From contig NZ_LT549890.1 of assembly GCF_900079115.1 (NCBI RefSeq), positions 2,340,001 to 2,372,000 of the forward strand: a DNA stretch of 32,000 bases. The letters run 5' to 3'. Under the pieces are notes generated by a model. That model did not search any database. It worked only from the letters and a program-made list of their open reading frames with translations, and was not told the DNA's origin. The translations under genes were made by a program, and so were the position numbers. The stretch comes from Saccharolobus solfataricus. GTDB taxonomy: Archaea > Thermoproteota > Thermoprotei_A > Sulfolobales > Sulfolobaceae. Of the stretch, positions 1-32,000 are shown one piece after another (within the stretch, counting starts at the first letter, position 1; each line of letters starts with the position of its first letter).

Positions 1-814
1 AGAATCCCCCCAGTCCAGTAACAACTATAGTCCCTCCACTTTTGACAATTTCTAAAGGCAGTTTGAGATCTGGGTATGGTTTTGTCTCATATACTATATC
101 AGCTCCATCTTCCAAAACTTCTAGAACTTTAGACCTAGCATCGTTTTCAGTAGCGTTAATAGTGTAAGTTGCACCTAATTCCTTGGCTTTCTTTAGTTTG
201 TTCTCATCTATATCTACTGCAATAATTGGATTTAACCCCATGGCATTAGCCAACTGTATTGCAGCAGAACCTACACCACCGGAACCCACTATAACAACAC
301 TCTTCCCAGAAGTAGTATTAGCACTTTTTAATGCGTTATAAGCAGTACCGTATGCACACGCAATCGGTGAAGAGTAGTACGGATCGAGGTTTTTGGCCAA
401 GGGAATTACTGCTATCTCTGGGACAATTATATATTCAGCGTGGCCTCCATTAATCCCAATTAGACCTACTAATCTTTTCGCATTCTCTTTACAATAATTC
501 TCTTTACCACTTGCACAATAACTACATATACCACATGGCACAATCCAAGATACTAGAACCGGATCTCCCTCCTTTAATCCATATGGATTCCTAACATTCT
601 TACCTATCTTCTCGACCCATCCAGCAATCTCATGGCCAATTATAAATCCGTTAGGAAGTGGCCCAACTAATTCACCACTTAACAGATGTAGATCACTATG
701 ACATATTCCGGTTGAAGCTACTTTCACTAAGATTTCCCCTTCTTTTGGAGTAGGATTAGGAACTTCTTCTATTTCTAATTGCAATCCATGTCCCTTATAT
801 ATGGCTGCCTTCAT
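1..814 (-). CDS. Zn-dependent alcohol dehydrogenase (medium-chain dehydrogenase/reductase), C-terminally truncated by the window edge
   Basis: Not in the ORF track because it runs off the window. The reverse strand from the ATG (complement of 812-814) reads MKAAIYKGHGLQLEIEEVPNPTPKEGEILVKVASTGICHSDLHLLSGEL...GHEIAGWVEKIG...CGICSYCASGKENYC...GSGGVG. This gives the catalytic-Zn Cys/His, the GHE motif, the structural-Zn Cys cluster and a GxGxxG NAD fold. Confidence 0.85.
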   Translation of the reverse strand, partial: MKAAIYKGHGLQLEIEEVPNPTPKEGEILVKVASTGICHSDLHLLSGELVGPLPNGFIIGHEIAGWVEKIGKNVRNPYGLKEGDPVLVSWIVPCGICSYCASGKENYCKENAKRLVGLIGINGGHAEYIIVPEIAVIPLAKNLDPYYSSPIACAYGTAYNALKSANTTSGKSVVIVGSGGVGSAAIQLANAMGLNPIIAVDIDENKLKKAKELGATYTINATENDARSKVLEVLEDGADIVYETKPYPDLKLPLEIVKSGGTIVVTGLGGF

Positions 815-994
815 AGTTTCCTTCTATTCTTTAATACAATTAATTTCTTACTTTATAATACTCGACTTTTTATTTAATACCTCTCTAATCAAATATAAAC
901 TTCTCTACTAATATGAGGAACAATTTTAATGTAAAAATACACATTGTATAAAGTGTATATAACATAAAATACAAGCATAACAGTCAACTTTTAA

Positions 995-1020
995 TGGTAG
1001 TGGCAGTGGTGTTTCACCAA
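995..1020. repeat. Left target-site duplication (995-1003, TGGTAGTGG) plus left terminal inverted repeat (1004-1020)
   Basis: Read directly from the sequence; pairs with 2426-2451. Confidence 0.9.
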
Positions 1021-2442
1021 TTTTACTCAAAATGATACAATTTCTATGGAAGAGAAAAATATCAGAGCGGAGTTAGAAAAATCGGCTTATTTCAACACAA
1101 GAAGCAAAAAATTTTCATATTTGTTGAAGAAACTAACAGAAAACGAGTTTATATATAAAGAGTAATACCATTTGTCTAGTATTATCAATAGAGGAAAGTA
1201 GGTGGAAGGACGAGATGAACAAGAAAAGGTTAAAGCGAGGGACTCCATAACTCCGTTATGCAAACCATGATATTACCCAAAACGGAGCTGAAGTCCCTCG
1301 CTATAACTTTAGCAACAAACAATATTAACGTTATCTCTCAAGATCTAGACCCGGAAATAGTGAAAGCAGCACCATCCTTGCTAACCGGAAACAGAGGAAA
1401 ATACTACTTGAAGGTAGTAAGACGAGGCGAGAAAGTAATTAGTAAAGGTCAGAGAACCTTCAAGTTCTACCCAATCTACAGAGAAGTAAAGGGAGAGATC
1501 AACGTAGTCGCTGTAGATGAGACCGGATTAACCGTGGGAGAAAAGGAACAAGAAAAAGCAGAGGGCTTTCTACTCTACAACTGGAAGAGAAAAGGAGTAA
1601 AGATGAGATCCTTGGACCTCGTATATCCCTTAAGGTTACCCCTCCTAGTGGAGGTAGCAGATTTGAGAAGCGACAGTCCATCACAGTTCCTACTCAGGAG
1701 CGTGAGGGAAGTAAGCCAATACATGGAAATAGATTACGTTGTAGCTGACGCCGGATTCTTGAACCTAGGGGTCATCAAGGAAATGCCCGTGAAGACCATT
1801 GTGAGAGGAAAGTCGAACTTGAAGGGATTCAAGGAACTATCTAACGTTCCATTAGTTGAGAAGAGATATGAGGTTAAGGACAAGGTTTACGTTGCGTATA
1901 GGGTCTTGGAATTTGAAGGGCTTTATTATTACGATGTGGTTTACGTTAAGGGGAAGCCGAGGCACTTCATGTTCGTAACGAACTTCGAGGGAGATCCCTA
2001 TGAACTGGCTGAACTCTATAGGTTGAGGTGGCAAGTTGAGGAGGGTTTTAAGGTTAGGAAGGCAAGGATAAGGTATGTTAGGAAGTTGAGTAATAAGATC
2101 TTCTTGTTCCTCTATTACACGGTTCTGGATTCTGCGTGGAATCTAGTGAATCATCTTCTCTTTAACTTCAAGTCCACGTGTAAGAAGGTTTTGTCCTTCG
2201 ATTCATTCGTCAAGCTTCTCTAACTTTCTCGGTGTTCAGAGGAGACTATGCACGTCGTTTTCACCACGTGAGAAAAATTCAGAATTCTCCTCTTATTATT
2301 AGAATTGTACGCTATATTTTTTGCAAATTATTTTAACATGTTATGTTTCATAATAATTTTATTGTTTTTCTCTATATCAATCTCTTTTTGAAAGGACTAA
2401 TATTATATCTTTCAAATGAAATAATTTGGTGAAACACCACTG
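1004..2442 (+). mobile_element. Complete insertion sequence of exactly 1439 bp (ISC1439-type, IS4-like DDE transposase) with 17-bp perfect terminal inverted repeats and a 9-bp target-site duplication
   Basis: IR-L is CAGTGGTGTTTCACCAA at 1004-1020. IR-R is TTGGTGAAACACCACTG at 2426-2442, its exact reverse complement. The direct repeat TGGTAGTGG flanks the element at 995-1003 and 2443-2451. The length of 1439 bp matches the name of the known S. solfataricus element ISC1439. Confidence 0.9.
1258..2223 (+). CDS. IS transposase, DDE type (IS4-like)
   Basis: 321-aa ORF inside the IR-bounded element. VVADAGF is a DDE Asp context. YRLRWQVEEGFKVRK fits the IS4-family Y-x2-R-x3-E-x6-K signature. Confidence 0.9.
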   Translation: MQTMILPKTELKSLAITLATNNINVISQDLDPEIVKAAPSLLTGNRGKYYLKVVRRGEKVISKGQRTFKFYPIYREVKGEINVVAVDETGLTVGEKEQEKAEGFLLYNWKRKGVKMRSLDLVYPLRLPLLVEVADLRSDSPSQFLLRSVREVSQYMEIDYVVADAGFLNLGVIKEMPVKTIVRGKSNLKGFKELSNVPLVEKRYEVKDKVYVAYRVLEFEGLYYYDVVYVKGKPRHFMFVTNFEGDPYELAELYRLRWQVEEGFKVRKARIRYVRKLSNKIFLFLYYTVLDSAWNLVNHLLFNFKSTCKKVLSFDSFVKLL

Positions 2443-2451
2443 TGGTAGTGG
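2426..2451. repeat. Right terminal inverted repeat (2426-2442) plus right target-site duplication (2443-2451, TGGTAGTGG)
   Basis: Read directly from the sequence; exact reverse complement of the left IR and an exact direct copy of the 9-bp flank. Confidence 0.9.
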
Positions 2452-2544
2452 CCTCTACTATTTTCAAACAATTTAGCTAAATTGATAATAGAGTCAGAAT
2501 TCAATTTTCCTTATTGAGAGAAGTAGCTTTTTAATAAAGTTTAT

Positions 2545-2949
2545 TCAGATCTTTCTCTTAATTCTTTCCACTCTAACTTCCTCATCTAGCCTTTTCATAT
2601 TTTTCTCGATCCTTCTCCTCAACGAGAACCTAATGATGGAGCCAAATCTCCCTTCATAGTCCAAAACTAACTTAAGCTCACCCTCTTTGAATAATCCAAA
2701 TTCTAAAATTCCGCCTTCTCCTTTTTCTGTCCCTACACTGTAAAACTTATAGGATATCTTGTTGCTCCCTACATAAACTGTACCGTGTAGAATCACTGAT
2801 GTAACTCCCATCGATATTAAGGCATCGAATTCGTTACCCTTTACTGTAACTGTTTCTGCTCCTAGTATCTTGTGTAACGTAAAAACTGGGTCAGACAGAA
2901 TTTTCACTAAAGCTTGTATATCGTGCTGTGTAGGGAAAGTGAGTTCCAC
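2545..2949 (-). CDS. Hypothetical protein (134 aa), beta-rich core with a charged C-terminal helix; possibly a START/SRPBCC-like ligand-binding fold
   Basis: Clean ORF in a coding-dense context. I recognised no catalytic motif, and the fold suggestion rests only on the residue pattern. Confidence 0.55.
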   Translation of the reverse strand: MELTFPTQHDIQALVKILSDPVFTLHKILGAETVTVKGNEFDALISMGVTSVILHGTVYVGSNKISYKFYSVGTEKGEGGILEFGLFKEGELKLVLDYEGRFGSIIRFSLRRRIEKNMKRLDEEVRVERIKRKI

Positions 2950-3008
2950 AGAATAATTTTCCTATTTATTCTTTTTATGTTTTTCTATTATCAAATCAAA
3001 AAGAAAGA

Positions 3009-4400
3009 TCAGCTTAAGATCCTTTTAACTAAGCTCTCCGCTTCCTTGTAATTATAGCTTCTGAATAGTTCTATTTTGCTAGCTTCCATTGAACCTTCTG
3101 CGTGAATCATACCAGTTAACAAGTATCCAGTAAACGTGCTTGCTCCCAATTCCTTAGCTAGTTTTAATACCTTGGCTCTCTCCTCTCCATCAACTGAGCC
3201 CCTCAAGTATTTAACTATATTCTTACCCTCATTACTTTCCAAATCTTCTTGAGATGGCATAGTAGCTATTATGCCTCCAGCAATATCAATTAGATCTCTA
3301 ACAACATCATGGAAATGCATATTGGAATATAATTTGCCGACATTAGTGAAAAGTGGGTTGGGCACAGCTATACCCTCCATGTTTACTGGATATACAGCTG
3401 CGGCTATTGCGCTACTTCTCATAATTTCCTTGTAAAGTATTATGTCAACAATGTCGTCTCTTACATGCTTCTCGTTTTCAATACCATTTACTTGAGATGC
3501 TACTTTAGATGCTCCCAAATACAGATTCATAGTTGCTGATCTATATGATAATGCAGTAAACCTATGGAAAGTCGCAAATAACATTGCCAAAGTTCCCGCG
3601 TAATCGTATTCTCTAAATAAAAACACCCTATCCCAAGGAACGAAAACGTCATCGAATACAGTTAATGTTTCCAACTCATAATCTTTTCTGCTAAGAACTG
3701 AGGAGGAATTACCTTCAATTTCATCAATTGGTCTAATATACATCTTCAAACCTTTAGTATTAGCCGGAATCGCGAAAGCTACCGCGTAATCTTTATCGCT
3801 GTCTCTCATTGCTCTAGTTGGTATAACAATAATCTCATCAGATACTGCAGATTGGGTAGTATGAGCCTTCGCTCCTCTGACTACTATTCCATCGCTTTTC
3901 ACATCAACTATTCTAACATACATATCAGGGTCAACTTGTTCAGAGGGCCTTTTACTCCTATCTCCCTTAACGTCAGTCTGGGCAGTAGCTAGCGTTAAAT
4001 CTTCTTTAGCAACCCTTTCAAAATATTTTTCAACACGTTTGGAGTAATCAGTTCCGTATTTTCTGTCAACTTGTTTTGCCGTGATCATAAGGGCAAAGAT
4101 CGCATCGCTCCCTATAGCTTGCGAAATGTTAAATATACCGTTGCAGTACATCGTTAAATCGTAAATTAGTTTATGTCTATCCAATAAATCCTGAGATGTT
4201 AACGGTATTTTAAAGAACTTGCTGATCTTTCCCATCTTATTATCCTCATAAACTCTATCAGCGTAGTCATATAACTTAGCTGCATGTAATGCAGCTGTCT
4301 TTAAAATATGATGTGCTGTTATGTCTTCCACTAATTTCCCCCTATAATACAAACTTCTTCCATCCTTCAAGGAATTTAGGAAATCATCTCTCGATCTCAT
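3009..4400 (-). CDS. 4-hydroxybutyryl-CoA dehydratase / 4-hydroxyphenylacetate 3-hydroxylase (AbfD/HpaB) family protein, function uncertain
   Basis: 463 aa. The family-typical block is TAQTDVKGDRSKRPSEQVDPDMYVRIVD...GIVVRGAKAHTT. The whole protein has a single Cys (MYCNG), so the Cys ligands of the AbfD [4Fe-4S] cluster are missing. Confidence 0.8.
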   Translation of the reverse strand: MRSRDDFLNSLKDGRSLYYRGKLVEDITAHHILKTAALHAAKLYDYADRVYEDNKMGKISKFFKIPLTSQDLLDRHKLIYDLTMYCNGIFNISQAIGSDAIFALMITAKQVDRKYGTDYSKRVEKYFERVAKEDLTLATAQTDVKGDRSKRPSEQVDPDMYVRIVDVKSDGIVVRGAKAHTTQSAVSDEIIVIPTRAMRDSDKDYAVAFAIPANTKGLKMYIRPIDEIEGNSSSVLSRKDYELETLTVFDDVFVPWDRVFLFREYDYAGTLAMLFATFHRFTALSYRSATMNLYLGASKVASQVNGIENEKHVRDDIVDIILYKEIMRSSAIAAAVYPVNMEGIAVPNPLFTNVGKLYSNMHFHDVVRDLIDIAGGIIATMPSQEDLESNEGKNIVKYLRGSVDGEERAKVLKLAKELGASTFTGYLLTGMIHAEGSMEASKIELFRSYNYKEAESLVKRILS

Positions 4401-4511
4401 AAATAATATTACTCATGTTTAGTCTATTAACTTTTTCTTTGCCTAAAAGAAATCGTATTTTTTTTAAAAAAGTTTTCCTTCAGAAGTTATCCTTATTTCC
4501 TTAAGATATGC

Positions 4512-5933
4512 TTACTTCTCACTTTTTATAATTCCTCCTTGAGGTTGCTGTGGAGTTAGGTGGATTTCGTTTATCTCCTCTAACCTTACTCCCACAGTTC
4601 TAGGAACAGTAAACCATAAGATCACTGCAGCTATAACCACAGGGAATGCCTCAATAGCCCATGCGTTTATTGGTCCAGTAGCTACTACTAACGGGAAGAG
4701 TAATAATGGGCCTATAGCTCCTCCAATATGCCCTATTCCATCGGTAATAGCAAATCCGGTAGATCTGGCTGCAGTTGGGAACGACTCACTACTCATTAAA
4801 TATCCAGCTAAGTATGACATCCCACCTCCAATAGCATTTGTAATAAGCCCTAAAGTTAATGTCATACCTAGCAAGTTAAAGTGTATAGCAAAATACGATG
4901 CAACTATCATACCTACTAACCAACCTATAGAGCCTATTTGTGTAATCATTCTTCTATCCGTTCTCTCTATAAAGGTTAATAGCAGAAATGCCATAAGAGT
5001 ATCTCCCAATGCTGCAAATCCTGTAAAGAGAACATACTGATTAAACATTGCCCCAGAGTAACCTATGAACTTTCCGTAGTAATCCCATAACGTCGAAAAT
5101 GTATACTGCACAAAGTATATGAAAAACCAGAACAATATGAGCCCTATTAAACGTTTTGCAAATACTCTTTTGGCTAATATTGAAAATGGGTTTGTAGTTT
5201 GATACGAATAATTAATTATTTTAGGTTCTGGTAACGACTGAACTCTAGCTCTCTTCATGGCAGTCTCTTCCATTATTCTAACGATACTCTCAGCTTCGTT
5301 TATCCTGCCCTTTTTAACTAAGAATCTTACAGTCTCTGGAGCCCTAATTCTAAATACTAATGCAGCAACAGCCATTATGGCTGCTATTCCAAAGGCTAAT
5401 CTCCATCCTACAGAGGGTAAACCAGTAACAAGTAATGCGGCAATTGTTGCACCGACACCAACTGCTATCCATCCAGCTAAGTAAATCCAGTTCGCATATT
5501 TACCTCTCTTAGCACTTGGGGCAAATTCAGATACATAAACCATAGCTAAATTTAAGTCTCCGCCTATTCCAGCTCCTTCAATGAATCTGAATATTGCGAG
5601 CATGGGGAAGTTGATTGATAATGCCATTCCTAAACTGCCTATTGCAGTTAGTAAGACGGTGATTATTAGCACAGTCCTTCTGCCTATTCTATCAGCTAAA
5701 TAACCTAATCCTAGTGAACCTGGAATATACCCAAAGAGACCTAGGGATGCTATTAGCGAAGCTTGAGATGCGTTGATAAAAGGTATATATGGTAGTGCTG
5801 CCCCTATATTTCCCACAGCGTCATAGAGTGTTATGAAGTAGCTAAATCCTATAGCCCATAGTAGCGCATATGATAATCCCCATGTTGGTAGTCTATCTAT
5901 TCTAGCCAGATACTCATCTAACTTACTACTCAT
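4512..5933 (-). CDS. MFS transporter (aromatic-acid/carboxylate:H+ symporter-like), paralog of 15636-17036
   Basis: It has multiple TM segments, DRIGRR between TM2 and TM3, and a long central loop (PETVRFLVKKGRINEAE). The ORF track starts at 5981. I place the start at the internal Met (MSSKLDEY, ATG complement of 5931-5933), because the upstream 16 codons are a conserved promoter block (see 5948-5985). Confidence 0.85.
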   Translation of the reverse strand: MSSKLDEYLARIDRLPTWGLSYALLWAIGFSYFITLYDAVGNIGAALPYIPFINASQASLIASLGLFGYIPGSLGLGYLADRIGRRTVLIITVLLTAIGSLGMALSINFPMLAIFRFIEGAGIGGDLNLAMVYVSEFAPSAKRGKYANWIYLAGWIAVGVGATIAALLVTGLPSVGWRLAFGIAAIMAVAALVFRIRAPETVRFLVKKGRINEAESIVRIMEETAMKRARVQSLPEPKIINYSYQTTNPFSILAKRVFAKRLIGLILFWFFIYFVQYTFSTLWDYYGKFIGYSGAMFNQYVLFTGFAALGDTLMAFLLLTFIERTDRRMITQIGSIGWLVGMIVASYFAIHFNLLGMTLTLGLITNAIGGGMSYLAGYLMSSESFPTAARSTGFAITDGIGHIGGAIGPLLLFPLVVATGPINAWAIEAFPVVIAAVILWFTVPRTVGVRLEEINEIHLTPQQPQGGIIKSEK

Positions 5934-5947
5934 GAAGTTTCTTAGGT

Positions 5948-5985
5948 CAGTTAATTCATAAAAATATCTTATGAAAGTCAATTTT
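5948..5985 (-). promoter_or_regulatory. Conserved promoter/operator block: 38 nt identical to 15584-15621, containing the palindrome TTCATAA-N7-TTATGAA (5955-5975) wrapped around a TATA-like AT run
   Basis: The reverse complement of 5948-5985 equals 15584-15621 exactly (AAAATTGACTTTCATAAGATATTTTTATGAATTAACTG). The AT-rich centre lies about 30 nt upstream of the MSSKLDEY ATG in both copies, which is the geometry of a leaderless Sulfolobus promoter. Confidence 0.5.
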
Positions 5986-6224
5986 TTAGATTTAAATTTC
6001 GGCTATATAATAAGAGATTTTTCGAATCTATCTTATATCATGCTACATTATTTATATATCCATAAAATCGATCTATCTTATATTCATAAAAAAGAGGTAG
6101 ACGCTACATTGACTGAGATTTGCTGGTTTTTATGAACAATGGCTCTTTATACATTTAAAAAGTATTATTGTAATGTCAATTTCCTTTAGAGTAAGGTTTA
6201 TATAAGATGAAAATAAATTATAAA

Positions 6225-6240
6225 TTGACTCAGTAATCAA
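6225..6240 (+). promoter_or_regulatory. Candidate autoregulatory operator of the TetR gene: near-palindrome TTGACT-CAGT-AATCAA
   Basis: Half-sites are TTGACT and TTGATT (reverse complement of AATCAA) with a 4-nt spacer. The site starts about 24 nt downstream of the TATA-like TTTATATAA (6197-6205), at the expected transcription start. The related AGTGAGTCAA occurs at 17120-17129 upstream of the esterase gene. Confidence 0.3.
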
Positions 6241-6245
6241 AAAAG

Positions 6246-6842
6246 GTGGTCCAAATGTATAGGTACCCAAAAACTGAAAAGGGGAAGGAGTCATTAAATA
6301 AAATCATAAATGCATCGCTAGACTTAATTTCAGAAAAGGGCTTTTTGAATACTAGTATAAGTGATATAACCAATAAGGCTGGTGTTGCTTACGGTTTGTT
6401 CTATTTCTATTTCAAGAGTAAACATGACATATTAGATGAGTTAATTAGAAAATTTAACACCGATATGAGGTATTATTTAAAGGTAAATACGATGGGGATT
6501 CGAAATAGAATAGAAATGGAAAAGGAAGGTTTAGCCAAATTTTTGGAATGGATGAGCCAGAATAAGAAATACTATAAGGTATTCGTAGAAGCTCAAGTGC
6601 ATAGGCCAGAAATGTATATATGGCATTTCACTAAATTGGCAGAGAGATATAAGATTGGACTAAAAGAGGCTATGGATAGGGGAGAAATAGTAAAAGTAGA
6701 TCCAGAATTACTAGCTTACGTATTAATAGGAATTGGTGAAATGATAGGTAGAAGATATATCCTATGGACGAATCAAGGGTTAACCAAAAAACAATATAAT
6801 GACTTGGCCATTCTTATAGAAAATATGCTGAGACCTAAGTAG
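6246..6842 (+). CDS. TetR/AcrR-family transcriptional regulator (FadR-like candidate regulator of the lipid cluster)
   Basis: N-terminal HTH: TSISDITNKAGVAYGLFYFYFKSKHDILDEL. The track start is GTG 6246. ATG 6255 preceded by GGTG (6246-6249) is an equally plausible start. Confidence 0.9.
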   Translation: MVQMYRYPKTEKGKESLNKIINASLDLISEKGFLNTSISDITNKAGVAYGLFYFYFKSKHDILDELIRKFNTDMRYYLKVNTMGIRNRIEMEKEGLAKFLEWMSQNKKYYKVFVEAQVHRPEMYIWHFTKLAERYKIGLKEAMDRGEIVKVDPELLAYVLIGIGEMIGRRYILWTNQGLTKKQYNDLAILIENMLRPK

Positions 6843-6843
6843 T

Positions 6844-7287
6844 CTAAACAAGGAATTTCGTATTTATTTTATTTGAGACGTTAGCCATAACCACTGAAGC
6901 AGTAGTATATCTTGCCAGATCGAAGAGACTACCTTTCTTAAGCTTTATTGTACCAGATAATAAGGCTGAGACTACTTGCAGTTTACCGCTTATTATATCT
7001 TTCCAAGAATTATAACTTGCCTCAAGTACATATGGTGCATCGGCCTTGGTAACATCTGTGAAAAATTCAATACCTTGACATTTTCCATTATTTAGATATA
7101 GCTTCATTGCTAAGGTGTTAGTACCTTTTACTCCTAAATGCTCTAACACTTGGGTAGGAATGTCGGTTACCACGAATAAAATTGGCGATACCCATCCTTT
7201 CCCTGCATCATTATATTCCTTGCTTTCATTTAGTAATTTACACCATTCTTCTGCCCATTCCCTGCTAGGATATAAAAATTCAGCCAT
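6844..7287 (-). CDS. SCP2 (sterol carrier protein 2 / lipid-transfer) domain protein
   Basis: 147 aa. The C-terminal ISGKLQVVSALLSGTIKLKKGSLFDLARY matches the SCP2 helix/strand signature. It is convergent with the TetR gene with a 1-nt gap. Confidence 0.75.
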   Translation of the reverse strand: MAEFLYPSREWAEEWCKLLNESKEYNDAGKGWVSPILFVVTDIPTQVLEHLGVKGTNTLAMKLYLNNGKCQGIEFFTDVTKADAPYVLEASYNSWKDIISGKLQVVSALLSGTIKLKKGSLFDLARYTTASVVMANVSNKINTKFLV

Positions 7288-7677
7288 AATAAGAGTTAAT
7301 CTGAACTTCTTAATAAGTATTATTAGAAGGAGAAATTTGATGCTTAGTCGGTTTATTGAATATTTTGAAATTAAACCATTATTGTTTTATTTCTGTTATT
7401 ATTAAGGTGTAGAATCTAGGTTTGTAATGGGGAGACTCAGGTTTCCTTTGTGAATTGCAATTTGTAAATAATGCGGTCGTAAAAATGTTAGTATTGGTAA
7501 TCGTGTTTCTCTGCTAACTAGTCGCTTTCATTTAGTTAATTTCATAGTAATCTTTAAAATAAAGTGAATTTGCAATGGATATCCGAATCGCCCTCTTAAT
7601 TCTTTGTAAAATTCAACTACCTTACAAAACAGAAATTTGAACAAGGTTTTTTAATAGGTAGTAAATTATGATTAACG

Positions 7678-8820
7678 ATGATTGTAGGATTTGCCGGAAA
7701 ACTATATAAAAACTATGAGAAAGATGGTATAGAGTTATTGAAAGAGGTCACTGATGAGGCACTAGATATTGCTGGATTGAATTACGCTGACGTCGATGGG
7801 ATAATGGCTAACATCGGAAGAGGCTCATTTCACGGTAATAGGACATATCTTAATCCTCCTGCCCAAATAAGTGAATATTTTGGAATAAAGCCGAAAATTA
7901 TAGAACATGTCCAATACGGAGGACCTTCAGTATTGTCAATGATATATAGGGCTTACAAGGCAATCAAGGCGGGGGATGCGGAGACAATACTTTGCATACA
8001 AGGAGGGAAAATATCTCATTTAAGAGACAATCATTTCCAAAAAACAGATATAATTGATAGTCCCTTTGATGAGTACATTAAGATTTATGACCAGATGTCT
8101 CCAATATCTGATTACGCAATGGTTGCTTATAGACATTCTAAACTCTTCGGTACAACTGACGAACAAAGGGCACGTATTGCAGTGATCCAGAGATATAATG
8201 CAAGTTATAATCCTAAAGCTCTGTTCAGAAATCCTATTACAGTCGAAGATGTTTTGAAATCTAGGATAGTTTCTTATCCTTTACATCTTCTTGAAATAGT
8301 TTACCCTATAGACGGTTTTCACGTTTTTGTGGTAAGTAAAAGGAGTAGTAAGTCAGCCCTTAGAAATATTGACATTTTAGCGTATGGAGAGGCCCATTGG
8401 CCAAATCCACCAGCTGAATGGGATGATATAATTTATACTCCAACAACTGAAAGCGCAAAAAGGGCTTCATTTGACCTAAACCGGGTAGATGCCTTTCAAC
8501 TCTACGACTCATTCACCATAACTGTGATGCTACAAATGGAGGACATAGGGTTAGTTGAGAAAGGTAAGGTTGGACAGTTCGTAGAATCTCATGATTTATC
8601 ATTTAAGGGCGATGTTCCAATTAATACTGGGGGAGGTAGTTTAAATACTGGTCAGCCCGCATACATGAGTGGTGGTGTTATTTTAGAGGAGGCATTACTT
8701 CAATTAAACGATATGGCTAATGGTCATCAAGTTAAAGGTGCAAATGTTATATTTTTAAATGGAATTGGGTGGTGGAGTAGAAGGCACAGTGTAACTTTAG
8801 TATTGGGTGAGCGAAAATGA
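7678..8820 (+). CDS. Thiolase-fold (SCP-x / lipid-transfer-protein type) protein lacking the canonical thiolase catalytic Cys and His
   Basis: 380 aa with overall archaeal thiolase architecture. The nucleophile context V-x-N-A-C-A-S-G reads VQYGGPSV, so Cys is replaced by Gly. The GHP motif reads TGQPAYMSG, so His is replaced by Gln. There is a 4-nt ATGA overlap with the downstream DUF35 gene. Confidence 0.85.
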   Translation: MIVGFAGKLYKNYEKDGIELLKEVTDEALDIAGLNYADVDGIMANIGRGSFHGNRTYLNPPAQISEYFGIKPKIIEHVQYGGPSVLSMIYRAYKAIKAGDAETILCIQGGKISHLRDNHFQKTDIIDSPFDEYIKIYDQMSPISDYAMVAYRHSKLFGTTDEQRARIAVIQRYNASYNPKALFRNPITVEDVLKSRIVSYPLHLLEIVYPIDGFHVFVVSKRSSKSALRNIDILAYGEAHWPNPPAEWDDIIYTPTTESAKRASFDLNRVDAFQLYDSFTITVMLQMEDIGLVEKGKVGQFVESHDLSFKGDVPINTGGGSLNTGQPAYMSGGVILEEALLQLNDMANGHQVKGANVIFLNGIGWWSRRHSVTLVLGERK

Positions 8821-9191
8821 GGGAAGAAGAAATAAGAGAATTATATTTTAAGTATTTCGATGAGAATAAGTTACCGTTTATTCAGTGCAATAAATGTGGC
8901 CATAAGTTTTACTATCCAAGAGTACTTTGTCCTAAATGTGGTTCTTCAGATATTGAAGTTAGGTTTAGTAAAGGTTTAGGTAAAATATTTGCAATGACTA
9001 AAGTTTATAGAAAGGATGGTAGTTACGTTATTTATGGGATAGTTGAGCTTGAGGAAGGGTTTAGAATGTATTCCAATATAATTGAGGAAAGTCAAGCTGA
9101 TATTAATAGGAAAGTTGAAGTAATATTTAAGGAGATTAACGGCAAGAAATATCCCCTGTTTAAGACTGTAACACATTTGCATAACTTTTAA
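8817..9191 (+). CDS. DUF35 protein (rubredoxin-like Zn ribbon plus OB fold), thiolase partner
   Basis: CNKCGHKFYYPRVLCPKCGS is a four-Cys zinc ribbon followed by an OB-fold-length tail. It is translationally coupled to the thiolase-fold gene. Confidence 0.85.
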   Translation: MREEEIRELYFKYFDENKLPFIQCNKCGHKFYYPRVLCPKCGSSDIEVRFSKGLGKIFAMTKVYRKDGSYVIYGIVELEEGFRMYSNIIEESQADINRKVEVIFKEINGKKYPLFKTVTHLHNF

Positions 9192-9282
9192 ATACTTTTA
9201 ATCATTTCACAATATGATCTTTATTATGATTATGTTTATATATTATTTCCTCTACATTATAAATTGATGAACTCCATACTGA

Positions 9283-9478
9283 TGACGGGCTATGCTCACG
9301 AGGTATTGGGGGCGACAAATACGGATGGGAGGGTAGTGGTGTTTCCCTCGACTAGCCCCAATGAGTTGAGGGTGAGTGTGTATGAGCCCTCAAGAGGGGT
9401 GCCCGTGGCGGAATTAGAAGTGGTTAAAAGTAAGCAGAAGTTACGCCACGGGTAAACACTCTCTAAACCTGAGTTTCA
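9283..9478 (+). other. GC-rich, hairpin-dense non-coding element (candidate MITE / IS-end derivative or structured ncRNA)
   Basis: It is strikingly G+C-rich relative to its flanks. Four perfect stems are visible: 9305-9311/9356-9362 (ATTGGGG/CCCCAAT), 9329-9333/9345-9349 (GAGGG/CCCTC), 9366-9372/9387-9393 (TTGAGGG/CCCTCAA) and 9402-9410/9444-9452 (CCCGTGGCG/CGCCACGGG). It ends in AAACCTGAGTTTC (9465-9477), an IS-terminus-like motif also seen at 7432-7444 and 29951-29963. Confidence 0.4.
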
Positions 9479-9533
9479 TTTTTTATCCATAGAGGTAAAA
9501 AAGCTTAAATATAGAAAAGATTACATCTTACAT

Positions 9534-11192
9534 GTGGAGATAATAAAAGGTTTTCCTTCAACTATGATGGATGACTATCAACTAAACGTCACACAAATAT
9601 TAGAACATGCAGGGAAATGGATTGGGGAGCAAGAAATAATCTCTAGGAAAAAGGATGGTACAATCTTTAGATACAATTATGGGGAAGCGTTTAGAAGAGT
9701 TAAGAAACTCGCAAGTTCTCTTAAATCTTTAGGTGTTAAAGTAGGTGATAGAGTAGGAGTACTAGAATGGAACACGCATAGGTTTTACGAATTATACTTC
9801 GCAATCCCTGCTACTGGTGCTGTAATGTTAGAGTTGAATCCTAGACTTCACCCACTTCAATTGGCAAAGATAATTAACCACTCTAAAGTATCATTTCTTT
9901 TCTTAAATGAGGACTTCATTCCTCTAGTTGAGAGTATATCAAACAATATACCATTAGTTAAGAAATTCATATTGATTTCCGATATCGAGAAAACACCCCA
10001 AACTAATTATTATAATTATGAGAGTCTAGTGGAGGAGGGCAATGAGGAATATGAGATACCAATGTTTGATGAGAGGACATCGTGCTACGCAGCATATACT
10101 ACTGGTACAACTGGAGACCCTAAAGGCATATACTATTCACACAGGTCAATTGTATTAAATACATTGGTAATTTCACGTAATATTACAATAGATGATACTT
10201 TTATGCAGTTAGTACCCATGTTCCACGTAAATGGTTGGTTAGGATTTATGGCTGCTACGTTAGTGGGGGCGAAGTTAGTGTTACCGGGTAGATATACTGT
10301 TGATAATCCGAAACCTTTAGTTGACTTAATGATTAATGAGAAGGTTACCGTTACGGCTGGTGTTCCAGAGGTGTTTAGCTCTATCTTAAACTATTTAAGG
10401 AGTATGGAAAACAAACCACTATTTGTGAATTCTAGAATACTTATAGGAGGAAGTGAGCCTCCTCTGAGTCTGGTAATAGGTCTAATGGAGTTTGGATTTC
10501 AAGTTGGACAAGGATATGGCGCTACAGAAACCACTCCATCAGTTGCGGGTAGTGTTGTTAAACCCAGGATAAGAGAAAAATATTCTGACAAGGACATGTT
10601 GGATTTGCTGAGAAAACAAGGTATACCAACTTTTGGAGTTGACATAAGGGTTATTGATCCCTCAACCGGTAAAGACGTACCCCATGATGGTAAAACTATA
10701 GGAGAGTTATGGATCAGAGGACCATGGATTGCTTCCGCATACTATAATGATCCCAGAACTGTGGAATCTTTTGTTGGTGATGGTGTAGATAGGTGGTGGA
10801 GAAGTGGTGATCTAGCTGTAGTAGATGAACTAGGTTATATTAAAATAGTAGATAGAATAAAGGATGTTATAAAAAGCGGAGGAGAATGGATAAGTACAGT
10901 AGATTTAGAGAATCATTTAATGGCCCATCCCGCTGTGGCAGAGGCTACAGTTATAGGCGTTCCTCATCCCAAGTGGGGGGAGAGACCATTAGCTTTTGTT
11001 GTGTTAAGGCAAGGATTTGAAAATAAGGTTAGCAAGGAGGAACTATTGGGGCATTTAGGTCAGAGGTTTGCTAGATGGCAATTACCTGACGATATAATAT
11101 TCGTTAAGGAGATTCCTAAGACTAGTGTAGGGAAATTCGATAAGAAGGTTTTAAGGGAAAAATATAGAGATTTCTTTATTAGCAGTAGATAA
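9534..11192 (+). CDS. Acyl-CoA synthetase (medium/long-chain fatty acid-CoA ligase, AMP-forming)
   Basis: YTTGTTGDPKG is the AMP-binding P-loop. GYGATE, SGDLAVVDELGY and PKTSVGKFDKK are also present. The GTG start at 9534 lies about 25 nt downstream of the TATA-like CTTAAATATA (9504-9513). Confidence 0.9.
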   Translation: MEIIKGFPSTMMDDYQLNVTQILEHAGKWIGEQEIISRKKDGTIFRYNYGEAFRRVKKLASSLKSLGVKVGDRVGVLEWNTHRFYELYFAIPATGAVMLELNPRLHPLQLAKIINHSKVSFLFLNEDFIPLVESISNNIPLVKKFILISDIEKTPQTNYYNYESLVEEGNEEYEIPMFDERTSCYAAYTTGTTGDPKGIYYSHRSIVLNTLVISRNITIDDTFMQLVPMFHVNGWLGFMAATLVGAKLVLPGRYTVDNPKPLVDLMINEKVTVTAGVPEVFSSILNYLRSMENKPLFVNSRILIGGSEPPLSLVIGLMEFGFQVGQGYGATETTPSVAGSVVKPRIREKYSDKDMLDLLRKQGIPTFGVDIRVIDPSTGKDVPHDGKTIGELWIRGPWIASAYYNDPRTVESFVGDGVDRWWRSGDLAVVDELGYIKIVDRIKDVIKSGGEWISTVDLENHLMAHPAVAEATVIGVPHPKWGERPLAFVVLRQGFENKVSKEELLGHLGQRFARWQLPDDIIFVKEIPKTSVGKFDKKVLREKYRDFFISSR

Positions 11193-11227
11193 GAAAATAT
11201 TTAAAGTAATAAGGAGGTATTAAAAGT

Positions 11228-12340
11228 ATGAGTAAAAATGAGGATGAATTAGAAGAGTACAGAATAAAGGTGAGGGAGTGGATAAGGAATAATGTACCGG
11301 AGGAGATAAGGGCTAAAGGAGACATGGCCCCTCCAGATGTCTTAAGAGAGTGGCAGAGAAGAATATATGAGGCTGGATATTTGGGGGTATCTTGGCCAAA
11401 GGAATATGGGGGGTGGGGAGAGAATCCAATTAAGGAGATAATAGTTAGGGAAGAGTTCGCTAAAGCGGGAGTGCCTTATGCCACAGTTGGTTTAGGGGTA
11501 TCGGTAGTCGGTCCTGCAATTATTCTTAACGGTACTGAAGAGCAGAAGAAGAAACATATAAGGAGAATATTAACAGCTGAGGACGTGTGGTGTCAAGGTT
11601 TCTCAGAACCACAAGCTGGATCAGATTTAGCGGGAATAAAGACAAAGGCCGAAGATAAGGGGGAGTACTTTCTAGTTAATGGACAGAAAATATGGAGCAG
11701 TTATGCACATTTGGCAAACTATTGCCTTCTCCTGACTAGAACCGGCGATGTATCGGAGAGACATAAGGGGCTTACCATGCTTATAGTTGATATGAAAAGC
11801 GAGGGAATAAGGGTAAGTCCAATCAAGCAAATTACTGGGAGATCAGAATTTAACACAGTGTATTTTAATAACGTAAAGGTTCCCAAGGAGAATGTGGTGG
11901 GTAAGATCGGTGAAGGTTGGAAAGTAGCGATGTCCACATTAAATTATGAGAGGCTTAACATAGGAACAATATTGTTTACAGTAGAGAGGCTCATTAGGGA
12001 ATTATCTATCAATAACGATCAACTATTCAATACTGCAGAGGAAATTGTAGCGTTAAAGTCATTTTATAAGAGGATATTGGAAAGACTCAAGAAGGGGTAT
12101 ATTGCGGGTCCAGAAGCTGCAGTAATAAAGTTGGTAGCTTCAGAAGCCATACAGAGAGTTTACGAAAACGCAATGGCTAATATGGGGATAGAAGGACTAG
12201 TTATGGAGCGAGAACCTGGATTTAGGCCAGAAATAGCATATGGTTTCTTAGCCTCTAGGTCCATAACAATAGCTGGCGGTACTTCAGAGATATTAAGGAA
12301 TTTATTGGGAGAGGTTGTTCTAGGATTGCCAAAAGGCTAA
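11228..12340 (+). CDS. Acyl-CoA dehydrogenase
   Basis: Motifs are QGFSEPQAGSDLAG, GQKIWSS and IAGGTSEILRN. The MCAD-type Glu position is Gly, while a Glu is present in NYERL, as in IVD/LCAD-type enzymes. GGAGGT (11213-11218) lies 9 nt upstream of the ATG. Confidence 0.9.
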   Translation: MSKNEDELEEYRIKVREWIRNNVPEEIRAKGDMAPPDVLREWQRRIYEAGYLGVSWPKEYGGWGENPIKEIIVREEFAKAGVPYATVGLGVSVVGPAIILNGTEEQKKKHIRRILTAEDVWCQGFSEPQAGSDLAGIKTKAEDKGEYFLVNGQKIWSSYAHLANYCLLLTRTGDVSERHKGLTMLIVDMKSEGIRVSPIKQITGRSEFNTVYFNNVKVPKENVVGKIGEGWKVAMSTLNYERLNIGTILFTVERLIRELSINNDQLFNTAEEIVALKSFYKRILERLKKGYIAGPEAAVIKLVASEAIQRVYENAMANMGIEGLVMEREPGFRPEIAYGFLASRSITIAGGTSEILRNLLGEVVLGLPKG

Positions 12341-12357
12341 ATAAAAGGGAAAAAACT

Positions 12358-14349
12358 TTATTCTCCTTTAAATTGGGGTTTTCTTTTTTCTAAGAAAGCT
12401 TTCACTCCTTCTTCTACATCTTTAGTTGTGAATAAAAGCCCAAATAATGTTGACTCTAGAGTTTGTCCAGTCCAGATATTAGATTCGTATCCTAACTCTA
12501 TTGCTAATTTAGCTGCCAATAGTGATATTGGTGATTTTTCAGCTATTTTCAATGCTACTCTTCTTACTTCTTCCTCAAATCTATTACTTGGAACTACTAA
12601 ATCCACTAATCCCATCTTATACGCATCCTCAGCGGAAACCATATCACCGGTATATATCATTAACTTAGCCTTTCCTTTTCCAACTAGTCTGGGTAGCCTC
12701 TGCGTTCCCCCAGCTCCGGGTATTATACCTATATTGATTTCCGGTTGTCCTAGTTGTGCAACCTCAGAAGCTATCCTTATATCACAAGCCATGGCCAACT
12801 CAAGTCCACCACCTAATGCAAACCCATTTATTCCCGCAATTATCGGCTTAGTGTAGAGAGCAATTTTGTTCACAACATTTCTTAAAGTCCTCAACCTTAT
12901 CACGTCTATTGGTCTTAGCGTAATGAACGAGCTAACGTCTGCCCCAGCTGAGAAAGCCCTACCGTTACCAGTAATTATGACTACCCTTACATCACTTCTA
13001 CTTTCTAATTCATCTAGACTCTTGTCAAGTTCACTTACTAACTCTGGATTTAGTGCGTTCAATCGTTCTGGTCTATTTAGTATGATCCACGCTAGCGGTG
13101 GTTCAATACGTATGATAAGGGTGTTCATTTTCTTTTCCTCGACCTTCCCATACTGGTAGAATCCACTTCCCGTCTTTATTCCTAACTTATTCTCTCTTAT
13201 CATTTGAGTTATCATGGGATCTGGATTGAAGGTGTTATAACCAGATAACGCTTTTAGATCTTCCAAAGCCTTAAGTACTGTATCAACTCCTAACTCATCC
13301 GCATATTGGAATATTCCCTTTGGAAGCCCTAATCCCAATCTCACACCTAAATCTATATCATCCCTACTTGCTATTCCTTCTCTCAATAGTCTAGTAGCCT
13401 CATTTACGCCTCCAGCTAAAATTAATGCTGGGTTTAATTTATCAGCTAATTCCTTAGGCAATTCCGGTTTAACATATTTGCCTGGAGCTGGATAAGTGTA
13501 GAAACCTTTACCAGTTTTCACACCTAGTTCGTTATTCTTAAACTTTTGCTCTATCAGACTGCATATCGGTATATCATCTCTTATTCCTAGTTCTTCTCTA
13601 GACTTCGAAACGTAGTACGCAACATCTACCCCTGTATAGTCTATTAATTCAAATACCCCCATTGGAAACCCTAGTTTGTATCTAGCTACTGCATCAACTT
13701 CTCTGTAGTCTGCTACTTTCTTCTCCACTAATATGCATGAGGCGATATTTATTTGACCTAATATTCTATTTACGACATAACCTGGCACATCCTTATTTAT
13801 CATTATTGGTTGTTTGCCAAACTTCTTGGCTAAATCATAAGTTATTTTTGCAGTCTCATCACTAGTTTTATCTCCTTTCATTACTTCTACAAGTTGCATT
13901 AGTACTGGCGGGTTGAAGAAGTGCATTCCCACAACTTTATCTTGTCTTTTAGTAGCTTCAGCTATTTTAGATATTGGTAGACTACTCGTATTTGTAGCTA
14001 ATATTGCATGGGGTGGTAATAATTCGTCAAGTTTTGAGAAAACTTGCCTTTTTATATCCATTCTTTCAGTCGAAGCCTCTATAGAGAAGTCAGCATCACT
14101 TACTGTCTTATCTAATCCCACTATAGTGGTTATTCTAGACATTATGGTATCAACACTTTCTTTTATCTGCCCTCTCTCTTGTAACTTACTTAAACTCCAT
14201 CTTATTCTTTCCAAAGCATTGTTTAATATATCTTGAGATATATCACTTAAGTACACCTTATACCCAGAAATTGCAGCAATTTCAGCTATTCCGTGTCCCA
14301 TTGTTCCTGCTCCTACTACGAGAATCTTTTTAATATCTTCTACTTTCAT
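12358..14349 (-). CDS. Bifunctional 3-hydroxyacyl-CoA dehydrogenase (N-terminal) / enoyl-CoA hydratase (C-terminal)
   Basis: The N-terminal part has VVGAGTMGHGIA (NAD fold), NTSSL and HFFNP. The C-terminal crotonase part has GGGLELAMACDIRIA and QPEINIGIIPGAGGTQRL, so both catalytic Glu are present. This is the archaeal domain order, reversed relative to bacterial FadB. Confidence 0.93.
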   Translation of the reverse strand: MKVEDIKKILVVGAGTMGHGIAEIAAISGYKVYLSDISQDILNNALERIRWSLSKLQERGQIKESVDTIMSRITTIVGLDKTVSDADFSIEASTERMDIKRQVFSKLDELLPPHAILATNTSSLPISKIAEATKRQDKVVGMHFFNPPVLMQLVEVMKGDKTSDETAKITYDLAKKFGKQPIMINKDVPGYVVNRILGQINIASCILVEKKVADYREVDAVARYKLGFPMGVFELIDYTGVDVAYYVSKSREELGIRDDIPICSLIEQKFKNNELGVKTGKGFYTYPAPGKYVKPELPKELADKLNPALILAGGVNEATRLLREGIASRDDIDLGVRLGLGLPKGIFQYADELGVDTVLKALEDLKALSGYNTFNPDPMITQMIRENKLGIKTGSGFYQYGKVEEKKMNTLIIRIEPPLAWIILNRPERLNALNPELVSELDKSLDELESRSDVRVVIITGNGRAFSAGADVSSFITLRPIDVIRLRTLRNVVNKIALYTKPIIAGINGFALGGGLELAMACDIRIASEVAQLGQPEINIGIIPGAGGTQRLPRLVGKGKAKLMIYTGDMVSAEDAYKMGLVDLVVPSNRFEEEVRRVALKIAEKSPISLLAAKLAIELGYESNIWTGQTLESTLFGLLFTTKDVEEGVKAFLEKRKPQFKGE

Positions 14350-14430
14350 CGGATAAAGATAAGCAAAATAAGGTTAAAAAGTAATCTCAATTCAATCTTC
14401 CTACAATTTTAAATATTTACTCATTTTATA

Positions 14431-15363
14431 TCAACTACTCATAGTATAATAAATACTACCACTAGCGTTTACCTCTCTTATAAAGCCCTCCTCGACTAGA
14501 TATTTAATATGTGCCAATGTTTCCCCCATTGCTAATTGTTTATCAAAAGCGGAAAGTTCATCCCACTTCTTGTACCAAGAAATTCTGGACGCAATATTAA
14601 ATCCACTAGTTTTTCCTAAAGTCCTTATAATGTTCATTATTTCCTCTAGCCGTCTTTTATGGTGCTCCTTTATTTCCTCTACCCTTTTACTCACATCTTT
14701 GAGTACTTCTCCATGTGCGGGATAAAGCAGTTCAATATCCAGTTTTTGTACCTTATCAAGGCTTTCTAAATAAGCCTTTAACGGATTATCCTCTAATCTA
14801 AGTAACGATATATTTGGCGTTATATCTTGCAATATATGATCTCCACAGAATACTACCTTTTCGTAAACTAGGCAAATGTGTCCCATAGTATGGCCTGGAG
14901 TCAATAATACCCTCATTTGTTCTTGGCCTAATTTTATCACATCTCCATCCTTAACGGTATTGAAATTTACGCCGTCAATGATTTCACTAAATCTACTTCT
15001 ATTTCTAAACATTCTCTGAATAAACTCTTCTGGAAAACCATTAGCGAGAAGATATTTCCTCATTTCCTTTTCATACTCCTCACTTAGTAGATAGGTTACA
15101 TATTCTAACTCCCTATCAGATATCAATATAATACTCTTATCCTTAAACAATCTAACTAAGCCCATATGATCTGGATGGTAATGAGTGATTACTACGAAGT
15201 TCGGATAACCATAAGCTTTCAAATAATTTGATAAAGTAGTCACATCTTCTTGAGTAGGTAGTCCAGTATCAATCAGTACGCTCTCTTCATTGCCTTTTAC
15301 TAAATATGAGTTTATGTACTTCAAGGGGCCTTGCATTGGTAACTTTAAAGTAAATATCGTCAC
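14431..15363 (-). CDS. MBL-fold metallo-hydrolase with a C-terminal helical/winged-helix-like extension
   Basis: ITHYHPDHMG is the HxHxDH motif. PGHTMGH and a later AHG follow. Confidence 0.85.
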   Translation of the reverse strand: MTIFTLKLPMQGPLKYINSYLVKGNEESVLIDTGLPTQEDVTTLSNYLKAYGYPNFVVITHYHPDHMGLVRLFKDKSIILISDRELEYVTYLLSEEYEKEMRKYLLANGFPEEFIQRMFRNRSRFSEIIDGVNFNTVKDGDVIKLGQEQMRVLLTPGHTMGHICLVYEKVVFCGDHILQDITPNISLLRLEDNPLKAYLESLDKVQKLDIELLYPAHGEVLKDVSKRVEEIKEHHKRRLEEIMNIIRTLGKTSGFNIASRISWYKKWDELSAFDKQLAMGETLAHIKYLVEEGFIREVNASGSIYYTMSS

Positions 15364-15583
15364 AAACTCATTCTCTCTTGACTAGCTTTAAAATTTATCT
15401 CCTTAATCCAATAAACTCATTTTACTCTTTTTACTATTAAAAATTAAATAAATAGCTAACTAAAAGTTAGGTCTTTATTCATAACTAAGGAAAGTAAAAA
15501 TATTCAAAATTCTTTTCTAACTTCTGTATGGTATATATTATCCATAGCTAGTATCTAATTATACAATTTATGTATAAAGCTAG

Positions 15584-15621
15584 AAAATTGACTTTCATAA
15601 GATATTTTTATGAATTAACTG
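15584..15621 (+). promoter_or_regulatory. Conserved promoter/operator block, second copy (palindrome TTCATAA-N7-TTATGAA at 15594-15614)
   Basis: It is identical over 38 nt to the reverse complement of 5948-5985. The ATATTTTTA centre lies about 30 nt upstream of ATG 15636. Confidence 0.5.
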
Positions 15622-15635
15622 GTGTAAGCACATCT

Positions 15636-17036
15636 ATGAGTAGTAAATTAGATGAATACCTAGCTAGGATAGATAGACTACCAACTTGGGGGCTATCATA
15701 TGCAGTACTATGGGCACTAGGAATAGGTTATTTTGCCACCTTATATGACGCAGTATCGAATTTAGGTTACGCTTTGCCATTCATCCCTTTCATAAACGCA
15801 ACTCAAGCTTCAATTATCGTATCTGTGGGATTAGCAGGTTACATAGCTGGTTCGATAGGTTTTGGTGTTGCTTCAGATAGGATTGGTAGGAGACCAATAC
15901 TGATTACCACTTTTGCGCTTTTAGGAATTGGTAGTTTGGGTATGGGTTTAGCTACTAACTATTTCATGTTGTTTATTTTTAGATTGCTAGAAGGTATAGG
16001 TATTGGAGCGGCTCTCAATTTAGCTATGGTCTATGTCGCAGAGTTTTCACCCAGTATGAAAAGAGGAAAATACGCAAATTGGATTTTCATCTCGGGGTGG
16101 ACTGCGGTGGGAGTTGGTACGGTCGCCGCAGCGTTCATCGTTACTATTAACCCTACAGTAGGCTGGAGAATAATTTTCCTTTTGCCTGCAGTTTTATCCC
16201 TTATGACTACCGTCGTTTTAACTATTTTATCTCCAGAAAGTGTTAGAATATTGGTAAAGAAAGGAAAAGTACAAGAGGTCGAGAAGATTGTGAATAAGAT
16301 GGAGGAGATAAGTATGAGGAGGGCTAGAATGGAATCACTTCCACAGCCTAAGATAATTCATTACGAAGAGACTCCATCCTCTAGCCAATTGAAAATACTA
16401 AGAGAGTCGAAATATCTTAAGCGTCTAATTTCGCTCACGGTCTTCTGGTTTTTCATCTACTTCATACAATACACATCTACAGGACTTGGTCCTACGTTCG
16501 TAAAAGTAGTGATTGGGTTTTCTACAGCTCAATATGCAGAATACATTAGATTGTCAGGATTCGCAGCTATAGGAGCCACCATAGTTTCATTTATTTTATT
16601 AAGCGTAGTTGAAAAGACAGATAGAAGGTTGCTGACCCAAATTGGAGGAATAGGGTTCCTAGTTAGCTCTTTTGTGTCCACATATTTATTGCTTAACAAG
16701 GAACTGATAGTCTGGTTTATAGCCTATTTTCTTCTTGAATTCGTTGTTAACCCGCCATACTTAGCTGGGTATTTAATGAGTAGTGAAGCCTTCCCTACTG
16801 CAGCTAGATCAACAGCCTTTGCCATAACTGATGGTATAGGGCATTTAGGTGGAGTCATTGGGCCTCTACTTTTATTTCCTTTAATAAGGATAATAGGTCC
16901 GTTACCAGCATGGGTAGTTTTAGGCCTTCCAGTTCCATTTGCCGCAGCATTGTTATGGTTTACCATTCCGAAAACAGTAAAGGTTAGACTTGAGGAGGTT
17001 AATGAAGCATATAGAGAGGGTACTGCGCAAACATAG
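15636..17036 (+). CDS. MFS transporter (aromatic-acid/carboxylate:H+ symporter-like), paralog of 4512-5933
   Basis: Same architecture as the paralog (MSSKLDEYLARIDRLPTWGLSYA..., DRIGRR, PESVRILVKKGKVQEVE loop). The track start at 15570 would translate the conserved promoter block, so I prefer Met23 (ATG 15636). Confidence 0.85.
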   Translation: MSSKLDEYLARIDRLPTWGLSYAVLWALGIGYFATLYDAVSNLGYALPFIPFINATQASIIVSVGLAGYIAGSIGFGVASDRIGRRPILITTFALLGIGSLGMGLATNYFMLFIFRLLEGIGIGAALNLAMVYVAEFSPSMKRGKYANWIFISGWTAVGVGTVAAAFIVTINPTVGWRIIFLLPAVLSLMTTVVLTILSPESVRILVKKGKVQEVEKIVNKMEEISMRRARMESLPQPKIIHYEETPSSSQLKILRESKYLKRLISLTVFWFFIYFIQYTSTGLGPTFVKVVIGFSTAQYAEYIRLSGFAAIGATIVSFILLSVVEKTDRRLLTQIGGIGFLVSSFVSTYLLLNKELIVWFIAYFLLEFVVNPPYLAGYLMSSEAFPTAARSTAFAITDGIGHLGGVIGPLLLFPLIRIIGPLPAWVVLGLPVPFAAALLWFTIPKTVKVRLEEVNEAYREGTAQT

Positions 17037-17158
17037 CTAAATCCCTCCTCAAATTCAGTTAATTAAGACTTTAGAGAACTAATAGTGAAAGTTTCGTAAG
17101 ATTAAATAGTAAAGTATATAGTGAGTCAAAAATATAATGTAAATTAGGTGGAAAAATT

Positions 17159-18082
17159 CCCCTAGATCCAGAGGTAAGAAAGTTTTTAGATTATTTCTAT
17201 AAGGCTAACATTTTAGATTTCACCAAATATTCATTACAAGAAGTTAGAGAAAAACTAAACAAACTCTTAGCAGAAGCTACACCAAAGGACTCTGTATATA
17301 AAATTGAGGATAGGAAGATTAAAGGGTTGGAAACTGAAATACCTATAAGAATATATTATCCAGATAATAAACGAGATCATCCTATAATTCTTCATTTTCA
17401 TGGTGGCGCATGGATTTTAGGCAGTATCGAGACTGAGGATAGTGTTTCTAGAATATTGGCTAATTCTTGTAACTGTATAGTGATTTCAGTTAATTATAGA
17501 CTAGCACCAGAACATAAGTTCCCTGCGGCCGTAACGGACTGCTTTGACTCTATTAAATGGACATATGAGAACGCTGAAAGTATAGGTGGTCATCCGAATC
17601 GAATCGCAGTTTTCGGAATTAGCGCTGGAGGTAACTTAGCTGCAGCTACGTCTATTCTTTCCAGAGATCAAGGGATAAAATTAAGGGCTCAAGCACTTGT
17701 GGTTCCCTTCGTATATCTAGACTTAGCCTCTACATCAATGACTGAATATAGAAAAGGCTATTTCTTGGACATTAACGTACCCATAGATTACGGAATAATG
17801 ATGTACATAAGAGACGAGAAGGATCTTCTTAATCCCATGTTCGTTCCTTTAATTGCAGAAGATCTCTCCAACTTACCACAAGCCATTATTGTCACAGCCG
17901 AATATGATCCCTTAAGAGACCAAGGGGAGGCTTATGCAAAGAGACTAATGGAGGCTGGGGTTTTAACCTTAAGTTTTAGAGTTAACGGTATGGTTCACGG
18001 CTTTTTAGGTTCTCCTAATATTAGTAGGCTAGTTAGTGTAATGGTAGGTTCTGCGCTAAAGGACATCTTAATGAGGGGTTAA
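17159..18082 (+). CDS. Carboxylesterase, hormone-sensitive-lipase (HSL) family; N-terminal cap region present in frame but without a canonical in-frame start codon (probably SSO2517)
   Basis: HGGAW is the oxyanion motif, GISAGG the nucleophile elbow, and DPLRD and HGF are present. The track ORF starts at TTG 17327, but the frame is open from 17138. From 17159 it encodes PLDPEVRKFL..., homologous to the MPLDPQVKELL N-terminus of the paralog at 21076-22011. Confidence 0.85.
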   Translation, partial: PLDPEVRKFLDYFYKANILDFTKYSLQEVREKLNKLLAEATPKDSVYKIEDRKIKGLETEIPIRIYYPDNKRDHPIILHFHGGAWILGSIETEDSVSRILANSCNCIVISVNYRLAPEHKFPAAVTDCFDSIKWTYENAESIGGHPNRIAVFGISAGGNLAAATSILSRDQGIKLRAQALVVPFVYLDLASTSMTEYRKGYFLDINVPIDYGIMMYIRDEKDLLNPMFVPLIAEDLSNLPQAIIVTAEYDPLRDQGEAYAKRLMEAGVLTLSFRVNGMVHGFLGSPNISRLVSVMVGSALKDILMRG

Positions 18083-18087
18083 CACTC

Positions 18088-19149
18088 ATGTATGAAGAAT
18101 GGAAAATCGTCAAAAGGGAAGCACCAATCTTGGGTAATGATCAGCTTATAGAGAACATATGGAAAATGAAGAGAGAAGATTCACCATATGATATTATATC
18201 TCTTCATAAGGTTAATTTAATAGGTGGAGGTAATGATGCTGTCCTTATCCTTCCCGGTACATGGTCCAGCGGGGAACAATTGGTAACCATAAGTTGGAAT
18301 GGTGTGCACTATACAATACCAGACTATAGAAAATCTATCGTACTTTACCTAGCAAGAAACGGATTTAACGTTTATACAATTGACTATAGAACTCACTATG
18401 TTCCCCCATTTCTTAAGGATAGGCAACTTTCCTTTACGGCTAATTGGGGATGGAGTACATGGATTAGTGATATTAAAGAGGTTGTTAGTTTTATCAAACG
18501 GGATTCCGGACAAGAAAGAATATACTTAGCGGGGGAGAGCTTTGGAGGCATTGCGGCTCTAAACTACTCCTCGCTATATTGGAAGAATGATATTAAGGGG
18601 CTAATCCTGTTAGATGGTGGTCCTACTAAACACGGGATTAGACCAAAGTTTTATACTCCAGAAGTGAACAGTATTGAAGAAATGGAGGCTAAAGGTATCT
18701 ACGTTATACCTAGCAGAGGCGGTCCAAATAATCCTATATGGTCCTATGCATTAGCTAATCCAGATATGCCAAGTCCAGACCCAAAATATAAGAGTATTAG
18801 CGATTTCTTAATGGATAGCTTATATGTAACCGGCTCAGCGAATCCATATGATTATCCCTACTCTAAAAAGGAAGACATGTTCCCAATTTTAGCTTCCTTT
18901 GATCCGTACTGGCCATATAGGTTAAGTTTAGAAAGAGATCTAAAATTTGATTACGAAGGGATACTTGTACCCACTATAGCATTTGTTAGTGAAAGGTTCG
19001 GTATTCAGATCTTTGATAGTAAGATATTACCTTCAAATAGCGAGATTATCTTATTGAAGGGATATGGGCATTTAGATGTGTATACTGGAGAAAACAGTGA
19101 AAAAGATGTTAATTCAGTAGTGTTAAAGTGGTTGTCGCAACAACGTTAG
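18088..19149 (+). CDS. Alpha/beta-fold hydrolase (lipase/esterase-like)
   Basis: AGESFGG is the GxSxG elbow and GYGHLDV the catalytic-His context. It lies 5 nt downstream of the esterase gene, so the two are probably co-transcribed. Confidence 0.8.
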   Translation: MYEEWKIVKREAPILGNDQLIENIWKMKREDSPYDIISLHKVNLIGGGNDAVLILPGTWSSGEQLVTISWNGVHYTIPDYRKSIVLYLARNGFNVYTIDYRTHYVPPFLKDRQLSFTANWGWSTWISDIKEVVSFIKRDSGQERIYLAGESFGGIAALNYSSLYWKNDIKGLILLDGGPTKHGIRPKFYTPEVNSIEEMEAKGIYVIPSRGGPNNPIWSYALANPDMPSPDPKYKSISDFLMDSLYVTGSANPYDYPYSKKEDMFPILASFDPYWPYRLSLERDLKFDYEGILVPTIAFVSERFGIQIFDSKILPSNSEIILLKGYGHLDVYTGENSEKDVNSVVLKWLSQQR

Positions 19150-19156
19150 AAACAAT

Positions 19157-20083
19157 CTATTTTTTCCCACCACCTTTCTTTTCTCTATATCTAATCATCT
19201 CTAAAAGTACTTTATCAATATTTTCTAACTTCGATGCTGGGGGATTTCCCTTTAACTCACTGTAAGCCCTAACTAAATTTCCAACAATCCTCTCCTTACT
19301 TATCCACTCATCGTATTTGCCTAAATTTATCTCATAGGCAGCTCTAATAGGGTCACTGATTGTCCTCATTATTTTTCTAGCCTCATCCCTAACAAATATT
19401 AAGTAGTCCCTCGATTCATATAAAGCATTTCTACCATAACTTACCTCACCATGACCCGGTATAAAGATTTCAGCATCTAAATTTGCCAGATTCTCTAGAG
19501 CATTTATATATCCTTGAATGTAGCCCATTAACGCAAATGGAGTACAAGGTGGAGAAAAAAGGAGATCTCCAGTAAATACGACTTTTTGGTCAGGAATATA
19601 TACGTAGATGTCGCTAGTTGTATGTGCATAACCGACGTATGCTATTTTAATTTCCTCATCGTTATCAATAAATATTCTCATTTCATCTTTAATTACCACT
19701 TCTTGGGGCGTATATTGATAGCCGGAAAAATCTATTGCATTAAATAAATTTTCATATGGATTAATCCTTCGTTTTGCACCCTCCACTACTTTCTCCCTGC
19801 AGTTCTTATGGCAAATAGTTATTGCATTAGGGAATAAGTGATTAGTCCATAGGTGATCTTCATGTTCATGGGTATTTATCAAATACTTTATTGGTTTGTC
19901 AGTTATTTTCTTAATCTCGGAAATAAACTGCCTAGCCATTTTCTCGTTAGTTAACGAATCTACTACTACTGCGTAATTTTTACCTATTATTACACCGGCA
20001 TTACTTAAGAACCAGTCACCATTAGGTTGAATGAAGGCATATACATTATCACTAATTCTTTCGAACTTATATTGAACTTCCAT
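19157..20083 (-). CDS. MBL-fold metallo-hydrolase
   Basis: NTHEHEDHLW is the HxHxDH motif. YAHTTSD and PGHG follow. Confidence 0.85.
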   Translation of the reverse strand: MEVQYKFERISDNVYAFIQPNGDWFLSNAGVIIGKNYAVVVDSLTNEKMARQFISEIKKITDKPIKYLINTHEHEDHLWTNHLFPNAITICHKNCREKVVEGAKRRINPYENLFNAIDFSGYQYTPQEVVIKDEMRIFIDNDEEIKIAYVGYAHTTSDIYVYIPDQKVVFTGDLLFSPPCTPFALMGYIQGYINALENLANLDAEIFIPGHGEVSYGRNALYESRDYLIFVRDEARKIMRTISDPIRAAYEINLGKYDEWISKERIVGNLVRAYSELKGNPPASKLENIDKVLLEMIRYREKKGGGKK

Positions 20084-20125
20084 AATAACATATATTACCT
20101 ATTGATTAAATAGTTTATAGAGATC

Positions 20126-21082
20126 ATGAAACTAATAAGTTTCATTAGGGATAATAGGATAAGAAGTGGTGTTTTAGTTAATGACGAGTTTATAGCAGAT
20201 CTAAACACCTCTTGCTACCTAATGCTAATTGAGAAAGGGGAAGAAGAACAATTTGCCGAGAGGTATTGTAATGCAATAGTACCTCCAGATATGCTAGGGG
20301 TACTTCAAGCTGGAGATAAGGGATTTGAAGTGGTTAAAGAAATTCTGGAATGGTCTAAGAAGAGAAATGATATCCTTTATAATATTAATCAAGTTAAGTT
20401 AAAGGCACCCTTAGTAAGGGCTAATATGTTGAGAGATTTCCTAGCATTTAGGGGACATGTTGAGGCAACTTATAAGAGGAGAGGACAACCTATACCCGAA
20501 GAATGGTTTAGGATTCCCATTTATTATAAGGGAGATCCGGCGATATTTTATGGACATTTAGAGGAAGTACCTTGGCCAAAGTATTCTAAGCTCGTCGACA
20601 TAGAGCTAGAAATAGCTGCTATAATATATAAGAGAGGTAAGGACATTGATAAGATAAGAGCGAGGGATTACATATTAGGTTTCACTATCTTTAATGATTT
20701 TAGTGCGAGGGATATACAAATGGCTGAGATGAAAGGTTTACTAGGCCCAGCAAAGGGTAAAGATTTCGCAAATGGATTGGGACCTTGGATAGTAACAAAG
20801 GACGAGTTATCGGATATTAAGGGGTTAAGAGTCTACGCTAAGGTTAATAATGAAATCTGGTGTGATACTAAGGCAGAGGATATGCAATGGAGTTTTGAGG
20901 ATATGATAGCGTATGTCTCTCAAGACGAGTACATTAGACCGGGCGATGTTTTCGGTAGTGGTACTGTAAGTGGATGTACTGGGTTAGATATAGGCAAATC
21001 GTTAAAGCCAAATAGTAGTATAGAATTATATGTGGAGAAGATAGGGATTCTGAAAAATATTATAGTAAAAAATCATCAATAG
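20126..21082 (+). CDS. Fumarylacetoacetate hydrolase (FAH) family protein
   Basis: Typical FAH C-terminal domain blocks: GFTIFNDFSARDIQ, GPWIVTKDEL and GDVFGSGTVSG. Confidence 0.85.
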   Translation: MKLISFIRDNRIRSGVLVNDEFIADLNTSCYLMLIEKGEEEQFAERYCNAIVPPDMLGVLQAGDKGFEVVKEILEWSKKRNDILYNINQVKLKAPLVRANMLRDFLAFRGHVEATYKRRGQPIPEEWFRIPIYYKGDPAIFYGHLEEVPWPKYSKLVDIELEIAAIIYKRGKDIDKIRARDYILGFTIFNDFSARDIQMAEMKGLLGPAKGKDFANGLGPWIVTKDELSDIKGLRVYAKVNNEIWCDTKAEDMQWSFEDMIAYVSQDEYIRPGDVFGSGTVSGCTGLDIGKSLKPNSSIELYVEKIGILKNIIVKNHQ

Positions 21083-22011
21083 AAAACGTTAAACATTTTT
21101 CTAATTGATGATGCAATATGATGTATTGCTTCTTTTCCCGTATCTAAATACTCATAAAAACTCACGAAGCCGTGGATCATGCCGTTATATCTCAAGCTTA
21201 TTGTCTTCACTCCACTTACCTTCAGTTTATGAGCGTACATTTCACCTTGATCTCTTAGGGGATCATATTCGGCGGTAATTATTAACGCGGGAGGAAGGTT
21301 ATGTGATTCAGCCAATATTGGAGAGGCTAAGGGGTTGTAATAATCACTGTCTTCTTTAACATACTGCTTGTTGTACCATAAAATTCTCTCATAGGTTAGG
21401 AAGTAGCCATCCCCGTAATTATACATTGAGGGAGAGGAGTCTAACATGTTAACTACTGGGTATATCATTATTTGGTATTTCACAACGTTTTCTCCATTAT
21501 CTCTATCAAGGATACTAACTACCGTGGATAAATTTCCCCCCGCACTATCTCCAGCAACTGCAATTTTTGACGTATCTATGGATAGCTTTCCTCCATTATT
21601 AGCTAACCACTTAACCACATCGTATGCGTCATAAACTTGTGTGGGGAATTTGTGTTCTGGAGCTAACCTATAATCCACTGAAACTATTATTGTATTTGAC
21701 AACTTTGATATTAATCTACACACGCTATCATGAGTATCTAAATTTCCGTAAACGAAACCTCCTCCATGATAATACACTACAGCGGGAAGGTTTTCCCTTT
21801 GGTTTGGAAAATAGACCCTAACTTTTATATCACCATTCCTAACTGGGATAGTCATATCACGAATATTATATAGCCCAACCTTTTCGTTATTAAACATCTT
21901 TATAAAGAGCTCATTTCTAACCTTTCTGAACTCTTGAGGTGTTAAAGGAGTTGTAGGTAATAGCAAATTTATTTTAGTTAAGAGCTCCTTAACTTGTGGA
22001 TCTAGTGGCAT
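21076..22011 (-). CDS. Carboxylesterase, HSL family (full length)
   Basis: MPLDPQV N-terminus, HGGGF oxyanion motif, GDSAGG nucleophile elbow, DPLRD and HGF. Its 3' end overlaps the FAH gene by 7 nt in convergent orientation. Confidence 0.9.
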   Translation of the reverse strand: MPLDPQVKELLTKINLLLPTTPLTPQEFRKVRNELFIKMFNNEKVGLYNIRDMTIPVRNGDIKVRVYFPNQRENLPAVVYYHGGGFVYGNLDTHDSVCRLISKLSNTIIVSVDYRLAPEHKFPTQVYDAYDVVKWLANNGGKLSIDTSKIAVAGDSAGGNLSTVVSILDRDNGENVVKYQIMIYPVVNMLDSSPSMYNYGDGYFLTYERILWYNKQYVKEDSDYYNPLASPILAESHNLPPALIITAEYDPLRDQGEMYAHKLKVSGVKTISLRYNGMIHGFVSFYEYLDTGKEAIHHIASSIRKMFNVFY

Positions 22012-22045
22012 ATTATAATAAAAGTGTTAAGTTAAAAATAAATAT

Positions 22046-22990
22046 TTAGCTGAAGAACTTTTTCGGATTTTCCTTAAATATTGTAGCTATAACCTCTTCA
22101 TTCACTCCATTTCTCTTTAAGAACGGTATCGTATCCTCAAATATTAGAGTTATACTCCATCTTGGAGCAAGCTTAGGTTTATATTCTGGTTTTGCAGTTC
22201 CCCAGTCGATTGTGCAACAATAATCGTGAGAGATCATTATCTTATCTGAATAACCATCTTTGATTAGTCTTAAGGTCGTTTCATTTCTCTTATCAACAGG
22301 TAGGAATAAATCTAAACCATATCTATCTAATCCAATAAAGGATCCCTTATCTGCTATCTTCTTTATGTAATCTATATTATCTGTATCACCTAAATGACCT
22401 ATTAATATTTTCCCTGGATCAACACCTTCTTCAGTCAATATTCTTTGCTGTTCTAATCCGGTGTTATTGTGAGCGTTAGAGTGGGTAATTATTGGTACTT
22501 TAGTCTCTTTGTTTGCTATGGCAGCAGCCCTTATTACCTTCTCCACATCCTTTGTGATCCCAGGTTCATCTGCAGCTATCTTTACGAAGCCAGCTTTATT
22601 GAGAGTACCTTGTATTCCCTCTTTTATATCATGAATAAACAAGTCAGCTATCTCATCAATTGACCTATTTAAGAAATAGAAAGGTAAGTCGATATATATG
22701 TAAATCCCCGTCCCCGCAACTAAATTTATCCCGGTAGCCTTAACCACTTTTTCCATAAATCTGATGTCCCTACCCAATCCCATTACAGTGGGATCTACTA
22801 TAGTCTTTACTCCAAATTGCATTGCCCTTTTAACCTCATTTACAGCGTTTCTGAACTCCTCATCTTCGTTATATAGATGGGGCCATTGTTGTCTGACCGC
22901 TTCGCTAAAAACTCTTAAATGTTCATGAATTAGCGTAAATCCTATGTCCTTAGATTCTATTGAATCTTTCCCAACTAATGGTATTCTCAT
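22046..22990 (-). CDS. php: Phosphotriesterase-like lactonase SsoPox
   Basis: The 314-aa sequence (MRIPLVGKDSIESKDIGFTLIHEHL...VKIAADEPG...ITHSNAHNN...GHLGD...ISHDYCC) is recognised as the characterised S. solfataricus SsoPox. The HxH, carboxylated-Lys (VKIA), His, His and Asp metal ligands are all present. Confidence 0.97.
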   Translation of the reverse strand: MRIPLVGKDSIESKDIGFTLIHEHLRVFSEAVRQQWPHLYNEDEEFRNAVNEVKRAMQFGVKTIVDPTVMGLGRDIRFMEKVVKATGINLVAGTGIYIYIDLPFYFLNRSIDEIADLFIHDIKEGIQGTLNKAGFVKIAADEPGITKDVEKVIRAAAIANKETKVPIITHSNAHNNTGLEQQRILTEEGVDPGKILIGHLGDTDNIDYIKKIADKGSFIGLDRYGLDLFLPVDKRNETTLRLIKDGYSDKIMISHDYCCTIDWGTAKPEYKPKLAPRWSITLIFEDTIPFLKRNGVNEEVIATIFKENPKKFFS

Positions 22991-23068
22991 ATACTAGTCT
23001 ATTTTATCCATAGTAGATAAGCTTTTCTGTGAATAAAGGTTTATTAGTGCATATATCTAAATTTTCCT

Positions 23069-24748
23069 ATGAATCAAAGTATATTATATGATAGACCCTG
23101 GTTTAAATACTGGCCACCTAGATTACCAAAGACCTTAGATTACCCAAAAGTTCCCCTATTCAATATTGTTGAGGTCTCTTCACAGAGATATCCTAATAAA
23201 ACTGCCATAATATATTATGGTAATAGAATAACGTATAAGGAGTTATGGGAAAGTATAATCAAGTTTTCAGCATTTCTAAGTAATAAGCTTGGAGTAAGAA
23301 AAGGAGATAGAATAGCATTATTTATGCCGAATTCGATACAGTGGATCATAGCCTATTTTGGAATCCTAAGGGCTAATGCAATATTGGTTCCAATAAATCC
23401 ATTATTAGCAGAAGATGAGCTCAACTACATCCTTAAGGACTCTGGATCGGTTGGAGTGGTGACCTTATCCTCATATCTTAGCAAGGTAATGAAAGCCAAA
23501 GAGAATACTCAAGTTAAATGGGTTATTGCGGGTAGGTTTAAGGACTATCTTCCAGATAACCCAGAAATAAAGGTTCATCCACTGATGCTTAGGGAACCAG
23601 AGTTAAGTAATGACGTAATCCCTTGGAAGGAAACTTTAAGAAACAATTATACCCCTCCATCAGTTGAAGTAGATGCAGAAGATATTGCAGTGATTCCATA
23701 CACTTCAGGTACAACGGGAGTTCCAAAGGGTTGTATTCACACCCATTCAACCATATGGCCTACGATTTTAGGTTCAGTTATCTGGAACACATTGGCACCT
23801 TCCGCAGTAGTCCTAACGTCCTTACCCGTATTTCATGTGACTGGTTTTATTCATAGCTTGAACGCTCCATTATATGTTGGGAGTACAATGGTTTTACTGT
23901 CTATTTGGGATAGGGAGGCAGCCTTAGATGCGATAGCGAAGTACAGAGTTACCCATTGGACTAACATATCCACAATGGTCGTAGACTTGTTAGCGACACC
24001 AGGCATAGAAAAGAGAGATCTGAGTTCCCTAATGTTAGTAGGAGGAGGAGGTGCTCCAATGCCTGAGGCTGTTGCTAGAAAGTTAAAGGAGTTAACTGGA
24101 TTAGATTATATAGAGGGTTATGGATTAACCGAAACTATGTCTCAAACTCACGTTAATCCTCCACAGAGGCCTAAGTTACAGTGTCTAGGGATTCCACATT
24201 TTGGAGTTGACGCTTTAATAATAGATCCATCAACTGGCGAAGTGCTTCCACCTAATAGAGAGGGGGAAATAGTAGTTAGATGTCCCAGTTTATTTAAGGG
24301 TTATTGGAATAAGGAGGAGGAAACTAGGAAGTCGTTTATAACTATAAATGGTTTAGAGTATTTCAGAACTGGAGATCTCGGATATATGGACGATGAGGGG
24401 TATTTCTTTATCCTTGATAGGGTAAAGAGAATGATAAATAGGGCAGGTTACAAGGTATGGCCGACCAAAGTAGAAAATAAGTTATACCAGCATCCGGCAG
24501 TTTTAGAAGCGTGCGTAGTTGCAACACCAGATCCAAGGGTCAATGAGGAAGTTAAGGCATATATAGTACTAAAGCCAGAATATAAGGGAAAAATAACTGC
24601 TGATGAAATAAGGGAGTGGTGTAAACAACATATGAGTGCTTATGAATACCCCAGAATTATAGAATTCGTTGATTCATTGCCGAAAAGTGGATCTGGGAAA
24701 ATATTATGGAGAGTGCTTCAAGAGAAAGAAAAAGGAGCTAATAAGTAA
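23069..24748 (+). CDS. Acyl-CoA synthetase / AMP-dependent ligase
   Basis: YTSGTTGVPKG, GYGLTE, TGDLGYMDDEGY and PKSGSGKILWR. Confidence 0.9.
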   Translation: MNQSILYDRPWFKYWPPRLPKTLDYPKVPLFNIVEVSSQRYPNKTAIIYYGNRITYKELWESIIKFSAFLSNKLGVRKGDRIALFMPNSIQWIIAYFGILRANAILVPINPLLAEDELNYILKDSGSVGVVTLSSYLSKVMKAKENTQVKWVIAGRFKDYLPDNPEIKVHPLMLREPELSNDVIPWKETLRNNYTPPSVEVDAEDIAVIPYTSGTTGVPKGCIHTHSTIWPTILGSVIWNTLAPSAVVLTSLPVFHVTGFIHSLNAPLYVGSTMVLLSIWDREAALDAIAKYRVTHWTNISTMVVDLLATPGIEKRDLSSLMLVGGGGAPMPEAVARKLKELTGLDYIEGYGLTETMSQTHVNPPQRPKLQCLGIPHFGVDALIIDPSTGEVLPPNREGEIVVRCPSLFKGYWNKEEETRKSFITINGLEYFRTGDLGYMDDEGYFFILDRVKRMINRAGYKVWPTKVENKLYQHPAVLEACVVATPDPRVNEEVKAYIVLKPEYKGKITADEIREWCKQHMSAYEYPRIIEFVDSLPKSGSGKILWRVLQEKEKGANK

Positions 24749-24800
24749 ATGAATAAAATATTATCATTTTGTTTCTTTATTGGTATCAATACTAACTATA

Positions 24801-25247
24801 TTAATAGGATAATTTCGAAGAAATACAATTTATTATATGATTTATGTTAGGCTCAGCTATTCTTCTAATATTCTCCTCCCCTAAAAGTCTAGATAACATC
24901 CCGAGATTTATCTTGGCAAACCAATTCACTCTAGTTATCCCTTCATCTTTCTTCAATCCCAAGATAATGTTAAATTTTATTCCCACCCCTGCTGATCTAC
25001 CGTCACCGTTTATCTCTACACTATTCTCTTTTTCAATGATATTGGCATTTATGGAAGCGGTTAATGTAGTCATATGAGGTATTTTCATTTGTGACACATC
25101 TAGTTTAAAAATTGCCTTAAATACATTATTATTTGTCTCATAGCTCTGCAATCCAGTTAGGCATTCAGCGAACTGTTTTGGATTAATTAAAAATCCCTTG
25201 ACGGCCTCTATAGTTCTCTTTACATCAAAAGTTCCCTTAAACTCCAT
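24801..25247 (-). CDS. CoxG-like SRPBCC protein (candidate membrane anchor/partner of the upstream G3P dehydrogenase)
   Basis: 148 aa. The N-terminal MEFKGTFDVKRTIEAVKGFLINPKQFAECLTG resembles the CoxG family. It starts 2 nt after the stop of the GlpA-like gene. Confidence 0.65.
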   Translation of the reverse strand: MEFKGTFDVKRTIEAVKGFLINPKQFAECLTGLQSYETNNNVFKAIFKLDVSQMKIPHMTTLTASINANIIEKENSVEINGDGRSAGVGIKFNIILGLKKDEGITRVNWFAKINLGMLSRLLGEENIRRIAEPNINHIINCISSKLSY

Positions 25248-25249
25248 TT

Positions 25250-26548
25250 CTACATCGTCCCTCTAGAAATTAGCGATAGGAGGATATATAGCGAACTTAA
25301 ATACCTTTCTTCATCTAAGGATCCTTTACGATCCAGAATGCTCCTTACTATTACTTTAGGTAGCCTAATTTTTTCAGCGTAATTTAATAAGTTAATATCA
25401 TTAGGGCTGAGCAACTTAGTAGTAGCTGTCTTGCTTGCACTCTTAATCCCTAGTTTTGAGGAAACTAAATCAGCCACTCTTTCTCCAGCTAGTCTTCCCG
25501 TAGTGAACTTACCGCCTATTACGGATACTAGTCCACTTAGTCCATTCTCCTTCTCATGATCTATTATTCTAAAGTCTCTTGAAGCCTCCCTAGCCGAGAC
25601 TTCGCTCTTAATTAATGGCCTTACAGAAGCGTATGACCTAACTACCCTCATATTCTTTAATTTTGGTATTAGATATGCTCCCTCATTTACTAGCATGGCA
25701 ATATCCTCATCCGATATGGTGAAATTGTCTGGATCCTCAATAATAGTAGCAGTAGTTCCTAAAATTGATGAGTCAGCGTATGGGACAATTATATCTCCAT
25801 CAGAGGGTGGTCTCAGCCTATTGATTACCATATTATTAACCCTTTTATCAAACACGACTATAATTCCCGCAGTTGGCATTATAGGTATTTCCTCTAAACC
25901 AGCCATCTTTATTATATTGAATGACCAAGGTCCAGCTGTGTTAACTATGATGTCAGATTTTATCACGTTAGTATTGTTATTTATTTTATCTAAAACCTTA
26001 ACTCCCTTAACGTTATTATTTTCTCTTATGATTTCAACTACCTCATTGTACGTTAAAATTTTCGCTCCATTTAACGATGCAGTAATTGCAACGCTTGCCA
26101 ATAAGTCATAACCGTAAACCACCTTATCGGGAACCCATATAGCCATCTTTGTGTCCCTATTAATGAATGGCTCTTTTTGTAATACCTCCTTAACGTCTAT
26201 GACTTTGCTCTCAATCCCCACTTTATTTAACGCTTTTATGAAAGTTTCAGAGAACTGTAAGTCGTCATCAGTGATGCCAAGAAATACTCCACCAGTATCT
26301 TTCACTGTATGAGGAGCTATCTTTGAAATTATTTTATTTTCTTGAATGCACTCCCTAGCCGAATCTGGATCAGTTACAGCATATCTAGCCCCACTATGAA
26401 GAAGACCGTGAAATTTCCCAGAAGTCCCATATCCTATATCACCTCTATCCACTAGCGTTACATCAATTCCTCTCAGTGCTAAGTCTAAGGCGGTAAATAA
26501 ACCACTAACTCCTCCACCAATTACAGTTACCGTGGATTTAATCTCCAT
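25250..26548 (-). CDS. glpA: FAD-dependent glycerol-3-phosphate dehydrogenase, GlpA-like, short form
   Basis: VIGGGVSGLFTALDLALRG is the FAD fold. GTSGKFHGLLHSGARY is the GlpA/GlpD signature. The track start is 26587. I prefer Met14 (MEIKSTV, start codon complement of 26546-26548) because a TTTTTAA TATA-like box lies about 30 nt upstream of it. Confidence 0.85.
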   Translation of the reverse strand: MEIKSTVTVIGGGVSGLFTALDLALRGIDVTLVDRGDIGYGTSGKFHGLLHSGARYAVTDPDSARECIQENKIISKIAPHTVKDTGGVFLGITDDDLQFSETFIKALNKVGIESKVIDVKEVLQKEPFINRDTKMAIWVPDKVVYGYDLLASVAITASLNGAKILTYNEVVEIIRENNNVKGVKVLDKINNNTNVIKSDIIVNTAGPWSFNIIKMAGLEEIPIMPTAGIIVVFDKRVNNMVINRLRPPSDGDIIVPYADSSILGTTATIIEDPDNFTISDEDIAMLVNEGAYLIPKLKNMRVVRSYASVRPLIKSEVSAREASRDFRIIDHEKENGLSGLVSVIGGKFTTGRLAGERVADLVSSKLGIKSASKTATTKLLSPNDINLLNYAEKIRLPKVIVRSILDRKGSLDEERYLSSLYILLSLISRGTM

Positions 26549-27003
26549 AATAATGTGTAGTGGATTTAACATTAAAAATGTTGACATAGTTTAACTTGCA
26601 TGAGAGCAACAGTTGACAAATTTTACTACATAACTCTCTCCATTTAGGGCGTTGAGAAAGTCAGAATAAGCCATGCTGTGATATGTATCGTTAACAGCTT
26701 CCGCTTTGAGGTTCTAAATGATTCCTACCCGTCATAACCAAGAATGGGATAGCATTTATAGGAAAATCGTTACACTTTTACGTTACATTAAAAATATATA
26801 ATAAATCTTTCCTGGTTAGATGAAAAATGTTTATTAATAAGCTATAATATTAAGAAGTACAATGAAAGATATTTATAAATACATGGATAAATATTTTGAC
26901 TTTTTATGATAAGGGAATTTCCTAAAACTACTAATGGGATTTCTACATAGAATTGGATAACATTGGATTTCCTAGAAGTTTTAAAAATGATTAAATTAAA
27001 AAA

Positions 27004-28227
27004 TTACAAGAACTTACCATCTTCTACAGTTAACTTACCGTTTTTAACTACTCTTCTAACTTTAGATAGATCCCTTATGTTTTCAGTTGGATCTCCATCT
27101 ATTACTATGATATCGGCATCCTTCCCCACTTCTATGGCTCCAGCGTTAATTCCAATGGCAAACGCCGAATTATAGGTTGAGGCTCTTAATGAACTAATTG
27201 TAGATAAACCTCCTCTTTCTACCAAGAGCACACTTTCCATCCAATTTTTACCTATATCTATTTCCTCTAATCCAGTTTCAAAACCCAAATCCGTTCCAGT
27301 TATTATCATGACTCCATACTCCTCTGCCTTTTTAACTACATTTACAACGCTCTCTCTTACTTCGTTGATCTTTTGTAGCCCCCACTCATCAACTCCTATT
27401 TGCTTACCATATTTATATATTAATTCTTGGATTGTAAGCGTGGGTGTTAAGGTTACATTTCTCTCTCTCATAAGCTTTAATGTCTCGTCCCTAAGTAGAG
27501 TTCCATGCTCTAATGTCTTTATCCCAGCCTCAACAGCGATTCTGGCTCCTTTATCCCCATGAGCGTGAGCAGCAACATAAGTATTTATTTTTTCAGCTTC
27601 ATTAACTATTGCACTAATCTCCTCGTAGCTCAGCTGTGGGTGTTCCGGCCTATCTCTTTGTGATAATACTCCTCCAGTAGCAAATATTTTAATAAAGTCA
27701 GCTCCATCTCTTAAAACTTTCCTTGATGCGCGAATACATGATTCTACTCCGTCACAAAATTCTGAAAAACTTAATGCCATCGAAAACTCTAAGGGAACAT
27801 CATGACTTAGTTCGCCATGTCCGAAAGTTTGACTTATAGGCTTTCCCGCTGCAATAATTCTGGGTCCATTTATTATCCCTTCACTCACGCCTCTCTTTAG
27901 AGCTAATGATATTGTTTCGCCACAATCTCTAACAGTAGTGAACCCAGCTAACAGCAATTTCTCTAGCCACTTAGAAGCCCTTAACACTCTATACTCTGGT
28001 TTCTCAAACATTGTTTTTAACAAACTCCCTCCTTTAATACCAGTAAGGTGAATATGCGCATCTATTAGCCCGGGCATTACAAACATATCTTTGGCATCGA
28101 TCTCAATTTTAGCTTGCTTATTCTCTTTAGATATCTCTACAATTTTACCATCCTTTACGTAAATATTAACCTTTCCCACAACTCCTTTACCATTAAATAC
28201 GTTACCATTCTTTATTCCTAAATCCAA
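27004..28227 (-). CDS. Metal-dependent amidohydrolase (TIM-barrel, Xaa-Pro dipeptidase / N-acyl-amino-acid hydrolase-like subgroup)
   Basis: PGLIDAHIHL (HxH), FIKIFATGG (carboxylated Lys context), AAHAHG, LEHG and TGTDLG. Confidence 0.88.
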   Translation of the reverse strand: MDLGIKNGNVFNGKGVVGKVNIYVKDGKIVEISKENKQAKIEIDAKDMFVMPGLIDAHIHLTGIKGGSLLKTMFEKPEYRVLRASKWLEKLLLAGFTTVRDCGETISLALKRGVSEGIINGPRIIAAGKPISQTFGHGELSHDVPLEFSMALSFSEFCDGVESCIRASRKVLRDGADFIKIFATGGVLSQRDRPEHPQLSYEEISAIVNEAEKINTYVAAHAHGDKGARIAVEAGIKTLEHGTLLRDETLKLMRERNVTLTPTLTIQELIYKYGKQIGVDEWGLQKINEVRESVVNVVKKAEEYGVMIITGTDLGFETGLEEIDIGKNWMESVLLVERGGLSTISSLRASTYNSAFAIGINAGAIEVGKDADIIVIDGDPTENIRDLSKVRRVVKNGKLTVEDGKFL

Positions 28228-28234
28228 TATTCTA

Positions 28235-29515
28235 TCACCTTACTCTTTCCTGCCCTTCAAATATTGTCCCCTTAGTCTCCTTATATAACAAATAGGCTAT
28301 TAATGTTATTACCATCCCTGCTATACCCCAATATACCGGAGCTAGCTTATAACCTGTAGCGTATATTAAATAACTTGCAATAAATGGTGTTGTACCTCCA
28401 AAAACTGCAACTCCTACATGATAGTCGAAGGATAATGCCGTATATCTAACTTTAGTTGGAAACAGTTCAGTTAAGGCAGCAGCATAAGCTGCAGTTGAAA
28501 ATGAGCCTATTGTTGAGTATAAAATTTGAGCTAATAATATTAATGAGAACTGACCGGTAGAAATTAAGTAGAAGTACGGATACACAAGAATTAATAGACC
28601 GACTGCGGTAGTTATCATCATTGGTTTCCTCCCTATCTTATCAGCCAGTAGTGAAAATGCAAGTATACATATAGCTTCCACAATATATCCTATTGTTAAC
28701 GCTAATGAAACAGTCTTCGCTGGTACTCCTATTACAGTTTCTAAATAAGAAGCCGCGAAAACACTAGTAGCATAAGTTAACGTAGTTCCACCTATAATAA
28801 ATCCTAAACCTAATAATATTCTCTTCCAGTAGAGTCTGAATGCTTCAGCAAGGGGGAATTTTGATATCTGGCCCATTTCCCTAACGTTCTTGAAAACTGG
28901 TGATTCTGAAATTTTTAATCTAATAATTACTCCAATTACAGCAATAAATGCTCCAATTATGAAAAGTATTCTCCAACCAGTAGAGGCAAAAGCAGGAGGA
29001 GACATAATACTACTAAAAATGAATATTAATCCAGTAGCCATTAAGGGTCCTACTCCTTGAGCCATCTGAGCAATTCCTATATAAAAAGCTCTATTAGTGG
29101 GTTTAGCAAACTCGGCAGATAATGTTATACCACCACCGAATTCGCCTCCTAAAGAAAAACCTTGGAGAAGCCTTAAAACTGTTAATAACGTAGGAGCTAA
29201 GATTCCCAATACTGCATAGCTTGGCAATAAACCAGTAAACAAGGATGATAACCCCATTAACGACATAGTTACAATTAGGGTATATTTCCTTCCTATCTTG
29301 TCACCAAGGTGGCCGAATACTATAGCGCCCAACGGTCTACCTGCAAATCCCGTAGCGAAAACTGCTAATGTATCTAACAAAGATACTATCTTGTTGGTTG
29401 ATGGAAAGAACAAGCTAGCCAGAATACTCGATACGAAACCAAATATTAAAAAATCATAAAACTCGAAGGCGATACCTATCATGGCAGCTATGGAAACTTT
29501 AGTTTCATCTTTCAT
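28235..29515 (-). CDS. MFS transporter, metabolite:H+ symporter (MHS, ProP/KgtP-like) family
   Basis: GRPLGAIVFGHLGDKIGRK and DKIGRKP repeats with 12 predicted TM stretches. It lies 7 nt upstream of the amidohydrolase gene, so the pair is a likely operon. Confidence 0.88.
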   Translation of the reverse strand: MKDETKVSIAAMIGIAFEFYDFLIFGFVSSILASLFFPSTNKIVSLLDTLAVFATGFAGRPLGAIVFGHLGDKIGRKYTLIVTMSLMGLSSLFTGLLPSYAVLGILAPTLLTVLRLLQGFSLGGEFGGGITLSAEFAKPTNRAFYIGIAQMAQGVGPLMATGLIFIFSSIMSPPAFASTGWRILFIIGAFIAVIGVIIRLKISESPVFKNVREMGQISKFPLAEAFRLYWKRILLGLGFIIGGTTLTYATSVFAASYLETVIGVPAKTVSLALTIGYIVEAICILAFSLLADKIGRKPMMITTAVGLLILVYPYFYLISTGQFSLILLAQILYSTIGSFSTAAYAAALTELFPTKVRYTALSFDYHVGVAVFGGTTPFIASYLIYATGYKLAPVYWGIAGMVITLIAYLLYKETKGTIFEGQERVR

Positions 29516-29718
29516 AACTTTTCATCATCTTTAACTCTCTTAAATTTTTTTCTCATTTTAAGTTAGATGGCAACATGAGCAAAATACTTAATAAATTAAA
29601 ATTTACTCACAATTATCCTAGGAACGCAATGCAAGAGATTAATCTTTATTTAATAATGTTAAATTAAACTTTACATAGCCGGAACAAGACTCAAATTACG
29701 TTTCTAGATTCATGCGAC

Positions 29719-29963
29719 ATGATGTCCAAGATCAATTACGAACACATATTGAAGAAGCTAGGAAAAGTTTCAAGGATAGATCTTCCCAAGATAGTTAGTG
29801 CTTTCAGAAAGTTTATAGCTTTAGGCAAAGGATATACCACTAGATCATAGTCTAAGAACTTTTCCAAAATACTAGTGAAGAAAGTGATATGGGGTTGCAT
29901 AATACGACTCAACATAATCAACTTCTTAGACGAAAAATACTACGATTTATAAACCTGAGTCTC
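29719..29963 (+). pseudogene. Putative 3' remnant of an IS element: short ORF interrupted by an in-frame TAG, ending in a terminal-repeat-like motif
   Basis: The plus-strand frame reads MMSKINYEHILKKLGKVSRIDLPKIVSAFRKFIALGKGYTTRS, then a stop (TAG 29848-29850), then SKNFSKILVKKVIWGCIIRLNIINFLDEKYYDL and a final stop. The final TAA (29950-29952) overlaps AAACCTGAGTCTC (29951-29963). That 13-mer recurs inverted at 7432-7444 and with one mismatch at 9465-9477. I did not identify the IS family. Confidence 0.3.
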
Positions 29964-30123
29964 TGACCACTTGGCCTAATTCTTCCATTCTAGATACTTT
30001 ATCACACTTTTCGTGCTCTTAATTTTCTTTAATAATTTCCAAATTTTTCATTATTTAATCTCGGCATAATCATAATAAAAAGTTTTTAAGGTGTTTAGAG
30101 TTACTGTCGCTTTTTAGAAATCC

Positions 30124-30492
30124 CTAATTATTTAAAAAAGACAACCCAATTTCTTTTGCTAGATCCTCTAGTCTCTTAGCTTCTTTTTTCATTTCTTTAA
30201 TCAAAAGAGATTTAGGCTCCTTCCATTCTTCGGGTGTAAAAGCAAAGAATTCTACGCGTGCTCTCAAGTGCTTTCCAAGTTTTTCAAGCCTATCAATATA
30301 CCTTAAGCCTTCAAAGTCTCGTGATATTATGACTAAATCTATGTCACTCGTCTCTAAGTAATCTCCTCTGGCCCTAGAACCCACTACGTACACATCTTCA
30401 ATTCTAATTTCATTACTTATATCATTAATAAATTCTATTGCAACCTTTACCAATTCAACTTGACTTTTTAATGCAGATTTCGCCTTACCCAT
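30124..30492 (-). CDS. Minimal nucleotidyltransferase (MNT) domain protein, antitoxin-type partner of HEPN
   Basis: VVGSRARGDYLETSDIDLVI carries the GSxxxG and DxD polymerase-beta-type NTase motif. Confidence 0.85.
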   Translation of the reverse strand: MGKAKSALKSQVELVKVAIEFINDISNEIRIEDVYVVGSRARGDYLETSDIDLVIISRDFEGLRYIDRLEKLGKHLRARVEFFAFTPEEWKEPKSLLIKEMKKEAKRLEDLAKEIGLSFLNN

Positions 30493-30860
30493 TCTATCAC
30501 TTTTTCCGCTTTTTTTACTAACTCCTCAGCATCTTCCTTAGTGTACAACGAGTAAGGTATTGTATTCGCCGCATCTGGATACCTAGAGATAGTGTAATGC
30601 AAAGTAAGTTTGTTTACTTCGCTCCTTATCTCCTCTACTGGCAATCCTATCTCCTCCTTTATTACATATAATAATTGGTTTAAATCGTGTGTCCTCTCGA
30701 TCTTTCCATTCTCTATCAAGAGGGCCTTTAGAGCTTTCTCAGCAGCTTGCTCTGCCCAAAAGGCTGAAGCATAATAGTGACCAGTCGTAATGGTGTCTTT
30801 AGCCGTTGCCAAATCCTCTAAGGCTTGTCTAAACCATTTTTGTGCCTCTTCTCTCATCAA
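30468..30860 (-). CDS. HEPN domain protein (toxin-type partner of MNT)
   Basis: 130-aa all-helical protein with the conserved ERTHDLNQLL and ISRYPD blocks typical of archaeal HEPN proteins. It overlaps the MNT gene by 25 nt. Confidence 0.82.
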   Translation of the reverse strand: MMREEAQKWFRQALEDLATAKDTITTGHYYASAFWAEQAAEKALKALLIENGKIERTHDLNQLLYVIKEEIGLPVEEIRSEVNKLTLHYTISRYPDAANTIPYSLYTKEDAEELVKKAEKVIEWVRRNLH

Positions 30861-30980
30861 TTTAGATTAGCATCTAACTCTTTTAATCATAACTATTCTG
30901 ACGAGAAGTGTGGAGGTAACAGTTGAATTCTGTTCCATGTTAGCAGAACTCTTTTTCTATCATTTATTGTCAGATAAAAT

Positions 30981-31067
30981 GTGGAAAGAATACTGAGACC
31001 TAAGGAAGCTTGTCAATTACTAGGAGTTTCCTATTTATCGCTAATATTGAATCAGATATCTAATTAG
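30981..31067 (+). pseudogene. Short MerR/excisionase-type HTH fragment (28 codons), resembling the N-terminus of IS607-family serine-recombinase ORFs
   Basis: The GTG-initiated frame reads VERILRPKEACQLLGVSYLSLILNQISN then stops. The RPKEAxxLLGVS pattern is the typical HTH start of such recombinases, but the frame breaks off after the recognition helix. Its end overlaps the 3' end of the convergent phosphoesterase gene. Confidence 0.25.
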
Positions 31068-31636
31068 GTTTTACTCTGGACCAATTTAACGTTACCTTTC
31101 TCTATTACAACGTAACCCCTATCATTGTATAAATTTTCTACATTAGACAAAGTACCCGCATTTACGCAATTAATACTCTTAAAATACCTTAATGCGTGAG
31201 AGTGACCTAATATTATCGTAGCATTGAAATTCATGAGCATAATTCTAAAAAATATACAGAAGAGAAAGGGTGGAATATTATCATTTATTTTCTTTAAGAT
31301 TTTGGCTATACTATATTCATCACTTTCATTAAAGTATTGATGACCATGAAGGAGAATAAAACGTCTACCATTATTCTTAATCTTGACTAAATCAAAATCT
31401 CCTCTAAACTTATCTTCATCACCTCTAACATAGATTATATTCTTTCTGATTTTTAGGCTATTGATAAAATTTCTATAATCCTCGCTTTTAGAGACAACTA
31501 TATCCCCTAAGAGAACAGTAAGGGAGGGTTTCTCAGATAGCATTATTTTATTTATCTCTTCCGTATTGCAGTAGGGGTAATGAATGTCAGATAGAATCAA
31601 TATCTTACCGTCCCATTCAATGGAAATCTCTCTCAA
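31064..31636 (-). CDS. Metallophosphoesterase (calcineurin-like, small YfcE/MJ0936-type)
   Basis: LILSDIHYP (DxH), LLGDIV (GD), LLHGHQ and ILGHSHA (GHxH). Confidence 0.8.
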   Translation of the reverse strand: MREISIEWDGKILILSDIHYPYCNTEEINKIMLSEKPSLTVLLGDIVVSKSEDYRNFINSLKIRKNIIYVRGDEDKFRGDFDLVKIKNNGRRFILLHGHQYFNESDEYSIAKILKKINDNIPPFLFCIFFRIMLMNFNATIILGHSHALRYFKSINCVNAGTLSNVENLYNDRGYVVIEKGNVKLVQSKT

Positions 31637-31677
31637 ACTTTTTATCCCTATGGTATAATTTTAATCGGTGGTAAAAA

Positions 31678-32000
31678 ATGAAGGTGTACTTCGATGATAT
31701 ATACGTCTCTACAGCGAGGCAGTTTGAGTTAGTTGACATTACTGACCAAGTTGAGCAGATTGTGGAAAAGAGTGGTATAAAAAATGGGATTTGTCTAATA
31801 TTCGTAGCCCACTCAACTGCGGCAATAGTTGCTAACGAACACGAAAGAGGTTTGATGGAGGACATTTTAACTAAGATAAAGGAGTTTACAGAACCTTCAA
31901 GAAGTTGGAAACATAATCTAATTGACGACAACGCACACGCCCACTTAGGGGCGACTTTTCTAGGAGCAGAAAGAGTATTCCCTGTTAGAGAAGGTAAATT
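31678..32000 (+). CDS. YjbQ/UPF0047 family protein (secondary thiamine-phosphate synthase-like), 3' end beyond the window
   Basis: Not in the ORF track because it has no stop in the window. ATG 31678 opens MKVYFDDIYVSTARQFELVDITDQVEQIVEKSGIKNGICLIFVAHSTAAIVANEHERGLMEDI...DDNAHAHLGATFLGAE, which carries the family-typical HSTAA..NE and NAHAHL blocks. The track ORF at 31617-31931 (-) is its antisense shadow. Confidence 0.8.
   Translation, partial: MKVYFDDIYVSTARQFELVDITDQVEQIVEKSGIKNGICLIFVAHSTAAIVANEHERGLMEDILTKIKEFTEPSRSWKHNLIDDNAHAHLGATFLGAERVFPVREGK

Follow-up and report, generated by a model that had tools for sequence, protein, structure and literature searches.

A probable promoter segment shared by two MFS transporter genes that flank the fadR/beta-oxidation core of Saccharolobus solfataricus, with signatures of gene conversion and selection

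Two MFS transporter genes of S. solfataricus, designated here MFS_A and MFS_B, are preceded by an identical 38-nt block that is probably the promoter shared by both, comprising a TATA box and an upstream element. Gene conversion appears to have transferred the block from A to B, with selection maintaining it thereafter, and it does not appear to be a site for FadR, the TetR family regulator encoded beside MFS_A. The locus adds a fresh example of two known phenomena, namely regulated archaeal promoters that carry an upstream element and concerted evolution of a segment in paralogs, and the current understanding of archaeal transcription is unchanged by it.

The MFS transporter genes and the block upstream of them

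In the window, i.e. the whole 32-kb stretch of DNA that was analysed, MFS_A lies at 4512..5933 on the minus strand and encodes a product of 473 aa, and MFS_B lies at 15636..17036 on the plus strand and encodes a product of 466 aa. Both proteins start with MSSKLDEY. The A product matches the Pfam families Sugar_tr and MFS_1 and has the same start in RefSeq (WP_009989903.1), and the B product also has a Pfam match. The two genes face outward and flank a fadR/beta-oxidation core that includes fadR, an SCP2-like gene, and genes for a thiolase, a ChsH2-type Zn-ribbon/OB protein, an acyl-CoA synthetase, an acyl-CoA dehydrogenase, a fused hydroxyacyl-CoA dehydrogenase/enoyl-CoA hydratase and a metallo-beta-lactamase-fold protein. 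The genes concerned presumably carry the locus tags SSO2504, SSO2505, SSO2506, SSO2514 and SSO2515, and no paper mentioning these tags was found. Among the protein records of S. solfataricus P2, the B transporter is AAK42647.1 and the TetR protein is AAK42639.1 (exact match), which assigns the window to this strain. When genome contigs were searched with peptide patterns taken from the MFS alignment, only distant bacterial MFS genes were among the matches listed, and the iModulon paper and the supplements of the FadR study hold nothing on this carrier.

The two transporters share 58% of their amino acids. Beyond codon 27, the nucleotide identity of their genes is ~55-62%, and third positions are saturated (25-40%), in agreement with the description of these coding regions as diverged in the initial annotation. 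Nevertheless, as also reported there, the reverse complement of positions 5948..5985 is identical at 38 of 38 positions to 15584..15621, the sequence being AAAATTGACTTTCATAAGATATTTTTATGAATTAACTG. The block thus occupies -52 to -15 relative to the ATG in both copies (ATG 5933 on the minus strand and ATG 15636 on the plus strand), and the distance from its end to the ATG of MSSKLDEY is 14 nt in each case. The preserved spacing had been noted together with the divergence of the spacer, and the two 14-nt spacers indeed match at only 7 of 14 positions. The block is also the longest substring that the two intergenic regions have in common. As shuffled intergenic regions never gave a match above 14 nt (mean 9.6, n=300), the 38-nt identity is not a product of chance.

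Similarity between the paralogs is wider than the block and covers the interval between about -82 and +80. Over the first 81 coding nt, 70 of 81 positions match, and the identity falls to ~60% after +80. The block includes the perfect 7-7-7 inverted repeat TTCATAA-GATATTT-TTATGAA, described previously and correct as a matter of sequence, with its centre 32 nt 5' of the ATG. Exact matches to this dyad occur only twice in the window, at 5955..5975 (minus strand) and 15594..15614 (plus strand), both before the paralogous MFS genes. A dispersed repeat or MITE was therefore rejected as the source of the block, because only two copies are present in the window and both stand at the same position in the same gene context. 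A metagenome scan with TTGACTNTNATAANANNTNTTTATRAAT recovered three B promoters of the S. islandicus type along with three unrelated matches attributable to chance, and no new lineages or other genes with the block were found by it.

For comparison, related promoters were drawn from S. islandicus (A and B), E5-1-F (A and B), S. tengchongensis (A and B), S. acidocaldarius (A), two metagenomic contigs and more distant paralogs, giving a total of 13 promoters from about 7 lineages. A B copy was taken from an assembly labelled S. acidocaldarius.

Start codons of the transporters

The ORFs listed for the two genes are longer (489 and 488 aa) and run upstream through the block, with the N-termini MTFIRYFYELT / LTFIRYFYELT. 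The initial annotation considered these to be translated promoter rather than protein, and the comparison agrees. Stop codons lie in frame 5' of the ATG at -18, -21, -21 and -48 in S. acidocaldarius A, S. tengchongensis A, meta13_A and meta22_A, respectively, and the RefSeq protein for copy A begins at MSSKLDEY. Because of these stops in four orthologs and the RefSeq start, the longer ORFs are read as promoter DNA that has been translated by the ORF calling, with extensions that this comparison shows to be non-coding. The public records found for MFS_B (AAK42647.1 and others) give only the 488-aa form with a start inside the promoter, and hence the start codon of this gene is misannotated in them and should be corrected.

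That the block is instead transcribed or translated, as an N-terminal extension (MTFIRYFYELT...) or as a hairpin in a 5'-UTR, has a negligible probability. The upstream frame is open for 69-90 nt before the ATG in the six Saccharolobus copies, which together with the long form annotated for copy B would suit an extension, but the four in-frame stops and the start of the RefSeq A protein speak against one. As RNA, the dyad could form a 9-bp stem. However, its predicted stability is only -8.1 kcal/mol at 37 C (z = -0.95), 34 of 200 shuffled sequences fold at least as well, and a scan of the whole window against Rfam gave no family matches.

Predicted promoter elements within the block

Promoters in the Sulfolobales have a TATA box centred near -26/-27 with the BRE just upstream of it, and most of their mRNAs are leaderless. 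In the block, the octamer TTTTTATG is the predicted TATA box, at 15605..15612 (plus strand) for MFS_B and, with the same sequence and relative position, at 5957..5964 (minus strand) for MFS_A. It spans -31 to -24, so that its centre falls 27.5 nt before the ATG in both copies, and it overlaps the right arm of the palindrome (15608-15614 in copy B). The earlier placement of the block on the TATA region upstream of the ATG is thus supported by the geometry of the sequence, with a distance of ~27 nt, and from this placement it follows that the two carriers would share one control region.

No SD-like GGTGA motif was found in the spacers ACCTAAGAAACTTC and GTGTAAGCACATCT; by contrast, fadR has GGTGG before its ATG. 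Given a TATA box centred ~27 nt before the ATG and a spacer lacking an SD motif, the transcripts of both carriers are probably leaderless. The TATA box, the BRE and the transcription start sites are assigned here from this geometry and from what is generally known of promoters in the Sulfolobales. The predicted arrangement resembles that of leaderless Sulfolobales promoters with BRE and TATA elements, in which an AT-rich TATA octamer likewise lies ~27 nt before the start and a Shine-Dalgarno sequence is missing. TTGACT followed by TATGAA might also recall a bacterial sigma-70 promoter, and this was rejected, as 15 nt is not the right spacing and sigma factors are absent from archaea.

The remaining part of the block upstream of the dyad, AAAATTGACT, is designated the upstream element. 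It is located at 15584..15593 (plus strand) in copy B and, on the same basis, at 5976..5985 (minus strand) in copy A, corresponding to -52 to -43, with TTGAC at -48 to -44. Eleven of the promoters compared belong to A-type modules, namely those of seven A genes and four converted B copies (A and B of S. solfataricus, S. islandicus, E5-1-F and S. tengchongensis, together with S. acidocaldarius A, meta13_A and meta22_A). TTGAY is present at -48 or -49 in all eleven (11/11), and in ten of them it stands 15 nt before TTATRAA. TTATRAA(T) itself is found at a constant distance from the ATG in the A-type orthologs with the exception of meta22_A, which has TTTTAAA offset by 1 nt. TTGAY is absent from the B copies of the S. 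acidocaldarius lineage, from the third and fourth S. islandicus paralogs, and from S. tokodaii and meta24. The initial annotation had proposed examining whether the block is conserved upstream of orthologs in other Sulfolobales; this holds for TTGAY and the TATA box in A-type modules, but not for the dyad outside Saccharolobus. The order YTGACT, TATA, ORF start was found only before these carriers in the 32-kb window and in ~125 kb of related loci.

The region just upstream of the BRE is a common binding place for both activators and repressors in the Sulfolobales. AAAATTGACT is predicted to lie outside the usual TBP/TFB contact zone and is the best candidate within the block for the site of a specific factor, most likely a transcription factor that binds there. 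In this respect the block would be like leaderless Sulfolobales promoters that carry an upstream factor-binding element, the conserved element here being just 5' of the predicted BRE. We infer both the existence and the nature of a factor that would read this putative element. No match was seen between AAAATTGACT and those described Sulfolobales factor motifs that could be tested. Nor does it appear to fit the Ss-LrpB consensus TTGYAWWWWWTRCAA.

Gene conversion of the 5' module

In a neighbour-joining tree of the gene bodies, the A and B copies formed separate clades with bootstrap values of 86% and 98%, respectively, and each clade held S. acidocaldarius-like, S. tengchongensis and Saccharolobus members. 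As both clades are multi-species, the duplication is older than these lineages. The tree of the 5' module (-85 to +78) conflicts with this topology. In it, all Saccharolobus A and B copies fell into one clade (100%) nested among the A-type modules of S. tengchongensis A/B, meta22_A, S. acidocaldarius A and meta13_A, while S. acidocaldarius B and meta13_B, which have an unrelated promoter and N-terminus, were placed apart.

Derived characters are shared in the same manner. A 2-codon deletion, MSSK--LDEY, is common to both Saccharolobus paralogs, whereas the 10-residue form of this N-terminal stretch is kept in both S. tengchongensis paralogs and in all other A orthologs. In turn, AATCACATGAGCA is common to the two S. 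tengchongensis paralogs, and TTAACTG at -21 to -15, i.e. the last 7 nt of the block, is restricted to the pair of S. solfataricus copies, its place being taken by TTAATYN or WWATTG in the others. Within codons 1-27, third positions are identical at 15 of 24 degenerate codons, compared with a background of 36% (p = 0.007). Segment trees in conflict, shared derived characters and an excess of synonymous identity are together clear signatures of conversion between the paralogs.

Judged by identity and the 5'-module tree, the approximate conversion tract extends from about -82 to +80, which corresponds to 15554..15715 (plus strand) in copy B and 5854..6015 (minus strand) in copy A. Decay of its distal part (-82 to -60) is more advanced in S. 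solfataricus A. The earlier view that the block had simply been conserved since the duplication is therefore not upheld, and the identity is for the most part due to conversion of the 5' module. In the sequence of events proposed here, an A-type module made up of the promoter and the first 27 codons would have replaced the B-type module, first in the common ancestor of Saccharolobus and S. tengchongensis, through conversion between inverted repeats ~9.6 kb apart. Homogenisation would then have recurred at least twice more, most recently in the S. solfataricus lineage.

These features are like those of concerted evolution by ectopic gene conversion, in which the phylogeny of a segment likewise conflicts with that of the gene body, and derived indels and substitutions are likewise common to the paralogs of one genome. 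In the present case, the 3' boundary of the tract lies at ~+80 and the donor and acceptor are inverted and ~9.6 kb apart. The difference from known ectopic conversion is that the regulatory and N-terminal module alone would have been converted, between transporters whose bodies are 58% identical. Since the converted segment is confined to this module, the promoter, and presumably its regulation, would have moved from one paralog to the other. The locus may thus serve as a clean evolutionary example of a promoter and N-terminal module that moved between old paralogs and of a 31-nt core that was then selected.

Purifying selection on the core

The part of the block from -52 to -22, AAAATTGACTTTCATAAGATATTTTTATGAA, is located at 15584..15614 (plus strand) in copy B and at 5955..5985 (minus strand) in copy A. 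This core is identical at 31 of 31 positions in both ortholog pairs of S. solfataricus and S. islandicus as well as in both within-genome pairs. Between these two species, the intergenic stretch preceding the block shows 72-76% identity, and only 11-12 of the 21 positions from -21 to -1 match (~55%). When the six Saccharolobus promoters are aligned, variable columns make up 36 of 40 at -120 to -81, 14 of 28 at -80 to -53, 4 of 31 in the core, 5 of 7 at -21 to -15 and 12 of 14 in the spacer (-14 to -1). For third positions of the six coding sequences, the corresponding values are 11 of 25 in nt 1-75 and 13 of 15 in nt 76-120. The contrast in variability between core and spacer is significant (p = 4.5e-6, Fisher's exact test).

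Conversion within a genome cannot produce identity between species, and so selection is needed besides conversion. On this evidence, the 31-nt core is firmly indicated to be under purifying selection. The earlier proposal of selection on a non-coding block was therefore sound for the core (4/31 columns variable as opposed to 12/14 in the spacer). Under the model favoured here, purifying selection would hold -52 to -22, while the spacer before the ATG and the distal flank would drift.

It could be argued that the identity is no more than a remnant of very recent conversion, over an ordinary minimal promoter that has no additional regulatory site. Repeated conversion was demonstrated above, and the restriction of TTAACTG to the two S. 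solfataricus copies is compatible with such a remnant. However, a recent tract would have homogenised the 14-nt spacer too, which it has not (7/14), and a near-saturated spacer between the block and the similar 5' end of the coding sequence speaks against one very recent tract being the only cause. Furthermore, the core is identical (31/31) across species despite ~74% identity in neighbouring intergenic DNA, and the position of TTGAY is fixed out to S. acidocaldarius. This explanation is accordingly considered highly improbable, and conversion followed by selection is preferred.

Symmetry of the dyad

The dyad TTCATAA GATATTT TTATGAA extends from -42 to -22 and spans the predicted BRE and TATA box, its right arm coinciding with the TATA box and its left arm overlapping the presumed BRE region. 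The initial annotation took it to be a repressor operator that overlaps TBP/TFB binding. The location on the TATA region is supported, but the palindrome as the unit of selection is not, in view of the frequency with which such repeats arise by chance and of its decay outside Saccharolobus. Among the other intergenic 38-mers of the window, 3.2% contain a perfect repeat whose arms are 7 nt or longer and whose loop is 0-12 nt; for shuffled versions of the block the value is 10%.

Nonetheless, the main rival retained to the promoter reading is that the 21-bp dyad TTCATAA-N7-TTATGAA serves as operator for a dimeric regulator distinct from FadR, which would block TBP/TFB and repress both carriers. 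The dyad is perfect in both S. solfataricus and both S. islandicus copies and in E5-1-F A, i.e. in 5 of 6 Saccharolobus promoters, and S. solfataricus and S. islandicus show no variation at any of the 21 positions, the 7-nt centre included. In the sixth promoter, E5-1-F B, two of the four core substitutions are a paired C>T and G>A that restore a perfect dyad with the arms TTTATAA / TTATAAA, for which the rough estimate of chance is ~0.02; this compensatory change is a hint that symmetry itself may be selected. A position of -42 to -22 is moreover typical for archaeal repressors. On the other hand, the right arm is the TATA box itself, so that the G/A change is ordinary TATA variation, and a dyad of equal quality is found in 3-10% of comparable AT-rich 38-mers. 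The symmetry drops to 6/7 in S. tengchongensis A, 5/7 in S. tengchongensis B, S. acidocaldarius A and meta13_A, and 3/7 in meta22_A, while TTGAC and the TATA box stay fixed. The pattern is also not enriched in the window, where 7 hits with up to 3 mismatches compare with 6.7 expected, and no candidate protein is known. An operator defined by the dyad is for these reasons judged unlikely.

Relationship of the block to FadR

The TetR family ORF at 6246-6842 is an ortholog of FadR_Sa (E = 3e-95 to PDB 6el2). Alignment to FadR_Sa, PDB 6el2 and the 195-aa RefSeq forms places its true start at ATG 6255 (MYRYPKTEKG), and hence fadR occupies 6255..6842 on the plus strand. Its record, AAK42639.1, is the S. 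solfataricus FadR homolog used by Wang et al. 2019 (PMC6449355, Fig. 8). The recognition helix is identical to that of FadR_Sa, as are the stretch GVAYGLFYFYFKSKH and the side-chain DNA contacts K7, T8, K10 and S14. As the contact residues are unchanged, an altered specificity is unlikely.

According to Supplementary Table 2 of PMC6449355, FadR operators are 16-bp pseudo-palindromes of the form YTGA-N8-TCAA. The 13 ChIP-seq FadR sites in that table served to derive a symmetrised PWM, on which they themselves score 11.3-17.3. The best site in the window is a canonical operator, TTGACTCAGTAATCAA, at 6225..6240 (plus strand), with a score of 17.6. It lies outside the block, between the fadR TATA box and ATG 6255, and is conserved in S. 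islandicus, E5-1-F and S. tengchongensis. In either copy of the block, the best 16-mer scores only -2.9. The score is low because the right half-site is missing; TTGAC provides a left half-site, and the same is seen in every ortholog. The block is thus clearly mismatched to the FadR operator at the level of sequence, and the TetR protein, named in the initial annotation as the protein to be tried on the block, is not its expected binder.

Binding of the neighbouring FadR to the block, with acyl-CoA-responsive repression of both carriers, is therefore regarded as very unlikely. In its favour, fadR divergently adjoins MFS_A in the window, in S. islandicus, E5-1-F and S. tengchongensis and on one metagenomic contig, the block begins with TTGAC(T), a good left half-site, and two binding modes are possible for FadR_Sa (PMC6449355). 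In addition, TTGACT is the joint most frequent of 120 hexamers of the same composition in the intergenic DNA of the window (8 occurrences against a mean of 2.5). As TTGAC is a FadR half-site and TTGACT is frequent, a non-canonical FadR contact may exist. However, all 13 ChIP-seq sites score at least 11.3, the second half-site is absent in the orthologs too, the DNA-reading residues are those of FadR_Sa, and a canonical operator is available ~240 nt away at the start of fadR. Moreover, the supplementary tables accompanying the work on FadR in S. acidocaldarius (PMC6449355) name no MFS, permease or major-facilitator gene.

The context is nonetheless that of the S. acidocaldarius fadR cluster, a fadR-centred beta-oxidation and esterase cluster with an orthologous regulator (PMC6449355), and in both species an operator is located between the TATA box and the start of fadR. 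The block shares the TTGAC half-site with the FadR_Sa operators and differs from them in having no second half-site and in failing the PWM. The carriers are probably not direct FadR targets, and it follows that the cluster likely has a regulator besides FadR. The SCP2-like ORF at 6844-7287, next to fadR, was considered as a candidate regulator and set aside, since its product is an SCP2-like lipid carrier and not a DNA-binding protein.

Implications for the regulation of the carriers

If the block is the shared promoter of MFS_A and MFS_B, both carriers, transcribed outward from the fadR/beta-oxidation core, would receive the same transcriptional input. A more specific proposal is that an uncharacterised Saccharolobus regulator uses -52 to -22 as its operator, reading either TTGAC or the dyad, and that this control was grafted onto MFS_B by conversion together with 27 codons. 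This proposal is tentative and the less probable case. Were it true, both flanks of the FadR-controlled beta-oxidation core would answer to a second, FadR-independent signal, and gene conversion would have acted as a mechanism of rewiring onto an anciently diverged second carrier.

The upstream element AAAATTGACT and the TATA box at a fixed spacing constitute a defined cis-element that can be tested, situated before carriers that flank an archaeal cluster for fatty-acid degradation. Patterns by which a regulon could be defined are AAAATTGACTTTCAT and TTGAY-N15-TTATRAA within 60 nt of start codons.

The fadR operator and other FadR-like matches

A canonical FadR operator, TTGACTCAGTAATCAA, is present at positions 6225-6240 (+) and scores 17.6 with the symmetrised FadR position weight matrix derived from 13 ChIP-seq sites. 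The operator lies immediately 3' of the TATA-like sequence AAATTATAAATT, and 15 nt further on is an ATG at 6255, from which translation would begin with MYRYPKTEKG; a Shine-Dalgarno-like GGTGG is located between the two. The fadR ORF of the ORF track, which starts at GTG 6246, is probably 3 codons too long, and ATG 6255 is favoured. The operator at fadR is retained in S. islandicus, the related strain E5-1-F and S. tengchongensis.

The second and third ranked matches to the matrix in the window, at 2198-2213 (16.4) and 2482-2497 (13.0), are found at the 3' end of an insertion sequence ORF for a DDE transposase (1258-2223, +) and shortly past it, in a convergent intergenic region. These matches may be due to chance or represent IS-end sequence.

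Two weak FadR-like motifs, TTGATAAAGTAGTCAC (15228-15243, score 10.4) and TTGAGTAGGTAGTCCA (15250-15265, score 9.3), lie side by side within the 5' portion of the metallo-beta-lactamase-fold gene (14431-15363, -), ~370-400 nt upstream of the carrier gene MFS_B (15636-17036, +). FadR sites inside genes are known in S. acidocaldarius. The promoter of this divergent lactamase-fold gene includes the conserved sequence CTTGACTAGCTTTAAAATTTA (15377-15397, +), in which a TTGAC/GTCAA half-site lies after the TATA and ahead of the gene start. S. islandicus also has this sequence, and it is partially conserved in E5-1-F and S. tengchongensis.

Conserved elements in the promoter regions

A second conserved island was found at 6098-6140 (+) in the intergenic region between the paralogous carrier gene MFS_A (4512-5933, -) and fadR, and consists of GCTACATTGACTGAGATTT followed ~16 nt later by TTTTTATGAA. 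The island has the same YTGACT-then-TATA layout as the 38-nt promoter block shared by MFS_A (5948-5985, -) and MFS_B (15584-15621, +), but is directed at fadR. No ORF of at least 80 aa is found downstream of it, and the island is also present in S. islandicus, S. tengchongensis, E5-1-F and the metagenomic contig meta22. This island may represent a distal promoter of fadR or the promoter of an ncRNA.

Upstream of MFS_B, a second palindrome, TTATAC-AATTTAT-GTATAA (15559-15577, +; approximately -77 to -59), falls within a stretch, TATCTAATTATACAAT.TA.GTATAA, that is near-invariant in the B promoters of S. solfataricus and its relatives as far as S. tengchongensis. In the A promoters this stretch is decayed, most of all in that of S. 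solfataricus, and the palindrome may be a B-specific upstream site. Before the A-type carrier in meta22 (locus L022, 3225-3290), two directly repeated copies of the element AAACTTGACTA lie ~47 nt apart, and the S. tengchongensis A promoter includes a second AAATTGAC, located after the TATA and ahead of the ATG.

With both strands counted, TTGACT occurs 8 times in the 5 kb of intergenic DNA in the window (at 987, 5981, 6109, 6225, 15378, 15588, 17129 and 26896), making it joint top among 120 hexamers of the same composition (mean 2.5). The ORFs are poor in it (10 versus a mean of 14.6). The intergenic excess may reflect FadR half-sites or some other common element.

Neighbouring genes

Two genes lie downstream of MFS_A in the same orientation: one at 3009-4400 (-) encoding a flavoprotein of the HpaB family, and one at 2545-2949 (-) whose product is DUF3211/STK_08120-like. 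The same three-gene arrangement is seen in S. islandicus, S. tengchongensis and the metagenomic contig meta13, and partially in meta22, so the three genes may form a single transcription unit driven by the block. Convergent with fadR is an ORF of 147 aa (6844-7287, -) that had no match in a Pfam search but resembles SCP2-type sterol/lipid carriers (PDB 2cx7 and 1wfr, E ~1e-15), and its synteny with fadR is preserved in all related genomes compared.

What the first reader, a model, noticed from the sequence alone, without database searches (positions are those of the whole stretch)
7678..9191. The only thiolase-fold gene of the beta-oxidation core lacks the catalytic Cys and His but keeps a coupled DUF35 partner: candidate Ltp2-type aldolase or pseudoenzyme scaffold
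At the thiolase nucleophile position (archaeal consensus V-E-N-A-C-A-S-G) the ORF reads VQYGGPSV. At the GHP histidine it reads TGQPAYMSG. A Claisen-type thiolase mechanism is therefore unlikely. The gene is nevertheless intact and sits with an ACS, an ACAD and an HCDH/ECH. Its stop overlaps the start of a Zn-ribbon/OB-fold DUF35 gene (ATGA at 8817-8820). The one well-studied precedent for a thiolase fold without the Cys plus an obligatory DUF35 is the mycobacterial Ltp2-ChsH2(DUF35) retro-aldolase of steroid side-chain degradation. An archaeal counterpart inside a fatty-acid cluster would imply aldol-type C-C cleavage (for example of branched or hydroxylated acyl-CoAs) or a non-catalytic scaffolding role. 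It also means the true 3-ketoacyl-CoA thiolase for this cluster must be encoded elsewhere.
Basis: partly seen in the sequence, partly recalled or inferred. Interest (0 to 1): 0.72.

Follow-up and report, generated by a model that had tools for sequence, protein, structure and literature searches.

The report
Cysteine-less thiolase-like enzyme paired with "Trf"

Summary
ORF 7678-8820 (380 aa) has a thiolase fold. It reads Gly82 where thiolases have the nucleophilic Cys, and Tyr276 and Gln326 where they have the catalytic Asn/His and His. Its stop overlaps (ATGA, 8817-8820) the start of a Zn-ribbon/OB DUF35 gene.

The window is Saccharolobus solfataricus. The genes are SSO2508 (annotated "AcaB-6 acetoacetyl-CoA thiolase") and SSO2509.

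SSO2508 is not a decayed gene: dN/dS is 0.06, the same as the neighbouring ACAD. It belongs to a large Gly-for-Cys "Y-D-x-F/Y" family. The closest solved relative by sequence and fold is the Sal bile-acid aldolase (9MYR); Ltp2 ranks further down both lists.

It completes neither known aldolase active site. The catalytic-base Tyr is invariant, but Sal's Cys304 is Ser278 and Ltp2's Tyr344 is Gln326.

In all 33 non-redundant archaeal loci a DUF35 gene follows directly. The usual neighbours are a FabG-like SDR and a CoA ligase, not beta-oxidation genes. The S. acidocaldarius orthologue lies outside its fatty-acid cluster.

SSO2509 is identical to PDB 6HTJ, the published translation recovery factor Trf. 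Neither Trf paper mentions this operon.

Best reading (about 0.45): an alpha2beta2 acyl-CoA C-C lyase, aldolase-type, with a third active-site variant.

The parts
7647..7656 (+). A/T-rich TATA-like box (TTTTTTAATA), centred about 26 nt upstream of the ATG at 7678. This implies a leaderless or near-leaderless transcript.
   Evidence: Read directly from the sequence. Inference from archaeal promoter geometry. Consistent with the use of a '2508sh' RNA with a 5'-triphosphate end as substrate in Martens et al. 2013.
7678..8820 (+). SSO2508 (AAK42641.1, annotated AcaB-6 acetoacetyl-CoA thiolase): a thiolase-fold protein without catalytic Cys or His, member of the Gly-for-Cys Y-D-x-F/Y family. Proposed acyl-CoA C-C lyase subunit.
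7921..7923 (+). Codon GGA = Gly82, at the position of the thiolase nucleophilic Cys (= CtSal Gly89). Invariant in 98/98 aligned homologues.
8113..8115 (+). Codon TAC = Tyr146 (= CtSal Tyr165, near the active site). Invariant in 98/98. Candidate second catalytic Tyr.
   Evidence: The catalytic role is inference only.
8503..8514 (+). Y276-D277-S278-F279 motif, replacing NEAF/HDCF. Tyr276 = Sal Tyr302 = Ltp2 Tyr294 (general base). Ser278 replaces Sal Cys304 and Ltp2 His296.
8653..8655 (+). Codon CAG = Gln326, at the position of the GHP histidine (= Sal Gln352 = Ltp2 Tyr344 in the ungapped alignment).
8817..8820 (+). ATGA stop/start overlap that couples the two genes translationally.
   Evidence: The same -4 overlap, or a gap of -8 to +7 nt, occurs in nearly all archaeal loci.
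8817..9191 (+). SSO2509 (AAK42642.1): DUF35 Zn-ribbon (Cys24/27/38/41) plus OB-fold protein. Identical to PDB 6HTJ, 'translation recovery factor Trf'. Proposed structural partner of SSO2508.
   Evidence: (the published cloning primers match at 8817 and 9172).
6246..6842 (+). TetR-family regulator. By gene order it is the S. solfataricus FadR homologue (AAK42639.1) named by Wang et al. 2019. Probable acyl-CoA-responsive repressor of the cluster.
   Evidence: Its regulation of SSO2508 is inferred, not shown.
9534..11192 (+). AMP-forming acyl-CoA synthetase downstream of the pair.
   Evidence: Only 23-30% identical to the ligases of the SDR-ligase-T-DUF35 operons.
11228..12340 (+). Acyl-CoA dehydrogenase. 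Its 82%-identical counterpart in S. acidocaldarius SUSAZ is the gene directly after FadR there (by position Saci_1108).
12358..14349 (-). Fused 3-hydroxyacyl-CoA dehydrogenase / enoyl-CoA hydratase (Saci_1109 type).

Best explanation
SSO2508 and SSO2509 form one enzyme. It is a central dimer of the thiolase-fold subunit flanked by two DUF35 subunits (alpha2beta2), like Sal-Shy(DUF35), Ltp2-ChsH2(DUF35) and the archaeal KT/DUF35 complexes.

The thiolase-fold subunit cannot form an acyl-enzyme, because Gly82 replaces the nucleophile. It most likely catalyses a Cys-independent C-C bond cleavage or formation on a CoA thioester. The best candidate is retro-aldol cleavage of a 3-hydroxyacyl-CoA to acetyl-CoA (or another short acyl-CoA) plus an aldehyde or ketone.

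Proposed roles, by homology:
- Invariant Tyr276 is the general base on the beta-hydroxyl.
- The Gly82 backbone NH holds that hydroxyl.
- The Gly364/Trp365 backbone contributes to the oxyanion hole.
- The proton donor to the enolate is not the one used by Sal (Cys) or Ltp2 (Tyr344). Invariant Tyr146, or water, are the candidates.

This makes it a third active-site variant of the thiolase-like aldolases. In Saccharolobus the pair has been placed behind the FadR-like repressor, next to a CoA ligase, an ACAD and the hydratase/dehydrogenase fusion. It could therefore take 3-hydroxyacyl-CoAs that the dehydrogenase/thiolase route cannot finish.

Shown here: fold, missing residues, family membership, purifying selection, conserved coupling to DUF35, and identity of the partner with Trf. 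Inferred: complex formation, the chemistry, the residue roles and the substrate.
For: - Closest solved relative is the Sal aldolase. By sequence 9MYR_A scores E 6.5e-52, against 2.5e-13 for the M. thermolithotrophicus thiolase. By fold, the AF2 model (pLDDT 93.5) matches 9MYR_A at E 2e-38, TM 0.88. ST0096 (4YZO), 4U4E and the P. furiosus thiolase 7YVY come next, and Ltp2 (6OK1) is rank 9 at E 1.3e-27.
- Tyr276 and Asp277 are invariant in 98/98 homologues, as are Gly82 and Tyr146. Tyr276 corresponds to the residue whose Phe variant abolishes CtSal activity.
- Arg196 matches the CoA-pyrophosphate-binding Arg216 of CtSal.
- The low-confidence segment 111-135 of the model matches the disordered substrate-lid loop of CtSal.
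- dN/dS is 0.059, equal to the adjacent ACAD.
- The family is large and almost uniformly Cys-less: 858 50%-identity clusters at E<=1e-30, and only about 3 of the roughly 140 top representatives aligned carry Cys.
- A DUF35 gene lies directly downstream in 33/33 archaeal loci, mostly overlapping.
- Paralogues sit in varied catabolic contexts: aromatic dioxygenase genes; CoA-transferase plus enoyl-CoA hydratase; aldehyde dehydrogenase adjacent in three archaeal MAG loci and near the gene in two Bacillus loci; luciferase-like monooxygenase in several. This fits a modular C-C lyase that releases a carbonyl product.
- DUF35 proteins are obligate partners of thiolase-fold subunits in every solved complex, and Saci_1121 needed its DUF35 to be soluble.
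Against: - The catalytic acid of both characterised aldolase types is missing. Sal Cys304 is Ser278, and CtSal C304S/A/H are all inactive. Ltp2 Tyr344 is Gln326.
- Position 278 is Ala in several archaeal sub-clades, so it cannot be essential.
- Sal's oxyanion-hole Gln161 is Pro142 and Gln347 is Ser321.
- The most frequent neighbour is a FabG/PhaB-like (3R)-hydroxyacyl-CoA dehydrogenase/ketoacyl reductase. That fits a dehydrogenase-plus-thiolase logic at least as well as a hydratase-plus-aldolase logic.
- Aldehyde dehydrogenase adjacency is rare: 2/33 archaeal loci within three genes.
- No member of the archaeal clade has been assayed.
- I could not read the model coordinates, so residue proximities rest on homology to CtSal.
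- Recombinant Sso2509 alone is a soluble monomer and has published in vitro and in vivo effects on aIF2 and translation.
Confidence: 0.45

Rival explanations
1. Non-catalytic scaffold or pseudoenzyme. SSO2508/2509 binds acyl-CoA or partner enzymes (SDR, CoA ligase, hydratase) and organises or channels a pathway without doing chemistry itself, as DUF35 does in the thiolase/HMGCS and archaeal FAS complexes.
For: All four canonical thiolase catalytic residues are missing, as is the proton donor of both known aldolase types. Position 278 tolerates Ser, Ala or Cys. DUF35 complexes recruit further enzymes in M. thermolithotrophicus and S. acidocaldarius. An SDR and a ligase are frequent co-directional neighbours.
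Against: The residues that line the thiolase/aldolase active site are the most conserved in the protein: Gly81-Gly82-x-Ser84, Tyr146, Tyr276-Asp277, Asn316-x-x-Gly-Gly, Gln326, Met330-Ser331-Gly332. dN/dS is 0.059, as low as a bona fide enzyme next door. The two characterised members of the Cys-less superfamily are efficient enzymes.
Confidence: 0.2
2. A different Cys-independent reaction on a beta-functionalised acyl-CoA. With the FabG-like SDR making or consuming a 3-ketoacyl-CoA, the protein might carry out direct (non-covalent) CoA-dependent or hydrolytic retro-Claisen cleavage, a decarboxylation (TbSLP has weak malonyl-CoA decarboxylase activity), or an aldol/Claisen-type condensation in a biosynthetic FAS-like module.
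For: The operon FabG-like SDR -> CoA ligase -> T -> DUF35 recurs in Sulfolobales, Thermoplasmata, Nitrososphaeria and Marsarchaeota: SDR in 20/33 loci, ligase in 19/33, both in 15/33. The SDR's best matches are (3R)-hydroxyacyl-CoA dehydrogenase and acetoacetyl-CoA reductases. The S. acidocaldarius FAS complex couples KT/DUF35 to exactly such an SDR. TbSLP decarboxylates malonyl-CoA slowly.
Against: I know of no thiolase-fold enzyme that performs thiolysis or Claisen condensation without a Cys nucleophile. CtSal shows no malonyl-CoA decarboxylase activity. The nearest characterised relatives are aldolases.
Confidence: 0.2
3. The two genes are functionally unrelated. Sso2509 is purely the translation recovery factor Trf acting on aIF2-gamma, and its position after a thiolase-like gene is incidental.
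For: Sso2509 co-purified with aIF2 during outgrowth. It released aIF2 from 5'-triphosphate RNA in vitro and co-immunoprecipitated with aIF2-gamma. Its deletion delayed outgrowth and lowered 35S-Met incorporation. It binds RNA with low-micromolar Kd and is a soluble monomer on its own.
Against: - Start and stop overlap, and adjacency is conserved in 33/33 archaeal loci spanning several phyla, including paralogues within one genome.
- Every solved DUF35 complex is with a thiolase-fold protein, and the positively charged 'RNA cleft' of Trf is the surface that binds the thiolase in 6ET9.
- Tyr85, proposed as an RNA-stacking residue, is conserved in 31/33 partner DUF35s, while the basic loop residues are not.
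- EMSA showed no RNA binding.
- The deletion phenotype, slow recovery from starvation, could be metabolic or polar on the downstream ligase. That last point is inference.
Confidence: 0.05

Closest known systems
Sal-Shy(DUF35) bile-acid side-chain aldolase of Comamonas testosteroni (PDB 9MYR; Rolfe et al. 2025, PMC12329534)
   Same: Best hit by sequence (E 6.5e-52) and by fold (E 2e-38, TM 0.88, 33% identity). Gly at the nucleophile position (Gly89 = Gly82). The Y-D-x-aromatic motif with the catalytic-base Tyr (Tyr302 = Tyr276). Gln at the GHP-His position (Gln352 = Gln326). Tyr165 = Tyr146. CoA-binding Arg216 = Arg196. A flexible lid loop. A DUF35 partner.
   Different: The essential acid Cys304 is Ser278. 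Gln161 is Pro142 and Gln347 is Ser321. The DUF35 is a free-standing C4 zinc-ribbon protein, not the C3H1 C-terminal domain of a MaoC hydratase. There are no steroid genes nearby. The host is archaeal. No activity is known.
Ltp2-ChsH2(DUF35) steroid C3 side-chain aldolase (PDB 6OK1; Aggett et al. 2019)
   Same: Thiolase fold without a nucleophilic Cys. First catalytic Tyr (Tyr294 = Tyr276). DUF35 partner. Significant sequence and fold match (E 1.9e-24; Foldseek 1.3e-27).
   Different: The second Tyr of the pair (Tyr344) aligns with Gln326. HMMER's gapped alternative puts it on Tyr329, which is Tyr or Phe in the family and so not catalytic. His296 of YDHF is Ser278. More distant than Sal, 4U4E and ST0096.
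Archaeal ketothiolase/DUF35 complexes: M. thermolithotrophicus thiolase/HMGCS/DUF35 (6ESQ/6ET9) and S. acidocaldarius Saci_1121/1120 FAS core (Schmerling et al. 2024 preprint)
   Same: A two-gene module with the DUF35 gene directly after the thiolase-fold gene. Expected alpha2beta2 architecture. Frequent association with a FabG-like SDR. One of several such pairs per Sulfolobales genome.
   Different: Those thiolase subunits are active Claisen enzymes. SSO2508 lacks every catalytic residue and is only a remote match (E 2.5e-13 to 6ESQ_A).
Uncharacterised structural-genomics relatives: 4U4E (Sphaerobacter thermophilus 'thiolase') and 4YZO (S. tokodaii ST0096 'thiolase-like protein')
   Same: 4U4E has GG-S-S at the nucleophile site and the same YDSF motif. 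Both are close in fold (TM about 0.83-0.84).
   Different: 4U4E keeps a His at the GHP position (THP). ST0096 reads Ser at the nucleophile position and keeps HD..(T)/GHP. Neither has a known function.
Trf (Sso2509), translation recovery factor (Martens et al. 2013; Kaiser et al. 2019, PDB 6HTJ)
   Same: It is the same protein: ORF 8817-9191 is 100% identical over the 119 residues resolved in the crystal, and the published cloning primers match the window.
   Different: The published function (release of aIF2 from mRNA 5' ends) has nothing to do with acyl-CoA metabolism. The words 'operon' and 'thiolase' do not occur in the 2013 paper, and the 2019 paper does not mention the upstream gene.

Membership tests
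Canonical Claisen thiolases (type I/II, SCP2-type, archaeal type) | Thiolase alpha-beta-alpha-beta-alpha fold | tested here: met
   Pfam Thiolase_C_1 at 1.1e-27. AF2 model with pLDDT 93.5 matches many thiolases at TM 0.8-0.88.
Canonical Claisen thiolases (type I/II, SCP2-type, archaeal type) | Nucleophilic Cys after N-beta3 (xxCxSG) | tested here: not met
   Gly82 aligns with the Cys of 7YVY (AACASG). It is Gly in 98/98 homologues.
Canonical Claisen thiolases (type I/II, SCP2-type, archaeal type) | Asn/His of NEAF/HDCF, and the His of GHP | tested here: not met
   Tyr276 and Gln326 occupy these positions.
Canonical Claisen thiolases (type I/II, SCP2-type, archaeal type) | Acid/base Cys (CxG loop, or the Cys of HDCF) | tested here: not met
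   GIGWW at 362-366 and Ser278. The S. acidocaldarius Saci_1114 orthologue has CVGGG.
Ltp2-type steroid aldolase | Catalytic base Tyr294 in the YDHF motif | tested here: met
   Tyr276 in YDSF aligns with it.
Ltp2-type steroid aldolase | Catalytic acid Tyr344, and His296 as oxyanion-hole residue | tested here: not met
   Gln326 (ungapped alignment, as in the Sal paper's structure-based statement) and Ser278.
Ltp2-type steroid aldolase | DUF35 partner supplied by a MaoC hydratase (ChsH2) within a steroid catabolic cluster | tested here: not met
   The DUF35 is a free-standing 124-aa protein. There is no MaoC or steroid gene in the window.
Sal-type bile-acid aldolase | Tyr302/Cys304 dyad in YDCY | tested here: not met
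   The Tyr is present (Tyr276) but the Cys is Ser278. CtSal C304S is inactive.
Sal-type bile-acid aldolase | Gly at the nucleophile position; Gln352; oxyanion hole of Gln161 side chain plus Gly391 backbone | tested here: inconclusive
   Gly82 and Gln326 are present. Gln161 is Pro142. Gly391 aligns with Trp365, which is Gly in most family members, and only the backbone is needed.
Sal-type bile-acid aldolase | Retro-aldol activity on 3-hydroxyacyl-CoA | not testable with these tools
   Needs an enzyme assay.
Gly-for-Cys 'Y-D-x-F/Y' thiolase-like superfamily (includes Sal, Ltp2, TbSLP, 4U4E) | Gly at the nucleophile site plus invariant Tyr-Asp at the NEAF/HDCF position | tested here: met
   The great majority of the roughly 140 aligned representatives carry Gly plus a YD-x-F/Y motif.
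DUF35 (zf-ChsH2 + OB_ChsH2_C) scaffold subunits | C4 zinc ribbon followed by an OB fold, encoded next to a thiolase-fold gene | tested here: met
   Pfam. Identical to crystal structure 6HTJ, with Zn bound by Cys24/27/38/41. Adjacency in 33/33 loci.
DUF35 (zf-ChsH2 + OB_ChsH2_C) scaffold subunits | Physical complex with the thiolase-fold partner | not tested
   No multimer prediction tool or experiment was available. Inferred from 6ET9, 6OK1, 9MYR, 7PXP, 5M3K and Saci_1121/1120.
Trf (translation recovery factor, Sso2509) | Sequence identity with Sso2509 / PDB 6HTJ | tested here: met
   100% over residues 1-119. Exact-sequence look-up gives AAK42642.1 and 6HTJ_A in one cluster. Primers match.

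The most novel reading that the evidence does not exclude
SSO2508/SSO2509 is a heterotetrameric acyl-CoA aldol-lyase with a third, so far undescribed catalytic solution in the thiolase fold: Tyr276 with Tyr146 or water, and no Cys, His or Ltp2-type second Tyr. It would represent a widespread archaeal family now mis-annotated as acetoacetyl-CoA thiolases. The 'translation recovery factor' Trf would then be its obligate DUF35 subunit. In that case the slow outgrowth of the Delta-2509 strain reflects loss of (or moonlighting by) a metabolic enzyme subunit, linking acyl-CoA/lipid catabolism to restart of translation after starvation. A more speculative extension: the enzyme cleaves tertiary 3-hydroxy-3-methylacyl-CoAs from isoprenoid chains, which the dehydrogenase/thiolase route cannot process.
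Probability: 0.25. Interest if true: 0.8.

Novelty: new variant of a known kind. Interest (0 to 1): 0.62.

Why it matters
1. Annotation. SSO2508 and its many relatives are annotated as acetyl-CoA acetyltransferases or 'thiolase family protein' and are counted as ketothiolase/DUF35 pairs in reconstructions of archaeal fatty-acid metabolism. At least three of the S. acidocaldarius pairs cannot be thiolases.

2. Enzymology. Only two members of the Cys-less thiolase-fold superfamily have been characterised, both bacterial steroid aldolases with different catalytic residues. The archaeal clade has neither set. Its chemistry would extend what this fold is known to do, and thermostable C-C lyases are useful biocatalysts.

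3. Literature conflict. Trf is still drawn into schemes of archaeal translation initiation (2023), but it is encoded as the translationally coupled partner of a metabolic enzyme. This makes a clear experiment possible: do Sso2508 and Sso2509 form a complex, and does Delta-2508 copy the Delta-2509 phenotype?

Tried and rejected
- Decaying pseudogene: rejected (dN/dS 0.059, 0.15 for the DUF35; all homologues intact).
- SSO2508 as the orthologue of the characterised S. acidocaldarius KT Saci_1121 or Saci_1114: rejected. The three S. acidocaldarius relatives (P0008, P0032, P0060) lie at other genome positions and in other contexts. In S. acidocaldarius FadR is followed directly by the ACAD. The Saci_1114 orthologue is a canonical type-II thiolase only 18% identical over 100 aa.
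- FadR-type palindromic operator upstream of SSO2508, of the TetR gene and of the ligase: the repeat finder found no inverted repeat. I did not have the published position weight matrix, so this says little.
- Literature on 'Sso2508' and '2508 mRNA': nothing in the held library. That '2508sh' is a shortened sso2508 transcript rests on its name and my own recollection.
- Literature on archaeal Cys-less thiolase/DUF35 aldolases: none found.
- Window CoA ligase as orthologue of the ligases in the SDR-ligase-T-DUF35 operons: rejected (23-30% identity).
- MR_MLE gene inside the S. acidocaldarius P0032 operon: it is an AraD-type arabinonate dehydratase, probably unrelated to CoA chemistry.
- Neighbourhoods in GC-rich bacterial loci: my simple ORF caller produced shadow ORFs (clusters 9, 40-42), so I drew conclusions only from the archaeal loci.
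- Residue distances in the AF2 model could not be measured, because coordinates are not exposed. No multimer prediction was possible.
Full report
**What is in the sequence.** The first is a thiolase-fold protein: Pfam Thiolase_C_1 at 1.1e-27, with Thiolase_N only sub-threshold. The second carries the ChsH2-type zinc ribbon and a weak OB_ChsH2_C match, that is, DUF35.

The surrounding genes are:
- a TetR regulator (6246-6842);
- an AMP-forming acyl-CoA synthetase (9534-11192);
- an acyl-CoA dehydrogenase (11228-12340);
- a 3-hydroxyacyl-CoA dehydrogenase/enoyl-CoA hydratase fusion on the other strand (12358-14349);
- then metallo-beta-lactamase-fold proteins, MFS transporters, esterases, a phosphotriesterase and a second ligase.

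Pfam on all large ORFs and a tblastn with a canonical thiolase find no other thiolase-like sequence in the 32 kb.

**The catalytic residues are missing.**
- The phmmer alignment with the Pyrococcus furiosus thiolase 7YVY (E 2.7e-22) places its AACASG cysteine on Gly82, its HDAF histidine on Tyr276 and its GHP histidine on Gln326.
- BLASTP against the S. acidocaldarius beta-oxidation thiolase (the Saci_1114 orthologue, with VDRQCASS, NEAF, GHP and CVGGG) aligns NEAF with YDSF and GHP with GQP.
- The loop that carries the second Cys in type I/II thiolases reads GIGWW.

**Identity of the locus.** The DUF35 ORF is 100% identical over residues 1-119 to PDB 6HTJ. That entry is Sso2509, the "translation recovery factor" Trf of Sulfolobus solfataricus (Kaiser et al. 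2019, PMC6996347). The cloning primers published for ORF 2509 match the window at 8817 and 9172-9191.

An exact-sequence look-up gives AAK42641.1 for the thiolase-like protein. Its annotation is [quoted passage not shown] or "thiolase family protein". The DUF35 protein is AAK42642.1. By gene order the TetR gene is the S. solfataricus FadR homologue AAK42639.1 listed by Wang et al. 2019. The genes are thus SSO2508 and SSO2509.

An A/T-rich TATA-like box (7647-7656) sits about 26 nt upstream of the ATG. This suggests a leaderless transcript (inference). It agrees with the use of a "2508sh" 5'-triphosphate RNA as substrate in the Trf work.

**Not a one-off loss but a family.** 2300 proteins match at E<=1e-10. 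All 117 full-length top hits read x-G-G-x-S at the nucleophile site and Y-D-[S/A/C]-[F/Y] in place of NEAF/HDCF. Nearly all read G-Q-P in place of GHP; the few exceptions carry T/S-Q-P, or His in the two most distant hits.

In a 98-sequence alignment the invariant residues are Gly82, Tyr146, Ala165, Arg172, Ser195, Pro201, Tyr276, Asp277, Glu288, Pro314, Asn316, Gly319, Gly320, Gly332, Glu338 and Gly364.

A profile search of 1.84 billion representatives finds 858 clusters (50% identity) at E<=1e-30. Among the roughly 140 best that I aligned, only about three carry a Cys at the nucleophile site. The third motif residue varies (S, A, C, D, P, N) and the GHP position is H, Q, Y or N.

The archaeal clade of SSO2508 covers Sulfolobales, Thermoplasmata, Nitrososphaeria/Conexivisphaerales and Marsarchaeota. 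It combines Ser (or Ala) with Gln, the most stripped-down combination.

Between S. solfataricus and S. islandicus the gene has dN/dS 0.059, the same as the neighbouring ACAD (0.062). The DUF35 gene has 0.15. It is under strong purifying selection.

**Closest characterised relatives.**
- By sequence: 9MYR_A (E 6.5e-52), 4U4E (2.4e-39), 4YZO (5.4e-29), 6OK1_A Ltp2 (1.9e-24). Bona fide thiolases follow, from the P. furiosus thiolase 7YVY (2.7e-22) down to 6ESQ_A (2.5e-13).
- By fold: an AlphaFold2 model (mean pLDDT 93.5, pTM 0.94) matches 9MYR_A best (E 2e-38, TM 0.88). ST0096, 4U4E, 7YVY, Ltp2, TbSLP and the archaeal thiolase follow.

9MYR is the Sal-Shy(DUF35) bile-acid aldolase of Comamonas testosteroni (Rolfe et al. 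2025, PMC12329534). The chain numbering in the alignment is offset by +24 from the paper's numbering. With that offset the mapping is:

| CtSal residue | Role in CtSal | SSO2508 |
|---|---|---|
| Gly89 | at the thiolase Cys position; backbone NH to the beta-OH | Gly82 |
| Tyr302 | catalytic base | Tyr276 |
| Cys304 | catalytic acid; C304A/S/H inactive | Ser278 |
| Tyr305 | modest effect when mutated | Phe279 |
| Gln347 | | Ser321 |
| Gln352 | | Gln326 |
| Gln161 | oxyanion-hole side chain | Pro142 |
| Tyr165 | near the active site | Tyr146 |
| Gly391 | oxyanion-hole backbone | Trp365 (Gly in most of the family) |
| Arg216 | CoA pyrophosphate binding | Arg196 |

.

For Ltp2, Tyr294 corresponds to Tyr276. 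Tyr344 corresponds to Gln326 and His296 to Ser278. HMMER's alternative gapped alignment puts Tyr344 on Tyr329, but that position is Tyr or Phe in the family and cannot be catalytic.

The only low-confidence part of the model (residues 111-135) corresponds to the flexible lid loop that is disordered in CtSal.

The protein therefore belongs to the same superfamily as the two known thiolase-fold aldolases and keeps their common base. It completes neither active site.

**Genomic context elsewhere.** I collected 80 loci from reference genomes plus seven more by exact look-up, called ORFs, clustered them and named the clusters with Pfam and NCBIfam.

In 33 non-redundant archaeal loci:
- A DUF35 gene follows on the same strand in 33/33, usually overlapping by 4 or 8 nt.
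- An AMP-forming CoA ligase lies within three genes in 19. A FabG/PhaB-like SDR lies within three genes in 20, and both in 15. The typical order is SDR -> ligase -> T -> DUF35. The SDR's best matches are (3R)-hydroxyacyl-CoA dehydrogenase and acetoacetyl-CoA reductases.
- Enoyl-CoA hydratase is present in 7, luciferase-like monooxygenase in 3, aldehyde dehydrogenase in 2 and CoA-transferase III in 2.
- An ACAD is present only in the window.

An aldehyde dehydrogenase also lies near the gene in two Bacillus loci.

S. acidocaldarius has three family members, none in its saci_1103-1126 fatty-acid cluster:
- the 73%-identical orthologue sits beside an Opp-type ABC transporter and an M20 peptidase;
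- a second sits in SDR-ligase-AraD-T-DUF35;
- a third sits among Rieske dioxygenase and LigAB genes.

In S. acidocaldarius FadR is followed directly by the ACAD. In S. solfataricus and S. islandicus, T-DUF35-ligase is inserted between them. Placement in the beta-oxidation cluster is therefore specific to Saccharolobus. The window's ligase is not orthologous to those of the conserved operon (23-30% identity).

**What it most likely does.** The shown facts are:
- a well-folded thiolase-type protein with no possible acyl-enzyme nucleophile;
- a conserved putative active site centred on Tyr276/Asp277, Tyr146, Gly81-Gly82, Asn316 and Gln326;
- strong purifying selection;
- obligatory genetic coupling to DUF35;
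- recruitment of paralogous pairs into different catabolic neighbourhoods, always with CoA-activating enzymes.

The two characterised members of the superfamily are retro-aldolases that cleave 3-hydroxyacyl-CoAs. From this I infer an alpha2beta2 complex that performs a Cys-independent C-C cleavage on a CoA thioester. The most probable reaction is retro-aldol, with Tyr276 as base. The proton donor would differ from Sal and Ltp2; invariant Tyr146 is the obvious candidate and would amount to a re-invented Tyr pair.

I put this at about 0.45. The main weaknesses are:
- the missing acid;
- Ala at position 278 in some sub-clades;
- the replacement of Sal's Gln161;
- the frequent FabG-like SDR neighbour, which would fit thiolase-type logic equally well.

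Alternatives:
- a non-catalytic scaffold (0.2). This fits the missing residues, but the conservation pattern and dN/dS argue against it;
- another Cys-independent reaction on 3-keto- or malonyl-type thioesters, possibly in a FAS-like module with the SDR (0.2);
- mere coincidence of the two genes, with Sso2509 acting only in translation (0.05).

**The Trf issue.** Martens et al. 2013 found Sso2509 co-purifying with His-tagged aIF2-gamma during outgrowth from long stationary phase. They showed release of aIF2 from a 5'-triphosphate RNA in vitro, and slower outgrowth and protein synthesis in a deletion strain. EMSA showed no RNA binding.

Kaiser et al. 2019 solved the structure and measured micromolar RNA binding. 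They noted that Trf is structurally closest to the DUF35 subunits of acyl-CoA enzyme complexes, and that its positively charged cleft is the surface that binds the thiolase in 6ET9.

The words "operon" and "thiolase" do not occur in the 2013 paper, and the 2019 paper does not mention the upstream gene. A 2023 paper still lists Trf as a translation factor.

The evidence here points to a primary role as the partner subunit of SSO2508:
- start/stop overlap;
- adjacency in 33/33 loci;
- Tyr85 (proposed RNA-stacking residue) conserved in 31/33 partner DUF35s across phyla, while the basic loop residues are not.

The translation phenotype may be moonlighting, an indirect metabolic effect on recovery from starvation, or a polar effect. 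I cannot decide between these.

**Comparison with what is known, and novelty.** It works most like Sal and Ltp2, but it fails a defining feature of each (Cys304; Tyr344/His296). I therefore do not file it as a member of either. It is a member of the broader Gly-for-Cys Y-D-x-F/Y thiolase-like superfamily and of the DUF35-partnered thiolase-fold complexes.

The Schmerling et al. 2024 preprint counts seven KT/DUF35 pairs in S. acidocaldarius and suggests different substrates. It does not mention catalytic residues or aldolases. I found no paper describing the archaeal Cys-less clade.

I rate it a new variant of a known kind. The interest is moderate to high because of the uncharacterised active site, the widespread mis-annotation and the conflict with the Trf literature.

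**Limits.**
- No enzyme data exist for this clade.
- No multimer prediction was possible.
- My ORF calling is crude for GC-rich bacterial loci, so context conclusions are restricted to archaea.
- Aldehyde dehydrogenase adjacency is rare and only suggestive.

Noticed in passing
window 6844-7287 (-): A 147-aa ORF between the FadR-like TetR gene and SSO2508 has no Pfam hit. It is conserved at the same place in S. islandicus (L087 6210-6653).
   Followed up: partly
window 17327-18082 (+): An Abhydrolase_3 esterase ORF starts with TTG and is about 60 aa shorter than its paralogue at 21076-22011 (311 aa). It may be 5'-truncated or have a mis-called start. S. islandicus has only small ORFs at the corresponding place.
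   Followed up: no
window 22046-22990 (-): A 314-aa phosphotriesterase-family gene (PF02126, E 9e-80). By position and length it is the SsoPox-type lactonase/phosphotriesterase (name from my own recollection). It sits among esterases, a fumarylacetoacetate-hydrolase-family gene and metallo-beta-lactamase-fold genes in the same FadR-linked cluster.
   Followed up: no
window 30124-30860 (-): An overlapping HEPN (130 aa) and minimal nucleotidyltransferase (122 aa) gene pair, a typical toxin-antitoxin-like module.
   Followed up: no
window 1258-2223 (+): A DDE-type IS transposase ORF (PF01609) at the left side of the cluster. Next to it are an HpaB-like flavin monooxygenase (3009-4400, -) and an STK_08120-like protein (2545-2949, -).
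   Followed up: no
L004 6628-11498 (S. acidocaldarius, about 2.0 Mb): A paralogous Cys-less thiolase-like/DUF35 pair lies in a co-directional run FabG-like SDR -> CoA ligase -> AraD-type arabinonate dehydratase (NCBIfam equivalog, 698 bits) -> T -> DUF35. This is an odd mix of sugar-acid and CoA-thioester enzymes.
   Followed up: partly
L034 9986-11142 and L035 9820-10909 (Vulcanisaeta): The thiolase-like gene is split into two consecutive ORFs in both draft genomes, and the adjacent ligase is also fragmented. These are either real frameshifts or sequencing errors in the drafts.
   Followed up: no
PDB 4YZO (S. tokodaii ST0096), seen: Another Sulfolobales 'thiolase-like protein' structure reads Ser instead of Cys at the nucleophile position (VDNTSGSGG) but keeps HD and GHP. 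It is a second, different kind of atypical thiolase-fold protein in the same order.
   Followed up: no
L005 (S. acidocaldarius SUSAZ, about 0.92 Mb): A third paralogous pair sits among Rieske ring-hydroxylating dioxygenase subunits, LigA/LigB extradiol dioxygenase genes, a CoA ligase and a luciferase-like monooxygenase. This hints at a role in aromatic-acid side-chain or ring-fission product catabolism.
   Followed up: no
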